Sequence record: MN871445.1 | Direction: 5' to 3' (one strand) | DNA length: 64,000 bases | Part shown: positions 1-64,000 of the stretch, piece by piece | How positions within the stretch are numbered: the first letter of the stretch is position 1 | How the letters are laid out: every line of letters begins with the position of its first letter | Program-made: the position numbers and the translations under genes | Notes under the pieces: model-generated | What the model was told of the DNA's origin: nothing | Database searches by the model: none | Seen by the model: the letters and a program-made list of their open reading frames with translations, nothing else

Positions 1-906
1 CCCAGCGTCATCTTCTATGAAAAATTTGTCTTTTGACCCAATGACTATCGGGTTAATTATTCTTAGATTGCTGACATACGAGCAGTTAATCCCAATCCCA
101 AATGGGTTAGTGTAATTAATATTATTTAACCTTGGACGCTCTAATACGATATTTTCTAGTACGGTGGCTTTTCCACACACGGCGGTATCCGTAACTAAGA
201 ACGAATATTCCAACACCCTGTCCAGGGAATAAATATAATTACTGCCGGATACATCCCTTTTAGCAACTTTACGGAGTTGAGCTTGTTTAACTCCCTGATT
301 ATTTGCGCCCGGGACTAGTTTCTCAGATCTAATTTCGACCCAATCACCTACAGAAAACACGTCGGTAGTCAGTGTTATTTGATATCCCCCAGCCAAGGAG
401 TCCACTGCCAGACTATACCAGGTTGACGGGGCGGCACCGGCTAAGGTAAATCCTTGAACCAATGTAGCTGGAGCGTCAACTTCCCCCAACCCAGTAAAAG
501 TAATATAAGAATTGCTTTTAACGGATAAGGTTCCTGTCGGGGTGATCGCGGCATTAAAATGTATGTTGGTAAGTCCGGAAGCCAGGTATGTATTTATAGT
601 TGTGGATGTAGAAAATAATGAACTGTTGGCCGTCAGCTCTTTAACTAATTTCCATCGTTTTCCAAGGGTCGTAATTAAACAAGTAGTGGAATCATCTTGA
701 GTCTGAGTATCGGTTAAATCCGCTCGATATAAATATTTATTAAATAGCCACACTGCTTCACCATCAGTGGTTGGTTCTCTAGTTCTCAGAGTAGTAATAT
801 CAGCTATTTGTGGTATTTTATTATTTAGCGATATTTGTAAATTGCTACCGTCTGATGTCCCTATCAGACTCGCCCCTTTACCCATTTCACTTGAACCCAG
901 GTTTGA
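1..906 (-). CDS. Silent tailspike cassette A (headless, runs off the left edge; not in ORF track)
   Basis: Manual translation of the - strand from 906 is open to base 1: SNLGSSEMGKGASLIGTSDGSNLQISLNNKIPQIADITTLRTREPTTDGEAVWLFNKYLYRADLTDTQTQDDSTTCLITTLGKRWKLVK...FSVGDWVEIRSE...; in-frame TAA ~45 nt upstream and no start codon before the recombination site. Confidence 0.85.
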
Positions 907-912
907 AAGAAG
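835..912 (-). repeat. 78-bp inverted repeat copy of 6704-6781 (1 mismatch), containing site A
   Basis: Reverse complement CTTCTTTCAAACCTGGGTTCAAGTGAAATGGGTAA(A/C)GGGGCGAGTCTGATAGGGACATCAGACGGTAGCAATTTACAA matches 6704-6781. Confidence 0.95.
886..911 (-). other. Invertase recombination site A (hix/gix-like, 26 bp)
   Basis: Reverse complement TTCTTTCAAACC-TG-GGTTCAAGTGAA, identical to site C; AACC-NN-GGTT core as in hix/gix. Confidence 0.88.
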
Positions 913-929
913 CTCGATGTATACGGCCC

Positions 930-965
930 ATTTTATGCTGATAAAATTTTATTGAGGGGCCTATT
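930..965 (+). promoter_or_regulatory. Putative late promoter (TATG) and RBS of the 966 gene
   Basis: ATTTTATGC...GAGGGGC.TATTATG, similar in layout to the leader at 6542-6577. Confidence 0.45.
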
Positions 966-3515
966 ATGGCAGCGCTGCCGTCGTTGAAAAAAATATCGGA
1001 TCTGCCGACGTACGTATCCACATCGTCGCCATCCGTGGGAACGCTTTTATACACCGAGTCTGGTGTCGATTATAAACTGCCTGTTACTAAACTGTTGACC
1101 ACCGATAGTCTCAATCCGACACTTAATATCAACTCACCGTTGAACTATACCAGAAATAAAATTACAACCCCCATATCCAAAGCACTACAGGTATTGGATG
1201 TTACTGATGTCAGCATTTGGGAGTATGCTTCATTAATTACCACCAAAGGCAATGTTAATGATTATCAGACTTGGGACTGGACCCCAGCCATCCAGGCTGC
1301 CATTAACTACGTTATCTCATACCAATCCCAAACCGCGGTTAACTCAGGAATGTTTGGCGCTAAGCGTCTTTATATCCCTACCGGCGTATACCCGATTTAT
1401 TCGCAGCTAACCGTTACCAAATATGGTAGTAGTACGGGTAGTTTGGCGACGTCCCTCACTATTGTTGGTGATGGGATGACTTCGTCAATTATTCAACCGA
1501 TGACCGATGGTCAAATCGGTTTGCTGGCGACTAACTGTAAAATAAATGTGGATGGTGTCGGGATGCGTGCCGGGGCAGGTAACCAACAGCACTGGGTTCT
1601 CGGCCTAATCGACACGTGGGTCCCTGTTTTTCATTGCCATTTTAAATGTGTGGGTTCTTCAGGTGCCGCAAAGGGATTGGTACTTAATCTTTGTTTTGAT
1701 AGTACCTTTGAAGATGTGTTTGTTCAAAACATCGCCCCACTTAATTCCGGTGCTAGTGTGTCTTATGGGATTACTATTGAGACTTATACTGGCCCAGCTA
1801 ACGGCGGTACAACTGGCGATGGTAGTGGTGATGATTCCAATCAGTTAGTATTTATTAGGCCTACGGTGGAAACGGCGAACAGTGATAACACCATCATGTT
1901 CAACATCGCAGGTAAAAGCAGTACTTATCCGCATCACGCTATTAACGTCTATGGTGGCCATATTGAAACCCATAACCTTAAAGCGAAATGCTATAACCTG
2001 AAAAATGCTTTCAACGTTACTTTTAATGGTACCGTATTTTCTCAGAACGGTACTTCAGTAGATACGTTCTATCGTTTAGGTTATATTGAAAGTTGCTGGA
2101 ATTTACAATTTGTATCTTGCCGTCAAGTGACATCTAATCGATTGGCGGCTTATGATGCCGTTAACGATACCGTGATGATCAAAGTTACTGGCACTTCGAA
2201 AAACGTTAGATTCCTGAACACGCATTTTATCGGTCCTTATAATGACCTGTCTGCGTATAACCGCGGGATTAGTTGGCTTATCGATTCTACGGAAGCAGAT
2301 AAAACAACCCGCTCTTATATCCTGATTGGGTGTACTGTCGGGGTATATACAAATAAAGACATTACCTCAGAACTTCGGGTCACCGCGACTGACGTTTCCA
2401 GTCGAGAACACATCTTCCGCGTGGATGCATCTGGAAATTTGGTATTAGCCTATTCCAGTGATTCAACCGACACCACAGTACCGACCGATATCTTTGATAT
2501 CTCTAACGGCGGCGTCCTGCACACGAAAGATAACGTTTTGATTGGCTACAAAAACACGGCATCTGCAACGAGAACCCTCGGCTTTTACACGAATGGTGAT
2601 GGCGCTACCGTGATGGGTTCTATGGCGGTAGACAACGCGGGAAGGATGTACTTAACCGCGATGAGTGGGAGTAACCAATGGGTTCTTAACAGTACTGGTT
2701 TACAGCCGACCACTACGGCAACGCTTAACTTGGGTGCCTCAACGGCCACGTTAGCCGCGTCGTACGTTGTAAAAAGAATGTACACGGCAACTGTTGGTGA
2801 TTTTTATGGGTCAGGAAGTCCCGAGGGTGTGGTTAGTGCAGGGATTGGTTCGACATATCGTCGTACTGATGGCACGGTAAACACCTCGTTTTATGTGAAG
2901 GAATCTGGAACAGGTACTACGGGTTGGGTATCCACTGGTTCAGTCAGGCCATATGTTTCTGGCATGTTTGTGAGTCCAGGGAATCTGGTGTTGTCTGGAA
3001 ACTACATATTTAAATATCTGGGTACTGCTGCAGATATTACCGTCGCTCCAGTACCTGGAACACTGTGGAGTATGTTGACTCCGGGGGCTTCAGTAAAAAT
3101 AAAAGCCACGACAACTCAAACCACCACAACAGGAACCAATACAGCCCTAACTTGGGCATCCGCTACCACGGAGTATAATAGTAGCAGTATTTATACGATT
3201 GCTACTGCCGGGATTACCGTTCCAGTGGCCGGGATATATCGCATCGCCGGTAGGGTTGCTTTTGCTTCCAACAACACAGGTACCCGATCGGCCGGGGTAT
3301 TTATTAACGGCTCCTATTACGCGGGGTCTCAGGCTAGATTCGTTGCCAAATCCGGCGGGTATGCAACTACCGCTGATTACAATGATACCATGTCATTGGC
3401 GGCGGGAACAATCATCACGCTATCTGGATTCCAGGATTCTGGTGGGAACTTAGATACTGTTGCAACAGCCCCAGATGTATCTTTCCTGATAGTCAGTTTG
3501 GTAAGCTACGTTTAA
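966..3515 (+). CDS. Tailspike / depolymerase-like receptor-binding protein
   Basis: KKISDLPTY anchor motif, WTPAIQAAI...LYIPTGVY beta-helix cap, GSPEGVVSA...YVKESGTGTTGW motif, C1q-like C-terminal extension. Confidence 0.85.
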   Translation: MAALPSLKKISDLPTYVSTSSPSVGTLLYTESGVDYKLPVTKLLTTDSLNPTLNINSPLNYTRNKITTPISKALQVLDVTDVSIWEYASLITTKGNVNDYQTWDWTPAIQAAINYVISYQSQTAVNSGMFGAKRLYIPTGVYPIYSQLTVTKYGSSTGSLATSLTIVGDGMTSSIIQPMTDGQIGLLATNCKINVDGVGMRAGAGNQQHWVLGLIDTWVPVFHCHFKCVGSSGAAKGLVLNLCFDSTFEDVFVQNIAPLNSGASVSYGITIETYTGPANGGTTGDGSGDDSNQLVFIRPTVETANSDNTIMFNIAGKSSTYPHHAINVYGGHIETHNLKAKCYNLKNAFNVTFNGTVFSQNGTSVDTFYRLGYIESCWNLQFVSCRQVTSNRLAAYDAVNDTVMIKVTGTSKNVRFLNTHFIGPYNDLSAYNRGISWLIDSTEADKTTRSYILIGCTVGVYTNKDITSELRVTATDVSSREHIFRVDASGNLVLAYSSDSTDTTVPTDIFDISNGGVLHTKDNVLIGYKNTASATRTLGFYTNGDGATVMGSMAVDNAGRMYLTAMSGSNQWVLNSTGLQPTTTATLNLGASTATLAASYVVKRMYTATVGDFYGSGSPEGVVSAGIGSTYRRTDGTVNTSFYVKESGTGTTGWVSTGSVRPYVSGMFVSPGNLVLSGNYIFKYLGTAADITVAPVPGTLWSMLTPGASVKIKATTTQTTTTGTNTALTWASATTEYNSSSIYTIATAGITVPVAGIYRIAGRVAFASNNTGTRSAGVFINGSYYAGSQARFVAKSGGYATTADYNDTMSLAAGTIITLSGFQDSGGNLDTVATAPDVSFLIVSLVSYV

Positions 3516-3524
3516 GGAGTTACC

Positions 3525-4043
3525 ATGCCAGCAAGTATGTATGTAGTGGATACGTCCCTACCCTCTGTTGATTTGGTCTACGGGCTTATCAACAACGATA
3601 ACAACACAGTTTACAGTAAATCAACACTCAACCTGGCTACGCCAGAAACAAATACCAATCCCGCGATTGATCGTAATAGTAAAATCCTGGCTTCGAACAT
3701 CAAATACAGTAACAACACGCTGATGCTGTATTACGATAGATTGGATATTGCTGATGTATTGCGCATGGAGTTACCCATCATTTTGTCGAATGTAACTGAA
3801 ACCACGGTAGACCAAATGATGTGGTTTTTTAACTCCACGTACAAGATGGGATTGACCAAAGCTGAAATTAGTGCGTCGGCGGTTGATTTAACCGGCAACA
3901 CCACTACGTGGGCAATTGCGGATAATTCAATGGCGTGGGTGGGAAATCTACCATTAACCATTTTACCATCTGGGTACGGTCTTTTGATTGATGAAACAAA
4001 CAATCAATTGTTGGATGAGGATGGGTCATATTTGATTTTATAA
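3525..4043 (+). CDS. Virion structural/adaptor protein (paralog of 12190)
   Basis: LVYGLINNDN, YYDRLD, SMAWVGNLP and C-terminal LLDEDGSYLIL shared with 12190..12711. Confidence 0.7.
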   Translation: MPASMYVVDTSLPSVDLVYGLINNDNNTVYSKSTLNLATPETNTNPAIDRNSKILASNIKYSNNTLMLYYDRLDIADVLRMELPIILSNVTETTVDQMMWFFNSTYKMGLTKAEISASAVDLTGNTTTWAIADNSMAWVGNLPLTILPSGYGLLIDETNNQLLDEDGSYLIL

Positions 4044-4056
4044 ATAGGGCATAAAA

Positions 4057-4076
4057 GGGAGGGCGAAAGCCCTCCC
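4057..4076. terminator. Hairpin between convergent genes
   Basis: GGGAGGGC-GAAA-GCCCTCCC; TTTTATGCC follows on the - strand. Confidence 0.8.
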
Positions 4077-4109
4077 GATATGTTGTCTAGTAGAAAACAG
4101 GTATAAAAA

Positions 4110-5924
4110 TTAAAATATCCAACATCCCCGAGCAGAATTCCACATAAATTCATATATCCCGACATCGGTGATGGAAACCGAAGTTAATCCACTCCCACCA
4201 GGACCGTAAATGGTTTGTGCATTAGAGGTTTGTATGGTATACGTCGGGGCCGCCAATACTTTTTTAACTCGAATCATAAAGCCACTAGACAAACCACTGG
4301 CGTCTGGCAGCGTAAAAGTACTGGCTGAGGAAGCAACGGAATAATACAAATTACTTAATCCAGTTGTGGGGAAAGTATACCCCGAAGTAATTTCAGTGTA
4401 TGTGATATTGACCCCGGACAAATAATTCAAATATAATTTACCGGTACCCCACGTGAGCATTGGTAATGGATCTGCAGTACCACCACCGCCATAAATGCCA
4501 TTAGGGGTAATATTTAATCTGGCATAATTTTCACTAGTATATTTTACACTGTATCTAACTTGAGTAGTGGATGTTGCGGCTTGTTGAATTGGCTGTATAG
4601 CATCTAAATATCTGACCTCATTAAAGGTATAATTACTCCTATTTGGGTTAGAAGTTATCGCCACTGCCGCACTATCGCCCAATGAACCAGTAGCTACCGA
4701 GGAGGTGAATATGTCTTTTTCACCATCCCAAATGGTAGTCGATCCGGATTGGAACGCCATGCAATAGGCTACTCTAGTATAATTGCTATCGGAGGAATAG
4801 TTAAAATGGCTGTTTGAAGTGACTATCTTCCTAATAGACGCGGTTAATTTAATATTCGCATAGGCGTCGGTAAGCAATGTATCCGCGCTAGACCGCCAAC
4901 CATTGGCAAAAAACGTGGTTGCTAAAATTTCATGTATTTCAGACCCTCCTGGGGTATTAAACAGAATACCATTTTTACCGCAGGAATTTACATGATTACG
5001 CACCATTGAAGTTATTGTCGCTGTAGGACCAAATACGATACCATTTTCCCTACCTTCATAAGACTCAGAATTAATCATTCTGAAACTACCGCAATTGGCG
5101 TAGATATTATCTTCATTACTTCTACCAATCGATGAACTAAATAACATCCAGTCCACGGCGCTTTCCAAATACAGGCATGATTTCCAACACCACAAAACAC
5201 TACTATAATTTAAAAATCCCATGTTTCTTTTAACGCCGGCATATACCCCATAACCAGAAAAATTAGATATTGTCGAATTTATAAATTGTAGGGATGTGGC
5301 GTATTGGCTTGCGGCGGTTAGATAAATACAATTCAATTGTCCCGTCGTGGGGGGTGTTGGACTATATATTGAACCGGTAGTAGTCCAGTCCCCGACTAAT
5401 CGACAGCCATCAAAAGTAGGTGATGCTGCCGCCGACACGGTGAACATATTCCCAACAGTGCCGGGGTAGGGCTTGATATAACTTTCTGAACGCTTACCGG
5501 CCCCTTCAAAATAAACACTACTAGTAATATTAAGATTACCCACTAAATAAGTAGTGTCCTGTTTTAATACTATTTTTCCGGTTCCAGCGGCATTAATTGC
5601 ATTTTGAAAAGGTATGGTATCATCGGATACGCCATCGCACTTCACGCCAAACCAATCCGGATTTATCTTAACTACATTCGAACGTTTCCATCGTTTACCC
5701 CCAACAGTGACTATTACGGTTCCACCATTGTCAGTAGAAGTCGTATCCGCAGCATCATAATAAAATTCACCGCCGCCAACTGGGGCGATAGTAATAGCCC
5801 ATCCCGGGTAATATGCGACAACCTCAATTTTTTGTCCGGAGGTGGTCGGCTCTATCGTCCGTAAGGTTGAAATATCGGAACACCGACCAATATATTTATA
5901 TCCATCACTTGAACCCAGGTTTGA
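4110..5924 (-). CDS. Silent tailspike cassette B (pectate-lyase-like beta-helix), lacking its own N-terminus
   Basis: Begins at site B with SNLGSSDGYKYIG; DNGGTVIVTVGGKRWKR and WFGVKCDGVSDDTIPFQNAINAA motifs; the called TTG start has no RBS. Confidence 0.85.
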   Translation of the reverse strand, partial: SNLGSSDGYKYIGRCSDISTLRTIEPTTSGQKIEVVAYYPGWAITIAPVGGGEFYYDAADTTSTDNGGTVIVTVGGKRWKRSNVVKINPDWFGVKCDGVSDDTIPFQNAINAAGTGKIVLKQDTTYLVGNLNITSSVYFEGAGKRSESYIKPYPGTVGNMFTVSAAASPTFDGCRLVGDWTTTGSIYSPTPPTTGQLNCIYLTAASQYATSLQFINSTISNFSGYGVYAGVKRNMGFLNYSSVLWCWKSCLYLESAVDWMLFSSSIGRSNEDNIYANCGSFRMINSESYEGRENGIVFGPTATITSMVRNHVNSCGKNGILFNTPGGSEIHEILATTFFANGWRSSADTLLTDAYANIKLTASIRKIVTSNSHFNYSSDSNYTRVAYCMAFQSGSTTIWDGEKDIFTSSVATGSLGDSAAVAITSNPNRSNYTFNEVRYLDAIQPIQQAATSTTQVRYSVKYTSENYARLNITPNGIYGGGGTADPLPMLTWGTGKLYLNYLSGVNITYTEITSGYTFPTTGLSNLYYSVASSASTFTLPDASGLSSGFMIRVKKVLAAPTYTIQTSNAQTIYGPGGSGLTSVSITDVGIYEFMWNSARGCWIF

Positions 5925-5929
5925 GGGAA
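5904..5929 (-). other. Invertase recombination site B
   Basis: Reverse complement TTCCCTCAAACC-TG-GGTTCAAGTGAT, 23/26 identical to site C. Confidence 0.88.
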
Positions 5930-5962
5930 TATATGTCGACACCAACCCTCAAGGACATAAAA

Positions 5963-6514
5963 ATGATCTACGGTTATGCCCGAGTTTCTACTCAACATCA
6001 GGATACTACACTACAACTTATTGCGCTTCAGGCAGCTGGCTGCGATGAAATTCGCGAAGAAAAAGCGTCTGGTAGAAGTAGAAACAGGCCCGTATTGAAG
6101 AAACTGCTAACCGATCTTCAATCCGGCGATGAATTAGTATTGTGGAAAATAGACAGGATGGGTAGGAATGTATTACATGCCTTAACCTGGTTGGCTGAGC
6201 TGCAAGATAAGAATGTAAACCTCAGGTCGATCACCGATGCCATCGATATGCGCACTGCTTCTGGCCGTTATAGTTTTCGCAATATTTTGAATGCCGCACA
6301 GTACGAATCGGACGTAAATAGCGAAAGAACCTTGGCTGGACTAGCTGCAGCCAGAGCACAAGGTAGGGTGGGTGGAAGAAAACCAACAATGACCGAACCC
6401 GTTTTGGAGAAAGCACGGGATTTGATAAATGCTGGAAACAATTACCGCGAAGTAGCTGAAGCCATCGGAGTGACCACAAAAACGATATACAAATATTTTC
6501 CAGTCAATTCATAA
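5963..6514 (+). CDS. Serine recombinase, Hin/Gin/Pin DNA-invertase family (183 aa)
   Basis: MIYGYARVST (catalytic Ser9), WKIDRMGR, ERTLAGLAAARAQGRVGGR, C-terminal HTH; AAGGA RBS at 5951; the upstream ORF-track extension is spurious. Confidence 0.95.
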   Translation: MIYGYARVSTQHQDTTLQLIALQAAGCDEIREEKASGRSRNRPVLKKLLTDLQSGDELVLWKIDRMGRNVLHALTWLAELQDKNVNLRSITDAIDMRTASGRYSFRNILNAAQYESDVNSERTLAGLAAARAQGRVGGRKPTMTEPVLEKARDLINAGNNYREVAEAIGVTTKTIYKYFPVNS

Positions 6515-6520
6515 TTTTTG

Positions 6521-6543
6521 ATGAGGCGGCTTGGCCGCCTCAT
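6521..6543 (+). terminator. Hairpin after invertase gene
   Basis: ATGAGGCGGC-TTG-GCCGCCTCAT followed by TTTATGC. Confidence 0.75.
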
Positions 6544-6577
6544 TTTATGCTTATCATTTTTTACAAGAGGGGCTATC
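6542..6577 (+). promoter_or_regulatory. Putative late promoter (TATG) and RBS of the constant tailspike head
   Basis: ATTTTATGC...AGAGGGGCTATCATG; TATG is the phiKZ late-promoter consensus. Confidence 0.45.
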
Positions 6578-8269
6578 ATGGCCAACAGAGCGATTACGAA
6601 GAAAATTAGTGCTTTGCCGACCTACGCACTGAACAACAATAACGGCAATTTACTGTATAGTGAGGGGGGTGCAAATTACCAATTTCCGTTGAGTAATATT
6701 GCCCTTCTTTCAAACCTGGGTTCAAGTGAAATGGGTAACGGGGCGAGTCTGATAGGGACATCAGACGGTAGCAATTTACAACAAATTGCAACAGTAGTAA
6801 GTGACCAACTTATAACCAACCCACAAATTGTTGCTGGCGACAACATGTCCGTTTTAGACCGAATCAAAGTCAAAGGTCAGTATGACATCAACCCGGCACC
6901 TCAGGAACCCCAAGCTGCAGTAGGTATTACTTTTGGAGGGCAGAATAATACCGGAACCATTATGTTAAATAGTCGAGGTGGAATTCAAACCTCGGTCACA
7001 GTAGATGGTTTAACTACAGCGAAAGGATTACACTACCCCTATTCGGAAGGAATGGGTTATTGGCATGGGGCCTATCAAGATACCTTAGTAAAATTCCCTA
7101 TAGACGGGATGGCCGATGATAATATCACATACGGTATATTGTTCTCACATGACGAAAAAACCAACACTCCCAGGATGTTTGCGGTATCTCCACAGTTAAC
7201 AGAACGGGTTAACTATACAGATCCAGGTAGATATCGCTGGGGCGGCGCAAACTTTACAGCAGTCCGTGAATTGGCCCAGCTCGATGCAATTGGTAGAAGT
7301 TCAGCCAATTCATACGACACTTGGTTCACATTGGATAGTTCCAATCCCAATTATATTAATTTCGTATCTTTAACAAATCCAAATTCTGTTACTGGTGGTA
7401 ATTTTTCATGTATTTTCAGTATAGGCAATTATAGTGCTGATAAAGTTACAACCTACATACTGGACGTAACAATTCCATCGGCGATTACCGCATTAACTCA
7501 ATATGACGTTAATAAATACATTAGATTTACGGGGATTGGTGGAGGTTCACTATATCACTATACGGACGCTACTTCTCAAACAAAACCTCGGATTGGTTTT
7601 GTTCAAAACACCACCACCGGGGTACTTGATTTTTATATTCAGGTACCAGCACACGCAACCTATTTTGGTTGTAAATGCTTAAATTCAGGCAATCCTGCTT
7701 TATTTGACTGGAGATGGAGAAATTACACCGGGGGTACGCAATTATCGGGTCTTGCCGGTAGTCCTCCTGCAGGTGTTGTTTGGGGGAACACGGCATATAC
7801 TGGAAGTAATTATCGAACAGTGATGTTAAATGACGGTAGTTTATTTTCAGTACCTGAGGGCTATGCTGTCTTGAGATGTCACATCAATGGCCCAGCCGGG
7901 GTGATTAACGCCGCGCCATTTAAAGCATATGTGTCATCATTTTGTTATGCGACTAATTTCGACAGTAAAATAGCCAATGTGACTTGCGCCATACCTAGTT
8001 TAAACTGGTATATCACCGGAGCAGATCTAGCCACAGATATGCCTTGGCAGATTAGACTCCCCCACGATCTAACTGATGTCGAATCGTACCGATGTGTTGT
8101 GTCTAGTACTGATACAACAAATCACACATTTATGTTTGCTGTCAAAAAAGTGAATACTTCCGGCACGTTAGATTCCAGTAATAACGTAATTTTGACCAAG
8201 TCCCTAAGTACTAGTCCAGTACAAATAAGTAGTGTATCGTGGATTGATGTACTGGTTAAACTACCATAA
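6578..8269 (+). CDS. Currently assembled switchable receptor-binding protein: constant head (aa 1-46) plus cassette C (563 aa)
   Basis: MANRAITKKISALPTY anchor; site C at codons 43-51; GASLIG neck; GAGG RBS before ATG 6578. Confidence 0.85.
   Translation: MANRAITKKISALPTYALNNNNGNLLYSEGGANYQFPLSNIALLSNLGSSEMGNGASLIGTSDGSNLQQIATVVSDQLITNPQIVAGDNMSVLDRIKVKGQYDINPAPQEPQAAVGITFGGQNNTGTIMLNSRGGIQTSVTVDGLTTAKGLHYPYSEGMGYWHGAYQDTLVKFPIDGMADDNITYGILFSHDEKTNTPRMFAVSPQLTERVNYTDPGRYRWGGANFTAVRELAQLDAIGRSSANSYDTWFTLDSSNPNYINFVSLTNPNSVTGGNFSCIFSIGNYSADKVTTYILDVTIPSAITALTQYDVNKYIRFTGIGGGSLYHYTDATSQTKPRIGFVQNTTTGVLDFYIQVPAHATYFGCKCLNSGNPALFDWRWRNYTGGTQLSGLAGSPPAGVVWGNTAYTGSNYRTVMLNDGSLFSVPEGYAVLRCHINGPAGVINAAPFKAYVSSFCYATNFDSKIANVTCAIPSLNWYITGADLATDMPWQIRLPHDLTDVESYRCVVSSTDTTNHTFMFAVKKVNTSGTLDSSNNVILTKSLSTSPVQISSVSWIDVLVKLP
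6705..6730 (+). other. Invertase recombination site C (inverted relative to A and B)
   Basis: TTCTTTCAAACC-TG-GGTTCAAGTGAA, read in frame as S-N-L-G-S-S. Confidence 0.9.
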
Positions 8270-8284
8270 GTCGTAGGTGAGAAC

Positions 8285-10012
8285 ATGAATTATTATTATA
8301 TCGATCCAACCGCCACGTCCTCAGGTAATGGGACAATAACATCACCACATCAATCGTTTACTGCGCTGATCTCCGCAGGTATAATTCATCCATGCACTAT
8401 TTATTTGAAACGAGGGACTACGTTATGTGAAAACGCCAACTTTGGTGTATCTGGTCTGGCCAATACTACTGGGATTATGTCGTATATAGATTGCTACGGT
8501 TCCGGGCCTTTACCAATATGGTTGAATAAAAAATACGTCACCGTGGGAACCGCATTAGATGGATATACTTATAGCGGTATGCATATTACCGCACGAAATA
8601 CACAAAACATCACCATCCAAAATATTGAATTTTATACCAGGAATGACTTGACTGTGGTTGACAATAACCCCTCTTCATTCTTATGGTTGGAATTGCCAGC
8701 GGCCACTACCGAGATATCCGCTAACGTATGGGTTAACCAATGTAAGTTCCATGGTGACCCGATTATCCGTAGTGGAAAACACACGTGGTATGAATCGGTC
8801 ATTAATATAAAAGTCAATGCAAGTGCAACTAATAGGGTTAATTATTTTGGCGTACGGTATTGTGACTTTTATAACGTATCAAGGCCCATCAATATTGTCG
8901 GCAATCATTGGACGGCGGACGATATTACTAGCAATACAACTGGTACTTATTATTCCAGGGGTGTAAAAGTAGAACACTGTTCTATGGTCGGGATTTCAAA
9001 AGGCGGTTGTCAGTTTGCCGGAGTGGAAAGTAAAAACTCCGCATATGTCGTGGATGTTGACCAATCGGTTATGCGCGATATCAGCTATTCCAAATACCGA
9101 TGGGATAACGCGTTGGAAAATTCTGATACGTTGTATGCTGACGCCGGATTCTGGACTTATAGATGTAATCGGGTGATGCTTGAAAATATCCGTGGTGGTG
9201 GGATGTGGCCTTCTGTGACGGACAACGAATTAATTGATTTCGATTACCTCAGCTGGGATTGTGTTGCACGATACATTATCGGGTTCAACAACGCAGCATC
9301 AATATTGTTTATGGGGCATTCTTCTACCGCTTCTCAAGGCGGTTCTAGGGCAGCATATTCAGGTTATTCCTCAACGTATACTCCAGCGCAATGGTTTTAT
9401 GAGCGTAGAAATGGTCAGGGTAATAACATTGTTGAGTTTTGCTATTTCTTCAACGATGGGATTCAAACCGTGCCCGCCCCCTCCACTGGATATGGGGATT
9501 GCGCAAATATCCGTTCCAGGAATATAAATTATTCAAATATTGTTAGGAATTGTGTATTCATTGATACCGTGTCTACTACGATGAAATATTTGGTTTCTAA
9601 TAACAATCTTGCACTTACTGCTGGAGAGCCATACCGTCTATCTATCGAAAACTGCGTTTACTATTCCAGATACAACAATGGAATTGACCTAATAACTCCA
9701 CTCGCAAACACAACCACGTATAGTGCAACAGCGACGAAGATGACTAACATAATTGCTATGTCTGCCGCATGGGCAAGTACTAATTATGCGTCTATTCTTA
9801 GCACTTTAAGTGCTAACTGCACCACTAATAATGCTCGGATAGTCGACCCCCTATTTCGCTTCGTACCAGCCCAACCTCCAGTATCGGTGAAATCGGCATT
9901 AAAGATATCCGTGACCTCCGATTCACCCTGTATTTCTTCCGGCATATCCAGCGGTAATTTGGACATCGTGGGGAAAACGTGCTCCGATATTTTTTGGAGA
10001 TCCTTAAGTTGA
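8285..10012 (+). CDS. Beta-helix polysaccharide lyase/depolymerase-like protein without virion-anchor module
   Basis: YYIDPTATSSGNGTITSP N-terminus, IQNIEF and VRNCVF beta-helix rungs, DPLF near C-terminus. Confidence 0.65.
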   Translation: MNYYYIDPTATSSGNGTITSPHQSFTALISAGIIHPCTIYLKRGTTLCENANFGVSGLANTTGIMSYIDCYGSGPLPIWLNKKYVTVGTALDGYTYSGMHITARNTQNITIQNIEFYTRNDLTVVDNNPSSFLWLELPAATTEISANVWVNQCKFHGDPIIRSGKHTWYESVINIKVNASATNRVNYFGVRYCDFYNVSRPINIVGNHWTADDITSNTTGTYYSRGVKVEHCSMVGISKGGCQFAGVESKNSAYVVDVDQSVMRDISYSKYRWDNALENSDTLYADAGFWTYRCNRVMLENIRGGGMWPSVTDNELIDFDYLSWDCVARYIIGFNNAASILFMGHSSTASQGGSRAAYSGYSSTYTPAQWFYERRNGQGNNIVEFCYFFNDGIQTVPAPSTGYGDCANIRSRNINYSNIVRNCVFIDTVSTTMKYLVSNNNLALTAGEPYRLSIENCVYYSRYNNGIDLITPLANTTTYSATATKMTNIIAMSAAWASTNYASILSTLSANCTTNNARIVDPLFRFVPAQPPVSVKSALKISVTSDSPCISSGISSGNLDIVGKTCSDIFWRSLS

Positions 10013-10051
10013 TCAAAATAGTATGCCTGTTCTAACCCATAAACAACATAT

Positions 10052-10075
10052 GAGGCAGGGCTTTCGCCCTGCCTC
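10052..10075 (+). terminator. Rho-independent terminator
   Basis: GAGGCAGGGC-TTTC-GCCCTGCCTC plus T-tract. Confidence 0.8.
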
Positions 10076-10132
10076 TTTTATTTCGCCAGTTCCGTAGTCG
10101 GTGAGCTACGTCAAAACCAAAGGATACTGATT

Positions 10133-12166
10133 ATGGTCGCACGTGCAGTCACAAAAAAGATTACTGACTTACCTCTCTACTCACTTAATTTAAATCAAGG
10201 AAATATCCTTTATAGTGAAGGTGGTGTCGCATACCAGTATGCACTAAAAGACATGACCGACTTGATGCTAGCCCCATTATCGGTAAATTCCACTCCGGGT
10301 GCATCCTTAGTAGCCATGAAAAATGGTAGCGTAAATGATGCCATTTTATTTACCACGCCACTAAACTACGGTGGAGTACCCAATGACAATACCGTAGATA
10401 ATGCACCATTTATAGAATCAGCCCTGAATGATACTGGCTATGTTGACTTAGGTGGTCTGACTTGGTATATTAGTCGACCAATCTATATCCCATCTGGAGT
10501 TATTCTTAAAAATGGTAAATTAGTTACCTTAGCCACTAAAGACGGCTCTTTCATGTCGGGAAGTATTTTCGCCCCCGGCAATTATCATCCTGTCTATATT
10601 GACCCAGTCGTTAAAACGGCGTGCACTACCAGTAATGGAAGTTGCACCATTACTGTAGCTAGTACCGTCGGATATGCCATTGGCGACATTATTAGATTGG
10701 CTTCCGTGGTAGGGATAACAAATGGTGTTGATGGATTTATTCCAAAATACATGCAGCTAGCTCGGGTATTGGCTGTTAGTTCAACAAGTTTAACCATTGA
10801 TTCCCCCGTAGAAACTAGTTTATCTCTGGTCATGCATCAAGCTAATTTACCGTTATATCTCGGCAGATTTAATAAATCCCTTTACGTATGTACCGATTCA
10901 ATTATTCGAGATATTGAGATAGATACTTGGGATTACTGGACAGCGGATAGTGCTACTTATAACTGTATTTTTGAAAATATCAGCGGTCACGCAAAGTCGG
11001 TAGTTTATGGTAATACCTTTTGCCGTACGTTGTTCAATAATATCAATATTTCATTTAGAAATAAAGCATGTGAATTAGCTTATGGTTCGCACGATACACT
11101 TTTAAGAAAAATAGGATTCCGACCGGCAGCAGATTGGATATCTACCAATTCTATTGGCGTATCTTTGGCCGAGTCTGGAAGAAACTGTGTTATTGATACT
11201 TTTGATTTCTTTTTAAGTCAAGAAGCAACACTATCTACCATTTTTCGAGTATCATCCCACTCCGGCGTAAAAATACGTAATGGTAAAATACGCCTTTATT
11301 CTAACTCAAACAACATTTTGGCTGTTGAACACTATGGCGGTGACCGTGCAGAATGTATGGACATTTTGTACGAAAATATCGACATTAGCATCAATGGCTC
11401 GGCAGCAGTTATTTGCGATGTCTATAAACAGACGGATGATGCTGTATTAAGCAACGCGGCATTTAAGAATATAAAATATACCGGCGCGGTTCCAAGTGTG
11501 GCATTAATTCGACAGCGAGGCACTGCAGCCAATCCAGTTACTTATGTTTCTGGTACGGTAACCTCTGATGTTGGTGGGAGTTTTGTGGTCTCAAATGCCA
11601 ATACATTTGATTTTAAATTGTACGGGCCAATAACCATCCCATCCCTAGTCTCCACTGCTACTCTGGGTAAGTTGGAATTAATTAACACAAACAGAACCGC
11701 CGCCAAGTCCCAAAATTACGTATCAGAATCAATTACTACGGTAACTGGGACTGACATTACTAATGTAATAAAAGGATTTACTTACCCCGCAGGATCTTTA
11801 AGAACTTCCGATACAATTCAATTTACCTATGCTGGCAGTTTCGGTGGTTTGTTGGGGACAAAGAATGCCGTAATAAGTATGGTTGGTTCTGATGCTACAA
11901 CTTACACCATCCAGATGAATGCCACTGCTGCACAACAGGGGTATTATTCAATAACCGGTGAGGTATCGTTCCCCAGCAGTGTATACTGTTTGATAACTGC
12001 GAATATCGTTAACAGTGGGGTGGTAACGGCATCTAGGATGTTAGTTCCAATAACTGATTTGGCCAGCGGCGCATTCACTATTAATTTTATCGCATACAAA
12101 TCGGTAGCTGGTGATGGCATGTCTGTGCAAAAAATAAAATGGCGGCTATTTGACGTATTATCATAA
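10133..12166 (+). CDS. Tailspike / depolymerase-like protein
   Basis: KKITDLPLY anchor, GASLVA neck, YGGVPNDNTVDNAPFIESAL beta-helix cap. Confidence 0.85.
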   Translation: MVARAVTKKITDLPLYSLNLNQGNILYSEGGVAYQYALKDMTDLMLAPLSVNSTPGASLVAMKNGSVNDAILFTTPLNYGGVPNDNTVDNAPFIESALNDTGYVDLGGLTWYISRPIYIPSGVILKNGKLVTLATKDGSFMSGSIFAPGNYHPVYIDPVVKTACTTSNGSCTITVASTVGYAIGDIIRLASVVGITNGVDGFIPKYMQLARVLAVSSTSLTIDSPVETSLSLVMHQANLPLYLGRFNKSLYVCTDSIIRDIEIDTWDYWTADSATYNCIFENISGHAKSVVYGNTFCRTLFNNINISFRNKACELAYGSHDTLLRKIGFRPAADWISTNSIGVSLAESGRNCVIDTFDFFLSQEATLSTIFRVSSHSGVKIRNGKIRLYSNSNNILAVEHYGGDRAECMDILYENIDISINGSAAVICDVYKQTDDAVLSNAAFKNIKYTGAVPSVALIRQRGTAANPVTYVSGTVTSDVGGSFVVSNANTFDFKLYGPITIPSLVSTATLGKLELINTNRTAAKSQNYVSESITTVTGTDITNVIKGFTYPAGSLRTSDTIQFTYAGSFGGLLGTKNAVISMVGSDATTYTIQMNATAAQQGYYSITGEVSFPSSVYCLITANIVNSGVVTASRMLVPITDLASGAFTINFIAYKSVAGDGMSVQKIKWRLFDVLS

Positions 12167-12189
12167 AACGCGAGATACTGGGGTGTGTA

Positions 12190-12711
12190 ATGTCCTCAAA
12201 CTTCTATATTGTCGACTTATCTTTACCGGCCACCGAACTCGTTTATGGTCTTATCAACAATGATAACGATACGAATTACGGGCCAGACAAAGTAACCCTC
12301 GGTGAAGTATCTGCCGTCCCAAGCGAAACTCCACGCAACAGTACGTTGACCCTTTCGAGGGTCAACTATCCACTCATGACTCTCGATATTTTCTATGACC
12401 GGCTAACCTTTGCCGAAGTCATTGATTCTGATTACCCTATCGTTATAAGTCGTGAGGCTGGAGATACTACCACCTGGGATTTAATCAATGGGGTTAATGA
12501 AGGGCTGGGGTTTGGGTTGGTGCCGGCTGATATCGTTAACGCTGTTCTCGATCTGGGTGACCCCAACGTTATTCTTGAGGCAGGTGAAAAGTCCTATGCG
12601 TGGCTTGGGGAAATACCTGTATTGTATTTGGAACCCGGAGAAATCGCCTTCCAGATAAATGACGGTGATTTGCTTTATCTTGATGACGATACCATCATGG
12701 TGGGAAATTAA
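12190..12711 (+). CDS. Virion structural/adaptor protein (paralog of 3525)
   Basis: LVYGLINNDN, FYDRL, SYAWLGEIP, acidic/hydrophobic C-terminus. Confidence 0.7.
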   Translation: MSSNFYIVDLSLPATELVYGLINNDNDTNYGPDKVTLGEVSAVPSETPRNSTLTLSRVNYPLMTLDIFYDRLTFAEVIDSDYPIVISREAGDTTTWDLINGVNEGLGFGLVPADIVNAVLDLGDPNVILEAGEKSYAWLGEIPVLYLEPGEIAFQINDGDLLYLDDDTIMVGN

Positions 12712-12713
12712 TT

Positions 12714-15191
12714 ATGTCTACTAAAGTAGTGAAAAAGAAACTCACGGACCTGCCCGTGTACGTGCAGACTACTGCTAGTTCGGGTTCCCTTCATTATCGT
12801 GAAGGAAATGTCGATTACCAATTTCCGATCACTTCTATACTTACGCCTATATCTCTCGGGGCCGTAGATGGTTACAAGTATATTGGTCAAGTAACATCAT
12901 TTGCAGCACTTAGAAGCCTATCTCCGACCGCCGAAGGCGCTAGAATTAAACTACGCGAATATGCGGTTGGTACTGGTATGGGTGGTGGGGATTTCATCGG
13001 ACATATCGGAACAGCAACCGATGACTCCGGCACTATTGCGGTTGGGACGGGTTATTACTGGAAACGTGTAATTGATGTCCCAGGCGTAATTGATGCCACT
13101 TGGTTTGGTGTGACCAATGATGGTGTTTCTTCGGCACAGGCCATTAGTTTGGCGTTGGACTATATTTCTGTAACTGGGGGGATTTTGAGATTCCCTTCGG
13201 GGGAAATAAACTGGGGGACCCTGAGAAAAGTCATTAACTATTCAACCTCGTTGGTGTCTTTTACCATAGAAGGTATGGGTGACTCTACTCTATTTTCTTA
13301 TGATGATGTCCCACCACCCACATTACCCGCGGGCAGTAATTGGGTAAAAGAATCCCCCTTATTGTCATTTATTGGCAATAACGGGACCCAATGCATTCCA
13401 CCGATTACTTTACAAAAATTCAGAATGGATTACTCTCGCCAGGTAAATAAGGGAGGGAATACATTAGAGACTTTGGGGATTACACACCCCACGCCATATT
13501 CCCTGGGGGTTTGGGGATTTTACTTCATGTATGCTGACTCGCCCTACATTAATCGGGTTAAAATGTCGAACATATATGGTGATGGTATTTTCATCAGAAA
13601 ATCATTTACCCCGCGCGTTCAAGATTGTCACTTTTATAATGTCTCCGCTGGGAACATTATTGCAAGAACTGATGGGAACATGGCGTCAGATTCTAACGGA
13701 GGTGCTGTCTTCATATGGGCGTGCGTTGGTGGCGTTGTGGATGGGTGTGTTGCGTGGAACCAACGTTTATATCAAGTGCACGTCAATTCGACCGACAACG
13801 GTACGGATGTTTATGGTACTTTGTGTGGGTATATTGGATTTTGGACCGAATATCCGTGGGACCAAAACCTGACCGCGACTACTCCGGAAACGGCACCGCC
13901 TCGAGTTAACGGGTTTATTACGACGGCGAACGTTACGACCAATAATTACGATAATGAAGCCAAAGGTTGCACGATTAGCAATTGTACTGTTTATGGTTAC
14001 ACTATCGGAATTAAATCCGAGGGTCAGAACGAAACCAATATCACCAATAACTTGGTTTTAAACTGCTATCTTCCTCTTTTCCCGGCAAGTACTCGAGCGA
14101 CGATTTCCAATAACTTTACGGACATGCTTTATTGTGATAATAGGAAATGCCCTCAAGGTGGTTATGAGAGTATTCGTGCTCATTTAGTTAGCCACAATTA
14201 TTCTACTTATGATGATGGGATGCGTCGGGGAGTAGAATTCAAAGGTAATAAATGCTATTGTACGAATTACCCAGCAATCCGCTCTAACCGTGCAGGTACT
14301 CTGTTTGATTCCAACATGTTTAGATTCTCTCGGGGAACGGCATTTCTATTCGATGTTACGATCAATACTTTGAAAAAAGGAGTAGTTCTGCGAGACAATA
14401 CCTTTTTCATCGATTCTACCATTTCTGGGGTAACTACTTCAAATGTGGCCTATCAAGATGGTATTGTATTTGCCGGTAATAGGTTTGTCAACAACTCGTC
14501 GCAGGTGGTTACTATTGCCTTTAGGAACAGCAGTACCGATGTTCGCGTAGATGATAATACGTTTGAAGGTGCGTTTTTCTTTGCTTTACAATGTTCGGGA
14601 ACCGTGGAAAAAAATATTTTTGATGTTAACACGGCCGTTGGTGGGGTCTACCAAACTACCGTTGTTTTCCAGGCCACGGCTAGGGGGACCATCCGGAACA
14701 ACACCTTCCGACTTAATACGGCAGTAACGACCGCACAAATATCATTAGGTGCGGATAACATCCGATTTGATGGTAATGAAATCTCGTTTAAAGATACCGG
14801 TGCTGGAACTGCGTTGGCGCTTATTTATTCCGAGTCTAGTGCAGCGGGATTGGTACTTCAAAACAATAAAATATTAACTAACCCTTATGCTTTACCTATG
14901 TTTTATTTGTATGGGTCCCATTATCCGACCATCATTGGGAATAGCAATCCACTTGGTGCTGGCATCCGCTACGGAAGTCAGATTTACGCACCGATTACTT
15001 TGGATAGAAATTTATTTTCCACGCCATTTTCTAACCTTACTACGGAGAAAAACAATGCAGCTAATTTTTCTTCTAAGGCGATATCGTATCAGGGATTAAA
15101 AATGCCATACTTATTCCCGGTAGCTGGAGGGGCGGAAGGGGTAGTTTATACTCCAACTGGATGGAAAACATACGGTAGCATCTCAGCATAA
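12714..15191 (+). CDS. Tailspike / depolymerase-like protein
   Basis: KKLTDLPVY anchor, LGAVDGYKYIG, DDSGTI, WFGV..DG, GEINW beta-helix features. Confidence 0.85.
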   Translation: MSTKVVKKKLTDLPVYVQTTASSGSLHYREGNVDYQFPITSILTPISLGAVDGYKYIGQVTSFAALRSLSPTAEGARIKLREYAVGTGMGGGDFIGHIGTATDDSGTIAVGTGYYWKRVIDVPGVIDATWFGVTNDGVSSAQAISLALDYISVTGGILRFPSGEINWGTLRKVINYSTSLVSFTIEGMGDSTLFSYDDVPPPTLPAGSNWVKESPLLSFIGNNGTQCIPPITLQKFRMDYSRQVNKGGNTLETLGITHPTPYSLGVWGFYFMYADSPYINRVKMSNIYGDGIFIRKSFTPRVQDCHFYNVSAGNIIARTDGNMASDSNGGAVFIWACVGGVVDGCVAWNQRLYQVHVNSTDNGTDVYGTLCGYIGFWTEYPWDQNLTATTPETAPPRVNGFITTANVTTNNYDNEAKGCTISNCTVYGYTIGIKSEGQNETNITNNLVLNCYLPLFPASTRATISNNFTDMLYCDNRKCPQGGYESIRAHLVSHNYSTYDDGMRRGVEFKGNKCYCTNYPAIRSNRAGTLFDSNMFRFSRGTAFLFDVTINTLKKGVVLRDNTFFIDSTISGVTTSNVAYQDGIVFAGNRFVNNSSQVVTIAFRNSSTDVRVDDNTFEGAFFFALQCSGTVEKNIFDVNTAVGGVYQTTVVFQATARGTIRNNTFRLNTAVTTAQISLGADNIRFDGNEISFKDTGAGTALALIYSESSAAGLVLQNNKILTNPYALPMFYLYGSHYPTIIGNSNPLGAGIRYGSQIYAPITLDRNLFSTPFSNLTTEKNNAANFSSKAISYQGLKMPYLFPVAGGAEGVVYTPTGWKTYGSISA

Positions 15192-15195
15192 ATCC

Positions 15196-15220
15196 AGGAT
15201 GGAGGGATTCCCTCCATCCT
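15196..15220 (+). terminator. Hairpin ending the tail locus
   Basis: AGGATGGAGGG-ATT-CCCTCCATCCT then TTATGCC. Confidence 0.8.
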
Positions 15221-15256
15221 TTATGCCGTCCATTATAAATAAAAAAATATCACGCC

Positions 15257-15264
15257 TATATTAC
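15257..15264 (+). promoter_or_regulatory. phiKZ-type early promoter element TATATTAC
   Basis: Exact octamer, A-rich upstream, intergenic before 15314. Confidence 0.7.
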
Positions 15265-15313
15265 TGTACTGACGTATGGTTCTTTCTTTTATTTAACGGG
15301 ATATGTAATTAAA

Positions 15314-15817
15314 ATGAAATTAGCTATTGTAAGTGTAATGGTTATGTCTTTTGGATTGGTTGGTTGTAACGCAAACACGGACGCCACCATTACGCAAACA
15401 GGTAAAGTAATATCAATAGCAACCTGCACCAAAACACAATGTGAAGCTCTTGTAGCAGTAAACGGTGGTGATTGGGAATACAGCATAGTAGATGCTGCCG
15501 TTACACCCAATACGGTTGTGTCTCGCACTTGCGTTGAAGAAGAGGGGTATCAGCGCTGCTCTCCAGTATGGGTATCTACCGGTAAAAAAGTAGCAAGTGA
15601 CGTTATGTTACATCGCAATATTGAGGCAGCAAAACCAGATACAATTATTATGAATTCTGGCAATCCAAACCACGCAACTTCACGCAATCAGAAGCACCAT
15701 GACTTTATGGTCCAAGTGGCCAACGATAGTAGCTTCGCTGCAAAATACCATGTAGAACAACGCATAGCTCGAGATTATCTTGCTGCCGATGCGGCGGCTG
15801 GACTGTATCAAAATTAG
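15314..15817 (+). CDS. Putative lipoprotein
   Basis: Hydrophobic N-terminus with LVGC lipobox. Confidence 0.6.
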   Translation: MKLAIVSVMVMSFGLVGCNANTDATITQTGKVISIATCTKTQCEALVAVNGGDWEYSIVDAAVTPNTVVSRTCVEEEGYQRCSPVWVSTGKKVASDVMLHRNIEAAKPDTIIMNSGNPNHATSRNQKHHDFMVQVANDSSFAAKYHVEQRIARDYLAADAAAGLYQN

Positions 15818-15827
15818 TGAGGTAGAT

Positions 15828-16271
15828 ATGAAGCCTTTAGAGGTTGGCTGTTTAGCAATCATGTTGCGGGGGGATAACTGCGGTAAGGTGGTGACTTGCT
15901 TGGCTAGAATAACCCCACCCGCAGTAGTAAATCTGCAGTTGGCCGGTACTTATCATCATGGGGTTCAGTTTGAGGTTAGTGATACAGACTCCGATGGTAA
16001 GGTATGGGCGGTTAGCGGGGATATCACGGCTAGAGGTACTTTTCCAGGCAATTCTGTGGAGAATCGCTTAATTGAAATCTATGCAGAAAACTTAAAATGT
16101 AATGGGATGTACCCGAGCAAATGGTTAATGCGGATTGATGATGATTCCGACGTTACGGGAGAGTCTAATCCATATGTTCAAAAGCTCCAGGATGACGCCA
16201 CAAAAAAGAAACCATTGGTACCTCTCATTTTTAGTAAATTTGGCCCACATCCCTTTTTTAAGCACCCTTAA
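15828..16271 (+). CDS. Hypothetical protein (paralog of 34520)
   Basis: GAGG RBS; MKPLEVGCLA...WLMRIDDD resembles MRPLKPGMLA...NLMPLEDDD. Confidence 0.6.
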   Translation: MKPLEVGCLAIMLRGDNCGKVVTCLARITPPAVVNLQLAGTYHHGVQFEVSDTDSDGKVWAVSGDITARGTFPGNSVENRLIEIYAENLKCNGMYPSKWLMRIDDDSDVTGESNPYVQKLQDDATKKKPLVPLIFSKFGPHPFFKHP

Positions 16272-16280
16272 GGTAAATCC

Positions 16281-17048
16281 ATGAGTAAAAAACAAAACAA
16301 TGTCGGACCGAACGGACGTTCAGTGTTAAGCCTACGCCCTCTGGAACAAAAAGTAGAGAAAACTCTAGATGAGGTTTCGGAACGGTTAACTAAGCACCCC
16401 CAGAACACAGGAACCACACATACCCAGGATGCAGGAACCTCGACTCGGTCACCGTCAGACCTTCCCGCAACCCACAAAACTGAACCATCACCAGAGGTGG
16501 TCTGGGACCAGATAGCAAATGTTCCAGAAAAGTTTTCTCCCGGACTGAGAGGGAGTTTATTGGACCGGCCTGAAACTGAGTCTCTACCGCCCTTCACACC
16601 GCCAGTCAAGATTGAGTCGGAAGTCACCCCATCACAATCAATTGGATATGTTTATGTGATTATCCACAAGACTTCAGTGGCTGTGTTTGAAACACCCAAT
16701 GAAGTCACTCCAGGTAGAATCAAATCCATCATAACCAGTTCGTTATCCGGGGGCGTATTTGGGTTAGATGTTGTGGGGCGTTGGGCGACATTAGCCATAG
16801 ATGCTACTCGTGAGTTGACCGCGGTTAAGGCCGTATTGGATGGCAAGGTCGAAAGCCTAAACGGTCAATACCATATCTGGTCTAAAAGCGTGGCTGAAGC
16901 GGTTATCAACGATATGGTTGCAACCGGCCAGTGGGTGAAAATGCCGACCAACTATATGAATTCGGTGGACGATAAAGAACTGTGTCCGGTTCTTCGATTC
17001 ACCCACGTGGAGAATAAAAATGCCCTCAGTCAGCCAAAAACAACATAA
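16281..17048 (+). CDS. Hypothetical protein
   Basis: ORF with RBS in co-directional array. Confidence 0.6.
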   Translation: MSKKQNNVGPNGRSVLSLRPLEQKVEKTLDEVSERLTKHPQNTGTTHTQDAGTSTRSPSDLPATHKTEPSPEVVWDQIANVPEKFSPGLRGSLLDRPETESLPPFTPPVKIESEVTPSQSIGYVYVIIHKTSVAVFETPNEVTPGRIKSIITSSLSGGVFGLDVVGRWATLAIDATRELTAVKAVLDGKVESLNGQYHIWSKSVAEAVINDMVATGQWVKMPTNYMNSVDDKELCPVLRFTHVENKNALSQPKTT

Positions 17049-17178
17049 TTTGATGGAGGCCGTGGCTCACTCAAAAGAGTTTGCTAAAAAGGTTGGCATT
17101 CCTCAATCGGTAGGTAAGGACTTCGTTGCTGCCGATGAAAAGAAAGCCAAAAAGAAAAACGGCTCTAAGAAGTGGTAA
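17020..17178 (+). CDS. Small basic phage protein (52 aa, not in ORF track)
   Basis: MPSVSQKQHNLMEAVAHSKEFAKKVGIPQSVGKDFVAADEKKAKKKNGSKKW; GGAGA RBS; terminator follows. Confidence 0.75.
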   Translation: MPSVSQKQHNLMEAVAHSKEFAKKVGIPQSVGKDFVAADEKKAKKKNGSKKW

Positions 17179-17183
17179 ATCCT

Positions 17184-17203
17184 GGGAGGGTGAAAGCCCT
17201 CCC
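17184..17203 (+). terminator. Hairpin
   Basis: GGGAGGGT-GAAA-GCCCTCCC then AAATATGCC; same sequence at 32470. Confidence 0.75.
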
Positions 17204-17266
17204 AAATATGCCGTATATTTTTTACGGATGGTTTTGATATTCTGTAATCTAGCCGGAGTAATACAA

Positions 17267-18517
17267 ATGACAGAAGAGATAACGTACAACGAAGAGATTG
17301 AAAACTTCTATCTCGATGAATTGATTCGCATGCCTGATGGGTGGTTTACCGAAACAGAATTGAATTTGCTGACATCGTGGCTGGCAAAGCACGCAGCAGA
17401 AATTGATTCCAACACCATCATGGCATCTGATGACTGGTTAGTGTTGGGTGAACGCAGTCGTTATGTGCAGCGTGGTGGGTGGATTACTGAGGATTACAAT
17501 CCCCGATTGCTATCTGCGTTCTTCAATATCGTTCGCGGTGAAGGTATTTCCCCTATCTATGATGAACCGGGAAACTGGATAGATGATAGCAATACCCCAT
17601 ATCTCAGTGGTTCTGGGCACCATAAACATTTTCCAGCCATCAAATATCACACCACCATGGACGGTGTAGTCAGAACGTGGCCCTTCGGTGCTTTGCGAGC
17701 ATTCCCTAGCCGGAATAACTATTTCTGGCATACCGTATGGACACATGCTAATCCGGCACCGGAATTTCCATTCAATCCGTTGACCCGGCCGGAAGTAACT
17801 TTCTTTACTGATCAAAGCATGACCGAAGAAATTCACCTGAGCTTCGGTGGCAGCCCAGCACAGTGGTTATCCGATCGCTTTGCTCGTTTATGTCGTGGTT
17901 ACATCAGCGACACCGGGGGTATCCCGATCGCCAATCGGGTTGGTACTTATCAGGCCGTCGTCATCGTCCGTAAAACGATGTATGAGTTGATTGATGAAGG
18001 GCATTTTCAAACAACTGAATCCAGGGAAGATTTCATGGCGATGATGCTGAATGCCATGTTGATGGAAATCCCTGAGGAGGAATTATCAAACACTCCTCTG
18101 AAAACGGTTTATGATAAACTGGGTTCACCTCGAATATCTCGCCAGGCGTGGGGTAAGCTACTGGCAGTTATTTCTAGATTACCTGCGGGCTTGCGAATTG
18201 AAGGCAATGGCATGATCAGCGCGGCCGGTACTAAAGCAACCTACGACATTACCGTCAACCCGGTGATGTTTTATGTTGATAAAGTAGACGGCGTGCATGT
18301 GTTATCGGAAGGTAATTTCAGGGAACATGGTAAAATGTATACGCTGACGGTAAACAACCGGTCGATACCTTCCCAGTTCCCCCCGTTCACGCAATTCAAG
18401 ATCGTGAATGGCAGTTATCAACTCGAACCTTTTGCCTATCTCGGTCCGGCTTATTCGGTCACTGCAGAACCACATCCAATCTTTAACGGTAAATTACTTG
18501 ATGCTTGGCCTTGGTAA
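17267..18517 (+). CDS. Hypothetical protein
   Basis: GGAG RBS before ATG 17267; the longer called start overlaps the 17020 gene and terminator. Confidence 0.7.
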   Translation: MTEEITYNEEIENFYLDELIRMPDGWFTETELNLLTSWLAKHAAEIDSNTIMASDDWLVLGERSRYVQRGGWITEDYNPRLLSAFFNIVRGEGISPIYDEPGNWIDDSNTPYLSGSGHHKHFPAIKYHTTMDGVVRTWPFGALRAFPSRNNYFWHTVWTHANPAPEFPFNPLTRPEVTFFTDQSMTEEIHLSFGGSPAQWLSDRFARLCRGYISDTGGIPIANRVGTYQAVVIVRKTMYELIDEGHFQTTESREDFMAMMLNAMLMEIPEEELSNTPLKTVYDKLGSPRISRQAWGKLLAVISRLPAGLRIEGNGMISAAGTKATYDITVNPVMFYVDKVDGVHVLSEGNFREHGKMYTLTVNNRSIPSQFPPFTQFKIVNGSYQLEPFAYLGPAYSVTAEPHPIFNGKLLDAWPW

Positions 18518-18578
18518 TTTACGGTAATGCCCACGTAGTTATATTTATTTCATTTTCGAACATATAAAGGAAATCACC

Positions 18579-18950
18579 ATGACTTATGCTCGCGACGCAC
18601 TCCTCAAACAAGCCCACAATGCCGCTATCGACATCGCATCCGATCCGGACATCTCTACCGTGGAAAAATGCCACACGGTGGTTCAGTCTGTATTTGATAT
18701 CATCGACGGTAAAACGACAGAATTCCCGCAGTGCGACCTGGTGGTCAATCTGACCCCAACCAACAATCCGCCGGTAGATGCTTTTTTCCAAGAGCATTTT
18801 GTTGCAGGCGATATCGTTAACGCCGATCGCAATCTGAGCGAAAGCTATATTCATCTGGTAGCCGAAGCAGCATCTGCGGTCGCTGACGACGATGAAGATG
18901 GTCCGACACCATCGGGCGATGAATTCCAAGACGACGAAATCCCATTCTGA
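18579..18950 (+). CDS. Hypothetical acidic protein
   Basis: AAGGA RBS, acidic C-tail. Confidence 0.65.
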   Translation: MTYARDALLKQAHNAAIDIASDPDISTVEKCHTVVQSVFDIIDGKTTEFPQCDLVVNLTPTNNPPVDAFFQEHFVAGDIVNADRNLSESYIHLVAEAASAVADDDEDGPTPSGDEFQDDEIPF

Positions 18951-18962
18951 TAATGGTATCCT

Positions 18963-18990
18963 TCTCCCAGGTATTTTAGTACCTGGGAGA
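18963..18990. terminator. Hairpin
   Basis: TCTCCCAGGTA-TTTTAG-TACCTGGGAGA. Confidence 0.6.
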
Positions 18991-19027
18991 GTTAAGATAT
19001 ACTCTTTGTCATCACTGGGAAGTCATT

Positions 19028-19696
19028 ATGGAACCAGCATTAACCGTACCACTATTTACCATGGACATGATAAACGCCATCAATGAACCTCATTTGATGG
19101 TTGATTTAGAAACCATGGGTATTACCACAAGAGCCCCGATCGTTGCTATCGCGGCGGTGTTGTTTATTCCCCAAACCGGGGAGATTCTGGATAAATTCTA
19201 TATCAAGATTGATTTGACGTCCAGCGTGCAGGCGGGGGCTTTGTTAGACCCAGAGACCGTCAAGTTTTGGCTGGCTCAGTCAGATGAAGCACGTAAAGAA
19301 ATTTGGGGTACCGTGGGGCGCAACGATGATGTATTTACGCTCGATCAGGGACTTCGTGAATTCGGTCAATTCGTCCAGCGGTCACAGCCTAGACCCAACG
19401 CACTGAAACACTGGGCTAACGGAGCTAACTTCGATCCTCCTATTCTTGATACCGCTTATCAGTCCCTGGGCCTAAGATCACCTCTGGCATTCTGGAAATC
19501 ACTGGATGTCAGAACCATCGTGGAACTGGGGCGCCAGATCGGCATTAACCCCAAACAGGAGTTAAATCCGCTGGGTACTCCACATAAGGCGATGGCTGAT
19601 TGTTTGATGCAGTGTGAGTATGTGTCCAATATATGGCAGACACTGCTTGCCCCACACACTCGGCAATATGCCCTACCTCCACGCAATACAAGGTAA
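19028..19696 (+). CDS. 3'-5' exonuclease, DEDD/RNase H-like superfamily
   Basis: HLMVDLETMG, WANGANFDPPIL, LDVRT, HKAMADC motifs. Confidence 0.85.
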   Translation: MEPALTVPLFTMDMINAINEPHLMVDLETMGITTRAPIVAIAAVLFIPQTGEILDKFYIKIDLTSSVQAGALLDPETVKFWLAQSDEARKEIWGTVGRNDDVFTLDQGLREFGQFVQRSQPRPNALKHWANGANFDPPILDTAYQSLGLRSPLAFWKSLDVRTIVELGRQIGINPKQELNPLGTPHKAMADCLMQCEYVSNIWQTLLAPHTRQYALPPRNTR

Positions 19697-20250
19697 TGAT
19701 AATGGAAATGTATACCCGTAAAGAAGACTATTGGGCAATGTTGGCCAGTACCGTAACTGACCCCGTTCTTTCTCCGGTCTATAAAGCCATCTCATCTTCC
19801 GTTGCTTATTTCAGCAACGTATGTGTTCGAATCAATGCAACGGAGTATGACTTGTCGACGCATACTGAGTTTTCCGTGGAATACGCATTCGGCGATTTAA
19901 CGTTAGAGCCGCCGACCCGACATCCATATGCTTCCATCAGACTCGTTACCGAGCCTACTGATGAAGTCATCGAAAACTCTACTGAAGCAGAAGTGGCTGA
20001 TGCGTGGCGATTAGTTACTGCATCTAATTCGCATCTATCGTTTGGGTACAGCCCGCTGTTTATTTTTTATCGCCATATGGTAAAAAATGGGCTACCGCAA
20101 CCCAGAGCAAAAGTCCATGAAAACTCAACCGGGCTTACTTTGGAATGGATGCTATCAAGCGGGGCCCGGGTTGTAATGGATTACAACAACCTCCTGATGG
20201 AAGCCTGGTGGGCGGAATGTAACGGTGAAGTGAACTCACTTCAAAGCTAA
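19696..20250 (+). CDS. Hypothetical protein
   Basis: TAATG overlap with upstream stop. Confidence 0.6.
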   Translation: MIMEMYTRKEDYWAMLASTVTDPVLSPVYKAISSSVAYFSNVCVRINATEYDLSTHTEFSVEYAFGDLTLEPPTRHPYASIRLVTEPTDEVIENSTEAEVADAWRLVTASNSHLSFGYSPLFIFYRHMVKNGLPQPRAKVHENSTGLTLEWMLSSGARVVMDYNNLLMEAWWAECNGEVNSLQS

Positions 20251-20276
20251 TCGTCATGTAACTGTGGAGACTTATC

Positions 20277-20843
20277 GTGAATACCAACTTACTACTGAGT
20301 CATCTGTTTGCAATGCATCCGTATAAACTCTGTATTGATGTAGATATGCACCGCCGAGATAAGGATAGTTTAGCTTCGTATTTACGTTACTCCACAGCTC
20401 CGGGTAGTGAGGTGAACACCATCTTGCAGGGGGACACCTACGCCATGGTCGCGGTGGACTGGCATGTTGGTCGTGGAGAGTATGCGCATTACGAGGTCTG
20501 GGCCGCCACGTTACATGAGGCACTCACCGCGACAGTCAACCATCTACAGGCATTTGGTGTGGAGTCCGACGTTCTAGTGGACGTCACAGCCGGGCATGGG
20601 TTGGATACACTCATACCCAAATGTAAGCGGGGGCTATCTATCTGTCGTTGGGATTTTACTCACACGGCGGGATGCGATAAGTGGGATGTACTTCACGAAT
20701 ATGGGGATGAGCTATCAGCTGAATTGTTGGAGGACATACTTGAAACAAATTGTTTCGTGGATGTGGACTTCGGCGTAGTAGGTACCCGCAATCGTGGGGT
20801 TGAGTTAGGGTCATCTCTGGACGTATTGATAGAAAACGTATAA
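20277..20843 (+). CDS. Hypothetical protein
   Basis: GGAGA RBS, GTG start. Confidence 0.6.
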   Translation: MNTNLLLSHLFAMHPYKLCIDVDMHRRDKDSLASYLRYSTAPGSEVNTILQGDTYAMVAVDWHVGRGEYAHYEVWAATLHEALTATVNHLQAFGVESDVLVDVTAGHGLDTLIPKCKRGLSICRWDFTHTAGCDKWDVLHEYGDELSAELLEDILETNCFVDVDFGVVGTRNRGVELGSSLDVLIENV

Positions 20844-20845
20844 TT

Positions 20846-20865
20846 GGGAGGGCGTTTGCCCTCCC
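20846..20865 (+). terminator. Rho-independent terminator
   Basis: GGGAGGGC-GTTT-GCCCTCCC plus T-tract. Confidence 0.8.
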
Positions 20866-20887
20866 TTTATTTTTTGGAGATATTAGA

Positions 20888-21223
20888 ATGAGTTTATATG
20901 TGCGCGATGTATTAGCGATGGAAGTTGCCAACCAAATCGCAAATGAGCATGAAGATTACGGTCCTTTGGATGATTCAGTTGAGAAATTTGTCCACGGGAT
21001 TGCCATGTATGCGTGCCGAGAAGTACTTCCTACCGAAGAGCAATTGATTGATTGTAGCAAAGAAATTATTGCTATGATTCAATTATCGGGGTCGAAAGCC
21101 GATCCTGATAATGAAGAATACGTCCGATCAATTGCAGATACTTTAACCGGTTCACTATTTCCGTATTTCAAACCAACTGCGGTACAAGATCCAGAACGTG
21201 GGTTTGAATTACCGGATGTCTAA
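20888..21223 (+). CDS. Hypothetical protein
   Basis: GGAGA RBS. Confidence 0.6.
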   Translation: MSLYVRDVLAMEVANQIANEHEDYGPLDDSVEKFVHGIAMYACREVLPTEEQLIDCSKEIIAMIQLSGSKADPDNEEYVRSIADTLTGSLFPYFKPTAVQDPERGFELPDV

Positions 21224-21583
21224 ACCCGCTTCTTGTTTCTCGGCAAAGTGGCTACCACCAAACAACCTCACAAATACCCACATGACCAACCAATAACGCC
21301 AAGACATCTTTAACCGATACCGGATATTATCTCGCAATGTAGCATCCGCATCTTTACGCGATACGGTGCCTACCGTGTACATGTAATCGTGAACTGCTGC
21401 AGCTGGGAAATAAAAATAATAAGGAGGATATAAGTTTTGGATGAATCGTGGAATGCTCGCCCCATCCGTTACGAACCCCTTTGGGATAGTAACTTCTGGC
21501 GTGACATAATCCTCAAGAAACTGAAACTGGTCTTCTTTTACTAAGTATTTTACCGGCATATCAGCAAACTGAAATTCTGTCAT
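21209..21583 (-). CDS. DUF1353-family protein
   Basis: IPKGFVTDGASIPR...AAAVHDYMY...SRKDADA. Confidence 0.85.
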   Translation of the reverse strand: MTEFQFADMPVKYLVKEDQFQFLEDYVTPEVTIPKGFVTDGASIPRFIQNLYPPYYFYFPAAAVHDYMYTVGTVSRKDADATLRDNIRYRLKMSWRYWLVMWVFVRLFGGSHFAEKQEAGLDIR

Positions 21584-21629
21584 TTTTTATTCCCCCCAAG
21601 TAAAGTGTGACACAAAATTCGCTAACCAC

Positions 21630-22016
21630 GTGAGTCTCTTAACTATGAGTGAAACTATTCTTGGTGGTAAGACCTACCACACGGCTGTTTATTATGCACT
21701 ACAGTCAGAAGTGCTACAGCGTTTTTCTGATCGGGTTCTGCCCCTGGTGCGCATGAACAATAAGCCCATAGAAAAACTCCCCTTGGAAATTACGGGGGTC
21801 GCTTACGGGCTTATCAACAACATCCCGGTGTTGTATGTTGAAGTTCATGCCTACGGGAAACCTAAAGACGACGACAACACCAAAGTGGTTATCGTTTATA
21901 ACCCGGGAAATTTATTGGATTATCTGACGGATGATGCAATCACTTATAAGGGTGAAGTGTATTATGCCGGCGATAACTTCTGGCGGCTATGTGCCGAAGG
22001 AGAACGTCCATGGTAG
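21630..22016 (+). CDS. Hypothetical protein
   Basis: ORF, translationally coupled to next gene. Confidence 0.55.
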   Translation: MSLLTMSETILGGKTYHTAVYYALQSEVLQRFSDRVLPLVRMNNKPIEKLPLEITGVAYGLINNIPVLYVEVHAYGKPKDDDNTKVVIVYNPGNLLDYLTDDAITYKGEVYYAGDNFWRLCAEGERPW

Positions 22017-22390
22017 ATTCTATCTCTAAACCGTTAGCTCAGGAAGATGAAGCACTCATCCAGGAGCTTTTGGAAAAACAGGCTGCCGAATATATCGTTG
22101 AAATAGTAAATGTAGCCGTGCCAGCCTTCCACAAAAATGCGGTCGTGGGTATGAGTCAAAAAGATTTTGCTCGTAGCCTGGCAGCTATCATGCATGCGGC
22201 AGTTTTTCCTCTAATGAAAGAAAAGCAAGACAGCGCTCTGAAATTAGCCGATTGCTATGCCATGTTTAACGAACTGGCCGTATTGACTGGAGTAGTGCCT
22301 CCAGGTACTCCAGCAACCGCAAACCATCGCCGAGCTATCGGTGCGTTCACCGCCGCGGTAGAAGCCATCAAACAAAAGGATGCGTCATGA
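22010..22390 (+). CDS. Hypothetical protein
   Basis: AGGAG RBS before ATG 22010. Confidence 0.6.
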   Translation: MVDSISKPLAQEDEALIQELLEKQAAEYIVEIVNVAVPAFHKNAVVGMSQKDFARSLAAIMHAAVFPLMKEKQDSALKLADCYAMFNELAVLTGVVPPGTPATANHRRAIGAFTAAVEAIKQKDAS

Positions 22391-22785
22391 GTCTTGAAGT
22401 TACTTATGGGGAATATAAAAAACCCCAGGTCGGCGTGAAATACCCGGTCCTGATTTGGGAAATCAGCGACGCCGCTAAGCAGTATATGTTTGATCATTTG
22501 CGTAAAGTGGTCGCCGTAACTTGTTTTAAAAACACCGATGATGCAAAACGAGCATTGGATGTTATTGTTATTGACAATGTGGCCACTGGCGAAATAGATG
22601 GTAATACAGTCCTGTGGGTCAATTGCTCCGTTGATGGTGTTTATCGCCGAATACTGGTCAATACCCCGCAACTGAAAACTTTTGAACCTTATTTCATCGA
22701 CGGCAAAGTGACGGTGGAAGCCACGGCGCTACTGTCGCCGAGTGGTACCTGGGGGTTCTATAACCTGGAAGATGCACATGAATAA
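22387..22785 (+). CDS. Hypothetical protein
   Basis: ATGA overlap. Confidence 0.6.
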   Translation: MSLEVTYGEYKKPQVGVKYPVLIWEISDAAKQYMFDHLRKVVAVTCFKNTDDAKRALDVIVIDNVATGEIDGNTVLWVNCSVDGVYRRILVNTPQLKTFEPYFIDGKVTVEATALLSPSGTWGFYNLEDAHE

Positions 22786-23101
22786 AGTCAATATCACTAT
22801 TTCGGGTCCAGTTGGATCGGGGAAATCGGCTCTTTATGCAGAATTGGTTGTTGCACTAACTGCATTGGGTTTGCCTATAGAGCATCAGGACCTTAAAGCA
22901 TGGAATGCTGAAATGAATTCTGGGGCATTTACTGAAGCTCAGAACATGTTGGAAATGTATAAACCAACTGTGGTGTTATCTGAAACGGTAGATACCGCTA
23001 TGGTATTGAAACAACAACTTTTGGGTCGAGCACAATTTCTCCGAGATAAAGGAGAGATCAAAACGCCCGAATTATTAGAACGCGCCGCCGCGGCTTTATG
23101 A
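22778..23101 (+). CDS. Small P-loop (Walker A-like) protein, paralog of 58083
   Basis: NITISGPVGSGKSALYAEL. Confidence 0.6.
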   Translation: MNKVNITISGPVGSGKSALYAELVVALTALGLPIEHQDLKAWNAEMNSGAFTEAQNMLEMYKPTVVLSETVDTAMVLKQQLLGRAQFLRDKGEIKTPELLERAAAAL

Positions 23102-23114
23102 TTATCACTCTATT

Positions 23115-23135
23115 GGTGGGGGAGTTTACCCCACC
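23115..23135 (+). terminator. Hairpin
   Basis: GGTGGGG-GAGTTTA-CCCCACC then TTTTATGCC. Confidence 0.7.
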
Positions 23136-23196
23136 TTTTATGCCATTTTTTATATTTGGTTTAAAAACTATGTAATCAATTCATGGGGATTAGAAG

Positions 23197-23913
23197 ATGT
23201 CTAAGAAACGCAAAGGCGTAAAAGATGCTGACGCTAAACGCATCGCAATGGCTAAGAAGCGCGGTGACTGGGTAGAAACTCAGTGTCCGGAAGTATCTGA
23301 AATTGAGCCTACTGAGAATAAGGTCGATTACGATACTTTCCTTAAAATGCTAGACGCTGAACGTCGAGCTAATGTTGGCGGCGAAGATGAATTCATCTGG
23401 AAAGAGGGGTTTAACTACCATCCGGCACATCCTGGTATTTGGGTACCGTATAACGGCTGGCGCGTAAAATTCCAACACGATATCCGGTTACGTGATGGCC
23501 GGGTGATTGAGAACTGCTACCCCAACGCCACCGCCTGGCACGGTAAAGAAGGGCGTTTCACCGATGAAGAGGTCGTTGAAATCAGACTCTGCCCACCTGA
23601 CGAGCAACTATTCGCTGATTTGGATTATCTGGTTTCCCACAGCCTGGAGTCTTTCGGGGAGCATTGTTTCCCAGAGATTATCATTTCTGAAGGCGGGGTG
23701 ATTTCATTCAAACCCAAACGGTATCGTTATTTCGAAAAAGGAATTATCGATGAGCGTGGCGAGGTTGCCTACACGCTTTGGGAGGGAACACTTACTGCGG
23801 TTGAAGCAGCGGCCAGTAAGGTGTATAAAAACCTCAGTGAGCAATCTGAACCTTTAGATGAAGCGTTTTCTAAAGTGCTGAACGATAATATTGATGATTT
23901 ATATTTGGAGTAA
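23197..23913 (+). CDS. Hypothetical protein
   Basis: ORF with RBS. Confidence 0.65.
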   Translation: MSKKRKGVKDADAKRIAMAKKRGDWVETQCPEVSEIEPTENKVDYDTFLKMLDAERRANVGGEDEFIWKEGFNYHPAHPGIWVPYNGWRVKFQHDIRLRDGRVIENCYPNATAWHGKEGRFTDEEVVEIRLCPPDEQLFADLDYLVSHSLESFGEHCFPEIIISEGGVISFKPKRYRYFEKGIIDERGEVAYTLWEGTLTAVEAAASKVYKNLSEQSEPLDEAFSKVLNDNIDDLYLE

Positions 23914-23918
23914 TTATC

Positions 23919-24407
23919 ATGTTGTTGCATATAAGTTTTAAGAATAATTTAGCCGGGAAACTTATTCCGAGGGCAGTTGCTGGAAGTGAGCTAGGTATTT
24001 CAACGACATACCCAGAACCAACCACCCCACGGGTGTGTTTCGGGCCGACGGTCCTGAAGTGTTTTCAGGCAATATACCCCAACATCTCAGATTTTTTTGA
24101 AATTAAAAATTATCCATATATGGATTTCTACGTTTACAAAACAAAAACAAATAATCCCCCAGGATATGTACCTAATTCAAAAATAGTAGAAGAACGCTGG
24201 GTACATGACGCACATGTTACTGGGGAGTCCTGGGTAATCGAACCGGTGGTCGTTTATCTGCATCAAAAAGTACGTATTCATAATACAAATAATGTTGATA
24301 GTTTACGCTACCATCCTTTTGGCGATCCCAAGGAACCACTTAGGACACTAGCCCCCAAAACAGCAATAATTGATTACCTGCCGTTAAGTGGAAGTGCTAA
24401 ATGGTAA
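23919..24407 (+). CDS. Hypothetical protein
   Basis: GGAG RBS. Confidence 0.6.
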   Translation: MLLHISFKNNLAGKLIPRAVAGSELGISTTYPEPTTPRVCFGPTVLKCFQAIYPNISDFFEIKNYPYMDFYVYKTKTNNPPGYVPNSKIVEERWVHDAHVTGESWVIEPVVVYLHQKVRIHNTNNVDSLRYHPFGDPKEPLRTLAPKTAIIDYLPLSGSAKW

Positions 24408-24427
24408 CCCGAGTAATAGGATAAATT

Positions 24428-25042
24428 ATGTCTAAACTTACCAAAGAACAGTTATACGAGCAGATTCTATTTTTATCTAATGAAGATATCATCTTTGTCA
24501 GGAAAAAAGCAGATAGTCCCAAAGGCTTTCGTTTGTCGGTGATCTGCAATGATATCTTTGCCTATGCCTGCTCCGATTCCAAAGCTATCGATGATAGCCA
24601 GATACCGTTAATTCACCATCTGTATAAAACGTATTCTTTTTATGGGGTGATTGCCTGGCTGGCATATGTCCGAAAACAAAAACCACTGAAAGTGCACATT
24701 ACCGAGAATTACAAGCGGGCTTTCCGGGAGTTAAAGGAGCACAGATTTGCGCTGCCCGAAATCATCGGTGAATCTACTAAGTTAACCGATGAGCTTGACC
24801 TTTTATTATTGGCTGATGCTCTAGGTATCGTTGATTGGTGTATCGAAGAAGGGCAGTGCCCGATACGCCCTCAGTGGGGGCAATATGTATTGTCGAATGG
24901 ACAAATAATCGACATGCTATTCTCTAAAGACTATCGGGCCAGTATAAGAACTAAATCAGAAGTAACCGAGTATGTTTCAATCTATAAACAATCTGGGTTG
25001 CAGGCCTGTATCGATAAATTAAACTTGGAACAAACATCATGA
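24428..25042 (+). CDS. Hypothetical protein
   Basis: AGGA RBS. Confidence 0.6.
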   Translation: MSKLTKEQLYEQILFLSNEDIIFVRKKADSPKGFRLSVICNDIFAYACSDSKAIDDSQIPLIHHLYKTYSFYGVIAWLAYVRKQKPLKVHITENYKRAFRELKEHRFALPEIIGESTKLTDELDLLLLADALGIVDWCIEEGQCPIRPQWGQYVLSNGQIIDMLFSKDYRASIRTKSEVTEYVSIYKQSGLQACIDKLNLEQTS

Positions 25043-25833
25043 CCAAACAAGAATACATCGACCAGTACGTAGCATTGAATGGCCCCATCCCACCTCATTG
25101 TTCGGTTATTCCATCTCCGTTAGGGTGGCAAATAATCGATGATGATTGCCACGCAAACCTTGTGGTTTACCCGACTAAAGAAAGTATTGAATCATCTATA
25201 TCTAAATCACTGCTTCCAGAGCACATAACCCCGTTCTATCAATTCATGCATGATTATCGGGACACCATCGACTGGGTGTTGTGGTACAACGAAACTGACC
25301 CTAATACCACTACGCCATCTTACCACAATAGTCGTCATTTGATTGGCGCTGCGTTTATTGCGCATTTATTGAGTGATGGTGACCCTAAATGTATCCAGGC
25401 CATGTTCATTCATGATTTTCAACATCCAAAAGCAGCGAGTGATTTAGATAATATTATCCATTCACTTAGTGTAGCAAAACAATGCGATTATCCTCACGAA
25501 ATTGATGATGTATTAACGACATTGGTCTTCGGCACTCAATACAACCCTCAAGACCCATATCCCGCGGTTGAAGATCCGAAGATTGCCTTATGTCGAGATG
25601 CTGACCAAATCTACGCTACTATGATGTTTAATTTGGGGGTTTACTTGGGCCTCGAACATGAAGTAGGAGGTAAGTTGGGTTTGTCTGGGTCCGATTTTCT
25701 TCTGCGCAATATGAATTATGTCAGAAATATCGGGGATAATCTGTATTTGCCTCAAAGCAAAGATCTACATAAACAATATCGGCAGAAATGCCTGAACGAA
25801 CATCTCGTATTTTCTTCAATTTATATTAACTAA
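25039..25833 (+). CDS. HD-domain metal-dependent phosphohydrolase
   Basis: YHNSRH...FIHDFQH...RDAD motif order. Confidence 0.7.
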   Translation: MTKQEYIDQYVALNGPIPPHCSVIPSPLGWQIIDDDCHANLVVYPTKESIESSISKSLLPEHITPFYQFMHDYRDTIDWVLWYNETDPNTTTPSYHNSRHLIGAAFIAHLLSDGDPKCIQAMFIHDFQHPKAASDLDNIIHSLSVAKQCDYPHEIDDVLTTLVFGTQYNPQDPYPAVEDPKIALCRDADQIYATMMFNLGVYLGLEHEVGGKLGLSGSDFLLRNMNYVRNIGDNLYLPQSKDLHKQYRQKCLNEHLVFSSIYIN

Positions 25834-25891
25834 TTTATCGCAGCGGGGATAGATATGAGTATAGTCATCAAGTAGGAAAACGTATAACAAC

Positions 25892-25909
25892 GGGAGGCTT
25901 CGGCCTCCC
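25892..25909 (+). terminator. Rho-independent terminator
   Basis: GGGAGGC-TTCG-GCCTCCC plus T-rich tail. Confidence 0.8.
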
Positions 25910-25955
25910 ATTATTTTCGCTTTTTTATTTTGATTAAATAAAACAATTACACCCT

Positions 25956-25963
25956 TATATTAC
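25956..25963 (+). promoter_or_regulatory. phiKZ-type early promoter element TATATTAC
   Basis: Exact octamer, intergenic before 26007. Confidence 0.7.
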
Positions 25964-26006
25964 TTACGGGACTAAGTAAACCACCCCATAACTGAGGATT
26001 TTTAAA

Positions 26007-26468
26007 ATGGCAGATTGCAGCATTGGTCCAGTATCCACTCTCCCAGGGTCTATCCGTGCAGTTCCTGTAGGAACCGAGTGCGATGAACACCCAGGGGTAT
26101 TGGCCGTAAAACGGGTTCAAGGCGAAACTGATTCTTTTGGGTGTGAGTATTTGGATATGTGTCAGGAGTGTTACGACAAATATAAGGAAGAAATGCGCAA
26201 CGTGGATAACTCAGGCACTTGTGATTGGTGTAAGAAAAGTGCCGATCAAGTGTTTAACCACAGGGATATAGAAGAAGGGAGTTGTGGGCGGGTCTATCAA
26301 GTATGCCAAGCATGTATCGATGCCGAAAAGAAAGAATGGGCTGAAGAACGTGATTGCCTGGATGATGATGATGAGTGGTGGGATTCTCGGGACTTGGATG
26401 ATGAATTAGGTCCAGAAGATTTTGAGGACTTCGACGATGACCGGTATGCTGAGCGGCTCGGAGAATAA
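26007..26468 (+). CDS. Cys-rich (Zn-binding) protein with acidic tail
   Basis: CDEH, CQEC, CDWC, CQAC pairs. Confidence 0.65.
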   Translation: MADCSIGPVSTLPGSIRAVPVGTECDEHPGVLAVKRVQGETDSFGCEYLDMCQECYDKYKEEMRNVDNSGTCDWCKKSADQVFNHRDIEEGSCGRVYQVCQACIDAEKKEWAEERDCLDDDDEWWDSRDLDDELGPEDFEDFDDDRYAERLGE

Positions 26469-26471
26469 TAA

Positions 26472-27062
26472 ATGAACAATGATGTAATTTCACTGATTTT
26501 GAGTGTTAACGAACATATCGACGCACGTCGGTCAATTCAGAAACACAGTTCATTACTGGACAACAATCTGTCATTTGACGGTCAGTGGCCAGTGACGAAA
26601 GTGGACCGGGATAAGATGATAGAGACCAACACAAGCACTACACTGTGGGTAGTGGTGCTTTCTGGTGAAAGGTTGCGGATATTATCTCCAACTGTCGCAG
26701 ATGCCATGGTCGAATTAGAAACCAGGTACCCCGAAATCCGTAGCCAAATTCCAGATTTTGATCTTGTTTCATTTGGTGAAAAAGCGCGGCGGTTTCCAGG
26801 ACATGTAGCTCTGCATTATGGTTGCTATCCTCAACCTGAGTTAGATGCTGAGTTACTTGCAACATTGGGTTGGTTGCAATGCCCCGATTACCCGCAAGAT
26901 AAACTCTACTTTGGATACCAAACCACCGAAGAGTTTATTGCGGGCCTCGCAGAAACGCGTGCATTAACCAACATTACAGTATACTCCGCTGGAGGTTGTC
27001 ATCGGCATTGGTATGGCACCGATCTACCTACAGTCGTCGATGGCTATATTAACCAGGAATAA
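26472..27062 (+). CDS. Hypothetical protein (duplication unit gene A1)
   Basis: LRILSPTV..AM.ELE.RYP...QIP.FD shared with 27607. Confidence 0.65.
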   Translation: MNNDVISLILSVNEHIDARRSIQKHSSLLDNNLSFDGQWPVTKVDRDKMIETNTSTTLWVVVLSGERLRILSPTVADAMVELETRYPEIRSQIPDFDLVSFGEKARRFPGHVALHYGCYPQPELDAELLATLGWLQCPDYPQDKLYFGYQTTEEFIAGLAETRALTNITVYSAGGCHRHWYGTDLPTVVDGYINQE

Positions 27063-27066
27063 AAAA

Positions 27067-27522
27067 ATGAGCGCACGTCTAAATTTTTATAGCATCCCCA
27101 AAAATAAGGTTCCTCAGAAGCAACTCGAGGCCCTAGTATTGGACCAGTGTGAATCCGATGTAGCAAAACATAGCAAGGCCACTTTTGTTGACCTCGTTAT
27201 TCTCGAGGACGCAATGGATGAGTTGGATGACACTTACATTGATTGGTACACCGGCCTTCACCCGTATGGCCAGGCCAGGCAAGTGATATCGGCATTCATG
27301 TCAGACAAAGGCATTACTGGTAGTATCTATAATACCAGCATGGTTATGTCCAAGCAGTTAGTCACCGAATTGCTTGATTATGTTATCACTTCGCCGCTAT
27401 GGGGCGTAGATAATGATTTTTATCTATACCACGAAAAAGAAGGAATTGAACTGTTTTTACAACACATCGTAAATAAACATGACTTTGATGCCGCCTATTT
27501 CTTTTATGTCTACGGTAGGTAA
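27067..27522 (+). CDS. Hypothetical protein (duplication unit gene B1)
   Basis: LDQCESD, IYNTSMVMSK.LV.ELL, HDFD shared with 28198. Confidence 0.65.
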   Translation: MSARLNFYSIPKNKVPQKQLEALVLDQCESDVAKHSKATFVDLVILEDAMDELDDTYIDWYTGLHPYGQARQVISAFMSDKGITGSIYNTSMVMSKQLVTELLDYVITSPLWGVDNDFYLYHEKEGIELFLQHIVNKHDFDAAYFFYVYGR

Positions 27523-27606
27523 CGGCATATCTCCTGTCTCGTTAATTAACGAGACAGTTTTTGTTTTAATGTTTTATGACATAAACAAGTTTAAGGAGAT
27601 ACGAAA

Positions 27607-28191
27607 ATGAATGATTTAGTTGTTTGTGAGTTTGTTGTTGTCGTAAAACCGTATACTGATAACTACTACGACATTGATGAGCATGTTCAGATAATAACGT
27701 GGAATGAAGCGTGGGGTCGCAAATGGAAAGTTCCCCAGGAACATAAAGATAAAATGCTTGAATTAAACAGTGCCGTAGTGCTATTTATTAGCGCAGTTAA
27801 TAGCCCAAAATTTCTACGAATTCATGCTCCAACCGTGAAGACGGCCATGGAATTGTTGGAAGAACGATATCCGAAAGTACATGCACAGATACCTTCTTTT
27901 GATGCGGATAAATTTGAATCTATCGGTGCAGCGTGTAAGGGGTCATCCAATTTGTCTTACTTTTTTATTCCAGAGGATAATGACGATGATAATATTCTGT
28001 GGCTCCTTCCTGATGACATGGATGAAGATGATTATGTCGGTAATTTCCCCAACATTGGTGCATTTATTGCCGCAGTAAAAGAAAAAAGAAAGGTTCTATG
28101 CATTCATTGCTACCCCGACACTCCGGTAGGAAGTTGGTCCTATTATGGCTTCGATTTTAACGAGCTTATGAACCACGTTATTAAGGAATAA
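27607..28191 (+). CDS. Hypothetical protein (gene A2)
   Basis: AGGAG RBS; paralog of 26472. Confidence 0.65.
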   Translation: MNDLVVCEFVVVVKPYTDNYYDIDEHVQIITWNEAWGRKWKVPQEHKDKMLELNSAVVLFISAVNSPKFLRIHAPTVKTAMELLEERYPKVHAQIPSFDADKFESIGAACKGSSNLSYFFIPEDNDDDNILWLLPDDMDEDDYVGNFPNIGAFIAAVKEKRKVLCIHCYPDTPVGSWSYYGFDFNELMNHVIKE

Positions 28192-28197
28192 ACGATC

Positions 28198-28632
28198 ATG
28201 GGTACTTTTTTAGAATTCTATAAAGTAGATAAAAATAAAGTTTCAAGCAAAGCATTGAAATACCTCAAACTAGACCAGTGTGAAAGTGATGAAGCCCTGG
28301 ATGAAGACGTCAGTTTCTTTGACTTAACATTAGACATGGATTATCCAGACATCGAACAGCTTAATCGATTCCCGCGTACCGGTTTGATTAGAAGTGTTAT
28401 AAATGCATTCATGCGGAGTAAAGGCATTGCCGATGATATTTATAACACCAGTATGGTCATGTCAAAATCACTGGTCAGTGAATTGCTGGCGCACCTCTCT
28501 ACATCTCCATTATGGGACCCAGAAGAGTTCTTCTTCACCGCTGGAGAGAAAGAATGTGCGGTGGCTTTCTTCCAAGATATCTTAGATACCCATGATTTCG
28601 ATAATGAATACTTCTTTTATACTTACTATTAG
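28198..28632 (+). CDS. Hypothetical protein (gene B2)
   Basis: Paralog of 27067. Confidence 0.65.
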   Translation: MGTFLEFYKVDKNKVSSKALKYLKLDQCESDEALDEDVSFFDLTLDMDYPDIEQLNRFPRTGLIRSVINAFMRSKGIADDIYNTSMVMSKSLVSELLAHLSTSPLWDPEEFFFTAGEKECAVAFFQDILDTHDFDNEYFFYTYY

Positions 28633-28797
28633 AATAACAGCATATTTCCTGTCTCGTTAGCGTTAGCTCGCTAGAGAAAAAGATTTTAGTTTTTTTCTCA
28701 AAAGATAGATTCGACCGATAAAAATAATCCCACCAGTTTTTACTGGTGGGCAATATGCTGTAACTTATAGATGTCAGTAACACCAAAGAGGTCAAAT

Positions 28798-29046
28798 ATG
28801 CTGGATTCTATTTTAGAAGTTGGAGATGCCGTTACCGTAAAACACGCTTCCAATGGATGGGTGGTTGAAAAGATCGATAAAGATACCGCGGCATCATGCG
28901 TAATAGTTAAGGTTATAGAAGAAGGTTACATTTTTCAACGTCCAGGTGTGGTAGGCACATATCGGGCTTTATTGAAAAAAGCTGGGACTGATAGATTTAT
29001 AATAGCACCAGCCTTTTTAACCTCGCCTGGTGAATTTGTTTTTTAG
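28798..29046 (+). CDS. Hypothetical protein
   Basis: GAGG RBS before ATG 28798. Confidence 0.55.
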   Translation: MLDSILEVGDAVTVKHASNGWVVEKIDKDTAASCVIVKVIEEGYIFQRPGVVGTYRALLKKAGTDRFIIAPAFLTSPGEFVF

Positions 29047-29060
29047 ATCTGGAGTGAAAA

Positions 29061-29270
29061 ATGAAGTGGTTTCTTATTGCAGCTTACGTTATCGGGGCGT
29101 TGATTACTTACACCATCATGGTTGGGTTTAAACCCAAAAGCATCAAGTTGGTGTTGGTGGGTTGTTTGCTTTCAGTATTGTGGTTTTTTGTGTTGCTTGA
29201 ATTAATAAGCAAAGCGGTAAACTACTATACATTCAAATTGTGGAGAACGATGAATGGAAGGCAAAAATAA
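29061..29270 (+). CDS. Small membrane protein
   Basis: Two hydrophobic segments, GGAG RBS. Confidence 0.6.
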   Translation: MKWFLIAAYVIGALITYTIMVGFKPKSIKLVLVGCLLSVLWFFVLLELISKAVNYYTFKLWRTMNGRQK

Positions 29271-29724
29271 TAACGTGGATTGTGGGGTGGGTCAGAATAT
29301 CACGTCTGGATGTGTGGAGGGGGATTGCTTAAAGCCTTTCGTCAGAAAAGTGCTGTTGACATCACCCTCACCGCTAAGACCGCGGCTCTGCTCACTGGAC
29401 TTCCGTGATGACGAACTCAGATTAAACTATCACGATTGGGGGTTGCCGTATCCCGAAAGTGTTCGCCTACTCACGTCTATCGGGAAGCCCATCAAGGTGT
29501 GGAATACCGAATATCTGAGAAAGGCTAGGCTATACTTTAAAGAGTTAGCCCAGTTTAGTGAAAACGGATATGAAATCGTCTTAATCGAGTATCTAGCCCC
29601 TGAAGACGTCTGGCAATCTTTACGTGCCGGTGCCGGTAGTATTAACATCCATACCTTCAGATCGGTGGAACATAAATGCATGTTTAACATCGATGATGGT
29701 GAACTTCAGATTACTCGATTTTAA
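29254..29724 (+). CDS. Hypothetical protein
   Basis: ORF in array. Confidence 0.5.
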   Translation: MEGKNNNVDCGVGQNITSGCVEGDCLKPFVRKVLLTSPSPLRPRLCSLDFRDDELRLNYHDWGLPYPESVRLLTSIGKPIKVWNTEYLRKARLYFKELAQFSENGYEIVLIEYLAPEDVWQSLRAGAGSINIHTFRSVEHKCMFNIDDGELQITRF

Positions 29725-29740
29725 AGAAGGAGTTATAGTT

Positions 29741-29917
29741 ATGCCCAATTTACATGTTGAAGTCATTCCACGCGATGATGGCCTGGAAGATATAGAAGTC
29801 ACGCTGACCAATGCAACAAAAGAAGAAGCGGAAGCATTCTATTCCGACTTAGCCGCCAAGGCTAAAGAACTAGGAGTTTCCATGGACCCACAATCCGGCA
29901 TCTATCGAGCCAATTAG
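29741..29917 (+). CDS. Small hypothetical protein
   Basis: AGGAG RBS before ATG 29741. Confidence 0.6.
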   Translation: MPNLHVEVIPRDDGLEDIEVTLTNATKEEAEAFYSDLAAKAKELGVSMDPQSGIYRAN

Positions 29918-29995
29918 GGGTGAACCCAATTAAATTAATCGATCTTGATTTTTGCCACCACAAGGTCACCCTGCCTGATACGGAAAATTGAAAAA

Positions 29996-30169
29996 ATGAC
30001 TAAAACACAGAAGCGCATACTGGAATTGGCCAAACGAATGCATTCTGATGGCGTTACAAAATGGGATTTGCAAATGCGTGGAATTTCTATTTCTGCGGCT
30101 GATGCTTTGGTCAATAAAGGTCATTTGACCAAAGCCAATGATGTTTACCACATACCCCAGGAGCAATAA
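29996..30169 (+). CDS. Small basic protein, possible HTH
   Basis: MTKTQKRILELAK...LVNKGHL. Confidence 0.5.
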   Translation: MTKTQKRILELAKRMHSDGVTKWDLQMRGISISAADALVNKGHLTKANDVYHIPQEQ

Positions 30170-30170
30170 C

Positions 30171-30545
30171 ATGAAAAATACACGCACCAAAGGATGCCAT
30201 CACCTCACCACCAAGGAAGAACTTTTCAGTCAATCAAATGAACTGCTGATGCATGCCTTTGTAGAAACCGGATTGCGCAAAGGTAAAAAGGTGGTTATCC
30301 TTGCCGACAAGAATATCCGGGAATGGATGGAAGCAGCAAAACTGATGTCCTTTATTTTACCTGATGTTACTCTCAAGGCCATGCCTATCGATCGTAAAGG
30401 CGCCATCAATTTTGGTCGCGGGATGACGGACCTGCACGTGCTGATAGTAAGTACCCGCCCGAGTGCACTGATAAAAGATCTGATAATGTCTGCAGCGGTC
30501 TGTTTTAATGCTAACATCCTGGTGGTACATACCGATCCGATGTGA
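30171..30545 (+). CDS. Hypothetical protein
   Basis: AGGAG RBS. Confidence 0.6.
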   Translation: MKNTRTKGCHHLTTKEELFSQSNELLMHAFVETGLRKGKKVVILADKNIREWMEAAKLMSFILPDVTLKAMPIDRKGAINFGRGMTDLHVLIVSTRPSALIKDLIMSAAVCFNANILVVHTDPM

Positions 30546-30554
30546 TTATTTTTT

Positions 30555-30576
30555 ATGGGTGGTGGAAACCACCCAT
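30555..30576. terminator. Hairpin
   Basis: ATGGGTGGT-GGAA-ACCACCCAT. Confidence 0.55.
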
Positions 30577-30596
30577 CCACATTAAGGTAACAGTCC

Positions 30597-30794
30597 GTGA
30601 TTAATACAGTGCTACACCCAATGCTGAAGTATTACCATAATTGTTCCAACGCTCAGAAAAAGATATTGAAGTTGATGTTATTTTTATTTCTTTTTCAAAC
30701 AGCCATCGGTTGGGGCGACTGGGTATGGTTGACGACTCATACTGTCGGGATGCTTGGCGTCTTCTACGTAGGTTATCGATTATCTCGCATTTAA
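30597..30794 (+). CDS. Small membrane protein
   Basis: Two hydrophobic segments. Confidence 0.5.
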
Positions 30795-30840
30795 TGTACT
30801 AAAAAAGAAGCGACTGGGCAAATACCAAATAGGAAGAATA

Positions 30841-31695
30841 ATGAAACAATATTTAAATGCAGTGCGACGTGTTGTGGATGAAGGCGTTTGGGTAGAAAAC
30901 AAACGTACTGGCGAACGCTGTCTGACGGTAGTCAATGTCGACATGGAATACAATGTCGGTGCAGGTGACTGCCCTATAGTGACCACTCGCAAGGTCAACC
31001 CACGTCCCGCTATTGCGGAACTACTGGGATATTTGCGCGGTTGCAGTAGTGCTGCCGAATTCCGTGCCCTCGGTACTCGGACTTGGGATGCTAACGCCAA
31101 TGAAAACAACGCATGGCTGAACAATCCCAACCGGAAAGGTACCGACGATATGGGTCGGGTATATGGGGTTCAAATGCGTAACTGGACCCGCCCCGATGGG
31201 TCTCAAGTGGACCAACTCCAGAAAGTCTACGACCATCTCAAAGCAGGTGTTGATGACCGTGGGGAAATCCTCTCGATGTGGAATCCCGGTGAGTTTCATC
31301 TGGGTTGCCTACGCCCCTGCATGTACGAACATCAATTCTCACTACTGGGCGACACCCTCTTCCTGAATTCCACCCAACGTAGTAACGACATTTTATTGGG
31401 TGGCGTCTTTAATGCCATTCAGGTTTATACCCTGCTGGCGCTCATGGCACAAATCACAGGACATAAACCCGGGATTGCCAGACACCGCAGTGTAAATACC
31501 CACATCTATGAACCGCAATATACGGTGCTGATGCGGGAAGGTCAACTGGATCGTGAACCTTATCCCTCCCCTACTTTGAAAATCAACCCCTCCATTAAAA
31601 CGTTGGAAGACGTACTTACGTGGGTAACGGTTGATGACTTTGTGGTTGAAGGGTATCAACACCATCCAGCTATTGTTTATCCGTTCAGCGTATAA
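30841..31695 (+). CDS. thyA: Thymidylate synthase
   Basis: MKQYL, VTTRK, GRVYG.Q, LRPCMY (catalytic Cys), QRS.D...FN, HIY motifs. Confidence 0.97.
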
Positions 31696-31706
31696 GGGTT
31701 AATAAA

Positions 31707-32081
31707 ATGACTGAGTCTATTTCAGAATACCCACTGGCCCTAGAAGGCCAGACTTTTATTTACGTCATGCATATGGCTTTTCCAACCAATCCCCGCGGTA
31801 AACACATCCCAGTTAACGTTGCTGAACTTAAAGCAACTAATGTCATTCAGACTGCCGAAAATACCTGGGAGTTTGACTTGACTGGACTGCCTGGCCGATA
31901 TGAAACCCACTACGGTTGGTCGCTGTGTCCCGATACCCCAGAAAACCGAACCCACATTCACGATTATCTGGAACTTAGACAGAAACAACAGCAGCTAGCA
32001 GGGCAGTGTGCTGCAGCGCATAAGCGGATTGTATCTTTAAATGTGAGAGAAGATATATCCGACGTCTTCGGAGAGGTTTAG
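31707..32081 (+). CDS. Hypothetical protein
   Basis: ORF in array. Confidence 0.6.
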   Translation: MTESISEYPLALEGQTFIYVMHMAFPTNPRGKHIPVNVAELKATNVIQTAENTWEFDLTGLPGRYETHYGWSLCPDTPENRTHIHDYLELRQKQQQLAGQCAAAHKRIVSLNVREDISDVFGEV

Positions 32082-32093
32082 TGCGGAGGTTAT

Positions 32094-32459
32094 ATGCATG
32101 TGGTATCTTGCCCTACTTGCCACAAATACACGTGTATTTGTGGCAAACAATATTGCCTTCTATCCGATGAAGACCTAGAGTCACTCATCATTGCTCTGCG
32201 AGACCTACGGCGTACCCGTCAAGGTGATGGGGCTAACATGACGGAGGTAAGTCCGGGAATGTACGTGGTGCGTACCCAAGCTGGATTTAAGCAAGCGTTA
32301 CGACACTACGTCGACGACGATGTAAAATTTAAATCCCTGTTGGAATACCCCCACAACTACCCGACCTCTTATCCATCATTGATTAGCATTTCCATCGAGT
32401 ATCGCGGCTACGAATATTTCAAAGTCAATACCGTACACCTTAATTCCATAGTGGGTTAA
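32094..32459 (+). CDS. Hypothetical protein with N-terminal Cys cluster; C-terminal half paralogous to 48213
   Basis: CPTC..CIC; PGMYVV...YPS. Confidence 0.55.
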   Translation: MHVVSCPTCHKYTCICGKQYCLLSDEDLESLIIALRDLRRTRQGDGANMTEVSPGMYVVRTQAGFKQALRHYVDDDVKFKSLLEYPHNYPTSYPSLISISIEYRGYEYFKVNTVHLNSIVG

Positions 32460-32469
32460 CACCATAAAA

Positions 32470-32489
32470 GGGAGGGTGAAAGCCCTCCC
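32470..32489 (+). terminator. Hairpin
   Basis: GGGAGGGT-GAAA-GCCCTCCC then AATATG. Confidence 0.75.
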
Positions 32490-32547
32490 AATATGTTGTT
32501 TCTTTTTTATAGTCATGATTTAAAATATAATTCCGAGGAAAAAAAGA

Positions 32548-32901
32548 ATGCCATTTAAACTGAAGCAGGCTGAAGTCAACGCACAGAAAATCACTGATAT
32601 TTCCCCAACCTTCTCTGGACACGACATAACGTTGGAAGATGGTTCAACTTACTACGCCCACAGCGTCCCCGATGACATCGGACCCGGGGATTATTTCATC
32701 CCCCTAGAAAATGTAGTTTATGATGGATACGACAGTGACTTTGTTCTCATGGAGAAACGCCAGTTTGAATCCATGTTTGTTGAAAAACAAACCAAAACAA
32801 TCTGCCGGCGGTGTGGGTATGACATTTCTCCAGTGACTGATATTAACAGCAGGTGCCGATGCCACCCCAGCAAAGTCCAGCCATTTACCATTGACGAATA
32901 A
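32548..32901 (+). CDS. Hypothetical protein
   Basis: GAGG RBS; GDYF...FESMF and CRRC. Confidence 0.55.
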   Translation: MPFKLKQAEVNAQKITDISPTFSGHDITLEDGSTYYAHSVPDDIGPGDYFIPLENVVYDGYDSDFVLMEKRQFESMFVEKQTKTICRRCGYDISPVTDINSRCRCHPSKVQPFTIDE

Positions 32902-32918
32902 AAAACTAAGGAGTAGGT

Positions 32919-33143
32919 ATGTCGGACGCACCACTCAAAGTGTTTGTATGTGTTAAATTTAAAGGATATTCTCCGGTAGGGAGCGCTGCTGTCGTGGTTG
33001 CAACAGATAAGGCCGAGGCCTGTGAGTTATTAATGGTTGAACTGGCCAAATATGGGTTAAAGCAAGATATCACCGAAGACATGATAATCGAACTTAATAC
33101 TTTAACCCGAAAGGCCGTTATTTTAGTCGATGGGGATTATTAA
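32919..33143 (+). CDS. Hypothetical protein
   Basis: AGGAG RBS. Confidence 0.6.
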   Translation: MSDAPLKVFVCVKFKGYSPVGSAAVVVATDKAEACELLMVELAKYGLKQDITEDMIIELNTLTRKAVILVDGDY

Positions 33144-33161
33144 ATAAAAGGTAACACAATA

Positions 33162-33515
33162 ATGATTAATTTACGTGATGACTACCCCAATATTAAAGCT
33201 ACACAAATCCGGGAATTGGAACGTGCAATAAATTCCACAAACTTAAAAGCTTATTCATGGCATCTTTTTACTAAGACCTACGCGGCAAATCCAACAGCGA
33301 CATTAGATTGTCGCCGGGTTTCAGTTTCTAGATCGGGAGAATTGATGCTCTGGGGTGGGGCGCCGTACGGTCATGTGGACCTTACATTTACGCGAGGAGG
33401 GGTTGAGTTATCTGCTTCCAGGAATGTCTATATGTCTCCTGAAGAAGCTGCGGTATATTTAGATGTCAACACCAATACTTATTTTGTCACCGTTACACCA
33501 ACTTCTTGGAGCTAA
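33162..33515 (+). CDS. Hypothetical protein
   Basis: ORF in array. Confidence 0.55.
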   Translation: MINLRDDYPNIKATQIRELERAINSTNLKAYSWHLFTKTYAANPTATLDCRRVSVSRSGELMLWGGAPYGHVDLTFTRGGVELSASRNVYMSPEEAAVYLDVNTNTYFVTVTPTSWS

Positions 33516-34069
33516 AAATGCACATTGATAAATATGTAAAATTAATCACGTCAGGAAGTTCAAATAACGAATTGACCGTAGACATCGATAGCGGTAAGTT
33601 CAGGGTCTATGGTGGGTGGAATTGGAATACTGAAAATCTATCCATGCCTGGGCATGTAGAGTGTCTGATTCGTGCACGCCATGCATTAATTGCTAATCAC
33701 ATGGATGCAATTACGGTTTGCGATGGTGACCCACGACATGCTATTTGGTATCTTGATGGGGCAATCGATGCACTTCTGGGAAGAAATATGTTTCCCGAAT
33801 GCATACCCAACGAAGTGTGGGCTAAAGTTACAATTAAGCACGACGAAAAATTAGTTGACGTCTTTAAAACCACGACCTGGAAAAACTGGGAAGCGGGGTT
33901 TATTACCACCCGTTTCGAGTATATTCCTCAGGCGCAAGAGGGGTTACGTTTAAAAATATCCACCGCTGTTACAATGGATTATAAATTTGACGAATGGATA
34001 GAATACGTAGCAGGTAGAAAAACCAAGGAACTGGCGCTGGATGTACTAACTCAAGTGATGGAGCGTTAA
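33506..34069 (+). CDS. Hypothetical protein (start probably 33518)
   Basis: GGAG RBS before ATG 33518. Confidence 0.55.
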   Translation: MELKMHIDKYVKLITSGSSNNELTVDIDSGKFRVYGGWNWNTENLSMPGHVECLIRARHALIANHMDAITVCDGDPRHAIWYLDGAIDALLGRNMFPECIPNEVWAKVTIKHDEKLVDVFKTTTWKNWEAGFITTRFEYIPQAQEGLRLKISTAVTMDYKFDEWIEYVAGRKTKELALDVLTQVMER

Positions 34070-34071
34070 CA

Positions 34072-34431
34072 ATGTCAACGCACATGTATATCTGCTCTTA
34101 CCCTAAAGAAAAACTACCCCCAGAAATATGCACCTCATGGAACCTGCATCTGGGAATAGACCATTATTCTATTCCTAGCGTTTGTATAGCACGGAGTGTT
34201 TACCTGTGGGACCACCGATTAAGTTACGTGTGCGAAGCGTTTGTTAAGTCCTTTCCTAAGCATACTGTACTTTCTCCGGATATGGAATTTTCAGTCAATG
34301 AAATGATGATACGCAAATTCATCTTGGAAATGGAAGCCACATACTCAAACGCCGGCGGTATTGCTGAATTAAAAAGCATAGTTCGAAAATTTAATTTTGA
34401 AACGCACTACATGACCGTTTGGTGCGGTTGA
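34072..34431 (+). CDS. Hypothetical protein
   Basis: ORF in array; weak similarity to B1/B2 C-terminus. Confidence 0.55.
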   Translation: MSTHMYICSYPKEKLPPEICTSWNLHLGIDHYSIPSVCIARSVYLWDHRLSYVCEAFVKSFPKHTVLSPDMEFSVNEMMIRKFILEMEATYSNAGGIAELKSIVRKFNFETHYMTVWCG

Positions 34432-34519
34432 TAAAATTCAAACAATGGGTGGGGGTACCGCCCCCTTTATGCCGTTATCCAAAATTAACTGGTAAATTGA
34501 ATAATAGAGGAGGTGGTCT

Positions 34520-34858
34520 ATGCGACCATTAAAACCGGGTATGTTGGCAATGGTAATCGGGTTGAAAAATAATCCAGAATTGAATGGGCGGTGCGTGAAA
34601 CTCATTCAACTCGTGGAACCTGATGAGTCGTTTGTCATGCCGGTAGCCCCATTCGAAGTTAGACGGTATGGAAAAAATAATCCATCAGGATGGGTGTGTA
34701 CTGGGGATATTCCTAAACGCCTTAATTCAATTGTGGGTGGTTGGGGTATTTTTGGACCACAGAATTTGATGCCTCTGGAAGATGACGACCATCACTTTTG
34801 GGATGATACTGGGATTTATAATGATGCTCCTGGGTTTATTCGGAGTACGGTAAAATAA
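34520..34858 (+). CDS. Hypothetical protein (paralog of 15828)
   Basis: GGAGG RBS. Confidence 0.6.
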   Translation: MRPLKPGMLAMVIGLKNNPELNGRCVKLIQLVEPDESFVMPVAPFEVRRYGKNNPSGWVCTGDIPKRLNSIVGGWGIFGPQNLMPLEDDDHHFWDDTGIYNDAPGFIRSTVK

Positions 34859-35437
34859 ATGAATGAAATAACTTCCCTGAAGGAATATTTTTGTGGGGGA
34901 GAATATCTACAAAATATTCTTTTTTATAGAAAATGGTGCCATCACGGAACTGGGTTTGAACAATTCATTTCTGAGCACGTTTACCCTAAAGTGCCTTATG
35001 GCGAATTAAATTACGACTCCATTATCGATTCCCCAGAATTTATTGACCGATTAACCAAATGGATACCCAATCGTTTTCAGTTTGTTTGCACTATGCTACT
35101 TCAAGATTTAAATAAATGCAAAGTAACTGAGTCTACTTGGGAAATCAACCGGGTAATAAGATGTCCTTCTACAAGTATAGAATCGTTATTTAGTAAACCT
35201 AAATATTACGGAAAATATTGGTCTGCCGGTATAGTTCCTTCACCGTGGGGTATCGGAGAATCGGTAGTAAATGACGCGACCATCTGGATTACAGCCATCG
35301 CACACGCCAAAGATATAAATTGGTTAGAGACGGTACGTTCTAGAATGGACTTCGACAATGGTGATGATGAGCACGAAATCCAGTTATTTGAAGGTACTAT
35401 ATTACCCGACTTCACTTATTCTGCAGTAGCGTGTTAA
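34859..35437 (+). CDS. Hypothetical protein
   Basis: ORF in array. Confidence 0.55.
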   Translation: MNEITSLKEYFCGGEYLQNILFYRKWCHHGTGFEQFISEHVYPKVPYGELNYDSIIDSPEFIDRLTKWIPNRFQFVCTMLLQDLNKCKVTESTWEINRVIRCPSTSIESLFSKPKYYGKYWSAGIVPSPWGIGESVVNDATIWITAIAHAKDINWLETVRSRMDFDNGDDEHEIQLFEGTILPDFTYSAVAC

Positions 35438-35446
35438 GGAGCTATA

Positions 35447-35932
35447 ATGCAGCCATCTCTTCAAAGAACCGTGGAGTTCTTTTCTGAATTATCGAAAAGT
35501 CCATCTACGGTATTAGTTGCTACCAAAACCACCATATTCGAGCGGCCCACGGATCATGGTGGAAATACCTATTCTGTTTCGATTCTACGAAACGTGATTA
35601 CCTTACCCCGCAAAATAAATACCCTACAAATGTCAATCGATGGCGCTAATCTTAGTATAGCAACACACTACGATAGCGAGATGGATTTGATCAATGACCA
35701 GATAGACCTTACCATCCGCATTGGGTTTTTACCTCGCGAAGATGAGTGGGCTGAGTTCCGCGGGATAAATGGAGCAAAAAAGGAATTAGGGTCTATACTG
35801 GATAAGACAATATCCGCATTACTTAGCCCCGAATACATCCCAATCGATCCGCATCAAATCTGTGAACGGATAATTGAGGTGATAAAGCAGGTTGACAAAT
35901 ATCAGGTGAGCAAACATGAAAATATGGCATAG
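35447..35932 (+). CDS. Hypothetical protein
   Basis: AGGAG RBS. Confidence 0.6.
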   Translation: MQPSLQRTVEFFSELSKSPSTVLVATKTTIFERPTDHGGNTYSVSILRNVITLPRKINTLQMSIDGANLSIATHYDSEMDLINDQIDLTIRIGFLPREDEWAEFRGINGAKKELGSILDKTISALLSPEYIPIDPHQICERIIEVIKQVDKYQVSKHENMA

Positions 35933-36074
35933 GTTATTTTCTACGTTGGTGGCGATACTGATGGTTCTTGTCGTCATCGTGGGCTGGTATGACTGGCCAT
36001 GGATTGCCCAAAACATCGGCGTCATTACCTTTGCGTTAGCTATCGGGTATGGCGCAAGCAAATTCACTTCTTAA
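35916..36074 (+). CDS. Small membrane protein (52 aa, not in ORF track)
   Basis: MKIWHRLFSTLVAILMVLVVIVGWYDWPWIAQNIGVITFALAIGYGASKFTS; GGTGAG RBS. Confidence 0.6.
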   Translation: MKIWHRLFSTLVAILMVLVVIVGWYDWPWIAQNIGVITFALAIGYGASKFTS

Positions 36075-36083
36075 GGGGGTGCT

Positions 36084-36335
36084 ATGACGCACGAAATCGA
36101 GTTAATCCGATATCAAAAAGGCCTTCCACACCCCTGGGTGGGAGTACCCCGCAAGAAGCGTCCGCGAGGTACTGCAGTAACGGTTGAACTTCAACGTGCC
36201 TGGTATCGGATTTATAAGGAAGAGTTGCATAAAAAGAAATACCACATCTTCGATAAAACGCCGGAAGGTAAACGTTTGCGTAAATTGCGTAAATCGCAGA
36301 TAGCAGCAACCAAAAACAAACTGAATTTTAGTTAA
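36084..36335 (+). CDS. Small basic protein
   Basis: K/R-rich, GGGG RBS. Confidence 0.55.
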   Translation: MTHEIELIRYQKGLPHPWVGVPRKKRPRGTAVTVELQRAWYRIYKEELHKKKYHIFDKTPEGKRLRKLRKSQIAATKNKLNFS

Positions 36336-36347
36336 AGGGGAAATATC

Positions 36348-36746
36348 ATGAGCAATAAATTTACCAAACAAAAATTCAACCCACTGGAACTGATTGAAAA
36401 AATGACTGGGGTAAATTCATCTCAAATACCCCACGTCGCGTATGATCCAACTCTGCGACGTGCAGATTGCGATTATCGCATCATCCGCCAGCAATCCAAC
36501 GACGGGACGCTGATCTTTACCCACGACCTTCTTTTGAAGACGTTGGCTCCCGTGGTAGAAAAAACGTCGTATTTTAAAGGTAATCCCCCAGAAGAAGGCC
36601 GCACATTAAAAGATATCAAATATACCGTAGGGCCGCTTTGGTTATCCACGGTGTTTGGTACGGTAGATCTTCCGGCGGGGCATTATCCGGGGCAGCGTGA
36701 ACGCACCCGCATGCCGGTTAAAGTTGAATATATTTACGCGGAGTGA
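36348..36746 (+). CDS. Hypothetical protein
   Basis: RBS, array. Confidence 0.6.
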   Translation: MSNKFTKQKFNPLELIEKMTGVNSSQIPHVAYDPTLRRADCDYRIIRQQSNDGTLIFTHDLLLKTLAPVVEKTSYFKGNPPEEGRTLKDIKYTVGPLWLSTVFGTVDLPAGHYPGQRERTRMPVKVEYIYAE

Positions 36747-36750
36747 GATC

Positions 36751-37380
36751 ATGGAAACTGGAAAAAGACAAACCATCATTATGGAAGCGGCGCTTGCCGA
36801 TGGCGGAAAATTGCTGATGTTCGTCGATCGCCCGATTTACGACCATACCGATACTACGTTGAAAGGTGTGGGGGGTGATTTCTATTACTACGATATGCAC
36901 ACTTGCCCCATCAACTGGTTGCGTGAGGTAAGGCAGATTGCGTATGTTAGCCCAGAAGGTCAAGTAGAGATGGACCCTCACGGGGTGTTGCATTTTGCCG
37001 GCGCTATCCACAATACTGAAGTTCCTGACGGATGTATGGAACGCGATGACTATTACTTGGGTATGGCCATCGAATACGTTCGCGAAGAGAAGTCTGTAGT
37101 TGATTTCCTGGATGGTATTGAAGCTGGCGTCCCTAACAGTGCATTGCGCAAACGTTGGCTGGAAATAATTTCTTCTAAGGCGGCATTGACTTCACTGGCT
37201 AAAAATTTGGTTACTCGTGGCGATGAATTGGTTTTGGAAGTAACTAAAATGGGATACAATCTCAGCATCCTGGGCGGCCATCCGTTCCTGGAAGTCGGAT
37301 TTCCACCCACCACCGAATATGACTTGGTGAAAGAAATAGCTGAGTCTGATATATTGCAGGCTGGTTATCGGGGACAGTAA
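36751..37380 (+). CDS. Hypothetical protein
   Basis: GGAG RBS before ATG 36751. Confidence 0.6.
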   Translation: METGKRQTIIMEAALADGGKLLMFVDRPIYDHTDTTLKGVGGDFYYYDMHTCPINWLREVRQIAYVSPEGQVEMDPHGVLHFAGAIHNTEVPDGCMERDDYYLGMAIEYVREEKSVVDFLDGIEAGVPNSALRKRWLEIISSKAALTSLAKNLVTRGDELVLEVTKMGYNLSILGGHPFLEVGFPPTTEYDLVKEIAESDILQAGYRGQ

Positions 37381-37407
37381 TAGTTTAAATCAAAGCGGGC
37401 GACACCA

Positions 37408-37737
37408 ATGAATATTAATCGACTTCCAGAACATCACTATACTCTCTCTTCTATGCAACATCCGATTAGTCCTGGCGAAACAATGTGGTTTGTTACCAGT
37501 CCTAAAGTGGTCACTTATCGTGATGTGGATATTTGGATCTGCGATAAAGATTCGGGGAAAGTAAAAGAGATTGTTCCTTACACTGGGTTTACGGACTGGA
37601 GAACCGCCAACCGCCTGGAAGCACATGTAGAAGCTAATGCAGTTAACTTCTTATATCCGGCAGTAATCCTTCCACTTTCCCCAGAACTAGCTAAACTGAC
37701 AAAATCTGGCTACAAGGGATTACTACAAATTAAATAA
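37408..37737 (+). CDS. Hypothetical protein
   Basis: ORF in array. Confidence 0.5.
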   Translation: MNINRLPEHHYTLSSMQHPISPGETMWFVTSPKVVTYRDVDIWICDKDSGKVKEIVPYTGFTDWRTANRLEAHVEANAVNFLYPAVILPLSPELAKLTKSGYKGLLQIK

Positions 37738-37757
37738 GTAAATGAGGGACTGGCAAC

Positions 37758-38117
37758 GTGGAAAGTAAGGATTGGAAAATCAATGCGGGGAGCTATCAAG
37801 CAGACTGGATGAAACTCCACAAAGGATTGAAAAAGCTAATCGACCCGGTCGCAAGTATCTCGGTAGTGCGGTGGATTGCTTACGACACCACCAATGGCGG
37901 CCACATAACCAAAGGCCATGACTTGAACGCTAATACTAACATCTCTGATTTTTTCACCGTACCTAACATCATCCCTAATCTATCCGACATCATTCGACAC
38001 ATCGACCAATCCGGAGGTGTTCGGGTACCGATGTGGAATGGTAGCATTAAAATGGATTTGGTTGTTCGGGTGACTTATGGCGCACAAAAAATCAAGAAAG
38101 GGAAACAAACAAAATGA
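37758..38117 (+). CDS. Hypothetical protein
   Basis: GAGG RBS, GTG start. Confidence 0.5.
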   Translation: MESKDWKINAGSYQADWMKLHKGLKKLIDPVASISVVRWIAYDTTNGGHITKGHDLNANTNISDFFTVPNIIPNLSDIIRHIDQSGGVRVPMWNGSIKMDLVVRVTYGAQKIKKGKQTK

Positions 38118-38356
38118 TCGAATTAGAACCGAATGACCTGCAAGACATGAAAGATACGCTGAATGACGTACTTCTCGAAATGGGTCTTGACCCCGATAAA
38201 TTCCTCGATCGCGCTACAAATATCGTATTAAATAAAGTCCCACTGCATATCGTCGCAACTGCCATTGAATGGGGGTGGAGCGATACGGTAGTGGGTGATG
38301 AACTGCTGGAATTCATGCGTGGCCAGAAACAAGCATTGATTTCCCCAACCAATTAA
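38114..38356 (+). CDS. Hypothetical acidic protein
   Basis: ATGA overlap. Confidence 0.6.
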   Translation: MIELEPNDLQDMKDTLNDVLLEMGLDPDKFLDRATNIVLNKVPLHIVATAIEWGWSDTVVGDELLEFMRGQKQALISPTN

Positions 38357-38373
38357 TAGTCTCGGACGATAGC

Positions 38374-38877
38374 ATGAAAAGAACCCGCGATATCAGGCAT
38401 GTTCGGTTTAGAAAATGTCATAAAGTGGTATTCATCATTGGGGCTTTAGGTTTGGCCGGATGTGATGATAGTCCAATCACCCCATTTTCAACAATCAGCC
38501 AATGCCAACAAACCTACCAATATAGTGCAGCACAGTGCCGCTCTATTTATGGTCAAGCAGTAGACCGGGCTAAAATAGACGGTAAACAATACCGTAGTCG
38601 CCAAGACTGCTTGGATGACAACCGTAATGAAGCAGACAAATACCAACGATGCCAATATACGGTACATGGGTCTTCTCCACATTACTTTTACGTACCCAAG
38701 TATTATAGCTATCGTCCCGGGTCTTACGCACAACCGTTTTACCGGTCCAGAAATAGCAGTGAATTCACGTCGGCCACGGGTAAATCATTTACCTCAAAGT
38801 CAGGTGGTTTTAAAAGTACTAGCGTGCGTGGTGGGTTTGGCCGTTCAGTAAGTAGTCATGCTTCTTTTGGCGGATAA
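38374..38877 (+). CDS. DUF1190/YgiB-like lipoprotein
   Basis: LAGC lipobox, FSTISQC...C, RSRQDC, C-terminal RGGFGRS...GG. Confidence 0.75.
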   Translation: MKRTRDIRHVRFRKCHKVVFIIGALGLAGCDDSPITPFSTISQCQQTYQYSAAQCRSIYGQAVDRAKIDGKQYRSRQDCLDDNRNEADKYQRCQYTVHGSSPHYFYVPKYYSYRPGSYAQPFYRSRNSSEFTSATGKSFTSKSGGFKSTSVRGGFGRSVSSHASFGG

Positions 38878-38881
38878 ACTG

Positions 38882-38901
38882 GTGGGGGCAATTGCCCCCA
38901 C
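38882..38901 (+). terminator. Palindromic hairpin
   Basis: GTGGGGGC-AATT-GCCCCCAC. Confidence 0.7.
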
Positions 38902-38920
38902 TTTATATTGAGGTAGTGTT

Positions 38921-39706
38921 ATGAGCATTCCAAAAATACACGCAGTTCTTGAGCAATTGGAGCATGAGCACAACATCAGGATTTTATATGCGTGTGAGTT
39001 AGGTAGCCGTGTTTGGGGGTTTTCTTCACCGAATAGCGATTACGATGTTCGGTTTATTTATGTTCGTCGTCCTGAAGACTATCTGTTAATACAGCCAAAG
39101 AAAGACACCATCACAACGTTTGCCGAAAACAACACGTTAGACTTGGTGGGCTGGGATTTACGTAAAGTCCTCCATGAATTGTCTAAGAGTTCAATGGCTA
39201 TCTTTGAATGGATTCATAGCCCCACGATATATCGTCGTTCCGATCTTCATGCCGATCTGGTATTACGGTCCTCACAGTGGTTCTCCAGTATTCGGGCAGA
39301 ATACTACTATAAAAATTTAGTCAAAACAAATGTGGTCAGATACACTAACAATAAAGATGCAGTTATCTGGAAAAAGTATTTTACAGTAATACGTCTTATT
39401 TTGGCTGCAATGTGGATAGAGCAATACAAGGTGCCGCCCCCGTACTCCATCGATGCTTTATTGACTATTTTACCTGAGGCTGAAAGTGACATGGTGGATG
39501 TCATCCAAGGGTTGGTCGTGGCTTTATCATCCAATCCGTACAATCACGTTCTTGTCGGCCCTGCAATCAAATCGATCCACGAGTTCACTGATAGATATCT
39601 AAATGGTCAGTTGGGCGGTGCGTATACCCTACCCGAGGTTATTCCGCACAACGTTGATATTAGTCAATTAGATGCCATTGCTGCAAAATACATACTGGAG
39701 AAATAA
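38921..39706 (+). CDS. Predicted nucleotidyltransferase (Pol-beta superfamily, YcgL-like)
   Basis: LYACELGSRVWGFSSPNSDYDVRFIY, GWDLRK, EWIHSP. Confidence 0.85.
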   Translation: MSIPKIHAVLEQLEHEHNIRILYACELGSRVWGFSSPNSDYDVRFIYVRRPEDYLLIQPKKDTITTFAENNTLDLVGWDLRKVLHELSKSSMAIFEWIHSPTIYRRSDLHADLVLRSSQWFSSIRAEYYYKNLVKTNVVRYTNNKDAVIWKKYFTVIRLILAAMWIEQYKVPPPYSIDALLTILPEAESDMVDVIQGLVVALSSNPYNHVLVGPAIKSIHEFTDRYLNGQLGGAYTLPEVIPHNVDISQLDAIAAKYILEK

Positions 39707-39708
39707 AA

Positions 39709-40227
39709 ATGTTCGACATTGGTGCTGGACAACATATTGCTTCGGGGCGAATGACCTTTACCGCAGATGCAGAAGAGATTGCGGAATACATTCGATTGGT
39801 TGTGGATTGGCCATACACCGAAAAATCTATGGCTAAATTAAAATCAAACCATCCGTTTTTTTCAGACCCCCATTCTAAAGTTCTATTTAGAACCAGTACA
39901 GCCATTCCATCGATAATCCCGACACATGCAAGAGATCTTACTTTACTTGCATCTGGCGAATGGCTGTTTCAATTTGTGGCGGTATCTCAGGCCACATTGG
40001 AAACATACGAATTATTTTTAGATTGGGTGCGGCCACACCTCACCGCCGATAGTATCGAAACCCCATTAATTCGTTTCAGTGATCTAAAACGTAATTTTTG
40101 GGGGACTAAATATAAGTGGCATCAGTTATTTATCTCTGGCACGGATATGATTGTAGAAAAGAAATATTATCCGGTTGAAGATGATAGCTGGGAGCGGCCG
40201 TGGAATCTGTACATTAGTAATTATTAA
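39709..40227 (+). CDS. Hypothetical protein (paralog of 40241)
   Basis: HPFFSD, TYELFLDWVRPH. Confidence 0.6.
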   Translation: MFDIGAGQHIASGRMTFTADAEEIAEYIRLVVDWPYTEKSMAKLKSNHPFFSDPHSKVLFRTSTAIPSIIPTHARDLTLLASGEWLFQFVAVSQATLETYELFLDWVRPHLTADSIETPLIRFSDLKRNFWGTKYKWHQLFISGTDMIVEKKYYPVEDDSWERPWNLYISNY

Positions 40228-40240
40228 GGGGGATAAATAA

Positions 40241-40738
40241 ATGGGCCATCATTTTACTACTATGGGTAAAATCACACTACGTTCGGATACGCCGCAAGAA
40301 GTGTTGGATTTTATCGTAGCGTCTAAAGACGCATCTGATTTTTATGTACCGCGACTGACGGATATCTCTCACCCTTTCTTTTCGGATACGAGGAAGTACG
40401 ATCTATTTATGTGGTCCCGAGAAGAAAACCCCTGCGTGACCCGCCGGTTTTCACTGATAACTCAAGCCGACGGTAACCATCTCTTGCATTTCGCATCGAT
40501 GTCAAAAACAACATCGCACACGTACGAGGATTTTTTGGATTGGTTGAAACCACACGTTATTATTGTGGACCCCAAAACACCATTGATTGGCGTACAGCCA
40601 GACGATGATGAATATGATAGCAATGGCCCTTCGTATTGGTGGTCAGAGCTATTTATTGTTGGTGGTGCGGTTGTGCGTAAAGACAAAAAATCCCGGCATG
40701 AAATGTGGTACAGCAAACCCTGGGATTCGTTTGACTAG
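40241..40738 (+). CDS. Hypothetical protein (paralog of 39709)
   Basis: HPFFSD, TYEDFLDWLKPH. Confidence 0.6.
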   Translation: MGHHFTTMGKITLRSDTPQEVLDFIVASKDASDFYVPRLTDISHPFFSDTRKYDLFMWSREENPCVTRRFSLITQADGNHLLHFASMSKTTSHTYEDFLDWLKPHVIIVDPKTPLIGVQPDDDEYDSNGPSYWWSELFIVGGAVVRKDKKSRHEMWYSKPWDSFD

Positions 40739-40747
40739 CGGCATATA

Positions 40748-40767
40748 GGGAGGGCAATTGCCCTCCC
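40748..40767. terminator. Hairpin between convergent genes
   Basis: GGGAGGGC-AATT-GCCCTCCC; TATATGCC follows on the - strand. Confidence 0.8.
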
Positions 40768-40787
40768 TCATTTATATTGGCTTTTTT

Positions 40788-41228
40788 TTATTTCAGTGCA
40801 TGTACTGTTTTGCCATTGCTATTGACGATGTAGAGTTCATCGCCCGGGTAAAAGAACTCGTAATCCACAGTACATTCTTCAGGACCATTGATGTGAGTCA
40901 CTAATACCCCGATGGCGTCAGTAACCTCGTTGGTGCCTGGGGACGCACCTAACAGCACCGTTTCTTTACCATATACGTTGTCGCGATATACGGTAACACC
41001 AGAAATCTGAAATGATTCCATACCACCCAACTCAACCGTCTCACCCTGAACTTCACGGACTGATTCTGCTGTCCGTAGAATTTCATCAAAATCGTCTGGG
41101 TCAGTAGGATTTTTGGTGTAGTTGATGGCTTCGTTGTAGGCTTTCCCGTGCCGGGTGCCGATGGTGATGTCTTCATCGTGTTCTGATAAATGGATATCGC
41201 CATTGATAATACGTTTTACTGTTAACAT
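40788..41228 (-). CDS. Hypothetical protein (isolated reverse-strand gene)
   Basis: AGGA RBS on - strand; C-terminal YIVNSNGKTV. Confidence 0.65.
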   Translation of the reverse strand: MLTVKRIINGDIHLSEHDEDITIGTRHGKAYNEAINYTKNPTDPDDFDEILRTAESVREVQGETVELGGMESFQISGVTVYRDNVYGKETVLLGASPGTNEVTDAIGVLVTHINGPEECTVDYEFFYPGDELYIVNSNGKTVHALK

Positions 41229-41380
41229 AGTTTATATTCCTGTTGCTATTAATAGTGCTAGTAGTGGTGAGTTGTGGCAATAAACCACATAGTATTGTGT
41301 GGTTTTAATGATGAAGTTATTTTTTACTGGGTTGTAGTATCACATGACATATCCAACATTCCTCTGAGGGGAGCACTAAC

Positions 41381-42139
41381 ATGTCTCTTATTTCTTATGT
41401 TGTTGATTTTTTCACTCCAGCGTCGGTTAAGAAAAGACGTGCAGATGCCGAATTACGTCACGATATATATTCCATTCTGGAAGCAATTCGATTTTTACTC
41501 GGCATCAGTATTGGTTCAGCTAAACGCGATAAACATCCGGTTTACGGTCGGTGGGATGAATTCCATGGTCAGGTTGGCTCGTGCGGACTATTGACTGAAG
41601 TTGCCCCGGGGGTCATCCTAGTTACCCATGCGGCAGGTTCCACCCTACCTAAAGAGTTATTGGTGGACAAGTTGCAACAATATGCTCTTACCTCTGGATT
41701 CGATGGTTATACTTTTCAATTATCCATGCAGCGTGGCATGCACCGGCTGGAGGGGGTTCCCGGAGAAGAAGCCTCTGGCACCGTCGGGTACCTAATAGAT
41801 GAAAGTAAATTCAAAGCATTTATTAAACGAACCCCCAACAAAGGTTTGCGAGTATCGGCATTGCGCGCCCACCTAACGGACCTATTGACTATCGCCAGCA
41901 GGCACAATTATCAACTACCGTTTGGTGGCTGGTCGCCAGTGATCGTTAATACCGGCGACGGTGTGGTATCGGTGACCTTTTTTTACTCGGGGTCTTTACC
42001 CTACTGCGATGCTGCAGCCACCATTAAAATACTGGGTAAATCTTTGGTTGGGGCATTTCCCAAATACGATGTTATGCCCGGTAGTATGGTCGATAGGACC
42101 CTTACATTCAAACTGCACCAAACACAAACAACCGATTGA
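41381..42139 (+). CDS. Hypothetical protein
   Basis: GGGAG RBS. Confidence 0.65.
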   Translation: MSLISYVVDFFTPASVKKRRADAELRHDIYSILEAIRFLLGISIGSAKRDKHPVYGRWDEFHGQVGSCGLLTEVAPGVILVTHAAGSTLPKELLVDKLQQYALTSGFDGYTFQLSMQRGMHRLEGVPGEEASGTVGYLIDESKFKAFIKRTPNKGLRVSALRAHLTDLLTIASRHNYQLPFGGWSPVIVNTGDGVVSVTFFYSGSLPYCDAAATIKILGKSLVGAFPKYDVMPGSMVDRTLTFKLHQTQTTD

Positions 42140-42154
42140 AAATAATTATGCGGC

Positions 42155-42162
42155 TATATTAC
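42155..42162 (+). promoter_or_regulatory. phiKZ-type early promoter element TATATTAC
   Basis: Exact octamer, intergenic. Confidence 0.7.
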
Positions 42163-42194
42163 TGTAATGATAACCAGTAATGAGGTATAGCCCC

Positions 42195-42440
42195 ATGAGT
42201 AACCAAAATTATTTTCCGTGGATGCAATCTAAAGTCGCTAAATTATATCCCGATCTTACCGCAAAACAAGTAAGGCATATTTGCAATATTATCACCAACT
42301 ACCTCAGATCTTTTAAAAATGATATCTGGGGGGTTGAGGTAGCAAATATGCCGTTTAATCGAAATGACCCCGGTTATTTTTCTTATCATAAGGTATCGGT
42401 GTGTGGGGTTACTGTGTTTATAAGAATAACGGTGGATTAG
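42195..42440 (+). CDS. Hypothetical protein
   Basis: GAGG RBS before ATG 42195. Confidence 0.55.
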   Translation: MSNQNYFPWMQSKVAKLYPDLTAKQVRHICNIITNYLRSFKNDIWGVEVANMPFNRNDPGYFSYHKVSVCGVTVFIRITVD

Positions 42441-42442
42441 CG

Positions 42443-43042
42443 ATGGATTCCAAACAGCAATTACGCGCGGAATATTTCTTTATGGGTTTGGTAAAGGAAT
42501 ATCGTAGAACATTCAAACCGTGTAGTGACCCCTCATGGAGACAGGTTTCTGTATGGCAATATGCTCCTCACCTGAAACCTAGTCGGGCGTGGGAGCGTAG
42601 TCTGGCAGAAATGAACGGCGTGTGCTGGAATGACCCATGGCATACTGGGATTTGTTTGCCGATAGCCTTGTTTGCCAAGGCTTGGTTTAAAGATGTTTTG
42701 GGATTGTCTGCCGAACTCTGCGCAATTAAAACCAGAATGGATTTATGTGGGATTATATTACCCAACATGCCTTGGTCATTTTTACATGCGGTGATTAAAT
42801 GTAATGGGCGGTTTTATGACACTTTCATCCCCCGGGGAACAACGTCATTTAAAAAAGTCTATGGTGGAGATGTAGCCCATCAAGGTATGTCGTCTAAAAT
42901 AGTACCGCACAGCCATACTGAGTTTAATGTAGGCCAGATGAAAGCCATATTCCAAGATTTTATTTTACCGATGAAACAGAAGATGTATCCAGAAGGTATT
43001 GCGGATACTGAGTTTCAATCGATATTTAAGGAACTGCTATGA
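42443..43042 (+). CDS. Hypothetical protein
   Basis: GIC...FA; HAVIKCNGRFYD (loosely papain-like C/H/D spacing). Confidence 0.55.
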   Translation: MDSKQQLRAEYFFMGLVKEYRRTFKPCSDPSWRQVSVWQYAPHLKPSRAWERSLAEMNGVCWNDPWHTGICLPIALFAKAWFKDVLGLSAELCAIKTRMDLCGIILPNMPWSFLHAVIKCNGRFYDTFIPRGTTSFKKVYGGDVAHQGMSSKIVPHSHTEFNVGQMKAIFQDFILPMKQKMYPEGIADTEFQSIFKELL

Positions 43043-43317
43043 TCGAATGGTTCTTTTTAAAAACGTATATTTCTGAGGCGTACCAGGCAATCAGAAAGTG
43101 GTTTCGCAAAGATACTAAAGTAAAGAATATCTTTGCCCACAGTGCAAATGGCGAGTTATGTCGCCATTGTCATCAACCGATGTACACTAAGCAGGGTATT
43201 ATAAAAACCCCAGCCTCTGGAAAAATCCATCAGGCCTGTTACTCTGGTTTTCTTGAGGGCTATGTCGATGAGATAATAGCTAAACGTAAAGAAAAGGAAA
43301 AGACAAATGCCGATTAA
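43039..43317 (+). CDS. Hypothetical protein with CxxC...HxxC
   Basis: CRHC, HQAC. Confidence 0.55.
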   Translation: MIEWFFLKTYISEAYQAIRKWFRKDTKVKNIFAHSANGELCRHCHQPMYTKQGIIKTPASGKIHQACYSGFLEGYVDEIIAKRKEKEKTNAD

Positions 43318-43495
43318 ACTATCTGGGTGTAATTTTACTGGGAATGACACCAATTCAGTCAATATGACGCTGCCCGCGGGAACCAAGATCAAGTGCGATT
43401 CTTGTGGCAAAACAACCACGGTTGAAAAAGGAGGAACTACAGACGTCAGATGTACTGAGTGCCAATCCACCAATGTTACCGTCACCACTCCATGA
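43307..43495 (+). CDS. Small zinc-ribbon protein
   Basis: CDSC...CTEC; AAGGA RBS. Confidence 0.65.
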   Translation: MPIKLSGCNFTGNDTNSVNMTLPAGTKIKCDSCGKTTTVEKGGTTDVRCTECQSTNVTVTTP

Positions 43496-43502
43496 GGTAT
43501 TT

Positions 43503-43808
43503 ATGCCAAATCTTAAATTAGCGGGATGTCGGGTTAGTCTCTATGACTACGACCATACCGGGCACCCACAAAAATACATGAAATCACTGGGTATCGATGT
43601 CGGGCTTGCCGTACCTCAAAGCCTGCACGATTCATGGTGGTTTTTCATGTGCAGCAATGTACCCGATCCACTGCCGGAATACATCACCGAAATGAAACCA
43701 TTCAACCCATTGGATTATGTTGGGTATGGGTTGTCTCAAGAAGATGCCGAAAAGATAACCAGTTGGATGGTTGAAAACCAAATCGAAGTGCCGCCAAGAA
43801 AAGCGTAA
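43503..43808 (+). CDS. Hypothetical protein
   Basis: GAGG RBS before ATG 43503. Confidence 0.6.
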   Translation: MPNLKLAGCRVSLYDYDHTGHPQKYMKSLGIDVGLAVPQSLHDSWWFFMCSNVPDPLPEYITEMKPFNPLDYVGYGLSQEDAEKITSWMVENQIEVPPRKA

Positions 43809-43885
43809 TTACCCATCGCAGTGTAATAACCCATAAGCCACTCCATTATCGGTTTGTTGGCTTCTACCTATAGAGGAAAAGAATC

Positions 43886-44545
43886 ATGTTGAATTTAAAC
43901 GATGTACTGCCAGATACCCCAGTCCGTTCTGATTACGACAAATATAAAAACGGCAAAGATTTGCATTTATCCGGTTTCCCGTCCCCGCTGGACCGGACTA
44001 TTAATGATCCACTTTACTTCATTTCAGCGGATATCGCTTTACGCTATTTCAAAGCCATCGCCACTCGGTTTGACTACGACCCGGTACACACTGCCGAACA
44101 CGTCACCAAAAGCCTGCAGGTTGAGTTTCTGAAGTACGCCCGCCGGGTGGGTTGGTGGACTGCCCATGTGTGCGGTGGCATGATTGTGTTGGAAGCCCGG
44201 ATTGAACATAACGGGAAGCGGATAGCCGTGTATCCAGAAACCCTACGCCAGACCAAAGTGTATCGCGGGTTAACTGTAAGTTTGACTGGTTCTGGTAGCT
44301 CTTCGTTGCATGGGCTCATTACTGCGGGCGATTTCCATAAACATATTTACCCAGAAGGTTCCTTTATTTTGGGCATCAATAATACAGCCTGTAATGGCGA
44401 AGTACTCGGTAACCGAGACGGGTTGTGGACCAACGGCCGCGATTGTGTGGAGTTCGATTTGGCCGCAGGTAATTTTGGCTGGAATGTTTCCGCCGACCAG
44501 GTAGAACTGACCTTTGATCTGTTGGTTGATTGTCCGGTGGAGTAA
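43886..44545 (+). CDS. Hypothetical protein
   Basis: GAGG RBS. Confidence 0.6.
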   Translation: MLNLNDVLPDTPVRSDYDKYKNGKDLHLSGFPSPLDRTINDPLYFISADIALRYFKAIATRFDYDPVHTAEHVTKSLQVEFLKYARRVGWWTAHVCGGMIVLEARIEHNGKRIAVYPETLRQTKVYRGLTVSLTGSGSSSLHGLITAGDFHKHIYPEGSFILGINNTACNGEVLGNRDGLWTNGRDCVEFDLAAGNFGWNVSADQVELTFDLLVDCPVE

Positions 44546-44551
44546 AAAAAC

Positions 44552-44992
44552 ATGACGACATTATCGGTGATAGTTGGTCGGTTTGGTATCCCAAACCGCA
44601 ATGGCGATATTTTCCAGATTGATGAAGAAGTGCTTCGGTCTCGGATGGATAAAATGGTGGGTACCTGTGTGGGGGAGGTTGGCCAGAAAAATATCTGTTG
44701 GGAGGCATCGCAATTCGAGGACTTTGCTGAAAGACGCCACAGAATGGAAACCGTGGATACTTCGAAAAGCGCCGGAGTTTTGATGGGTTACCAAGTCTAC
44801 CATGACTTGGATGACAATCTTATTGTTATTGGTGAGATTTCACCATCATCACAATTATTGGGTCTTTTGGAGTGCGACCCATCGCCAACTTTCGGCATCC
44901 GAAGCGTAACCCGTTCATTAGATTCGGAGCAAAAGGCCCGTGAGATTCTGAAATTAATCTCGTTTGATTATTTACCGCCCACTGAGAGATAA
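44552..44992 (+). CDS. Hypothetical protein, possibly degenerate prohead-protease-like fold
   Basis: NRNGD, GEVGQ, FGIRS motifs. Confidence 0.5.
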   Translation: MTTLSVIVGRFGIPNRNGDIFQIDEEVLRSRMDKMVGTCVGEVGQKNICWEASQFEDFAERRHRMETVDTSKSAGVLMGYQVYHDLDDNLIVIGEISPSSQLLGLLECDPSPTFGIRSVTRSLDSEQKAREILKLISFDYLPPTER

Positions 44993-44999
44993 AACGAAT

Positions 45000-45239
45000 A
45001 TGGACTTAGATGGCGTTGAAATTGAAGATGTGTTTAATCGGGAGGAGGGTGTCGAGGAGATTCCGGCAGAAATAGACATGTCCGAACTAACCCGACTGGG
45101 TATCCCGATAGGATACTGGGGTCTTCGTACATTAATCCCCCACCCACCAGAAAAAAGTTTCCCGTATATTCGCTTCTTTAAGGAAGGCAAACATTCTACG
45201 GGTAAACGTTCCAAAACCAAATCCAAGCGGAGAAAATAA
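45000..45239 (+). CDS. Hypothetical protein, basic C-tail
   Basis: ORF in array. Confidence 0.55.
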   Translation: MDLDGVEIEDVFNREEGVEEIPAEIDMSELTRLGIPIGYWGLRTLIPHPPEKSFPYIRFFKEGKHSTGKRSKTKSKRRK

Positions 45240-45292
45240 ATGCAGTACTATCAAGTGCGTCCTCGATTACCTACGTAATCGGAGATATCGAC

Positions 45293-45454
45293 ATGTCAAG
45301 AACGAAACGCGGTTCCAAACCGGCAGGGTACGACTACTTTGGCCCCAGACCATATTCTCAGGGCGCCATAGGAAAAGAAACAAAAGTCATTACCCATCGG
45401 ATAGAGCGCCGTCGTTCTAAAAACCTGGTACGAAAAGAATTATCAGAATTGTAA
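45293..45454 (+). CDS. Small basic protein (53 aa, not in ORF track)
   Basis: MSRTKRGSKPAGYDYFGPRP...THRIERRRSK; GGAG RBS. Confidence 0.7.
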   Translation: MSRTKRGSKPAGYDYFGPRPYSQGAIGKETKVITHRIERRRSKNLVRKELSEL

Positions 45455-45458
45455 GTTC

Positions 45459-45480
45459 GGGAGGGGGATAACCCCCTCCC
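45459..45480 (+). terminator. Hairpin
   Basis: GGGAGGGGG-ATAA-CCCCCTCCC then TTTTATGCC. Confidence 0.8.
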
Positions 45481-45510
45481 TTTTATGCCGATCTTTTGGG
45501 AGAAACCCGT

Positions 45511-45933
45511 ATGGCCAGAATCACTACAACCAAAAAACCACGCGCCCGGGACTTAATGGAAGTTGCCATTTTATTGGTTACCTTACTCGTCGCCGTGCAT
45601 TACGATTATGAATTACTTACGTTCATATCCTCAGTATACACCATCGCCGCCTGTTTGGGCATGTTGCTAGGATGCGCCATTACCACAATCAAAGTAGTAA
45701 TGGCTCCACCCGAAAGGACTCCCTTATTTAACGAATTGTTGTACAGATGCCGCCCCAATGACGGATGGCAGGCAATACACGCAGGTATCTGGTGTTTGTG
45801 TAGTATAATTTTTATTCATAGCCATCATCCTACGATTGCCATGTTTGCAATATTCCACGGCATTTTCTTTATGGGATGGTGGTGGTGGATTGTAAGTTAT
45901 TCCGATAATAGATTGCGGAATGAAATTAAATGA
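45511..45933 (+). CDS. Membrane protein (about 4 TM segments)
   Basis: Hydrophobic segments; GGGAG RBS. Confidence 0.6.
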   Translation: MARITTTKKPRARDLMEVAILLVTLLVAVHYDYELLTFISSVYTIAACLGMLLGCAITTIKVVMAPPERTPLFNELLYRCRPNDGWQAIHAGIWCLCSIIFIHSHHPTIAMFAIFHGIFFMGWWWWIVSYSDNRLRNEIK

Positions 45934-45969
45934 GCATTCTGATATTGAATCAGAATTTGTGAGGTATTT

Positions 45970-46395
45970 TTGATGAACAAAAATAAACATGAATTGATGG
46001 CTGAAGTGCAGAAATTCCTCGACAATAAAGGATATGAATATCGCATGCCTTTTGCCCTCAAACGGGCCATCGAAGATACTTTGGCTGACGCGAGGACGTG
46101 TAAGGACGATGATGATGTTAAGTGGGTCGAAAACACTTTGGATATTATCGTTGAAGGCATTACTCACTTCAAAGAAGAAGTTCTGAAGCAAGCTAGATAT
46201 TCTGCACAATGCCCGCACGCCGAATATCTGCCGGCCACATACACTCATCAGCGTAGGGTGATGGGCTACATGTTCGTATATCAACATAAATGCGCTGCGT
46301 GCGGATATGTTGAAACAGTACAAGTGCGGGACGACAAAGATAAACCAGATTGGGCCGCCGATGCACGTCAAGAGTACTACAACAATTCTATTTAG
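45970..46395 (+). CDS. Hypothetical protein with CPH...CAAC zinc site
   Basis: GAGG RBS. Confidence 0.6.
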   Translation: MMNKNKHELMAEVQKFLDNKGYEYRMPFALKRAIEDTLADARTCKDDDDVKWVENTLDIIVEGITHFKEEVLKQARYSAQCPHAEYLPATYTHQRRVMGYMFVYQHKCAACGYVETVQVRDDKDKPDWAADARQEYYNNSI

Positions 46396-46405
46396 GGGGG
46401 TAAAA

Positions 46406-46834
46406 ATGAACGTTATCAAAATCGGTGACGAGTTAGCTAAAAACCTGAGTCTTTTAAAGGTAACCCTGGCCAGCTGTAACCGGCTAAACTATTATGGTAC
46501 CGCATTGGTTGATTTGGAACGTTCCCGCGATGAAGTCCTTGCGGTGACTAAAAACATCACCCACATTTTCAACACAATAGCTCTGGGGCAAGATACCTGG
46601 ACTAAAGCAGAGCTTGTCGATTTATTTAATCGAGAGATGTCGACCAATATGGTGCGCCAATACAACATCTGGGTGAATATAGATGGCAATCATAATTGGG
46701 CACTATACGGCACCGGTGAAGGCACTTCTTTTGAAGAAGCGTGCGAGTCCTTCTTTAAAAATCACGTAGTGGCGTTTGATAGAACCACCATGACTGTGGA
46801 AGGTCGTGCGGTTAAATCACATCCGGATGAGTAA
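46406..46834 (+). CDS. Hypothetical protein
   Basis: GGGGG RBS; GTGEGTSFEEAC. Confidence 0.6.
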   Translation: MNVIKIGDELAKNLSLLKVTLASCNRLNYYGTALVDLERSRDEVLAVTKNITHIFNTIALGQDTWTKAELVDLFNREMSTNMVRQYNIWVNIDGNHNWALYGTGEGTSFEEACESFFKNHVVAFDRTTMTVEGRAVKSHPDE

Positions 46835-46848
46835 TTGATGGGGGTAAG

Positions 46849-47340
46849 ATGATCATTGCTTATTTGAAAGGAAAATATTTCGTCAGTATTTTTGGTAAAG
46901 TGTATACCAATGAAATAGGTGTGATGAAAGTCCCCCTAAACCCAAATGCGTTTTCATTCCAGACCCATAAAGGGGTAATCGGAATATCTGCCTTTGGTTA
47001 TCATCGAATGGTTCAATTACGAAGTTTATTGCCGGGGTATGGTGGCAAATCCGTCTTCGCGACGGAGCCCACCGGTGGGTCATTTGAGGTCAACTATCTG
47101 GGCAATATATATCTGGTTCAGAAAACTAAGCAATATATTGTCCACGGTAAACGATTAAACTATCTTCAGGACCAATATACTGTTTTATCCATCAATGGGG
47201 TGTCGGAACAACCTTTCACCAACACGTGCTTCGCACAAAAATCAGATATATTGACCATCAAACATTATCTCCAAATGAGAAAGTTGTTTAAGCCTGGTTT
47301 TATCGAGGTATCGACAATAACCGTAATGTATTTGTTTTAA
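46849..47340 (+). CDS. Hypothetical protein
   Basis: ORF in array. Confidence 0.5.
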   Translation: MIIAYLKGKYFVSIFGKVYTNEIGVMKVPLNPNAFSFQTHKGVIGISAFGYHRMVQLRSLLPGYGGKSVFATEPTGGSFEVNYLGNIYLVQKTKQYIVHGKRLNYLQDQYTVLSINGVSEQPFTNTCFAQKSDILTIKHYLQMRKLFKPGFIEVSTITVMYLF

Positions 47341-47352
47341 GGTTGAGTAAAT

Positions 47353-47706
47353 ATGAACGTATATATCGATGACTTGCGTGACCCCGTGAAATACCTTTCA
47401 CCAGAGTTGGCAAAGGACATTATCTGGGTAAAGAAATGGTGGGACGCTAAGGCATTCCTGCACGACAATCAAGATAAAATCGAAGTGATCCATTTCGATC
47501 ATTACATGGACGTGCGAGACCACACTGGCGGGGATCTACTGGAAATGGTTTATTTCTATAAGACCCGTGTTGATGAATTCCCGTTGTTGAAAACGGTGTA
47601 TTTACATTCCAGCGACAGTACCGTGGTGGAGCGTTTGATTACCCGGTTCAAAGATAAGTTCGCCAAACATGGCGTTGAGATGGTTAATAACTCCCAGCGG
47701 TTTTAG
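47353..47706 (+). CDS. Cyclic-phosphate-processing receiver-like domain protein
   Basis: VYIDDLRDP...IHFDHYM...TGGDLL...VYLHS. Confidence 0.7.
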   Translation: MNVYIDDLRDPVKYLSPELAKDIIWVKKWWDAKAFLHDNQDKIEVIHFDHYMDVRDHTGGDLLEMVYFYKTRVDEFPLLKTVYLHSSDSTVVERLITRFKDKFAKHGVEMVNNSQRF

Positions 47707-47746
47707 TTAGTTGAATGCATTAAGATTCCAAACGAGGGAATCAATC

Positions 47747-48118
47747 ATGGCAGAAGAAAACAAAATAGTACTTAAAGGGTGTAGTTTACGTTTACCGTAT
47801 GGTATCAAAACCGGAGAAGTATCCGATGGGTACCATACCTTCGATGAGCTTTATGCACACCGAATACGGTTGTTTTCCACCCTCATGCATGCCTACCCAC
47901 ATTTATCCTGGTGGAGCAGAAAACAGTCTGATGGGCAGGAATTCAAGGGTTGGGTATTGGCGGGGATTAAAACACCTACCGGTGAGGTTACCTACTGCCT
48001 GCCAGAATCCGAGGTGATGTATTTACCGGAAGGGACGGAGCTGGAAGTCGGTAAAGAATGGGACGGACATGTTGGGGATGATGTCCTCAAACGACTGTTA
48101 TCTCTGCGCATGGAATAA
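47747..48118 (+). CDS. Conserved phage protein (SDGYHTFDELY family)
   Basis: GEVSDGYHTFDELYAHR...WDGH. Confidence 0.7.
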   Translation: MAEENKIVLKGCSLRLPYGIKTGEVSDGYHTFDELYAHRIRLFSTLMHAYPHLSWWSRKQSDGQEFKGWVLAGIKTPTGEVTYCLPESEVMYLPEGTELEVGKEWDGHVGDDVLKRLLSLRME

Positions 48119-48128
48119 CGATATATCT

Positions 48129-48146
48129 GGGAGGGCGAAAGCCCTC
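48129..48146 (+). terminator. Hairpin
   Basis: GGAGGGC-GAAA-GCCCTCC then CTTTATGCC. Confidence 0.75.
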
Positions 48147-48212
48147 CCTTTATGCCATCTCTTTTTTATTTGTCGTCACAACAATATAGGGTATTACTAC
48201 AGGAATATAATT

Positions 48213-48464
48213 GTGGCCACATTCGTTAAACTCAAACCTGGAATATATTTGGTGGATAACAACAGTTCATTTAATTTAGCTGTCCGTGATTTTACCTACC
48301 CAGCAAAAGAATGTAAAATAAAACCCAGCGCCAGGCCGGGTACATTTCCTTCAATGGTAATCCTCAGTATTGGATATAATCTCGGGGATTATTATCTCGA
48401 TGTAAAATTCATGAAGGTTGATGCATTAGCCGAAATACTAAGACAATATCAGCATGCTAAATAG
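48213..48464 (+). CDS. Hypothetical protein (paralog of 32094 C-terminal half)
   Basis: AGGA RBS, GTG start; LKPGIYLV...FPSMV. Confidence 0.5.
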   Translation: MATFVKLKPGIYLVDNNSSFNLAVRDFTYPAKECKIKPSARPGTFPSMVILSIGYNLGDYYLDVKFMKVDALAEILRQYQHAK

Positions 48465-48473
48465 TTATACCTT

Positions 48474-48481
48474 TATATTAC
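48474..48481 (+). promoter_or_regulatory. phiKZ-type early promoter element TATATTAC
   Basis: Exact octamer before NADAR gene. Confidence 0.65.
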
Positions 48482-48510
48482 TTTGGTGACTCTGGCTGGG
48501 AATAAATATC

Positions 48511-49020
48511 ATGTTAATTACAGATGCCCACGTATTTTTCTTTTCCTACAAGGACCAATATAGTAACCATTATCGGTCCCCATTTTCCGTACCTACTGAA
48601 CCAGGGATAGTATTCCATACCGTCGAACATTACATGATGTTCATTAAGGCTACAATGTTTTGTGCGCCAGATATAGCCGAAAAAATCATAAATGCGTCAT
48701 CACCGATGGATGCTAAAAAATTAGGGCGGCAGGTTAAAAACTATGATGATTCAGTGTGGTCTCTGTGCCGAGAAAAAGTGGTCACAAAAGGGCTCTTTTA
48801 TAAGATGCGCTGCCATCCTGATATTCGAATAGCCGCCCTCAAGTTTAGGGTGGAAGGGAAACGGTTCGTCGAGGCAAGTCCATATGACCGTATATGGGGT
48901 GTGGGCTTAGCTGAGACAGACCCGCTCATTGTAGACCCAGCTAACTGGAAAGGTCAAAACCTGCTGGGTAAATGTTGGGAGAAAGCAATTGATTTGACTT
49001 TACTGGGGGAATTACCATGA
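48511..49020 (+). CDS. NADAR-family protein (YbiA-like)
   Basis: FHTVEHYMMFIKA, AKKLGRQV, VEASPYDRIWGVG, GQNLLGKC. Confidence 0.92.
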   Translation: MLITDAHVFFFSYKDQYSNHYRSPFSVPTEPGIVFHTVEHYMMFIKATMFCAPDIAEKIINASSPMDAKKLGRQVKNYDDSVWSLCREKVVTKGLFYKMRCHPDIRIAALKFRVEGKRFVEASPYDRIWGVGLAETDPLIVDPANWKGQNLLGKCWEKAIDLTLLGELP

Positions 49021-49904
49021 TTACATTTTTATGTATGTTTTTAGATCGGCATTATGACTTGAATGCCTGGTGGTTGTTTTATATTCCACCAGTGTTGTGG
49101 GATGCGATTATTTTTATGGTGTTGGGGATAAAAGCACTAAATGGCGGAGGTGCTGTGGGGTTAGAAAAAAGTTGGTATTGGGCACGGGATGAAAAGCGGC
49201 AGGTAACCCGCGTGCGAGTAGTGCAGACGAAAGTCGCCTGGTGGAAAGCATGTCGGCGTTTTACCCTCAATTATTGGATTGATGGTTCCGAATGCAATGT
49301 CGGGTTATTTATCTGCATTCCATTTCTATTTTCTCTATGTGTGACACTGCATTGTGAAACAGATTGGTTTAAACGCAAATTCCCAAAAACCTATGCGGCC
49401 GATGCGATTACGGATTGGCAAATATCCATATCAGCAGAGTACATTTGTCTGCGCTGGGCTGATATGGATACCATGGATTCTTCCACCCGAACAGGATTTC
49501 ATTGGGTCAAATCCTGGGATGATATTTTCAAAGGCGACGCGACATCCAATGTTCGAGATAAACCCTACGCCGTCCACGAAGAGAGTCGGTTCATTAAGAT
49601 CGGGTATCCGAATAAAGGCGAAAAACCACAACTCATCACCTTTACCGTCTATAAGCAAAATATCCATCGATATTATCGGCGGTGGTTCCCGCAGACGTCG
49701 GTGCGGTACCATGTTGCTACAGACATTCAACTTCGGGTGCCTGGGGATGGTGAAAATGAATGGGATTTAGATGATGAGCTTATTGGTGGGCCTTTTCATG
49801 AAGCTTCGGAATCTGCAGACCTTGTCGTTTGCGCCGCTACCCCAAAAGCCGCAGTTGACCAAGTGATTGCCGATTACTATCGGCGAGTAGGTTATCATGG
49901 TTAA
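49017..49904 (+). CDS. Hypothetical protein, hydrophobic N-terminus
   Basis: ATGA overlap. Confidence 0.55.
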   Translation: MITFLCMFLDRHYDLNAWWLFYIPPVLWDAIIFMVLGIKALNGGGAVGLEKSWYWARDEKRQVTRVRVVQTKVAWWKACRRFTLNYWIDGSECNVGLFICIPFLFSLCVTLHCETDWFKRKFPKTYAADAITDWQISISAEYICLRWADMDTMDSSTRTGFHWVKSWDDIFKGDATSNVRDKPYAVHEESRFIKIGYPNKGEKPQLITFTVYKQNIHRYYRRWFPQTSVRYHVATDIQLRVPGDGENEWDLDDELIGGPFHEASESADLVVCAATPKAAVDQVIADYYRRVGYHG

Positions 49905-50388
49905 CATACCGCCCCTGGATGGGGCGTTTTATGTCACCCCAGAAGGGTGCAACATCAACGGTCAGTTTAAACCCGATAACGAAACTATCCCCATTTCCTT
50001 TATTACGGAGAACAAAAAAAACATGATGACTGAACAACAACTCACCAGCATTCAAGCTGAAGCAATCGTGCCCGTGGTGGTACTTAAATTACGTTACATT
50101 GAACTTCCACCAGAAGAAGGCGAGAACGTATGGTCGGTTGTTGCTAAAACCGAACGCTGCACCGATGAACTGTTAAAGCGGGTTATGCCCAAAATTGGGT
50201 TTCGACCAACCGATGCAGACGCCAGGGATTATCTTACCCTCACCGCAGATGCCTTCGAAGGTGGAATCTGCACATTAATGCCGGGTGACTTTGTGGTCAT
50301 CCATTCCAATGGCAGTTATAATTTCATTATGGGTAAAGGCCTGACCGCCAGCATCCAGTTGGACCGTTTAACCTTAACCGTCAATTAA
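49897..50388 (+). CDS. Hypothetical protein
   Basis: LMPGDFVV motif; array. Confidence 0.55.
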   Translation: MVNIPPLDGAFYVTPEGCNINGQFKPDNETIPISFITENKKNMMTEQQLTSIQAEAIVPVVVLKLRYIELPPEEGENVWSVVAKTERCTDELLKRVMPKIGFRPTDADARDYLTLTADAFEGGICTLMPGDFVVIHSNGSYNFIMGKGLTASIQLDRLTLTVN

Positions 50389-50394
50389 CGTGAG

Positions 50395-51003
50395 GTGAGT
50401 ATGTTACAATATCGCGGTGGTATTTTCCTAATCTCGGCAGACCCGGCCCGCAGTCAATTCATCGGATACCGGCCTCGTACAGGTTGTATCGATAAGATAC
50501 TCAATCCGGTTGATGTGGCCGAGTGGTTTGATAAGCTACTTCAACAGTACGGCAATGAAAAAGTTGGTGGCCGGGCAATGTTCGAATGCAGTTATACCCC
50601 AGTCCCCGATCTGGATATGGTCGGCTACATCGCCATGGTTGTTATTGACCTACCCAATGAACGACTGCAGGTTTATCTGGCGGAAGGAGCCAAACTCCCA
50701 AAAACCAAAAATGCCGAGTACGCTGCCTGCTTGGCGATTCAGGAATGCGGTATCCTGCAAAATGGATTAACCGGTGGGGTGGATGCATTGATTGCGTTGA
50801 CCTTGGAACAGCCTTTGATGCGCCCGTATAGCGCGCCCACAAATACGTCCCGCAAAAATAAGGTTGCTTTTATTGCCGCCACATTGGGGATGTTGGGCTA
50901 TGCCGGTTATCCGTTTGCCAAAGCTGCCGTTGCCGAACAACCGCGCAAACATTCCTCTAATCAGCGTCGTTGGCGGCGCAATAATTCTAAACGTACAGGG
51001 TGA
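50395..51003 (+). CDS. Hypothetical protein, C-terminal TM segment and basic tail
   Basis: GAGG RBS (start may be 50401). Confidence 0.55.
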   Translation: MSMLQYRGGIFLISADPARSQFIGYRPRTGCIDKILNPVDVAEWFDKLLQQYGNEKVGGRAMFECSYTPVPDLDMVGYIAMVVIDLPNERLQVYLAEGAKLPKTKNAEYAACLAIQECGILQNGLTGGVDALIALTLEQPLMRPYSAPTNTSRKNKVAFIAATLGMLGYAGYPFAKAAVAEQPRKHSSNQRRWRRNNSKRTG

Positions 51004-51009
51004 ATCCAC

Positions 51010-51231
51010 ATGAAATATATTTGGTTGTTGCTAGTCACGGTTACGTGTAATGTCTTCGCACGCCCAGATTACCCGGATGTGAATCGTTTTGTGCAGTACA
51101 ATGTTCCAAATACTGCTGCCTACATCATCGTGGATACAAAGACCGGGTGTGAATACATTAGCAATAGTGGTGAGGGCGCCACCTGGTCTCTACTACAGGG
51201 TACCTGCAAAATACCCGAGGAGAAAAAATAA
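51010..51231 (+). CDS. Small secreted protein
   Basis: Signal peptide; IIVDTKTGCEY motif. Confidence 0.65.
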   Translation: MKYIWLLLVTVTCNVFARPDYPDVNRFVQYNVPNTAAYIIVDTKTGCEYISNSGEGATWSLLQGTCKIPEEKK

Positions 51232-51232
51232 A

Positions 51233-51529
51233 ATGGGTAAGACAACATACGAGATAGTCAAGTGGGGTGATGAACGTGGCTATGGCTGTGTAGTTAAACA
51301 AATTACCAAAGGGTGGTTTAAAACAACTACTAAAACGTGGACTTTGATTCCCAGTTATGGCGGTCAGCATCTGTATAGTCGCTGGACCTGTCTTGAAACC
51401 GGGGAAAGTATTCTCGTGGGTGAATTGTTTAAAGTGGAATTGGTGTATATAGCCAGATACTCATTAAGAAAAAATCCAACGATAGCGTTACCGTATCCAA
51501 CAAGAGATGCGGACGCGTGTTCGTTGTGA
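51233..51529 (+). CDS. Hypothetical protein, triplet family member 1
   Basis: Y....GD..G.G.V....G.F.T...W...W.C.ETG. Confidence 0.6.
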   Translation: MGKTTYEIVKWGDERGYGCVVKQITKGWFKTTTKTWTLIPSYGGQHLYSRWTCLETGESILVGELFKVELVYIARYSLRKNPTIALPYPTRDADACSL

Positions 51530-51564
51530 TTTGTCGAAATATTTATCTTAAGTGAGGGGGGATA

Positions 51565-51861
51565 ATGATTAAAAAATATAAGGTACTTAAATATGGCGAT
51601 GCCCGTGGGGTTGGGGCAATTGTCGAAGAAACCGTCGGGTTTTTATGGCGTACCCAGATACGTACCTGGACCTGTGTATCCGCCCCCGGGTTTGAAGATG
51701 ATTCAGATTTTGACCAGTGGGTGTGCAGAGAAACTGGACAGAGCATCGAGGCCGACCCTCTATATGGCGAAGCCATTCCAGCATTCTATCGCGCAAACTA
51801 CAATACCTACACTAAGGAAGAACGCACATGTGCGACAACGTCCATGCCGTCCGCAGATTGA
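51565..51861 (+). CDS. Hypothetical protein, triplet family member 2
   Basis: Same motif set. Confidence 0.6.
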   Translation: MIKKYKVLKYGDARGVGAIVEETVGFLWRTQIRTWTCVSAPGFEDDSDFDQWVCRETGQSIEADPLYGEAIPAFYRANYNTYTKEERTCATTSMPSAD

Positions 51862-52139
51862 AACACATCAGCGCCAGAGATTGGATAAAAAGAAAATCAG
51901 AGGGGCTATTGCTCTGCGATATTACTGACCCCGTTGCGGGGTATCCAGTACACAACGATCATTCCATCATTAACGACGTGACTACCAGCTATAATTCATC
52001 AAGTGATAAAATGTCGTATAGTTTCGGTAACCATCACATGTCTCCAGGAGACCTGATTGTCTTTTACGCTGATGGGCAAGTTGCATTTATCAGTGCGTCA
52101 GCAGAAACATTACACCTCCCATATTTTAAATTGGTGTAA
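51828..52139 (+). CDS. Hypothetical protein
   Basis: MSPGDLIVF resembles 49897 LMPGDFVV. Confidence 0.5.
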   Translation: MCDNVHAVRRLKHISARDWIKRKSEGLLLCDITDPVAGYPVHNDHSIINDVTTSYNSSSDKMSYSFGNHHMSPGDLIVFYADGQVAFISASAETLHLPYFKLV

Positions 52140-52200
52140 ATTAAACGCACCATAGGTACAATACGTCTTGATGAGACGCAAATCTTTACCTGTAGGGGGA

Positions 52201-52458
52201 ATGATGGCCAAAATAACATATCGAGTTATCCGCAATGGAGATCTATATGGACGTGGTGCGGTAATCGAAGAAAAAAGAAAAGGATGGTTTAGAACCCAAA
52301 TCAAACGGTGGGAAAGAATACCCAGCGCGGAACTTACCGAATTCCCCGGGCTCGATCAATGGTTCTGTTTAGAAACGGGCGAACATGCCCTCATCAATTC
52401 AATTCGCATGTCTGATATGACTAATTTCTATCGAGACCACCCCAAGGAAAAATCATGA
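52201..52458 (+). CDS. Hypothetical protein, triplet family member 3
   Basis: Same motif set; GGGGG RBS. Confidence 0.6.
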   Translation: MMAKITYRVIRNGDLYGRGAVIEEKRKGWFRTQIKRWERIPSAELTEFPGLDQWFCLETGEHALINSIRMSDMTNFYRDHPKEKS

Positions 52459-52943
52459 TTGATATTACAAAATCCAAAATGGCTCTCCACATTACCAACT
52501 CGGCCGATATCCCGGTAGTCGGCCGAATGCAATACGGTAACGTGATTACCGATGACGGCCCTGAGAAAGGGGTTGCTATTCGTACTTCTCCCGTTACGCG
52601 ACTGGAAGAAGTGGATGGGCGAACGTTTGTAAAAACCCTCAGTGATTCCGTATACGAAGTAGTAAACGATATCACTCCAGAAACTGATGGTAAAATCTAT
52701 ACGCCACGTCAGATCGCCGCAGATACCTTCGATATTTGCAAGCAGTGGGCTGGCAAACCGGACATCCCGCGGATGGATGCTGTCACTGGGGCGGTACAGG
52801 ACGTATTGCTGCACATGGGGTTCTCTGAAGATAATTCACGTAACCGTCTGGTGGGGCATTCCGTGGATGTGGAAGTGAATGACATTTTATTGTCATTCCA
52901 TGATCTGAAAAAAGAAGCAGCGGATGGGATCGCGGATGATTAA
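52455..52943 (+). CDS. Hypothetical protein
   Basis: IRTSPVTRL...FVKTLSDSVY. Confidence 0.6.
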   Translation: MIDITKSKMALHITNSADIPVVGRMQYGNVITDDGPEKGVAIRTSPVTRLEEVDGRTFVKTLSDSVYEVVNDITPETDGKIYTPRQIAADTFDICKQWAGKPDIPRMDAVTGAVQDVLLHMGFSEDNSRNRLVGHSVDVEVNDILLSFHDLKKEAADGIADD

Positions 52944-53202
52944 AATCACTTCTTATGTTGCCGGTATGGCCATAGTCGCAGCGCTTGTTTTCATCAATGC
53001 GCCGACGGATAGTCAACTGGCAAAGGTCCTTGAAGACCAAAATTATGCCAATATCGTTATCCACGGATATTCGTATTTTGGTTGCGGCCAAGATGTATAT
53101 TCGTATTCATTTACCGCAACGCGGCTGGATAATGGGCGTACCGTAAATGGGTATCTCTGCAGTGGTATCATGAAGGGATACACTACTCGTCTGGAGGAAT
53201 AA
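52936..53202 (+). CDS. Small secreted/membrane protein
   Basis: N-terminal TM segment; GYSYFGCG...FTA...GYLCSGI. Confidence 0.65.
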   Translation: MIKITSYVAGMAIVAALVFINAPTDSQLAKVLEDQNYANIVIHGYSYFGCGQDVYSYSFTATRLDNGRTVNGYLCSGIMKGYTTRLEE

Positions 53203-53203
53203 A

Positions 53204-53641
53204 ATGGCGTCAAAAGAAGAAACAAAATCGTTTGTGATGGGGTTTGCTATTGTAGTTGGGGTTATGGTTCTCGGGGTTGCCCTGTACTCCGTAACGTTAG
53301 GTATTCGCTACTTCATGGCGGAGCCCACCGGTAAAGTCCAGATGGAAGAATCTGTGACTTCTGGCAATGCTCAGATTTATTCGTACAATCATTTCTTTGA
53401 CATGTGCGCTGCGGTGCAGGGATATGAACAGACCCTGAAAGTTCAGCAGGCGATGTTGGTTGATGCTACCGACGATAAAGCTCGTATTCGTTCGAACATC
53501 GCTGCCATCAGTGGCGCGCGGTCCAGTTTGATTGCGCAGTATAATGCCGATGCTGGCAAAATCAAAACGCTGGCTCGTTTTAAAGACGATAACCTCCCCA
53601 ACCATCTTTCAGAAAGTGAGAACACCGTATGCGCACAGTAA
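53204..53641 (+). CDS. Membrane-anchored protein
   Basis: N-terminal TM segment, coiled coil, IAQYNA. Confidence 0.65.
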   Translation: MASKEETKSFVMGFAIVVGVMVLGVALYSVTLGIRYFMAEPTGKVQMEESVTSGNAQIYSYNHFFDMCAAVQGYEQTLKVQQAMLVDATDDKARIRSNIAAISGARSSLIAQYNADAGKIKTLARFKDDNLPNHLSESENTVCAQ

Positions 53642-54168
53642 ATCGTAATCTCCTGATCGGCCTCGCTTTGGCATCTATTGGACTGTTCACCATGGGCAAC
53701 ACCGGATGCGATGACCAATCCAGCCGGCAGCAGATGGCGCAAGAGCGTGAGTCTAATACTGATTCAGCTATTGCTTCGGTACCGGTACCGAAAATTCATA
53801 ACTACGCGGCGCGTGAAGCCGTAGCACGTCAGGTTAAACGGATGGACCAGGTAGGTAAGTTGTATTACATCTATCTGATGTCGCAAAACGGGTCTATTAT
53901 CGGATACTACATTTCAGAAACCAGACCCATATCTGTTTGTGCCGCGTTGACCCCGGTGGATGATGTTCAACAAAGTTCCAGCGGCAGTTTGGCGGTAACT
54001 AAAGCCCCCGGCTTGCAGGGAACTTACGGCGGTAGTGATTGTGGCAGGTACTTCTTTTTCGATGCTGAAACCAAAGCCCTGGGTGAAGTTCCGTCGGCTC
54101 TCATGCTGTGGTTTGACGCACCATTAGCAGTTAATGCACCGCAAATCAAAGTGACTATCAGTAAATAA
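53629..54168 (+). CDS. Putative lipoprotein
   Basis: Signal sequence plus TGC; YIYLMS..G..IGYY. Confidence 0.65.
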   Translation: MRTVNRNLLIGLALASIGLFTMGNTGCDDQSSRQQMAQERESNTDSAIASVPVPKIHNYAAREAVARQVKRMDQVGKLYYIYLMSQNGSIIGYYISETRPISVCAALTPVDDVQQSSSGSLAVTKAPGLQGTYGGSDCGRYFFFDAETKALGEVPSALMLWFDAPLAVNAPQIKVTISK

Positions 54169-54177
54169 CATCATAAC

Positions 54178-54199
54178 GGGAGAGGCGTTCGCCTCTCCC
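54178..54199 (+). terminator. Hairpin
   Basis: GGGAGAGGC-GTTC-GCCTCTCCC. Confidence 0.75.
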
Positions 54200-54225
54200 A
54201 AATATATCGAAATAAGGAAACAAAC

Positions 54226-54852
54226 ATGCAAGTCATGACGATGCAATTCCCAAAAGGCCTCGGAAAATTCTACGGCGGTCAACCCCTCCCAGTCACTGAA
54301 TTTATTGCGAATTACACTACGCATAAAGCAATTCAAGAAATGGACAACGATAACCATGCTTATTTTGTCCAGGGTGGCCGAGTAATTGGCGACCTGTACA
54401 TGTACGATATTCATCCGTTCATGTATGATGCAATGAATCGCCCAGGAGTGCATGTTCTGGCGGTGGGGCGTGCGACAAATATCATTGCCGGACTATGGTT
54501 CGCTGAACGTACGCACGCGTTACGGGCAATGCGCGACCCGGCGGTCAACACCGGAACCCCGGTCAAAATTCGCATCTCATTCCAACTGGACCCCCAAGCA
54601 GAAATTCTTGATGGATTATTGACCTATTTAAGCCGCCGTGGTATTGATGGGTACAGCATGCCGAAAGATACCGCAATGGAACAAACCATGGTGTCCCTTT
54701 TCACTAATCGTGCAACACAGCAGCATGCGGGTGGGATTTATACATCCGAGTCACATGACATGTGGGATTGTGTCATTGAATTTACTTCAGTGAGTGACGC
54801 ACGTAAATTCTTGGCGCGGATGCCGCAAGTAATGGAACAGTTAATTAAATAG
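54226..54852 (+). CDS. Hypothetical protein
   Basis: AAGGA RBS. Confidence 0.65.
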   Translation: MQVMTMQFPKGLGKFYGGQPLPVTEFIANYTTHKAIQEMDNDNHAYFVQGGRVIGDLYMYDIHPFMYDAMNRPGVHVLAVGRATNIIAGLWFAERTHALRAMRDPAVNTGTPVKIRISFQLDPQAEILDGLLTYLSRRGIDGYSMPKDTAMEQTMVSLFTNRATQQHAGGIYTSESHDMWDCVIEFTSVSDARKFLARMPQVMEQLIK

Positions 54853-54949
54853 TTGCTTAGGTAACGATACCCCAACTCAAGTCGTAATGACAGGTCCAAT
54901 AACGGAATCATGATTGTTATGATTGAGATTAAAACTGAGGAGTAAAATC

Positions 54950-55846
54950 ATGTTAGTGAAAAAACTGGAATCTAATACCGTCGGTGAAGATAAATATCTG
55001 GTTACTTTGGATATTCGAGACACCGCAGCGAAAATAGGCGTCGATCCAAGAATAGTGCTTGATGCACTAATTAGTTACGACCCACAAGTGACTTATTATG
55101 GTACTCTGAGTTCTAGCGAATACTTTAAAGGATTAAGTGAGCAATGTCAGACATTGCCGACAAATTATAAACGAGCATTTAAATTAGACGATATAGTACT
55201 ACGGCTTAGCGAAAAAGCAATTCGACTTGATGCAACCAAGTCAATTGTGACCGTTTCTATTATTGTGTCTAATAGCACCTTCGTTGGTGACCTGACCCAT
55301 CCCGGGTGGACATTAGTTCCAGCAATAGCCAAAATTGATTCAAATGAAGTTGATACTTATTTGTTTGGGGGAGAAGATAGGAGATTTGGGGCCTATAGTT
55401 ACGACCCTGACCTGTATCGATATAAATTACTGGGATTCGATTTACTTACAGAATCCACGATTTTCCCAGGTACGAAATACCCGGTAGTGGAAGAACCCAG
55501 ATATCACATTAAAACCTGTGATTTTGGATTTGGTATAAAAGTGCATTACGCTATCAATAAAGCACCAGATTTAACAAATCCTAGGGACAGGGAAGGATAT
55601 CGGGTGTTCCAATATCAAGTGGTAATACATGGGATTAAACTGGGTGTTGGGGCAATTGATAAGTGCAATAATGAAGAAGCAGTGCATGTATTGAATATTA
55701 TTTCTAATAGAACCTCGGAAGGGTTATGTGGTGTTCTTGAACAGATCCCAGCAATACGCACGATATTGCGAGATATGACCCCGATGGATTCCACTTGGCA
55801 TAGTTCCACCATAACGGAATCAGAATACCAGAAATTGTTTAGTTAA
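54950..55846 (+). CDS. Hypothetical protein
   Basis: GAGGAG RBS before ATG 54950. Confidence 0.65.
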   Translation: MLVKKLESNTVGEDKYLVTLDIRDTAAKIGVDPRIVLDALISYDPQVTYYGTLSSSEYFKGLSEQCQTLPTNYKRAFKLDDIVLRLSEKAIRLDATKSIVTVSIIVSNSTFVGDLTHPGWTLVPAIAKIDSNEVDTYLFGGEDRRFGAYSYDPDLYRYKLLGFDLLTESTIFPGTKYPVVEEPRYHIKTCDFGFGIKVHYAINKAPDLTNPRDREGYRVFQYQVVIHGIKLGVGAIDKCNNEEAVHVLNIISNRTSEGLCGVLEQIPAIRTILRDMTPMDSTWHSSTITESEYQKLFS

Positions 55847-55853
55847 TTTCGCC

Positions 55854-55874
55854 TGGGGTGGATAAACCACCCCA
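55854..55874 (+). terminator. Hairpin
   Basis: TGGGGTGG-ATAAA-CCACCCCA then TTATGCC. Confidence 0.7.
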
Positions 55875-55891
55875 TTATGCCCGGAGGCAAC

Positions 55892-56191
55892 ATGGAATCG
55901 CGCTTAATTCTTCCCGTTAATGGGATTTATTTTGACCAAATGGTGGCGGGTACGAAGCCGTTCGAATTTCGTTTACGAAATGAATATTGGTCTAAAAGAC
56001 TGGTAAACCGACATTATGATCGTTTAATCATTACCCGCGGATACCCCAAAAATACAGAATATAATAAACGGCTGGTGCTTCCGTATCTGGGATATGAACT
56101 CCAGACCATCAACCATCCTCACTTCAATAACATTCCGGTAGACGTTTATGCCATCATCATCGACCACAAGCAGCGCATCTTTGAAGTCTAA
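55892..56191 (+). CDS. ASCH-domain protein
   Basis: LILPVNGIYFDQMVAGTKPFEFRL..YWSKRL, TRGYP. Confidence 0.85.
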   Translation: MESRLILPVNGIYFDQMVAGTKPFEFRLRNEYWSKRLVNRHYDRLIITRGYPKNTEYNKRLVLPYLGYELQTINHPHFNNIPVDVYAIIIDHKQRIFEV

Positions 56192-56543
56192 AGTACTGGA
56201 AGAGGTTTTTCCTCGGCTAGATATAGAAACCAGTCGTTGGGGGAATCATTCCCTAGAAACCATTCACTCAATGAACGATACGTACCATCGCGTAGACGTT
56301 CGATTAATTGCTCCAGGAACTAGTACAGGTAATGGAGAACTTATTGTAGTACTGCACGCTAGTTTCTGGAAGAAAAAGAAACAATATAAGTATTATGAAA
56401 TCGATCGTTCTGAGCGTACGGCAGTTAGGGTATTGGCCAACACTATCGCGGCAGCATCAGATACTGCCATCGCCTGGTGGGAATCTAAGGAAGGATTGAA
56501 TCTGGATGAGTATGATTATCAAACCACCTCATTTGAAAAATAA
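56148..56543 (+). CDS. Hypothetical protein (start uncertain)
   Basis: ORF in array. Confidence 0.5.
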   Translation: MPSSSTTSSASLKSKVLEEVFPRLDIETSRWGNHSLETIHSMNDTYHRVDVRLIAPGTSTGNGELIVVLHASFWKKKKQYKYYEIDRSERTAVRVLANTIAAASDTAIAWWESKEGLNLDEYDYQTTSFEK

Positions 56544-56551
56544 CAAAAACG

Positions 56552-56559
56552 TATATTAC
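56552..56559 (+). promoter_or_regulatory. phiKZ-type early promoter element TATATTAC
   Basis: Exact octamer, A-rich upstream. Confidence 0.7.
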
Positions 56560-56597
56560 TAATTGGACAATCGCCGCATAACCTAAGGTTCGCTATC

Positions 56598-57089
56598 ATG
56601 ATGACTATCAACCACCACAGTAATTCGGTAACCATTGATGCACATGTATCAATGGAAATTATTATGGGCCATTTATCTATACCGCAAGCTAAATTGGACC
56701 ACGCCCTTACAAAAGCCGCCAATCGGGATTGGACATTATTATTCTCAAACCTGTCTACCTTAATTGACGAACCACCAATCAGCGATAAGCGTTTGACGGG
56801 TCCATGGGTAGTGGGCTCCACCTACAACATGCGATTCACGGATGACATTTTGCATGTTCAGGGATGTTTTAGTAAAGACTTAATTGACCCACTGGGCTTC
56901 TCGGAAACCGATGCATTTATGGTGATGCCTGTATTAAAGGCGACGATGACCCGAGGTAGAATTCATGTGGGGGAATTCAGCCTTAACCACAATGTTCCAC
57001 GTGGAATGACCGAATTAAACAACCTCATGGCCCTCTTAGATTTGGGTTATTATCTCACCGTAACTGATTTTGAAATCATAAAGGTATAA
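56598..57089 (+). CDS. Hypothetical protein
   Basis: First ORF after promoter. Confidence 0.55.
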   Translation: MMTINHHSNSVTIDAHVSMEIIMGHLSIPQAKLDHALTKAANRDWTLLFSNLSTLIDEPPISDKRLTGPWVVGSTYNMRFTDDILHVQGCFSKDLIDPLGFSETDAFMVMPVLKATMTRGRIHVGEFSLNHNVPRGMTELNNLMALLDLGYYLTVTDFEIIKV

Positions 57090-57092
57090 AAA

Positions 57093-57563
57093 ATGATTAC
57101 TGAAATTATTCAAGGGTTAGTTGTCATGGGTTCTAAAGACATCGTCTTGTTAAACCCCAACAGTCTCGATGATTTTGCCAGACGGAAAATCATCCCGCTA
57201 TATTTGGGAGTAACGGATTATGAAAACCCGGCACTCAAACAAGAACCAGCTCACGAATACATCAGGAATATCTTTGCCGAAATACCCGATGTTGCTGACG
57301 ATACTTATATCGGCAACCTGTTTAATTTTCGATTTGTTGACAATCAACTGCAGGCGGATTTGTCGGTATCGACCAAATTCAAGCGTGAGACGGTATTGCG
57401 GGCATTGTCGAGCTTTCGGTACAACAAATTCAAAACCGTGGCACGATTCATACCCATCGCTAGGGGCGGTCGGATTACCACCATGTGTCAGCATAACTCG
57501 CGGGTTACCGATGGCACCGTATACGACGTCCGGTTAACTTCTTTTCATTTTACTTGGCGATAA
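57093..57563 (+). CDS. Hypothetical protein
   Basis: ORF in array. Confidence 0.55.
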   Translation: MITEIIQGLVVMGSKDIVLLNPNSLDDFARRKIIPLYLGVTDYENPALKQEPAHEYIRNIFAEIPDVADDTYIGNLFNFRFVDNQLQADLSVSTKFKRETVLRALSSFRYNKFKTVARFIPIARGGRITTMCQHNSRVTDGTVYDVRLTSFHFTWR

Positions 57564-57567
57564 GATT

Positions 57568-57834
57568 ATGTACCGTAAAGCACATCTCTTAAGTACAACA
57601 ATTAGTGTGCGGGTGTACGCTCAGGAAGCCACTAATTCTGATGAAGTGTCGGCAGAAGATATTGCCTTTTTAAAGGAACTCATGGGAGACGTTTCGTTAC
57701 CAACGATAACGAAACGGGCTTTGAAGAAATATATCGACGAATTGCCGGATATGCTGCTTGAGCAGCAAAAACAGACTGTCGAACAACAACTCGCTGAACT
57801 CGAGCGTATTCGAAGTATAACTGGGAGGAAGTAA
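57568..57834 (+). CDS. Hypothetical coiled-coil protein
   Basis: ORF in array. Confidence 0.55.
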   Translation: MYRKAHLLSTTISVRVYAQEATNSDEVSAEDIAFLKELMGDVSLPTITKRALKKYIDELPDMLLEQQKQTVEQQLAELERIRSITGRK

Positions 57835-57835
57835 T

Positions 57836-58039
57836 ATGGATAGACAAAAGCCACGAGTCAAAGCAACTGACCCCAGCTGGTATTGGGTTGTGGTTGGTCC
57901 CGGAGAAGATCCGCAATCCTTACGTGAACAAGGCTATATTACCATCATGAGTAAGGGTGCCTTGGTCAGAACCAGCGTCCCCGTTGAAGATGATTTCCCA
58001 TCAACAGGCGATCCGCATGCCGCCAATCGGTGGCAATAA
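57836..58039 (+). CDS. Hypothetical protein
   Basis: GGAGG RBS. Confidence 0.55.
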   Translation: MDRQKPRVKATDPSWYWVVVGPGEDPQSLREQGYITIMSKGALVRTSVPVEDDFPSTGDPHAANRWQ

Positions 58040-58082
58040 TTTACGGTTCATCGAAACAATATACTTCTAAGAGGAAAACACC

Positions 58083-58511
58083 ATGGCCGATATTAACATT
58101 ACGGTAAGTGGCTTACCCAATAAAGGCAAATCAGTTATAGTTGCGGAAATTGTGACTCACTTGAGATCCTTGGGTGTAAATGTTACTTTTCAGGATTTTG
58201 AAGGAGAAGAATGTATTCAGGGACTTCTCGATGCTCCTGACCTGAGGGATTTGTGTCTGGGAAAACTCATTCAACGCGGTGCAAAAATCCATACTCGAGA
58301 ACAACACATCTATCGCGGGCAAGAATCTATCCCCATAAGTTCGGCAGATTGGCATTGGGTTCCCGTACCCCCCGCAGAAAACTCAATGATGTACCTGAAT
58401 TCTGGTTACGTTATTACTCATAAAAAAGATGGGAGTAGATACCGCAGTAGCCGACCAGTTGACGGACTACTCCGCGACGATCCATTTGCCGATTTACGCA
58501 GATTCGCATAA
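58083..58511 (+). CDS. Small P-loop (Walker A-like) protein, paralog of 22778
   Basis: NITVSGLPNKGKSVIVAEI. Confidence 0.6.
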   Translation: MADINITVSGLPNKGKSVIVAEIVTHLRSLGVNVTFQDFEGEECIQGLLDAPDLRDLCLGKLIQRGAKIHTREQHIYRGQESIPISSADWHWVPVPPAENSMMYLNSGYVITHKKDGSRYRSSRPVDGLLRDDPFADLRRFA

Positions 58512-58541
58512 TTTCATTCACCCATAAAAGGTATTTAGTAC

Positions 58542-59294
58542 ATGTATAACAACCACGCTAACTACATCCCAACCATCACTTCTGCACACATTGCGCAGCG
58601 CGAGCAAATTGAAGCCATGGTGCTGGAATTCCACAATGTATTCCAACAGGATATCAATCAACCCATCACATCAGAACGACTGTTTTACCGGGCCCGGCTG
58701 ATTAATGAAGAAGCCTGGGTGGAAGGCATTCCCGCCAATTGGAATGCTGACCTCGAAAAGATCCTGGATTCGATGGGCGATACGCTGTATGTGTTAGCTG
58801 GCACTCTGGTGACTTTCATCGATGCGGGTCGTACTGGACATATGACCGATATTGAAATTGAGGACCTGGGTAGTTCGGAAATCCCTAACTTCATTGCCGA
58901 CCCGTTGGATGCGTTACACACTGCGCGTGAGACGGTTAATGTGTTGCGCCACTGCGCCACCGTAGCGGGAGAAAGTCGATCTGAGTGTTTTGATTCCTAC
59001 GCAATAGATTCGATGTATGCTATCCAGTGGGCGCTAGAACAAATGGGTGTTGACCCAGTTGCGCTGGTCAGTGAAATCCATCGCAGTAACATGACCAAAC
59101 TTTGGCCGGAAGACGCCGTGGTCGATAATCCTGAGGTGGTGTACACCAGCGTAGGTAACGGCCTGGTTTTATGTAACCGCAAAAGCGATGGTAAAGTGAT
59201 TAAATCACCTACCTATTCCAAAGCTGATCTGTCTCCATTCGTCGCTCAAGTGAAAGCCGGCCCGCACGGCAGCATCTACGGCGAACAAAAGTAA
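58542..59294 (+). CDS. MazG-like / PRA-PH-like NTP pyrophosphohydrolase
   Basis: EFH..F, LINEEA.E, ILDSMGDTLYV, EIHRSNMTK, DGKVIKSP.Y...DL. Confidence 0.82.
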   Translation: MYNNHANYIPTITSAHIAQREQIEAMVLEFHNVFQQDINQPITSERLFYRARLINEEAWVEGIPANWNADLEKILDSMGDTLYVLAGTLVTFIDAGRTGHMTDIEIEDLGSSEIPNFIADPLDALHTARETVNVLRHCATVAGESRSECFDSYAIDSMYAIQWALEQMGVDPVALVSEIHRSNMTKLWPEDAVVDNPEVVYTSVGNGLVLCNRKSDGKVIKSPTYSKADLSPFVAQVKAGPHGSIYGEQK

Positions 59295-59303
59295 TCGTAA
59301 CCT

Positions 59304-59321
59304 GGTAGGGGAAACCCTACC
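59304..59321 (+). terminator. Hairpin
   Basis: GGTAGGG-GAAA-CCCTACC then TTTTTATGCC. Confidence 0.75.
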
Positions 59322-59357
59322 TTTTTATGCCTGTTGACCTAATAAAAGGAACGCATC

Positions 59358-59738
59358 ATGTCTGAACCCATCACCGTCACCACCACTACCTATTGCAACC
59401 CTTCTTTAGTGGTGGGTGGTGAGGAACCCCTAACCGAAGCGGAGCAGGCCGATATTGACCGCTACACAAAAGCCGTACTAAATGGCGGAATTATTGGTGA
59501 AGAAAGCGAGGATACAATTAAAATTATTCCGTTCTCAGGAATAACCAAGATATATAAGTCCTCGGACGATTTTATTTGTGTAAGTTATTTGGGTGAAGGT
59601 AGGGCTTTTTACTTCGCTTCTCTCCGGGTGCGGGATGCGGTTTATACTTACATGGTAGATATGTTGAAACACTATCTATCGAGGCCTGCCTTTCTCCCGG
59701 TTTCTACCAGCACGAAAAAATACGAAATGGGAATTTAA
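59358..59738 (+). CDS. Hypothetical protein
   Basis: AAGGA RBS. Confidence 0.6.
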   Translation: MSEPITVTTTTYCNPSLVVGGEEPLTEAEQADIDRYTKAVLNGGIIGEESEDTIKIIPFSGITKIYKSSDDFICVSYLGEGRAFYFASLRVRDAVYTYMVDMLKHYLSRPAFLPVSTSTKKYEMGI

Positions 59739-59878
59739 TTGCTTTAATGGGGGTGGTTGGTGGGTGATAACCTAACAAAACAACACTGGGGTAAAATCGA
59801 CGTGACGTGGGGAAAACTACGGCATCAAAGTTCCCGGAATCTTCGTCGTATGTTAAACAAACCAAAAAAGGCATCCTG

Positions 59879-60199
59879 ATGGCAATCAAAACACAAGAGG
59901 AATTACTCAATGAATTTATGGATCAAATCCTACATCAACGGTTCCTTGCCTTGCGTCAGGCAGAAACCAAAGAAGAAGCGGTCGACCAAATCATCATCGG
60001 CATCCTCTCGACCATCGACGGCGTCAGCGGTCAGTGGCCTGACCCCATCACCCTGGTGGTTGAACCTACACCCGAAGCCGAAATCGAAGAAATCCAAGCG
60101 GAAGGTCGTAGTTGGATAGAAGCACCAACCCCAATCAACCTCGATTGTTATCTTCACGATCTTTACGGTGCCGAATTACGTAAACGTTTTAAATCTTAA
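59879..60199 (+). CDS. Hypothetical protein
   Basis: GILSTIDG motif loosely like 18579. Confidence 0.6.
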   Translation: MAIKTQEELLNEFMDQILHQRFLALRQAETKEEAVDQIIIGILSTIDGVSGQWPDPITLVVEPTPEAEIEEIQAEGRSWIEAPTPINLDCYLHDLYGAELRKRFKS

Positions 60200-60214
60200 T
60201 AGGGAAGTCACCAT

Positions 60215-60616
60215 ATGTTTTTAAGCAAAGATACCATCAAAAATGTCCAGCATTTAGTCGAAGCAAATACCTGCACCATTGAGTCCGTGACGGTGGAAGC
60301 CATTTATAGTCAGCGTGGCGAAACTTACGTGAAGATGGCTATTGATGGCTCGGGTGCGGTTGCTGTATTTACGGTCAAGCCGGGTCAGAAATTGCATGAC
60401 CACATACTGGACGCGGTAAGATGGAAATCGTATTACTTACTCAATGAAGTTTATGGTGGTCTAGAGTGTGACGACTCTGCTGAGAAAATCCTGGAGTTAT
60501 GGCCCGCTGCCGATGGAAATGTTCGCGAAATAAAAAGTCCGCTGAGTGCGCCTATCGAACAGATAGACGATGCACGATTCAAACAACTCCAGAAAAAGTT
60601 TAATAAACATTACTGA
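60215..60616 (+). CDS. Hypothetical protein
   Basis: GGGAAG RBS. Confidence 0.6.
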   Translation: MFLSKDTIKNVQHLVEANTCTIESVTVEAIYSQRGETYVKMAIDGSGAVAVFTVKPGQKLHDHILDAVRWKSYYLLNEVYGGLECDDSAEKILELWPAADGNVREIKSPLSAPIEQIDDARFKQLQKKFNKHY

Positions 60617-60627
60617 TTGACGGCATA

Positions 60628-60649
60628 GGAGGAGGCTTACGCCTCCTCC
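60628..60649. terminator. Hairpin between convergent genes
   Basis: GGAGGAGGC-TTAC-GCCTCCTCC; TATGCC follows on the - strand. Confidence 0.8.
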
Positions 60650-60664
60650 AGTTATGTTGTCTTT

Positions 60665-61285
60665 TTATTTTTTGCGTTTAAACGCATAGGTACCAATGCC
60701 ATCGCGACCCAAATCAGTTTCAATGGTATTATGCTCCACCAAATCAAAACCTTCACCACCCATAAACCGAATAAGGCCGGCATGAGTGAAATACCAGATA
60801 TGTTCATCTTTGCGGTAATGGATGGATTTAGTGATGTGTTCTGCATCAGTAAAAATAGGGATGGATACGAATACCCAATCTGTTGCTTGGGCAAGCGCAA
60901 CATCAGGTTCATCGATGTGCTCTAACGCATCCCAAAAGGTCAATGCGTCAATAGGGGATTGATAGAAATCGTGAAACTTATTCTGATCAGCTAACCAAGC
61001 GATACCTGCCGGATTAACATCAAACCCAACGGCTCCTTCGCAGTTGTCTACGAATTGGCCCGCCCCGATACCCACATCACACACTGGACCGGACCAGTAC
61101 TTCTTAACTAAAGCCACCCGGGCTTTAGTTAGGGCGTCGCCCATCGGAGTAGCTGCGCGTTCACGATAGCGTGCGAAGTATTCTGCATCATAAGGGCGTG
61201 CATCTTTGGGTACTGGATAATGTCCGATACCCAGCTCAGGAAAGAAAGAAAGTTCGGCGTTGAGTAACTCAGAGACCTTGCGCAT
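60665..61285 (-). CDS. Class I SAM-dependent methyltransferase
   Basis: YDAEYF, VCDVGIGAGQF, GFDVNP, FWDALEHI, EHIWYF. Confidence 0.85.
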   Translation of the reverse strand: MRKVSELLNAELSFFPELGIGHYPVPKDARPYDAEYFARYRERAATPMGDALTKARVALVKKYWSGPVCDVGIGAGQFVDNCEGAVGFDVNPAGIAWLADQNKFHDFYQSPIDALTFWDALEHIDEPDVALAQATDWVFVSIPIFTDAEHITKSIHYRKDEHIWYFTHAGLIRFMGGEGFDLVEHNTIETDLGRDGIGTYAFKRKK

Positions 61286-62159
61286 TTAACCACCCGTTAA
61301 TTTTTCCAGTGACGTTACTGATGTATTTGTTGCACGCATGCTTCATTTCATAACACATACAGTACTTGTCAGGATAAACAAACAAGCAGTTGTGTAAGCT
61401 CATAATTCTTGGGTCGGTGATTTTAGTGTGATGATTACAACCACCGCAACCACCCCCTAAGAAAATAGTGGGCCGACGATAGGCAAAGGCAGCTTGAGAT
61501 ATTAAGCAAGGCCCAGTCACCACAATATCAGCGCGTTCCACTAAGGCCATCAATTCAGTGATTGATAGCTCCCCTTTATGTATCTTTAAATGTGCGAATG
61601 GTTCCACATCTGGAATCCACTCCGCACCCGGTTCCAAGTCGGCTACGCTGATACAGAAATATCCGCGAGCCTGCAGCGCTCTAGAAACCTCATCAACATG
61701 CTTATTGAGCGGCCCTCGTGATTGGTGGTGCCACTCTTTACGTTCGGTAGTCGGGCGTATCAGTGCAAGTTTCTTGATGTTGCCCGGAATGTATTTGTTG
61801 GGTAATTGAAAGTGAGGCATATCCAATGCTACAGGTTCCACGCCGAATTGGCGACGACCGGCAGCGAACACAGAACCATTCTCCAGATCTTTAATCCCAT
61901 AAAAGATTTTCTTCGTGATAAGTTTCAGGTCACGGGGAACCTCTTCATATTTAACCTGCGTCCTGCTTTCATTTTTCTTTTGTGTACGCAGAGTAGTGTT
62001 CGCTCTAACAAAATGAACATTAGGGATGTCCTGATAGAATTCTGGGATAGGAGTTTGAATCCAGACCTCATTGCCGGACATTACTAGCCGCTTAATAAAT
62101 GGGCGCTGAAGTAGTTGATCGCCGATGCCCTGCATTCCATTGATTAGGTATCTTGCCAT
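61269..62159 (-). CDS. Glycosyltransferase, GT-B (GT9/heptosyltransferase-like)
   Basis: GMQGIGDQLLQRPFI, LIRP, LSITELMALVERADIVV. Confidence 0.7.
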   Translation of the reverse strand: MARYLINGMQGIGDQLLQRPFIKRLVMSGNEVWIQTPIPEFYQDIPNVHFVRANTTLRTQKKNESRTQVKYEEVPRDLKLITKKIFYGIKDLENGSVFAAGRRQFGVEPVALDMPHFQLPNKYIPGNIKKLALIRPTTERKEWHHQSRGPLNKHVDEVSRALQARGYFCISVADLEPGAEWIPDVEPFAHLKIHKGELSITELMALVERADIVVTGPCLISQAAFAYRRPTIFLGGGCGGCNHHTKITDPRIMSLHNCLFVYPDKYCMCYEMKHACNKYISNVTGKINGWLNAQGL

Positions 62160-62177
62160 GGTAATTACCCTCTATTG

Positions 62178-62750
62178 TTATAATCGAATACTCGAGGACC
62201 ATAACTCATCCTCTAATGTATTAGTTTTAAATGTTTTCAATTCCGTATATCGAGAACAGTTAATGACTGACATAGTTCCAATGATGTCTGGGACTTGGTT
62301 AAAACAGCCATGCCATTTTTCGATATCGCTGTCTTTAGGATTCGAAAGGTCATCGATATGGGGTCCGTGCCAATGTAGCCCATTAGCCAGAGAACAATCA
62401 TAACCCAATAACAATACTCTCTCAGCACCGAGATTGTGAGCCAAACAAATAGCGCGCATGCCTGAGTTGAATGGTCCTTTTGCGGGTATTGGCATGTACT
62501 GAATATCTGGGTAATCTTTTATTGTGGTTCTGATAGAAGTCCATTTCACCATCGTATTAGGTACCTCATCGTGATATTTGCGCCACCATGTTAAATCTCC
62601 GGCATAGATGTGGTCACAAGTAGGCACTTTACGCCAACTATTATTGACCGCGATAATCGGATAATTAGTTCGCATGATGAGATGGCAGTCCTCATCAGTG
62701 AGTGATGGCCCTGAGGCTACACAAATGAACGTCTTTTTATCGAGTGGCAT
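62178..62750 (-). CDS. Rossmann-like protein of the glycosyltransferase-associated/MptE-like type
   Basis: ICVASGPSL, IIAVNNSW, YAGDLTWW, FNSGMRAI, LLGYDC, HWHG. Confidence 0.7.
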   Translation of the reverse strand: MPLDKKTFICVASGPSLTDEDCHLIMRTNYPIIAVNNSWRKVPTCDHIYAGDLTWWRKYHDEVPNTMVKWTSIRTTIKDYPDIQYMPIPAKGPFNSGMRAICLAHNLGAERVLLLGYDCSLANGLHWHGPHIDDLSNPKDSDIEKWHGCFNQVPDIIGTMSVINCSRYTELKTFKTNTLEDELWSSSIRL

Positions 62751-62820
62751 GAGATAAGCCTTACAGTAGTGGACGTTAAAACCTATATCATTTTTCCATT
62801 AAACAAAACAAACATGGAAC

Positions 62821-62828
62821 TATATTAC
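62821..62828 (+). promoter_or_regulatory. phiKZ-type early promoter element TATATTAC
   Basis: Exact octamer, A-rich upstream. Confidence 0.7.
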
Positions 62829-62867
62829 TGATTGGACATATACTGCGTATATCCGGAGGTATTTAAC

Positions 62868-63629
62868 ATGAGCGAAAATAACGTTGTTCCTTTTACTGGG
62901 AAGAAATTGATGTCCAATTACCCCGCAACAACCATGAACAGTGAAACAACTGACCATATGGCCAGGCTGTCATTCAGCATGACTGCGATGCAATCGTCGT
63001 TACGCCGGAAGCCAAACGTACTTCAGTACGATGATTGGGTAAAAACCATGATTGGTTCCACACAAATGGTTAGACTGGGTGTCCTTGACGTTCGCTTGCG
63101 TAACCGGTTCTTTGACGCATTCGAATCCGGTGGATTGACACTAACCCGATGGTTAAACGAGGCGCGGTATCTCAGTCAACTACCATTGTGCGATATCGTA
63201 GTGGATTATAGTCACTATGATGAATTTAACGGTTGGGTTGATGTAGACCGACCAACAATGCGGTTTAATCTCGGTAAAGGGGTTTCTATTATCCAAGAAT
63301 CTTTTTTGTTGGGGAAAGAATCAGAATATCCGGAAACTGCACTTGAAGATTACCGTAAATCAAATGTAGGGTGTGTGGAGATTGATGATATCTGGGATTC
63401 ATGTAATGCCGACCCGAGGGGCTCGATTATTGAACCGCGGTTAGTAGAGCAACTAGCGGACTGCTTTTATCTGGATGCGCTGGCGTGTGGTGGTGGGTGG
63501 GAAGTAGAAAGAACGGAGAAAGAAACCACGTTCTGTTTTTTGGAAGCCATCACCCCGAAGCACATCAAGCGCTGGACATTATCGTTTAACAACGAATACT
63601 ACACTCTTTTCTTAACTGGGGATATTTAA
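62868..63629 (+). CDS. Hypothetical protein
   Basis: GGAGG RBS before ATG 62868. Confidence 0.65.
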   Translation: MSENNVVPFTGKKLMSNYPATTMNSETTDHMARLSFSMTAMQSSLRRKPNVLQYDDWVKTMIGSTQMVRLGVLDVRLRNRFFDAFESGGLTLTRWLNEARYLSQLPLCDIVVDYSHYDEFNGWVDVDRPTMRFNLGKGVSIIQESFLLGKESEYPETALEDYRKSNVGCVEIDDIWDSCNADPRGSIIEPRLVEQLADCFYLDALACGGGWEVERTEKETTFCFLEAITPKHIKRWTLSFNNEYYTLFLTGDI

Positions 63630-63630
63630 A

Positions 63631-64000
63631 ATGAACACTTCTAATTGGTCGGCTTACCTGCATGATGACCGTGTCGTGATTGAATCACCATCAGGATGCA
63701 CATACGACATCCCAGCATCTGATACCAGGTATACGTTGTCATTAGTCGCCGGCGGGTACCTCTACCTCCTTACCACCAAACCCAGTTTCACCACACGGCA
63801 TCTACTCGTGCCGGCAGGTAACCTTAGCATTGAACTATTCCGGGACATGACTTATTTGCAGGGTGCGTTAAATCAGTACTTTACCCCTGATGAAGCCGAA
63901 CTGTTTACCGGTGTTCAAACAAAACCCAAAAAGTACATGCGCCTGCCTAATAGCGGTACGCTTGTCTATTTGGTGGACATTTTATCTGTGAACAGATTGG
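63631..64000 (+). CDS. Hypothetical protein (truncated by window edge)
   Basis: Manually translated open frame MNTSNWSAYLHDD... to end. Confidence 0.6.
   Translation, partial: MNTSNWSAYLHDDRVVIESPSGCTYDIPASDTRYTLSLVAGGYLYLLTTKPSFTTRHLLVPAGNLSIELFRDMTYLQGALNQYFTPDEAELFTGVQTKPKKYMRLPNSGTLVYLVDILSVNRL

Follow-up and report, generated by a model that had tools for sequence, protein, structure and literature searches.

Serine invertase, crossover sites and headless tailspike bodies in a jumbo phage of Klebsiella

We analysed a 64,000-nt stretch (hereafter, the window) of Serratia/Klebsiella phage KpHz_2 (MN871445.1, 186001-250000), the left end of which carries a cluster of tailspike genes. These comprise a complete tailspike with its own N-terminal anchor ("head"), a 44-aa head joined to a body, two tailspike bodies that lack a head and point the other way, and a gene for a small serine DNA invertase. 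Three 26-bp sites are embedded in the coding sequence at the head/body junctions, and three further sites, with a second head and two more headless bodies, lie 9.5-13.5 kb left of the window. The features are listed in the table.

Table. Features of the KpHz_2 tailspike locus. Positions are those of the window unless marked L003, a stretch of the same record in which 14903-16912 corresponds to record positions 184903-186912.
Feature	Position	Strand	Description
Cassette A	1-911	-	Headless tailspike body, only partly in the window; the whole body is record 184903-186912 (L003 14903-16912), 669 codons, running 1.1 kb past the left edge
Site A	886-911	-	Crossover site TTCTTTCAAACCTGGGTTCAAGTGAA, core TG; contains the exact 20-mer at 887-906(-)
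A/C inverted repeat	835-912 / 6704-6781		78 nt, 99% identical
849-aa tailspike	966-3515	+	Complete spike with its own anchor and no crossover site
DUF7941 gene	3525-4043	+	172-aa virion protein
Hairpin	4057-4076		Two-way terminator-like hairpin between the DUF7941 gene and the end of cassette B
Cassette B	4110-5929	-	Headless beta-helix tailspike body, 604 aa counted from the S of SNLGSS
Site B	5904-5929	-	Crossover site TTCCCTCAAACCTGGGTTCAAGTGAT, core TG; contains the exact 20-mer at 5905-5924(-); 33 bp from the invertase start
Invertase	5963-6514	+	Serine DNA invertase of the PinL/Gin family, 183 aa
Hairpin	6520-6544	+	Intrinsic-terminator-like hairpin after the invertase gene
Upstream block	6534-6577	+	Conserved block upstream of the head gene; either a shared promoter/5' leader or a candidate cis element
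Head C	6578-6709	+	44-aa N-terminal virion anchor with a start codon and an RBS-like GAGGGG
Site C	6705-6730	+	Crossover site TTCTTTCAAACCTGGGTTCAAGTGAA, core TG; contains the exact 20-mer at 6710-6729(+)
Body C	6710-8269	+	Body currently fused to head C; product 563 aa
Site X1	L003 2496	+	Crossover site, core TC
Site X2	L003 6366	-	Crossover site, core TC; follows a ~103-aa head with a Tail_spike_N domain
Site X3	L003 6765	+	Crossover site, core TC

A preliminary description made from the sequence alone had reported three 26-bp sites with a shared core, each read in the same frame as S-N-L-G-S-S, around an invertase gene and a head, and this observation proved to be correct. The 20-mer TCAAACCTGGGTTCAAGTGA occurs exactly three times, whereas shuffled sequences give 0.01 expected matches and no shuffle gave three. 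As 26-mers, sites A and C are identical and site B differs from them at 3 positions. All three sites read S-N-L-G-S-S in the frame of the open reading frame that follows. The frame of cassette A opens 14 codons before its site, after a stop and with no start codon, and cassette B has only TTG/GTG starts 5-6 codons before its site, 0-3 nt after a GAGGG. The product of head C plus body C is 563 aa and a product of head C plus body B would be 648 aa, as previously computed. However, the claim that the head carries the only start codon is too strong, since a complete spike and the DUF7941 gene lie between sites A and B, and cassette A has an in-frame ATG just after its site. The suggestion that more cassettes may lie left of the window is correct, although those cassettes belong to a second head and a second class of site.

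The putative recombinase lies between sites B and C, next to the only head that carries a site of this kind. It has Pfam Resolvase (E 3.6e-36) and HTH_7 domains, and its best solved relative is Mu Gin (structures 4m6f/3uj3, E 2e-44, residues 1-181). It is 62-71% identical to enterobacterial prophage invertases, and S9, R7, D64, R65, R68 and the other invariant residues are present. A tblastn search found one invertase place in the record. Head C, which is identical in phage Eowyn, aligns with the anchors of six other spikes of the cluster, and the headless bodies lack the anchor that all seven complete spikes carry. Cassette A has K1-lyase Rider and C domains and is 67% identical to tailspikes of ~50-kb Klebsiella phages from residue 33 onward. 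Residues 8-137 of cassette B align to positions ~80-260 of full-length tail-fibre profiles; hence, the N-terminal part is missing. Three different bodies occupy this slot in the near-identical phages KpHz_2, KpGz_1 and L015, differing exactly at the site. Silent bodies correspond to the C-terminal parts of longer receptor-binding proteins elsewhere, namely RaK2 gp528 (1113 aa) and a vB_VIPKPNMC05 tail fibre (810 aa). The 849-aa spike has no degenerate site after its head, the best window having 12 of 26 mismatches.

We next asked whether further sites are present. Six sites lie in 26 kb within 2 mismatches of one 18-mer, against 0 expected, and all are in frame with a tailspike body; a piecewise scan of the whole 270-kb record found no further site in a spike frame. 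The three additional sites (X1, X2 and X3) have a central TC instead of TG and are read as N-L-R-S-S. In both classes 8 of 12 positions are symmetric about the central dinucleotide, consistent with the architecture of invertase sites, which are 26 bp in the case of hix and consist of two imperfect 12-bp inverted half-sites around a 2-bp centre. Partner sites within each class are in inverted orientation. The inner positions are the same as in the sites next to related invertases in sequences L006, L007, L009 and L018. The same 12-2-12 architecture and the same protein motif are used in a classical arrangement next to a 48%-identical invertase in L009 (IMG/VR contig 3300011613_000018), and the same holds next to the 71%- and 62%-identical invertases of L018, SKA5 and Omnitron. 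We did not use the pinL neighbourhoods of phi80 and mEp237, since the annotated inverted repeat in front of the gene looks like a hairpin rather than a crossover site.

To determine whether alternative arrangements exist in nature, we compared KpHz_2 with related contigs. An exact look-up of the invertase found only the GenBank record, and the useful relatives came from members of its 90% cluster. In contig L037 the same head (MANRAITKK...SNIALL) is fused at SNLGSS to a body that is headless in contigs L038 and L039, where VLTYIP directly precedes SNLGSS; L038 and L039 are 99% identical to L037. The 827-bp site-invertase-head-site segment is inverted relative to both flanks, with the change of orientation at the sites: L037 9943-10769 matches L038 1915-2740 in the same orientation at 98.9%, whereas L037 10750-12681 matches L038 1935-4 reversed at 99.1% and L037 1-5580 matches L038 12096-6517 reversed at 98.7%. 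The 639-aa headless ORF of L038 and L039 is the body of the 677-aa head-fused protein of L037. L037 and L038 also differ in which body sits at the C position, so they are not separated by a single clean inversion. A second inversion, X1 x X2, separates contigs L042 and L043 from KpHz_2. L043 6136-6530 matches L003 6756-6362 and is followed directly by a match to the whole of body X1 in the other orientation, the two matches overlapping by 23 nt at the site. The product, P0138 (613 aa), is the second head (head-904) plus body X1 at 99% identity. An AlphaFold model of P0138 had mean pLDDT 55 and pTM 0.38, too poor for a fold search.

We also looked for alternative junctions of KpHz_2 itself. Scans of IMG/VR and metagenome contigs for the TG 20-mer, and of IMG/VR and genome contigs for the TC 18-mer, returned only chance hits or unrelated phages, of which L009 and L030 (human-gut contig UOIW01000386) were useful as comparators, and no alternative junction of KpHz_2 itself. 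Lineage-specific 26-mers of the invertase and the head gave no match in IMG/VR, and we found no fusion of the head to KpHz_2's own body A or body B in the protein collection or in the TG-site scans. Magnus (PZ736737) is absent from the phage collection searched.

Sequence divergence indicates that both the invertase and the silent bodies are under purifying selection. The dN/dS of the invertase is 0.013-0.023, with 72 synonymous against 6 non-synonymous differences between KpHz_2 and L037, and is about 0.013 at a synonymous divergence of about 1. A body that is headless in both KpHz_2 and KpGz_1 has a dN/dS of 0.022 over 508 codons, against 0.029 for a complete spike. A 35-nt stretch around site C has no difference from L037, and there is only 1 difference across 6534-6624, the best-conserved non-site DNA; a 16-mer of the block upstream of head C recurs only next to head-904 and next to site A. 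Classical invertases use a Fis-bound enhancer in cis, usually in the 5' part of the invertase gene and ~100 bp from a site. The position of site B fits this geometry, while in the comparison with L037 alone we observed no extra synonymous conservation in codons 1-60 of the invertase, and the TC sites lie ~15 kb from the gene; any Fis binding here would be an inference by analogy. Unusual helix-E residues are shared by the whole PinL subfamily, so they say nothing about Fis independence. A scan for sigma-70 promoters was at chance level (13 found against 14.3 expected) and is in any case not appropriate for a phage with its own RNA polymerases.

The KpHz_2 record is 270,429 bp and is 95.8% identical to Eowyn over 76% of a 24-kb backbone stretch. 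Eowynvirus is placed in Chimalliviridae, the nucleus-forming jumbo phages, and a member of the genus is reported to encode a nuclear shell protein and PhuZ; hence, KpHz_2 is an Eowynvirus-like member of this family, its own nucleus being inferred from this relationship. Eowyn does not appear among the 40 best invertase matches. It has two synonymous changes in site C, and at position A it has a site with 5 mismatches followed by a truncated relic of ~56 codons.

We consider it likely that KpHz_2 carries a multiple DNA-inversion system run by one Gin/Pin-family serine invertase, acting at sites in the linker between the virion anchor and the receptor-destroying body of tailspikes. In this view, inversion B x C would flip a 0.8-kb segment holding the invertase gene, its terminator, the upstream block and the head, joining the head to body B, and inversion A x C would flip 5.8 kb and join the head to body A, carrying the 849-aa spike and the DUF7941 gene along passively. 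Inversion X1 x X2 would flip a 3.85-kb segment with two convergent bodies, and X2 x X3 a 375-bp segment that holds only a head. Serine recombinases need matching central dinucleotides, so the two classes should not recombine with each other, and each head should sample its own three bodies, giving up to nine spike combinations per lineage. Our data establish the parts, the reading frames, the family of the recombinase, the existence of natural relatives in both orientations with the change of orientation at the sites, and purifying selection on the invertase and on silent bodies. That this invertase is the catalyst, that the two classes are insulated from each other, that switching happens within a phage population and that the bodies set capsule-type specificity are inferences; every difference we observed is fixed between isolates or contigs. 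The interpretation in the preliminary description, that inversion selects among alternative bodies for one head, is supported, except that "shufflon" in the strict sense does not apply, that the head is not the only start in the region, that A x C also carries a whole extra spike gene, and that, in place of switching within one phage population, there are so far only fixed differences between isolates.

An alternative is that the system is a fossil or works only on evolutionary time, with rare inversions, for example in mixed infections or in an ancestor. In today's lytic, nucleus-enclosed cycle the invertase would then not flip the segments at a useful rate, so that each isolate would in effect be locked in one state. 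The fixed nature of the differences, the locked, decayed state of L042/L043 and Eowyn, the failure to find an enhancer signature in the invertase gene and the placement in Chimalliviridae, where host Fis, which classical invertases need, may not reach the enclosed phage DNA, are all consistent with this possibility. However, we consider it unlikely, given the strong constraint on the invertase, the conservation of the sites where their surroundings have diverged, and the intact silent bodies, since purifying selection on these requires that they are expressed often enough to be selected.

We regard it as very unlikely that the inversions are made by homologous recombination between the short inverted repeats (26-78 bp), using phage or host enzymes, with the invertase a bystander. 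Sites A and C do share 78 nt at 99%, and tailspike modules are widely exchanged at conserved linkers, but B and C share only about 25 nt and X2 shares 30-37 nt at 84-87% with its partners, which is short for homologous exchange. Moreover, the repeats have the dyad form of invertase sites, one always sits 33-86 bp from an invertase gene in unrelated phages, the invertase is kept under strong selection, and where no close copy of it is seen the cassette and its site have decayed. Least likely of all is that there is no switch, with the sites simply reflecting a conserved linker motif, cassettes A and B translated from internal or weak starts, and the invertase an unrelated selfish gene. The motif L-x-x-N-L-x-S-S-E-x-G is indeed common in tailspikes, for example in L009, L030 and RaK2 gp528, and gene callers gave A an ATG start after the site and B a GTG start before it. 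However, the exact 18-26-nt identity includes synonymous positions and relaxes in Eowyn, the bodies lack the anchor, and the same body is found head-fused in one isolate and headless in another, which contradicts this reading unless those contigs are mis-assembled.

The system resembles the Gin/G segment of phage Mu and the Cin/C segment of phage P1 in its small serine invertase, in having 26-bp sites at the junction of constant and variable parts of a receptor-binding protein, and in having one site next to the invertase gene; the X1-X2 segment, with the head outside, has exactly this layout. In contrast, in the TG class and at X2-X3 the constant head flips between fixed bodies, and at B-C and A-C the invertase gene flips with it, the preliminary description having inferred this for sites A, B and C in calling the layout inside-out relative to Mu and P1. 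There are also six sites instead of two, the bodies are beta-helix, depolymerase-type tailspikes, the phage is obligately lytic and nucleus-forming rather than temperate, no enhancer has been located, and no U/U'-like assembly genes accompany the bodies, since no ORF lies between body X1 and body-904, or after bodies A and B, other than terminator hairpins. The Min system of plasmid p15B likewise has one Gin-family invertase, more than two sites and many alternative tail-fibre C-termini; in KpHz_2, however, the sites fall into two classes, each tied to its own head, in groups ~10 kb apart with ordinary spike genes between them. In the Salmonella Hin/H segment the invertase gene also lies inside a ~1-kb invertible segment bounded by 26-bp sites and moves with the expression signals for a neighbouring gene, but Hin flips a promoter only, whereas here the start codon and 44 codons move too and are fused in frame to alternative bodies on both sides. 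The R64 shufflon similarly supplies alternative C-termini to one constant part of an adhesin, but Rci is a tyrosine recombinase with different sites, and the only recombinase at the KpHz_2 locus is a serine recombinase; hence, the term is only an analogy. In the Campylobacter fetus sap locus, a small invertible element carrying the expression signals lies between oppositely oriented silent cassettes, and larger inversions reach further cassettes, but that system is bacterial, depends on homologous recombination through long conserved 5' regions and has no dedicated invertase. Finally, the unannotated Klebsiella-type (pro)phage contigs L009 and L030 have the same TG site (24 of 26 identical to site C), read as SNLGSS at the head/body junction of a depolymerase-type tailspike, with an invertase gene 44 bp from the partner site in L009. 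These small contigs are not from a jumbo phage and have the classical layout, with the head and the invertase outside and two bodies inside.

Invertase-driven switching of receptor-binding proteins is textbook biology for temperate phages such as Mu and P1, but our literature searches found no description of it in a virulent jumbo phage, in Chimalliviridae or for capsule-depolymerase tailspikes. It is possible, although somewhat less likely than not, that an obligately lytic, nucleus-forming phage uses one resident invertase as a programmed bet-hedging device that acts on two mutually insulated classes of site (TG and TC centres) and keeps reshuffling two anchors among six depolymerase bodies within every stock, such that a single plaque-pure lysate would contain up to nine receptor-binding configurations. 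The invertase would then be working on DNA enclosed in the phage nucleus, implying either Fis-independent recombination or a phage-borne cis element, for which the conserved block next to head C, head-904 and site A is a candidate. This raises the question of how an enzyme family that classically needs host Fis, HU and supercoiled DNA can work on a genome shut inside a protein shell. If the system operates within stocks, the host range of such a phage would be a property of a population of genotypes, not of the deposited sequence, which affects how Klebsiella phages are typed, compared and chosen, and silent headless ORFs in phage genomes would have to be read as usable receptor-binding modules. 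The layout shows how a portable two-part module, consisting of a headless body with its site plus an invertase, can turn any resident spike gene that carries the linker motif into a switch, simply by landing upstream of it.

The window (positions 186001-250000) lies in MN871445.1, an unannotated record of 270,429 bp that is labelled 'UNVERIFIED_ORG: Serratia phage KpHz_2', with Klebsiella pneumoniae as host, and it is 100% identical to it. A 24-kb backbone stretch is 95.8% identical to Klebsiella phage vB_KvM-Eowyn, and Townsend et al. list KpHz_2 as the closest relative of Eowyn (PMC8006926). Eowynvirus belongs to Chimalliviridae, and a member of the genus is described as obligately lytic, with a nuclear shell protein and PhuZ (PMC13757433); so the preliminary description's 'phiKZ-like lytic jumbo phage' holds at family level. 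To extend the analysis beyond the left edge of the window, we retrieved the adjoining 16 kb as locus L003 (window coordinate = L003 coordinate - 16000). The positions of all features are collected in the table.

Positions of features of the tailspike inversion locus and of the sequences compared with it.
Feature	Sequence	Position	Strand
20-mer at site A	window	887-906	-
20-mer at site B	window	5905-5924	-
20-mer at site C	window	6710-6729	+
Serine recombinase gene, 183 aa	window	5963-6514	
Head C, 44-aa anchor	window	6578-6709	
Head C upstream block and start of head, no difference from L037	window	6567-6624	
DNA around site C, no difference from L037	window	6692-6726	
Region of the second trio, second head and two headless bodies	L003 (record 172496-178485; 7.5-13.5 kb left of the window)	2496-8485	
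Site X1, TTCCCATAAACCTCCGTTCAAGTGAA	L003	2496-2521	+
Site X2, TTCGCGAAAACCTCCGTTCAAGTGAA	L003	6366-6391	-
Site X3, TTCCCATAAACCTCCGTTCAAGTGAC	L003	6765-6790	+
Complete 875-aa spike containing X2	L003	4071-6698	-
16-mer before head C	window	6541-6556	
16-mer (2 mismatches) before the 849-aa spike next to site A	window	929-944	
16-mer before head-904	L003	6735-6750	-
825-aa spike gene	window	12714-15191	
GC-rich hairpin	window	4057-4076; ~32463-32499	
GC-rich hairpin	L003	4042-4061; 8746-8765	
DUF7941 genes	window	3525-4043; ~12190-12711	
DUF7941 genes	L003	8790-9380; 11167-11688; 11700-12359	
Sigma-70-like promoter match	window	5867-5896	+
Invertase module in the mosaicism comparison	window	5902-10000	
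Backbone in the mosaicism comparison	window	20000-44000	
Decayed cassette relic	L002 (Eowyn, LR881104.1)	10010-10180	-
Split gene fused to the head	L039 (ENA contig)	10619-12560	

The observation made in the preliminary description is confirmed. The 20-mer TCAAACCTGGGTTCAAGTGA occurs exactly three times, against 0.01 occurrences expected from shuffled sequence. As 26-mers, sites A and C are identical and site B differs at three outer positions, and A and C extend to a 78-nt inverted repeat at 99%. All three sites read S-N-L-G-S-S in the frame of the long ORF that follows. The serine recombinase encoded between B and C has Resolvase and HTH_7 domains, and its best solved relative is Mu Gin (E 2e-44). 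Its nearest phage relatives are the Pin-like invertases of phi80, HK225, mEp237, SKA5 and Omnitron, at ~62% identity, whereas the nearest anywhere are enterobacterial prophage proteins that are 66-71% identical; all invariant residues are present. A 10-of-12 sigma-70-like promoter match lies just outside site B and faces the invertase gene, but such matches are at chance frequency in this region and the phage family uses its own RNA polymerases.

Head C is an anchor of the type (K)K-I/L-x-D/A-L-P-x-Y...L-L-Y-x-E-x-G-x-x-Y-x-x-P, which is shared by six other complete spikes of the cluster. Cassettes A and B, the bodies that follow sites A and B, lack this anchor. The frame of A opens 14 codons before the site, behind a stop, and B has only TTG/GTG starts 5-6 codons before the site, with a badly spaced GAGGG. 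Profile matches place the first residues of B at positions ~80-260 of full-length tail-fibre families. The sizes given in the preliminary description for the head joined to body C (563 aa) and to body B (648 aa) are right. However, a complete 849-aa spike and a DUF7941 gene lie between A and B, so the head is not the only start in the region, contrary to the preliminary description. At least five paralogous small DUF7941 'virion structural' genes follow individual spike genes. A GC-rich hairpin, GGGAGGGCTTTCGCCCTCCC, recurs between tail genes as a two-way terminator-like element; several Logan contigs end beside it, so it probably breaks short-read assemblies.

We scanned the whole record in separate pieces and found three more 26-mers, X1, X2 and X3, left of the window. 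All six sites lie within 2 mismatches of one 18-mer, against 0 expected, and the three additional sites read N-L-R-S-S in frame. X2 lies about 103 codons into a complete spike, after an anchor and a Tail_spike_N domain; this second head is referred to here as head-904. X1 and X3 each precede a body whose frame opens 7-10 codons before the site, behind a stop and with no start, and these bodies are 508 and 570 aa. The X1-X2 segment (3.85 kb, two convergent bodies, head outside) has the classical Mu-G layout, whereas the X2-X3 segment (375 bp) holds only the head and its upstream block. The two trios differ in the central dinucleotide, which is TG in A, B and C and TC in X1, X2 and X3, and also in the next base. 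Serine recombinases need identical central dinucleotides to religate; hence, we infer that the trios are insulated from each other. A tblastn search found only one invertase place in the record, and this single invertase presumably serves the TC trio from ~15 kb away.

The sites are of the kind that related invertases use. In the Hin system, hix sites are 26 bp and the enhancer lies ~100 bp from one of them, inside hin (PMC3798978). Next to the 62%-identical invertases of SKA5 and Omnitron, the inverted repeats are TTACCACAAACCTTGGTTTGGGAGAAG and its partner, one of which sits in a tail-fibre gene while the other lies 66-86 bp from the invertase start. Next to the 71%-identical invertase of contig L018, a headless 542-aa body begins at TTCGCTAAAAGGTGGGTTCAAGCGAA, read ...KVGSSELPGASL. 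IMG/VR contig L009 has a classical segment bounded by TTCGCGTAAACCTGGGTTCAGGCGAA and TTCGCTCAAACCTGGGTTCAAGTGAA, the second of which is read ...ALRSNLGSSEEG at the head/body junction of a Klebsiella-type depolymerase; an invertase gene lies 44 bp from the first. A gut contig, L030, has the same site and body on a different head. No enhancer was located in KpHz_2. A 16-mer, CATTTTATGCTTATCA, occurs only three times in 80 kb, each time close to a crossover site: 164 bp before site C, 12 bp from X3 on the head-904 side and, with 2 mismatches, 13 bp from site A. Other complete spikes lack it, and it could be a shared promoter or a cis element of the inversion system.

We next looked for natural relatives in the other orientation; all fused proteins described are database entries or contig ORFs as they stand. 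The 90% cluster of the invertase has members on Logan and ENA contigs. Contigs L038 (SRR28229723) and L039/L040 (ERZ24875813, ERR13599000) have the KpHz_2 state, in which a headless 639-aa ORF (VLTYIP-SNLGSS-DSGKGASLVGLEAGG...) lies on the minus strand left of the invertase and the head is fused to another body on the right. In L037 (SRR14739079, an 83-kb contig) and L041 (SRR14739080), the 827-bp site-invertase-head-site segment is collinear with L038 at 98.9%, but both flanks are reversed: L037 10750-12681 matches L038 1935-4 at 99.1%, and L037 1-5580 matches L038 12096-6517 at 98.7%, with the matches overlapping by 20-21 nt at the sites. In L037 the head is fused to that same body, as a 677-aa protein (MANRAITKK...SNIALL-SNLGSS-DSGKGASLVGLEAGG...), and a different body is headless. 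The body is 99.7% identical in the two states. L037 and L038 also differ in the body at the C position and in the next spike gene; they are therefore related strains, not one clone before and after a flip. In L039, the gene currently fused to the head is split by one break into ORFs of 278 and 364 aa, whereas L038 has the same gene whole, at 646 aa. The DUF7941 copy next to the B slot of L039 is in the opposite orientation to its KpHz_2 counterpart, which is a further rearrangement.

For the TC trio, a protein search with the silent X1 body returned P0138 (613 aa, Tail_spike_N), which is head-904 joined at the site to body X1 at 99% identity. The contigs that encode it, L042 and L043, match KpHz_2 with the X1-X2 segment inverted. 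L043 6136-6530 matches L003 6756-6362, the match to body X1 follows directly in the other orientation with an overlap of 23 nt at the site, and beyond the body comes the match to L003 2526-2055. In that phage the body that became silent survives only as remnants (at least two deletions), the two sites carry 2 and 7 mismatches, and the X3 cassette is absent. Thus, it is a locked, decaying derivative.

To assess selection, we counted differences in the invertase gene. KpHz_2 differs from the related phage KpGz_1 at 12 synonymous and 1 non-synonymous positions, from L015 (a metagenome contig, JGI 3300045375 Ga0490018_002396) at 18 and 1, and from L037 at 72 and 6, giving in the last case a dS of about 1.07 and a dN/dS of 0.013. 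Body X1 of KpHz_2 and its homolog behind X3' in KpGz_1 are headless in both genomes; they are 79% identical in DNA and 90% in protein, with a dN/dS of 0.022, compared with 0.029 for a complete 591-aa spike. Across the KpHz_2-L037 divergence, the longest stretches without any difference are the upstream block of the head with the start of the head, and the DNA around site C; site B has one difference. In each genome both TG sites carry the same synonymous variant, AGT in KpHz_2, KpGz_1 and L015, and AGC in L037, L038 and L039.

Eowyn does not appear among the 40 best invertase matches and lacks cassette B. Its homology to head C ends right after site C, and that site has two synonymous changes. 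At the position of site A, Eowyn has GTCTTTCAAACCCGAGTTCAAACGAA (5 mismatches), followed by a truncated relic of about 56 codons of the start of a pectate-lyase-type body, part of which is annotated as a 44-aa hypothetical protein. The B slot holds three different intact bodies in KpHz_2 (604 aa from the site), KpGz_1 (514-aa ORF) and L015 (647-aa ORF), with identity resuming exactly at the site. The invertase of L015 is 99% identical, but after the invertase terminator this contig runs into the interior of a homolog of the 825-aa spike of the window. Head C and several genes are therefore missing and that spike is headless there, which is either one deletion or a mis-join; the junction is not at a crossover site. 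The invertase module is 98.6% identical between KpHz_2 and KpGz_1, although their backbones are only ~79-87% identical. The module has therefore moved between lineages.

Body A has K1-lyase Rider and C domains and is 67% identical to tailspikes of ~50-kb Klebsiella siphoviruses. Body B is a beta-helix protein, 60% identical to a phiKp_32 protein, and body C is 58% identical to tail proteins of ~300-kb Klebsiella phages. Body X1 is 75% identical to the C-terminal 508 aa of the 1113-aa RaK2 gp528, and body X3 is 42% identical to the C-terminal 566 aa of an 810-aa tail fibre. That these bodies set capsule-type specificity is inferred from these relatives.

Full-text literature searches found no description of an invertase-switched tailspike in a jumbo or virulent phage, and searches by phage name brought up no relevant paper. 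A 2026 preprint on Klebsiella receptor-binding proteins treats Eowynvirus as achieving breadth by accumulating depolymerases and does not mention inversion.

Our analysis supports the switch proposed in the preliminary description and extends it to a system of six sites, two heads, six bodies and one invertase, with two natural inversions documented by comparison. These components and inversions rest directly on the sequences compared, whereas the role of this invertase as the catalyst, the insulation of the two trios, the service of the TC trio by the distant invertase, the capsule specificity of the bodies and any switching within a single stock are inferred. The system is of the Gin/Min kind but its order is altered. 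In the classical order, a head and a site are followed by two convergent bodies, a second site and the invertase. KpHz_2 instead has a leftward body B, site B, the invertase, the head, site C and a rightward body C, which is the same set of parts circularly permuted. We infer that this is what results if the portable pair of a headless body with its site and an invertase, as in L018 and L009, lands upstream rather than downstream of a resident spike gene that already carries the linker motif; in this view, Eowyn shows that resident gene without the pair.

Follow-up and report, generated by a model that had tools for sequence, protein, structure and literature searches.

A silent K1-lyase-type tailspike body in Serratia phage KpHz_2 is probably part of a three-way inversion switch of the Gin family

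For the tailspike locus of Serratia phage KpHz_2, the silent capsule-depolymerase body at the left edge of the DNA analysed (cassette A) is probably one of three alternative bodies, A, B and C, which one tailspike would exchange by means of a three-way inversion switch of the Gin family. In the present state of the genome, only body C is connected to head 1, the N-terminal anchor, and to the expression element that precedes this anchor, and cassette A would probably be made only when the invertase flips this promoter and anchor onto it.

The sequence was taken from MN871445.1, a 270,429-bp record of KpHz_2 with K. pneumoniae as host. The window, meaning the whole stretch of 64,000 nt that was analysed, begins at record base 186,001; L001 denotes the sequence reaching 20 kb upstream, window position w being L001 position w + 20,000, and the scans for sites and invertases also covered the rest of the KpHz_2 genome. 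The record names a Serratia phage yet lists K. pneumoniae as host, gives sea water as its source, is flagged UNVERIFIED_ORG and carries no annotation. No tRNA gene was found in the 64-kb window with ARAGORN, and most of the region from 12 to 60 kb of the window is occupied by small ORFs running on one strand.

The part of cassette A within the window occupies positions 1-906 on the minus strand. The sequence-only reading had described this strand as open and tailspike-like, and the translation of 1-960 agreed with it, since the frame is open from 948 to base 1 and contains all the quoted motifs (GASLIG, DDSTT...GKRWK and FSVGDWVEIRS). It had also reported a stop upstream and no start before the recombination site. 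An in-frame stop does lie immediately upstream, and no in-frame ATG, GTG or TTG was found on the minus strand between this stop and site A, but an in-frame ATG is present directly after the site (885-883), at a position where gene C has a Met too. No GAGG-type ribosome-binding sequence precedes this ATG, while the neighbouring genes have one. After the upstream flank was added and the ORF completed, 667 codons were counted from the site-encoded Ser to the stop (record 184903-186906, L001 18903-20906), with no early stop or frameshift. The stop codon (L001 18903-18905) is followed by a G+C-rich terminator hairpin (L001 18861-18898), and the alignment to K1 lyases runs to the last residues. Because the frame is intact up to its stop and terminator, a pseudogene was ruled out. 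The description as a cryptic cassette holds, in the form of an intact, start-less body lying inverted behind a recombination site. The statement that ORF calling had missed it was an artefact of the window edge: cassette A is absent from the window's ORF list because its frame runs past the edge, and the public gene call for the full record gives a 660-aa gene from the ATG at 885, with K1-lyase Rider and C-terminal domains.

The product of cassette A belongs to the K1-lyase family. It was matched to two K1-specific capsule depolymerases of solved structure, PDB 9k4a (E 1.7e-119, residues 59-665) and PDB 7w1c (E 4e-105, residues 92-667, up to the last residue of the chain), as well as to Pfam K1-lyase_Rider (PF24149, 5.9e-22) and to a tail fibre PHROG (3e-151). 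PF24146 and PF27114 were precomputed on the called gene, and the domain set of the family, consisting of the Rider domain, the beta-helix and the K1-lyase C-terminal domain, is present. The catalytic residues of the K1 lyase are Tyr311, His373 and Arg397 (PMC8822698). Residue numbers in the 7w1c chain exceed the native ones by 20; with this offset, each of the three is matched in the alignment by the identical residue of cassette A. Arg472, which belongs to the second carbohydrate site of the K1 lyase, is not conserved. The identity to characterised K1 enzymes is 38-42% over about 600 residues. The closest relatives, at 67-71% identity, are all uncharacterised, and comprise tailspikes of ~50-kb Klebsiella siphophages (67%) and one 683-aa protein on an uncharacterised contig (71%). 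Cassette A is predicted to act on K1 capsule.

Each of these relatives has its own, different N-terminus. Compared with gene C, cassette A matches over residues 1-24 only (23/24), and the remainder is unrelated. A C-like neck of 24 residues on a foreign-type body makes cassette A a chimera of the site and neck of C and a foreign lyase body. This also supports the earlier suggestion that A and C share a neck by duplication, the rest being unrelated to C and the body 71% identical to a foreign tailspike. The simplest reading would be the capture of a foreign depolymerase body, which would have been placed behind duplicates of the site and of the first 24 neck residues of C and would end in the standard terminator module of the locus. 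In G+C content cassette A is no different from its neighbours, and its composition thus gives no hint of a recent import.

Cassette A and gene C are connected by a 78-bp inverted repeat. The left arm (835-912, minus strand) is made up of site A and a further 52 nt that code for the neck, and the right arm lies at 6704-6781 on the plus strand; the two are 99% complementary (77/78), with a lone mismatch at 877 versus 6739. The repeat and its extension well beyond the 26-bp site had been noted before and were confirmed here. Within the first 12 kb, the second-longest inverted repeat measures only 29 nt at 72%, and a 25-nt part of the 78-nt repeat is found again at 5905-5929. Three crossover sites were located, namely site A (886-911, minus strand), site B (5904-5929, minus strand) and site C within the expressed gene (6705-6730, plus strand). 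The site is a 26-bp imperfect dyad (12-2-12) with, in the coding orientation of site A, the core dinucleotide TG; in the alignment of the sites, TTC, AAACCT and GTTCAAGTGA are invariant, and TTC and AAACC of the left half-site are invariant even in the non-coding flank beside the silent cassettes. An 18-nt core occurs three times in the window with zero mismatches (887-904, minus; 5905-5922, minus; 6712-6729, plus). With three mismatches allowed, about 0.16 matches would be expected by chance, and none of 100 shuffles gave three. The length and identity of the repeat, together with three perfect cores beyond chance, indicate that the observation is real. Sites A and B share one orientation and site C has the opposite one. 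The A-C homology begins exactly at the outer edge of the site and extends 52 nt past it; the B-C homology is confined to the 25-26-bp site, and homology longer than the site is unique to the A-C pair.

A serine DNA invertase of the Gin/Pin family (193 aa) is encoded between cassette B and head 1 of gene C (5933-6514, plus strand, with an alternative start at 5963). It was assigned by Pfam Resolvase (4.2e-36), HTH_7 (1.4e-5) and the PHROG 'DNA invertase' (5e-65). It matches the Mu Gin structures 4m6f/3uj3 over residues 1-181 (E 2e-44) with the catalytic Ser motif YxRVST aligned, at 154 bits against at most 72 bits for gamma-delta/Tn3 resolvases (best E 5e-19). The whole-genome scan found a single copy of this gene in KpHz_2. 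Among the matches listed, the phage genes that come nearest (62% identity) belong to temperate lambdoid phages and are annotated as Pin-like, and the records longer than 200 kb with a match at E 1e-30 are KpHz_2 and its relative KpGz_1 only. In addition, a sigma-70-like match (10/12) was observed on the plus strand at 5867-5896, in the neck of cassette B just upstream of site B and the invertase start; if it is real, expression of the invertase could be orientation-dependent. The GAGGG ahead of the invertase ATG is part of the left half of site B.

The tailspike gene now assembled from head 1 and body C (563 aa; 6578-8269, plus strand) was matched to a tail protein PHROG (8.7e-41). Head 1 is the 45-residue N-terminal anchor ahead of site C (6578-6712, plus strand). 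Upstream of it, a conserved element is formed by the strong terminator hairpin that follows the invertase gene (6520-6544, plus strand) and the next ~33 nt. No recognisable sigma-70 promoter was found between the invertase terminator and the start of head 1, and sigma-70 matches in the scan were no commoner than in shuffles. A motif upstream of the heads and of the 849-aa tail protein gene at 966 was considered as a general late promoter and rejected, because it has just three relevant occurrences, which overlap terminator tails, and the sequence alone does not identify a promoter. The element ahead of the heads is presumed to act as the promoter.

Further sites and cassettes, which had been thought worth seeking, were found both in the window (site B with cassette B) and upstream of it (a second trio). 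Cassette B is a second silent tailspike body (4110-5924, minus strand), with about 603 codons after its site and stops directly upstream; gene callers list it as 610 aa. It matches CBA120 TSP2 (PDB 5w6p, E 7e-18) and depolymerases, and its Pfam Beta_helix match is weak and below cut-off.

According to the proposed mechanism, the invertase encoded beside the head would carry out recombination between the 26-bp sites, which are placed in frame where head and body meet. Inversion between sites B and C would flip about 0.8 kb, comprising the invertase gene, the upstream element and the head, and would join the head to B. Inversion between sites A and C would flip about 5.8 kb, comprising the 849-aa and 172-aa genes, cassette B, the invertase gene and the head, and would join the head to A, after which a further small flip would give access to B. 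The product of head 1 and cassette A would be a virion-anchored lyase of the K1-capsule type.

Two genes inside the large A-C invertible segment would also be carried along. The 849-aa tail protein gene (966-3515, plus strand; PHROG tail protein 3.4e-216) shares the N-terminal anchor motif of the cluster, and the adjoining gene encodes a 172-aa DUF7941 virion structural protein (3525-4043, plus strand; Pfam DUF7941 1.8e-18). They have their own leader and terminator and would travel as one unit in an A-C inversion. Their terminator is a two-way terminator-like hairpin (4057-4076) common to the 172-aa gene and cassette B. On the other side of the switch, a 575-aa gene without anchor motif and without Pfam or PDB match (8285-10012, plus strand) begins 16 nt past the stop of C and ahead of the next terminator, so it is probably co-expressed with body C and switched alongside it.

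The hairpin at 4057-4076 is a member of a repeated 3'-end module. This terminator-like module of about 38 nt was observed at window positions 4057-4076 and 10054-10077 and at L001 8034-8071, 12746-12769 and 18861-18898; it ends every cassette or operon in the tailspike cluster, and several copies then share a TTTTATGC tail. Five paralogous DUF7941 genes (about 172-219 aa) were observed, each located 3' of a tailspike gene (window 3525-4043 and 12190-12711; L001 12790-13380, 15167-15688 and 15700-16359), and their products might be an adaptor or assembly factor. In addition, at least seven tailspike genes open with a common motif of about 45 residues (..KK.s.LP.Y....G.LLY.E.G..Y..P..), with starts at window positions 966, 6578, 10133 and 12714 and at L001 10698 (minus strand), 13387 and 16373. 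Such a motif points to a docking peptide that these tailspikes would share in a branched fibre apparatus.

The second three-site switch (L001 6496-12485, record 172496-178485) lies 10 kb upstream of the first, the two trios of sites being 14 kb apart. Its perfect cores are at L001 6503 (plus), 10384 (minus) and 10772 (plus) and have CC at the centre, versus GG in the first trio. The 373-bp segment between the cores at 10384 and 10772 carries head 2, which has 105 residues with a Pfam Tail_spike_N domain, is now fused to a 770-codon body and is preceded by a 31-nt element 97% identical to that of head 1. Two silent bodies (508 and 570 codons) face the remaining sites, and no recombinase gene was found near this switch. 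Genome-wide, exactly six perfect 18-nt cores were found, making up the two trios, and the next-best matches have three mismatches. Sites of one trio have the same core and occur in opposed orientations. All six sites lead in the same frame into open bodies of 508-770 codons; the four silent bodies are headless with stops just upstream, and the two expressed bodies carry heads. Differing core dinucleotides should block recombination between sites, as is established for this enzyme family, and by analogy the two trios of KpHz_2 presumably do not recombine with each other.

To place the locus among its relatives, a comparison was made with the near-identical phage KpGz_1 (MN871444.1), whose invertase gene, head 1 and body C are 98-99% identical to those of KpHz_2. 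Each switch of KpGz_1 has only two sites, and its invertase is 99.5% identical and intact, as is that of KpHz_2. Cassette A is not present in KpGz_1, where a terminator abuts the leader of the 849-gene homologue at that exact spot; KpHz_2 has there cassette A and its own terminator module in the opposite orientation. The silent B body (L002 23079-24600) and the expressed left-hand body of the second switch (L002 9982-12193) of KpGz_1 are unrelated to those of KpHz_2, with flanks 84-99% identical. The body differences between the two phages are bounded by the 5' site and the terminator-like module. Since similarity resumes at the site and at the terminator, the depolymerase bodies have been swapped as units from site to terminator, which indicates cassette replacement between the two phages. 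Both phages are in the same state: head 1 is joined to C, and head 2 to the left body.

In Eowyn (LR881104), no invertase match was found at E 1e-30 among the matches listed, and no reverse-strand silent cassettes were observed. Heads 1 and 2 are present, each fixed to a single body, with head 1 on a different body. Site-like sequences are located at the head/body junctions (L015 11932, minus, and 21630, plus), matching the core at 18/18 and 16/18 positions, and an annotated transposase gene lies at the end of the tailspike cluster (L015 28355-29449). Eowyn thus keeps the core without the enzyme, which weakens the argument from site conservation alone; the core may persist there because the neck motif that it encodes is conserved, or else as a relic. 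The same core was also found in prophage tail-fibre genes and in an IMG/VR contig (L004) of classic G-segment layout: the segment encloses two convergent bodies, the constant part lies outside it, and a neighbouring gene encodes an invertase of 48% identity.

An inverted isomer, with head 1 on A or B, was found neither in the two genomes nor in the public collections, where only the parental orientation was seen. The exact-protein look-up of the invertase returned the source record only, and among the homologues of cassette A found by search, which bear other heads, none carries head 1. Scans of viral and metagenome contigs for invertase relatives yielded no natural isomer, and the site-pattern scans gave, besides one classic G-type locus, nothing but prophage tail-fibre genes that are unrelated. 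The phi80 pinL region, with a 62% identical invertase, was considered as a parallel and set aside as not informative, since it is a relic without matching sites. That inversion happens is inferred from the anatomy of the locus.

The main alternative is that the switch is an inactive relic, with the sites kept as neck-coding sequence and A and B being free-standing, headless and possibly soluble depolymerases made from internal starts. The gene calls of 660 aa for A, from its in-frame ATG, and of 610 aa for B would fit such products, as would the perfect core in Eowyn without an invertase and the single orientation shared by KpHz_2 and KpGz_1. However, the ATG of cassette A differs from the starts of its neighbours in having no GAGG-type ribosome-binding sequence and corresponds to an internal Met in gene C, and headless products would be without the N-terminal anchor common to the virion tailspikes of the locus. 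The conservation of the left half-sites in non-coding flank, the intact invertase of both phages and the precise swapping of silent bodies at site and terminator also argue against a relic, which is considered unlikely.

The long A-C homology may, as had been suggested earlier, also allow exchange independent of the recombinase. In a stronger form of this idea, the exchange would proceed mainly by general homologous recombination over the 78-bp inverted repeat, not by the invertase. It would then resemble the Campylobacter fetus sap locus, where promoter inversion is RecA-dependent. The 77/78 identity running 52 nt past the site in the A-C pair only is in line with such an exchange, but a length of 78 bp is short for general recombination to be efficient, the outer edge of the site is exactly where the homology begins, and the segment encodes an invertase of the right family. 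Cassette B shares only the 25-26-bp site with C, and site B with a B body is nevertheless retained and intact in both phages, and homologous exchange is judged improbable as the main route. Least probable is a repeat-mediated mis-join that placed cassette A here as an assembly artefact. Cassette A is found in one assembly only, and that record carries the UNVERIFIED_ORG flag and a name at odds with its stated host; its far side, however, consists of the locus's own terminator module and unique sequence continuous with conserved upstream genes, the upstream switch of the same genome has the same three-site design, and the G+C content of the cassette fits its surroundings.

Returning to the Gin-family switch as the preferred reading, a wider proposal can be put forward tentatively, with somewhat less confidence than would make it the expected outcome. 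One borrowed Pin/Gin-like invertase may run two three-way switches that would be kept apart by their different cores and whose mobile piece is the promoter and virion anchor, and the site-to-terminator unit may serve as a silent capture slot for foreign bodies such as the K1-lyase-type cassette A. In a jumbo phage whose type is regarded as virulent, this would allow at most nine tailspike combinations.

Infection by Klebsiella phages is limited mainly by capsule type, and each depolymerase usually fits one capsule type. If the switch reading is true, part of the enzyme set of the phage is silent and is brought into use by DNA inversion, so that annotation alone would misjudge the capsule types that a lysate can attack, and lysates would be mixtures. 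Receptor switching driven by an invertase, known in the temperate phages Mu and P1, would then extend to a very large phage whose nearest named genus is described as lytic, in a layout where the head flips.

Literature searches gave no description of this switch system or of KpHz_2, and the locus was compared with known systems as follows. The closest are the G segment of Mu with Gin, the C segment of P1 with Cin and the P segment of e14 with Pin, in which a small serine invertase changes host range by inverting tail-fibre genes; the KpHz_2 enzyme is closest to Gin. As in these systems, the 26-bp dyad sites of KpHz_2 lie in frame at the junction of the constant and variable parts of a receptor-binding protein. 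The features of Gin, Hin, Cin and Pin systems found in KpHz_2 include the catalytic and HTH domains, an enzyme closer to invertases than to resolvases, paired inverted dyad sites and in-frame open fusions. Invertases of this family also depend on a Fis-bound recombinational enhancer in cis. The constant part and the promoter of the classic systems stay in place, and the invertible segment carries two variable parts in convergent orientation, whereas in KpHz_2 the head, the upstream element and the invertase gene would flip and the bodies diverge outside the flipping piece. The bodies of KpHz_2 are capsule-depolymerase tailspikes of about 600 aa, in contrast to the fibre tips with chaperones of the classic systems. 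The classic carriers are temperate, whereas KpHz_2 has a genome of ~270 kb and the named genus closest to it, Eowynvirus, has been described as apparently obligately lytic (PMC13757433); KpHz_2 itself is without genus assignment.

An R64-type shufflon was rejected as a model, as it needs a tyrosine recombinase (Rci) and the KpHz_2 enzyme is a serine recombinase. In the Min multiple-inversion system of plasmid p15B, one Gin-family invertase acts on more than two crossover sites and shuffles several tail-fibre segments. KpHz_2 likewise has more than two sites for one Gin-family invertase, and its three or more sites with one recombinase place it with multiple-inversion systems by anatomy; unlike Min, it has two separate trios with different cores, and whole bodies would be exchanged in place of mosaic segments. 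In the Salmonella Hin system, the invertase gene and an outward-reading expression signal lie together in the H segment, an invertible segment of about 1 kb. The small flipping segment of KpHz_2 similarly holds the invertase gene and an expression signal. Hin is a transcription switch only, whereas the flip in KpHz_2 would make an in-frame protein fusion and involves a third, distant site.

As for the cargo, the body of cassette A resembles the K1 capsule lyases NTUH-K2044-K1-1 ORF34 (PDB 7w1c), PhiK64-1 S2-4 (K1-specific) and PDB 9k4a in its alignment over about 600 residues, its Rider and C-terminal domains and its catalytic Tyr/His/Arg, and differs from them in having no N-terminal anchor of its own and in not keeping Arg472. 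The clustering of many tailspike genes with a common anchor motif is shared with hyperbranched jumbo phages of the PhiK64-1 / RaK2 type, which show all their depolymerases at once (PMC9700779), whereas KpHz_2 also holds silent alternatives behind recombination sites. This kind of host-range switch is already known, and the phage and the layout are unusual. The differences from what is known lie in the moving part, the depolymerase cargo, the two trios with different cores under one enzyme and the carrier.

Follow-up and report, generated by a model that had tools for sequence, protein, structure and literature searches.

The DNA analysed here, a stretch of 64,000 nucleotides referred to below as the window, belongs to Serratia phage KpHz_2 (MN871445.1; 270,429 bp), a jumbo phage whose host is Klebsiella pneumoniae; positions 3400-8400 match this phage at 100% identity. 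KpGz_1 is its closest relative, and Klebsiella phage vB_KvM-Eowyn is related more distantly. Eowynviruses have been described as obligately lytic (PMC13757433), and the phage closest to Eowyn forms a phage nucleus and is a member of the Chimalliviridae (10.1101/2024.10.29.620934). By analogy, the KpHz_2 lineage is probably nucleus-forming. A tailspike gene cluster, with small DUF7941 virion proteins in between, occupies the initial 15 kb of the window together with the 18 kb preceding the window. The first ~44 residues, which form the anchor, are common to nine tailspike genes of this cluster, and the sequences diverge beyond that point.

The left edge of the window is occupied by cassette C, a putative third alternative tailspike body on the minus strand (1-897, continuing ~1.1 kb past the edge), with a 26-bp crossover site, site C, at 886-911 (-) that is identical to site A described below. 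A fixed tailspike gene (966-3515, +) and a DUF7941 gene (3525-4043, +) follow. Cassette B lies next, on the minus strand (4110-5915): it encodes a neck of the Phage_tail_beta type, a beta-helix and a C-terminal domain, is intact and anchor-less, and would be silent as oriented. It abuts a second 26-bp site, site B (5904-5929, -), which shares the core and the central TG of site A and lies in the opposite orientation; positions 4110 to 5929 thus run from the stop codon of cassette B to the outer end of its site. A short stretch at 5930-5962, the rear end of the proposed invertible piece, carries the ribosome-binding site of the invertase on the plus strand and a TTG (5945) and a GTG (5942) on the minus strand, which ORF callers use as the start of cassette B. 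It leads into the gene of a 183-aa serine DNA invertase (5963-6514, +), with Ser9 within a YARVST motif, followed by a hairpin terminator (6520-6544, +), a promoter-like element with a ribosome-binding site (6542-6577, +) and codons 1-47 of the switchable tailspike, here called the head (6578-6718, +). Site A (6705-6730, +; 26 bp) spans codons 43-51 of this expressed gene, and body A, currently joined to the head, extends from 6719 to 8269 (+). Directly behind body A is a 575-aa open reading frame (8285-10012, +) without the shared anchor, whose sole match is a PHROG family of unknown function (2e-88); its product may be a partner or accessory of body A. Further downstream, the fixed tailspike gene at 12714-15191 (+), composed of anchor, neck and beta-helix and without a crossover site, provides an internal control.

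The reading frame of cassette B is open and complete over 611 codons. The precomputed Pfam match of its product is PF27114 (Phage_tail_beta), and the solved tailspike 6w4q aligns with residues 8-352 (4e-18), in the order of a neck followed by a beta-helix. The Beta_helix match of the product itself scores 19.2 bits, under the cut-off of 25.9; close homologues carry PF12708 or PF13229. The closest full-length relatives are found in phiKp_32 (60% identity), Centimanus (44%), and FBKp27 and Tribble (42%). All four align with cassette B to their own last residue and have anchors of their own of 85 to 330 residues. Judged from these similarities, cassette B appears to be a complete, anchor-less capsule-depolymerase tailspike body. 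The sole hint at its capsule type is the isolation of Tribble, 42% identical, on strain KPPR1; the phages with homologues of cassette B are not mentioned in DepoCatalog. Searches for close relatives of cassette B returned one distant match in IMG/VR and, in JGI metagenomes, none either at the protein level or with a DNA pattern combining the site and the DGYKYI motif.

The 26-bp sites have the features of those used by the Hin, Gin, Cin and Pin invertases: they are imperfectly symmetric, their central TG is asymmetric, and A and B are in inverted orientation. Sites A and B form a 25-nt inverted repeat (5905-5929 and 6705-6729), which is the top inverted repeat of the region. The 19-nt core occurs in three exact copies in the 64 kb, against 0.03 expected by chance, and is identical in all three sites, the flanks of which differ. 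In IMG/VR and GTDB genomes the core has eight matches, none with blastn similarity to the first 16 kb of the window, and we read these as probably due to chance. The pinL loci of phi80 and mEp237, the nearest relatives of the invertase, look decayed and could not be used for a comparison of sites. The gix site of Mu, taken from the annotated ends of the G segment, was used instead: it agrees with the KpHz_2 sites at 16 of 26 positions, including the frame TTC-N4-AAACC-NN-GGTT. Another three sites, related but centred on CC instead of TG, are located 9.2-13.5 kb to the left of the window (at about -13498, -9615 and -9229). They surround a short head-only module, and the element ahead of its head is the one also found ahead of the head at 6578.

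The invertase itself has the domain content of a small serine recombinase, with a resolvase domain (PF00239, 3.6e-36) and a helix-turn-helix (PF02796, 1.3e-5). It aligns over its full length with the Gin structures 4m6f and 3uj3 (E 2e-44), with Ser9 in register, and shares 62% identity with PinL of phi80, the Pin-type enzyme of phi80-like phages. Systems of the Hin/Gin/Cin/Pin type possess a Fis-bound enhancer in cis, usually near the 5' end of the invertase gene and within it. Neither paired Fis sites ~48 bp apart nor any enrichment emerged from a crude scan based on a Fis consensus.

Between sites B and A lie the intact gene of this Gin/Pin-like invertase with its terminator, the promoter-like element and tailspike codons 1-47. 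The 8-mer ATTTTATG is a candidate promoter element that would travel with the heads: in the 82 kb searched, all three of its copies (window positions 930-945 and 6542-6560, and -9252 in the left flank) lie upstream of starts of anchor-type tailspikes that adjoin a crossover site, at a distance of 28-50 nt. A scan for sigma-70 promoters gave matches no commoner than in shuffled sequence. On the other side of cassette B, 34 nt past its stop codon, a GC-rich hairpin with a T-tract on the minus strand only (4057-4076, -; z -5.0) is read as a putative terminator serving cassette B. The same region (4048-4089) contains a repeated element, a GGGAGGGC..GCCCTCCC hairpin followed by TTTTATGC. Further copies are at 32469 and 45481 in the window, at -11959 and -7234 in the left flank and on many contigs of metagenomes, and the element probably serves as a standard terminator, to which a TATG start signal may be added.

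Several comparisons locate the joint between head and body. The crossover point falls within codon 47 of the expressed gene. In PHROG tail families, the matches of cassette B start at its residues 6-9, opposite profile positions 130-226, and the same profile positions are matched by the product of the fixed gene at 12714 from its residues 40-48. In solved tailspikes with full-length chains, residues 8-10 of cassette B lie opposite chain residues 191-253; in 5w6p, a 680-residue chain named tailspike protein 2, which we take to be an N-terminally truncated construct, they lie opposite residue 12. Among 19 database relatives, nine give alignments that start at residues 3-10 of cassette B and at residues 112-225 of their own. 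The profiles, the structures and these nine relatives all have an N-terminal anchor of 110-250 residues ahead of the start of the match, while cassette B as encoded has at most seven residues ahead of the neck and so lacks a virion anchor. The missing anchor is the part that the head would supply. The sequence-only reading had placed the crossover exactly at the natural boundary between anchor and body, and this placement is borne out, since the homology of cassette B to profiles, solved tailspikes and nine relatives begins at residues 3-10, at the site. The peptide encoded by the site is thus the native start of a widespread neck domain (PF27114, Phage_tail_beta according to its source), and the joint, marked at the resolution of a single codon, is a natural point for exchanging anchors and bodies. 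The peptide LGSSDGYKYIG also occurs at the joint position in an unrelated siphophage tail protein, behind a 140-residue N-terminus and with no invertase nearby.

Joining the head (6578-6718) to the minus strand from 5915 to 4110 at the central TG, by a script operating on window coordinates, gives an in-frame fusion of 1947 nt encoding 648 aa with zero internal stops. It had been proposed that this fusion recreates the architecture of the fixed tailspike at 12714, on the basis of the peptides KKLTDLPVY...DYQFP and LRSLSPT in the fixed gene and KKISALPTY...NYQFP and LRTIEPT in the fusion. These peptides are all present; seven linker residues per protein, ITSILTP of the fixed gene and LSNIALL of the head, had been skipped in the quotation, and the point is unaffected by this. 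The alignment of the fusion with the 12714 product that had been suggested as a check was carried out by BLASTP and agrees with the proposal: there is one colinear HSP, residues 1-144 against 1-139 (39% identity, E 1e-23), and its sole gap, of one residue, is inside the anchor, with none within 25 residues of the joint. The head aligned alone matches residues 1-42 of 12714 (E 1e-9) and cassette B alone matches residues 39-139 (E 5e-15), and the two separate alignments give one and the same register (fixed = fusion + 1). Moreover, the YQFP-type motif in the anchor and DG(Y/F)K in the neck are 13 residues apart in all four proteins compared: the fusion, 12714, and the orthologues of 12714 in Eowyn and KpGz_1. 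The resemblance is limited to anchor and neck (~140 aa), and the beta-helix bodies are unrelated, as expected for enzymes of different specificities. Because the neck domain is widespread, the comparison with 12714 is a valid control but the weakest of the tests.

The fixed locus has a history of its own. Nucleotide similarity between 12714 and its KpGz_1 and Eowyn orthologues stops ~90 nt into the gene (12714-12807), and the bodies differ in all three phages, so that this locus, too, presumably swaps bodies right behind the anchor, by homologous recombination. A relic crossover site at the homologous place in 12714 was considered and rejected, the site being absent there. The seven codons preceding site B (5930-5950, -), which read LVSTYIP, align loosely with the 12714 linker ITSILTP and could be a vestige of an older head for cassette B, although the stretch is too short to judge. 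In Eowyn, a putative transposase gene (19760-20854) is inserted behind the 12714 orthologue; it is absent at the corresponding place in the window (15221-15266).

The relatives of KpHz_2 and metagenomic data provide natural variants of the locus. In KpGz_1 the silent slot holds, at the same site, a different intact body of 507 aa (6676-8198, -); the exchanged block has one end precisely at the site and the other immediately behind the stop codon, in the shared terminator region. Both sequenced sister phages are in the orientation in which body A is on, and the flipped state of KpHz_2 itself is found in no read or record. In Eowyn an identical 51-residue head (12812-13059) leads, through a site with two mismatches, into a fourth body; upstream of the head, all that is left of the invertase gene is its last ~25 nt. 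We read Eowyn as a probable locked descendant of the switch, the loss of its invertase indicating that the switch can decay.

Metagenome contigs from four public runs were compared with positions 3500-8400 of the window. In one run (X1), cassette B, site B and the invertase are colinear with the window at ~97% identity, i.e. in the form in which B is silent. Another run, from wastewater (X8), contains pieces of cassette B at 97-99% identity and a 325-nt contig that passes from 6535-6709 (+) straight into 5924 to 5799 (-), with 0 and 1 mismatches on the two sides. The two parts share 20 letters at the joint, with the head-type flank before the core and the B-type flank after it, which is the arrangement predicted for an exchange at the central TG. 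The assembler word is 31 letters; if this figure holds, an overlap of 20 letters is too short for a collapsed repeat, and the join must have been present in the reads. Neither the invertase nor body A was seen in X8, and the 24 letters upstream of 6535 in the contig differ from the window and match nothing that was compared; the head-B gene of X8 may therefore be a fixed gene and not the product of a flip. The head-B join of X8 and the silent B of the window and X1 come from different samples. Whether the X8 gene is fixed or flipped, the contig points to the use in nature of a KpHz_2-type head with a B body, joined at the site.

The arrangement leads us to propose the following mechanism. The phage-encoded serine invertase would recombine site A (6705-6730) with the inverted site B (5904-5929), thereby flipping ~0.8 kb that comprise the invertase gene, the terminator, the promoter-like element, the ribosome-binding site and tailspike codons 1-47. 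After the flip, the 44-residue virion anchor would be read into cassette B to yield a 648-aa tailspike built like that of 12714, and body A would be disconnected. A flip between sites A and C (886-911) would offer a third body and invert 5.8 kb, a segment that would include the tailspike gene 966-3515, the DUF7941 gene, cassette B and the invertase; head and cassette C together form an open frame of ~710 aa. That cassette B is a silent, anchor-less depolymerase body which can be joined to the head by a Gin/Pin-type invertase acting on sites A and B is, in our judgement, highly probable on the sequence evidence. We infer, in addition, that KpHz_2 has an active enzyme, that the product is mounted on the virion by its anchor and that cassette B alters capsule specificity.

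Two other explanations deserve consideration. Cassette B could be an independent gene, translated as now oriented from the GTG at 5942 or the TTG at 5945 into a free, anchor-less depolymerase. Indeed, the GTG is preceded at 5 nt by a GAGGG motif and, further upstream, by a TTTTATG string; a public gene caller recorded a 610-aa product from this GTG, and cassette B has its own terminator. The start and its Shine-Dalgarno-like motif, however, are inside the invertible piece, where they are the reverse complement of the invertase leader; both start codons would move to body A after a flip and are not part of cassette B. The same 5930-5962 stretch precedes a different cassette in KpGz_1, and with only eight open codons upstream of the site, the odds that a start codon occurs there by chance are about one in three. 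For cassette C, no in-frame start is available ahead of the site, and the same holds for the equivalent end of the second switch, where the upstream sequence was read by eye. Moreover, the ATTTTATGCT element of real heads is absent before cassette B, and every relative with the neck domain has an N-terminal anchor. An independent gene is therefore very unlikely.

According to the other explanation, which we consider unlikely though somewhat less so, the switch has become a relic whose sites are no longer recombined by the invertase, and cassette B, recently stranded and decaying, is reached at most by rare homologous recombination at the short repeat. The Eowyn locus, where the head and a site carrying two mismatches survive but the invertase gene is gone except for its last ~25 nt, would fit such a history, as would the lack of the flipped state in either sequenced sister phage, the failure of the crude scan to find an enhancer and the possibility that the X8 head-B is a fixed gene. 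Against this, the invertase is intact and has its catalytic serine, the three cores have stayed identical over 19 nt despite differing flanks, and the 611-codon frame of cassette B is open and complete. Furthermore, the silent slot of KpGz_1 contains a different, intact and in-frame body introduced by an exact swap, which is unlike the behaviour of a pseudogene. The view of the sequence-only reading, that cassette B is a functional silent allele rather than an independent gene or debris, is supported by the lack of an anchor and start of its own, its complete end, its terminator and the natural head-B join, and cassette B is best regarded as a probable silent allele awaiting inversion of the head.

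A more far-reaching proposal is that the switch operates during the lytic growth of a virulent, nucleus-forming jumbo phage, with the invertase acting inside the chimallin shell without host Fis, and that each burst contains a mixture of virions bearing body A, B or C on the same anchor. We put this proposal forward only tentatively, as possible but rather improbable. If it is true, mixed bursts would amount to bet-hedging on capsule type atop an already multi-spike phage. It is conceivable, too, that translation from the GTG at the rear of the flipped piece turns whichever body is disconnected into a free enzyme. Given a probable phage nucleus, it is doubtful that host Fis could reach the DNA, and this counts against the proposed inversion between sites A and B in general.

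The proposed switch recalls the Gin/G segment of Mu and the Cin/C segment of P1. There, too, the 26-bp, imperfectly symmetric sites of a small serine invertase are embedded in frame in a tail-fibre gene, and inversion swaps the receptor-binding C-terminal portion while the N-terminal portion stays constant. The layout is different. The invertible segment of Mu and P1 encloses the two variable parts and leaves the constant part and the invertase outside; in KpHz_2 the head, its signals and the invertase would flip between sites B and A and bodies A and B stay outside. Moreover, the KpHz_2 bodies are beta-helix depolymerase tailspikes, whereas those of Mu and P1 are fibres with chaperones, and KpHz_2 is a virulent 270-kb jumbo phage, whereas Mu and P1 are temperate. 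In the Salmonella Hin/H segment, the invertase gene and an expression signal ride inside ~1 kb, and inversion turns one operon on or off. The KpHz_2 layout is closer to that of Hin than to that of Mu and P1, although the segment also carries 47 codons and would choose between protein bodies. More than two crossover sites and several tail-fibre ends are known from the Min system of p15B, where the cassettes are in one complex invertible region and the constant part is outside; KpHz_2 has three sites, plus three at the second, upstream locus, and a mobile head. The KpHz_2 system is a new layout of the Mu/P1 host-range switch.

Many depolymerase tailspikes on short shared N-terminal anchors are likewise found in the Ackermannviridae (TSP1-4 of CBA120) and in the Klebsiella jumbo phages RaK2 and K64-1, and the neck and helix of cassette B match the solved chains 5w6p and 6w4q as well as RaK2 and K64-1 proteins. 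Unlike what is proposed for KpHz_2, all spikes of CBA120, RaK2 and K64-1 are displayed at once from fixed genes. In the papers searched we found no report of an invertase-driven choice in multi-tailspike phages of this type, nor of an invertase-driven depolymerase tailspike switch in jumbo phages.

Capsule specificity limits the host range of Klebsiella phages and hence phage therapy. In jumbo phages of this group, breadth has been thought to come only from the accumulation of fixed depolymerases (10.64898/2026.05.12.724579). If bodies are instead chosen reversibly by an enzyme, a single genome sequence would under-report host range, and a phage stock could be phenotypically mixed. Genes in backward orientation annotated as "hypothetical", such as cassette B, would then be real receptor-binding modules.

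What the first reader, a model, noticed from the sequence alone, without database searches (positions are those of the whole stretch)
5963..6514. Invertase differs at the E-helix positions that make Gin/Hin Fis-independent
SEEN: the protein aligns gap-free with Gin as I recall its sequence. Gin 101-GRFFFHVMGALAEM-114 corresponds to GRYSFRNILNAAQY, i.e. F104S, H106R, M114Y. KNOWN (from memory): single substitutions at Gin F104, H106 or M114 (Hin H107) give enhancer/Fis-independent enzymes, and phiKZ-like phage nuclei exclude many host proteins. INFERENCE: a naturally Fis-independent invertase would suit recombination inside a phage nucleus. Caveat: distant serine recombinases often vary here anyway.
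Basis: partly seen in the sequence, partly recalled or inferred. Interest (0 to 1): 0.7.

Follow-up and report, generated by a model that had tools for sequence, protein, structure and literature searches.

The report
Invertase-driven tail-fibre switch, jumbo phage
A giant, nucleus-forming Klebsiella phage carries an intact Gin-type DNA invertase placed so that flipping a short DNA piece can join one tail-fibre anchor to any of three receptor-binding ends.

Summary
The 183-aa protein (5963-6514) aligns without gaps to Mu Gin and has S104, R106 and Y114 where Gin has F, H and M.

These residues are not specific to the jumbo phage. In the 120 closest homologues (59-71% identical, mostly enterobacterial prophages such as phi80 PinL), R106 and Y114 are invariant and position 104 is N in 119. 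In Hin, serine at this position inactivates rather than activates. The three residues therefore do not diagnose Fis independence, and they are not an adaptation to a phage nucleus.

The phage is Serratia phage KpHz_2, an Eowynvirus, and it does encode chimallin and PhuZ. The invertase sits inside a 0.8-kb invertible segment together with the 47-codon anchor of a tail-fibre gene. Three Gin-type crossover sites, all in one codon phase, would let the anchor fuse to three alternative depolymerase-like C-termini.

Three things argue that the switch is in use:
- Purifying selection on the invertase (dN/dS about 0.02).
- Intact silent cassettes.
- Decay of the sites in Eowyn, which has lost the invertase.

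Fis dependence remains open. One of three Fis-contact residues and two of three enhancer-contact residues are conserved, and I could not recognise an enhancer.

The parts
1..885 (-). Silent receptor-binding C-terminal cassette A. It continues about 1.1 kb beyond the left end of the window and is complete in L039. It is depolymerase-like.
   Evidence: The open frame runs through site A on the minus strand. The full ORF is in L039. Pfam finds K1-lyase Rider and C-terminal domains plus a beta-helix.
886..911 (-). Crossover site A (12+2+12 bp, central TG at 898-899)
   Evidence: Exact 21-mer match. It shares about 77 bp of inverted homology with site C. It is in the same codon phase as B and C.
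966..3515 (+). Separate tail-fibre gene with its own N-terminal anchor. It lies inside the large (A x C) invertible segment.
   Evidence: ORF and anchor motif. The homologue in Eowyn is annotated as tail fiber protein.
3525..4043 (+). DUF7941 protein, one of a set of about 172-aa partners that follow the fibre genes
   Evidence: Pfam PF25613, E 1.8e-18
4110..5903 (-). Silent receptor-binding C-terminal cassette B (weak beta-helix match). Related phages carry unrelated cassettes at this position.
   Evidence: 611-aa open frame with no anchor of its own. KpGz_1 and contig L038 carry different cassettes here, and homology breaks at site B.
5904..5929 (-). Crossover site B (central TG at 5916-5917), 46 bp upstream of the invertase start
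   Evidence: 21-mer with 1 mismatch. It forms a 25-nt inverted repeat with site C.
5963..6514 (+). Serine DNA invertase of the Gin/Pin family, PinL-like clade, 183 aa
   Evidence: Pfam, PDB Gin and homologues. dN/dS is 0.015-0.023 within the jumbo-phage lineage.
6520..6544 (+). Terminator-like hairpin after the invertase, followed by a motif (6541-6554) that also precedes the fibre gene at 966
6578..6718 (+). Anchor exon: codons 1-47 of the switchable tail fibre. It lies inside the invertible segment together with the invertase.
   Evidence: Translation and frame. It is 93% identical to the start of Eowyn gp235.
6705..6730 (+). Crossover site C (central TG at 6717-6718), within codons S-N-L-G-S-S
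6719..8269 (+). Currently expressed receptor-binding C-terminal cassette C
   Evidence: ORF. No Pfam match.

Best explanation
This is a working DNA-inversion switch for a receptor-binding tail fibre in a lytic, nucleus-forming jumbo phage (KpHz_2, genus Eowynvirus). A Gin/Pin-family serine invertase of the phi80-PinL-like clade, evidently acquired from temperate enterobacterial phages, recognises three 26-bp sites built like gix and cix (AAACC, a 2-bp core TG, then GGTT).

Site C lies in codon 47 of the expressed fibre gene. Sites B and A lie in the opposite orientation at the heads of two promoterless, anchorless C-terminal cassettes. Inversion B x C flips 0.8 kb that carries the invertase gene, a terminator, a promoter-like motif and the 47-codon anchor. 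Inversion A x C flips 5.8 kb. Either event would fuse the anchor in frame to another depolymerase-like receptor-binding end.

Shown: the sites, their shared codon phase, the intact cassettes, the selection on the invertase, and the family membership. Inferred: the chemistry (cleavage at TG, 180-degree subunit rotation, religation) and the change of capsule specificity.

The E-helix residues S104, R106 and Y114 are the inherited signature of the invertase's clade, not an adaptation to the phage nucleus. Whether the enzyme needs host Fis and an enhancer cannot be read from the sequence. I put it at roughly even odds.
For: Family and catalytic residues: (R7, S9, D64, R65 and R68 conserved).

Sites: three copies against 0.01 expected by chance. 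They have the same build as P7 cix and Mu gix taken from fetched records, and all are in one codon phase.

Silent cassettes are long open frames without starts or anchors. Cassette A is K1-lyase-like.

Purifying selection on the invertase: 18 synonymous against 1 non-synonymous difference versus L038, and 12 against 1 versus KpGz_1.

Cassette B is replaced by unrelated cassettes in KpGz_1 and L038, with the homology break at site B.

Eowyn is 96% identical elsewhere and has lost the invertase, keeping only a short 3' relic. Its site C differs at two synonymous positions and its site A is degenerate. The sites therefore stay exact only where the invertase is present.

Clade signature: 120 homologues; 94 diverse representatives. 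The nearest relatives sit in prophages next to integrase or lambdoid tail genes.

Nucleus-forming phage: with literature on congeners.
Against: No inversion isomer has been seen. KpHz_2, KpGz_1 and L038 all show the same junction at site B, and searches of IMG/VR and JGI metagenomes for the sites and junctions found no relatives.

No promoter for the invertase is identified. The only strong sigma-70-like match lies outside the small segment, and phiKZ-like phages use their own polymerases.

It is not known whether the invertase enters the chimallin shell.

Sites A and B are direct repeats 5 kb apart. An enzyme without topological control could therefore delete genes, because hyperactive Hin mutants lose the inversion-only restriction. 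This argues for some form of control.
Confidence: 0.8

Rival explanations
1. One reading: the E-helix substitutions make this a naturally Fis/enhancer-independent invertase, selected because host Fis is excluded from the phage nucleus.
For: The phage encodes chimallin and PhuZ, and the invertase is under selection. The Fis-contact Arg (Hin R154) is Asp here and Hin Q151 is Lys. The third helix-B basic residue (Hin K51) is Thr, followed by Asp. Position 87 is Leu, and Hin F88L is hyperactivating. No enhancer-like conservation is seen in nt 19-86.
Against: R106 and Y114 are invariant, and a polar residue at 104 is near-universal, in prophage homologues that see no nucleus. The pocket residues are shared with temperate relatives P0002, P0004 and P0006. 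Hin F105S is inactive, not hyperactive. Residue effects do not transfer across 47% identity. Direct repeats A and B would expose an uncontrolled enzyme to deletions. No member of the clade has been tested.
Confidence: 0.12
2. An ordinary Fis/enhancer-dependent Gin-like system. Fis reaches the phage DNA, or a phage protein replaces it, and an enhancer lies in the 5' part of the gene as in gin, cin and hin.
For: All characterised family members need Fis. The geometry is conserved: site B lies 46 bp upstream of the start, so the enhancer-equivalent stretch (nt 19-86, as annotated for cin in P7) would sit about 65-130 bp from the site, as in hin. K46, K47 and L154 are conserved. A multi-site layout with direct repeats favours topological control.
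Against: The stretch equivalent to the second Fis site lacks the bounding G and C and has a G/C-rich centre (criteria). It shows no excess synonymous conservation. R153 is Asp and K50 is Thr. The chimallin shell is reported to keep out host defence proteins.
Confidence: 0.4
3. An inert passenger: a recently captured prophage module that no longer recombines in the jumbo phage.
For: All three sequenced copies are in one orientation. Eowyn manages without the invertase.
Against: dN/dS is about 0.02 over three lineages. The three sites are identical at 20-21 of 21 positions, whereas the sites in invertase-less Eowyn have drifted. The silent cassettes of about 600 and more than 660 codons are still open.
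Confidence: 0.07

Closest known systems
Mu Gin / G segment and P1-P7 Cin / C segment
   Same: Same enzyme family: 44-46% identity with a gap-free alignment. Same site build. Same purpose of swapping tail-fibre C-termini onto a constant N-terminus. A silent cassette on the opposite strand lies directly upstream of the invertase gene.
   Different: In Mu and P1 the invertase lies outside the segment and the variable ends flip. Here the invertase and the constant anchor flip while the variable ends stay put. There are three sites rather than two, and the host phage is lytic and nucleus-forming rather than temperate. The E-helix, the helix-B basic patch and the Fis-contact residues also differ.
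Salmonella Hin / H segment
   Same: The invertase gene is inside the invertible segment, next to one crossover site, and what flips is the expression-driving part (for the geometry).
   Different: Hin flips a promoter for flagellin genes. Here a coding anchor is fused in frame to alternative ends. Hin's dependence on Fis is proven, whereas here it is unknown.
phi80 PinL and related prophage invertases (the PinL-like clade)
   Same: The closest sequences, at 59-71% identity. They share R106, Y114, a polar residue at 104 and a non-basic residue at 50. They sit next to tail-fibre cassettes.
   Different: They are in temperate phages, with the invertase outside the segment. They have a conserved hairpin over the ribosome-binding site that KpHz_2 lacks. 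I found no published test of any of them.
Multi-site inversion systems such as Min of plasmid p15B (recalled from memory, not tested here)
   Same: More than two crossover sites give several alternative fibre ends.
   Different: I did not fetch p15B, so the comparison rests on recollection only.

Membership tests
Serine recombinases, small resolvase/invertase type | N-terminal catalytic domain with the nucleophilic serine and conserved Arg and Asp residues, followed by the E-helix and a C-terminal HTH | tested here: met
   PF00239 at E 3.6e-36 and PF02796. R7, S9, D64, R65 and R68 are conserved in 118-120 of 120 homologues.
Gin/Hin/Cin/Pin DNA invertases | Close sequence relationship to characterised invertases | tested here: met
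   The best PDB hits are Gin (E 2e-44), far ahead of the resolvases (E 5e-19). Identity is 44-46% to Gin and Cin over the full length.
Gin/Hin/Cin/Pin DNA invertases | 26-bp crossover sites (two imperfect 12-bp half-sites around a 2-bp core) in inverted orientation within fibre-coding DNA | tested here: met
   Three sites with the same build as cix and gix. C is inverted relative to A and B, and all three are in frame.
Gin/Hin/Cin/Pin DNA invertases | Recombinational enhancer with two Fis sites about 47 bp apart, in the 5' part of the invertase gene | tested here: inconclusive
   The equivalent stretch, 5981-6048, shows no convincing Fis-type cores and no excess synonymous conservation. However, the heuristic also missed one known cin site, and only about 16 codons could be compared.
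Gin/Hin/Cin/Pin DNA invertases | Fis-contact residues on DBD helix 1 (Hin Q151, R154, L155) | tested here: not met
   The query has K150, D153 and L154, so 1 of 3 is conserved. Gin and Cin have Q, R and L. The patch is variable across the PinL-like clade, with R at 153 in 49 of 120.
Gin/Hin/Cin/Pin DNA invertases | Basic helix-B residues that contact enhancer DNA (Hin K47, R/K48, K/R51) | tested here: inconclusive
   The query has K46, K47 and T50, so 2 of 3 are conserved. Position 50 is basic in only 2 of 120 clade members.
Gin/Hin/Cin/Pin DNA invertases | Dependence on Fis and on supercoiling, with inversion as the only outcome | not testable with these tools
   This needs functional or localisation data.
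Chimalliviridae (the host phage) | Chimallin shell protein, PhuZ tubulin, phiKZ-type capsid and split RNA polymerase | tested here: met
   PF25677 at E 1.5e-39, TubZ_C_2 plus Tubulin, PF25620 at E 9e-206, and an Rpb2_6 fragment. Congeners form a nucleus.

The most novel reading that the evidence does not exclude
A lytic phage that replicates inside a protein shell maintains a Gin-family inversion switch. The recombinase must therefore work inside the phage nucleus. It would do so without host Fis: either as a naturally enhancer-independent member of a so far untested clade of invertases, or with a phage-supplied architectural protein. This would be the first natural exception to the Fis rule in this family.
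Probability: 0.45. Interest if true: 0.75.

Novelty: new variant of a known kind. Interest (0 to 1): 0.58.

Why it matters
Tail-fibre inversion switches are textbook features of temperate phages (Mu, P1, e14). I found no report of one in a jumbo or nucleus-forming phage. Among about 50,700 phage records, close homologues occur in only two jumbo genomes.

The layout is inside-out compared with Mu and P1: the anchor and the invertase flip, and there are three alternative depolymerase-like ends. This shows how such phages can vary capsule specificity within one genome.

It also makes a sharp question directly testable: how does a member of a strictly host-factor-dependent recombinase family act on DNA enclosed by a chimallin shell?

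Separately, the whole PinL-like clade, which is common in Enterobacteriaceae prophages, departs from Gin, Hin and Cin at the E-helix and at the Fis and enhancer contact residues, and it has never been characterised.

Tried and rejected
1. Fis-site scan of the gene's 5' part, using criteria from PMC4784862. It is too degenerate to trust: it found the second cin and gin site but not the first, so a negative result for KpHz_2 carries little weight.

2. Synonymous-conservation test of the enhancer-equivalent codons 7-29. The positive control, Gin against Cin, was only modest (0.56 against 0.36). KpHz_2 against clade members showed no excess, but with about 16 codons per pair the test is underpowered.

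3. Search for inversion isomers or further relatives. An IMG/VR protein scan found none. The 20-mer site in IMG/VR gave five unrelated contigs, one with a 48%-identical invertase. Two junction-side patterns in JGI metagenomes gave nothing.

4. The idea that near relatives P0002 and P0004 might be other jumbo phages. Rejected: they are prophages with integrase or lambdoid tail genes.

5. The idea that Eowyn shows the state before the module was inserted. Rejected: Eowyn keeps a short relic of the invertase's 3' end, so it lost the gene.

6. Reviews and old papers on enhancers (PMC4384473, PMC400844, PMC147151) are not held.

7. I did not scan the phage's small ORFs for Fis- or HU-like proteins, because that would have needed too many typed references. 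I did not predict a structure, because the tool returns no coordinates with which to inspect the helix-E pocket.

None of those letters entered a tool call, script, note or this report. The Fis criteria came and all comparator sequences came from fetched records.

Full report
**Identity of the window.** The region is 100% identical to Serratia phage KpHz_2 (MN871445.1). This is a 270-kb genome with host Klebsiella pneumoniae, and GenBank flags the organism name as unverified. A 25-kb conserved stretch is 96.3% identical to Klebsiella phage vB_KvM-Eowyn, so the phage belongs to the genus Eowynvirus. I fetched the rest of the genome and found the following:
- a chimallin (PF25677, E 1.5e-39);
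- a PhuZ-type tubulin;
- a phiKZ-type major capsid protein (E 9e-206);
- phiKZ internal head proteins and gp29PR;
- an RNA-polymerase beta fragment.

Congeners are reported to encode a nuclear shell protein and PhuZ (PMC13757433) and to form a nucleus (bioRxiv 10.1101/2024.10.29.620934).

**The observation.** ORF 5963-6514 is a Resolvase + HTH_7 protein. It aligns without gaps to Gin over residues 1-181, and to wild-type Gin and Cin translated from the Mu and P7 records. The query has S104, R106 and Y114 where both Gin and Cin have F, H and M. The literature confirms that changes at these positions can free the enzymes from Fis: Gin M114V (PMC3575834), and Hin H107Y and F105V (PMC4513852). Hin numbering is Gin numbering plus one.

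**Why the three residues do not carry the inference.** There are three reasons.
- Among the 120 best homologues (59-71% identical, plus one 99% copy), R106 and Y114 are invariant and position 104 is N in 119. These proteins come overwhelmingly from Enterobacteriaceae chromosomes and temperate phages such as phi80 (pinL), mEp237, HK225 and SKA5. The two nearest relatives whose genomic context I examined (P0002 at 71% and P0004 at 68% identity) lie beside an integrase or lambdoid tail genes. At 50% clustering the whole clade collapses into one representative, and the next relatives are 48% identical or less.
- The residues are not the activating ones. In the complete Hin F105 scan, Ser is inactive and Asn is hyperactive. 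Ile at Hin 109, the clade's residue, gives sick cells. Such effects evidently do not transfer to a protein that is 47% identical and, as shown below, under selection.
- Across 94 diverse representatives, position 114 is most often aromatic (F 54, Y 8). By contrast, R106 (3 of 94) and a polar residue at 104 are rare. The clade's E-helix is therefore genuinely unusual, but it is unusual as a clade trait.

**What is really there.**
- *Sites.* The invertase is flanked by a 25-nt inverted repeat. A 21-mer search finds three copies against 0.01 expected by chance: 887-907 (-), 5905-5925 (-, one mismatch) and 6709-6729 (+). They are built like P7 cix and Mu gix taken from fetched records: AAACC, a 2-bp core, then GGTT. 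The core here is TG.
- *Coding context.* Each site encodes S-N-L-G-S-S, and all three are in the same codon phase.
- *Site C* lies in codon 47 of the expressed fibre gene (6578-8269).
- *Sites B and A* head two long open frames on the other strand that have no start or anchor of their own. Cassette B is 4110-5903. Cassette A runs off the window and is completed in L039.
- *Cassette domains.* Cassette A has K1-capsule-lyase domains and a beta-helix. Cassette B has a weak beta-helix match.
- *Consequences of inversion.* B x C would flip 0.8 kb holding the invertase, a terminator-like hairpin, a motif shared with the upstream region of the fibre gene at 966, and the anchor. A x C would flip 5.8 kb. 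A and C share about 77 bp of inverted homology, while B and C share only the site itself.
- *Comparison with known systems.* Relative to Mu and P1 the design is inside-out: the constant part and the enzyme flip. It resembles Hin in having the invertase inside the segment.

**Evidence that the switch is in use.**
- The invertase differs from the KpGz_1 copy by 12 synonymous and 1 non-synonymous changes. It differs from a metagenomic copy (L038) by 18 and 1. This gives dN/dS of 0.015-0.023.
- Cassette B is replaced by unrelated cassettes in KpGz_1 (514 aa) and L038 (647 aa), and homology breaks at site B.
- Eowyn lacks the invertase and cassette B. It retains a short relic of the invertase's 3' end, followed by the same hairpin, motif and anchor, so it lost the gene through a single deletion.
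- In Eowyn, site C has drifted at two synonymous positions while the peptide is unchanged, and the site A remnant has four mismatches. In the invertase-bearing phages the sites match at 20-21 of 21 positions.
- Against this, no isomer has been observed. All three copies share the same junction at site B, and public-collection searches found no further relatives.

**Fis and the enhancer.** McLean et al. (PMC3798978) define what Hin needs for activation:
- Fis contacts Q151, R154 and L155 on the DNA-binding domain.
- K47, R48 and K51 on helix B contact enhancer DNA.
- The two Fis sites lie 47 bp apart and about 100 bp from hixL.

In shared numbering, Gin and Cin have K46, R/K47, K/R50, Q150, R153 and L154. 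The query has K46, K47, T50 (followed by D51), K150, D153 and L154.

In the PinL-like clade, position 50 is basic in 2 of 120 and R153 is present in 49 of 120.

The Phe88-pocket equivalents (63, 66, 76, 77, 87) are I, M, W, L and L in the query. Apart from position 66 (I rather than M), six of the homologues, including the temperate relatives P0002, P0004 and P0006, share these residues. Hin F88L is hyperactivating.

The P7 record annotates the cin enhancer at nt 19-86 of the gene. The equivalent stretch here is 5981-6048, at a distance from site B similar to the hin geometry. In that stretch, the segment matching the second cin and gin site lacks the bounding G and C and has a G/C-rich centre (criteria). 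I saw no excess synonymous conservation there. Both tests are weak, as explained under tried and rejected.

A consideration on the other side: hyperactive mutants lose the inversion-only restriction, and A and B are direct repeats with a fibre gene between them. Some form of topological control would therefore be advantageous.

**Verdict.** The specific inference from it is not supported, because the residues are ancestral to a prophage clade. I estimate about 0.8 that this is a working fibre switch, and about 0.45 that it works without host Fis.

Noticed in passing
L002 (Eowyn) about 8500-9000: Eowyn has no invertase but keeps a short relic of the invertase's 3' end ahead of the same hairpin, motif and anchor. 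This is one deletion, which also removed cassette B. Its site C differs from the KpHz_2 site only at two synonymous positions.
   Followed up: yes
L038 (JGI contig Ga0490018_002396), whole contig: This contig carries a 99%-identical invertase and a third kind of cassette B (647 aa). Downstream of the invertase the sequence passes straight into the middle of a homologue of the fibre gene at window 12714-15191. That is either one large deletion or an assembly chimera.
   Followed up: partly
window 966, 6578, 10133, 12714; L039 3387, 6325: At least six fibre or depolymerase genes in the locus start with a related anchor of about 45 residues. Several are followed by a DUF7941-like protein of about 172 aa (3525-4043, 12190-12711; L039 2790, 5167, 5700). 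This suggests a branched set of receptor-binding proteins, of which only one is switchable.
   Followed up: partly
window 5933-5962: An in-frame ATG 30 nt upstream would give a 193-aa invertase, which is how the JGI copy was called. Its ribosome-binding-like GAGGG lies inside site B. Homologues start at the ATG at 5963.
   Followed up: no
window 5867-5896: The best sigma-70-like match in the region (10 of 12) lies just outside the small invertible segment and points at the invertase. If it were used, invertase transcription would depend on orientation. It sits in cassette B coding DNA and is absent from KpGz_1.
   Followed up: no
L005-L010, L031, L033, L034, L036: the 90 nt before each invertase start: Nearly all prophage members of the clade share a hairpin over the ribosome-binding site just upstream of the start codon. 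KpHz_2 lacks it and has a shorter distance from site to start (46 bp against about 75 bp).
   Followed up: no
L032 (phage mEpX1) 6001-6549: This invertase is Gin/Cin-like in its first 45 or so residues and in the enhancer-equivalent DNA, yet it is 57% identical to the query overall. It looks like a mosaic between the two clades.
   Followed up: no
L045 (IMGVR_UViG_3300011613_000018) 6347-6366 and 1823-2368: An unrelated viral contig carries the identical 20-nt core site about 4 kb from a 48%-identical invertase. This site type is therefore not exclusive to the PinL-like clade.
   Followed up: partly
window 4053-4076 and 10054-10077: Two G+C-rich hairpin sequences related as an inverted repeat. 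They look like terminators after the DUF7941 gene and after the gene ending at 10012. The first is conserved in Eowyn and KpGz_1.
   Followed up: no
whole window / MN871445.1: The record is named a Serratia phage (UNVERIFIED_ORG) and carries no annotation. Its listed host is Klebsiella pneumoniae, and it is 96% identical to Klebsiella phage Eowyn over conserved genes.
   Followed up: yes
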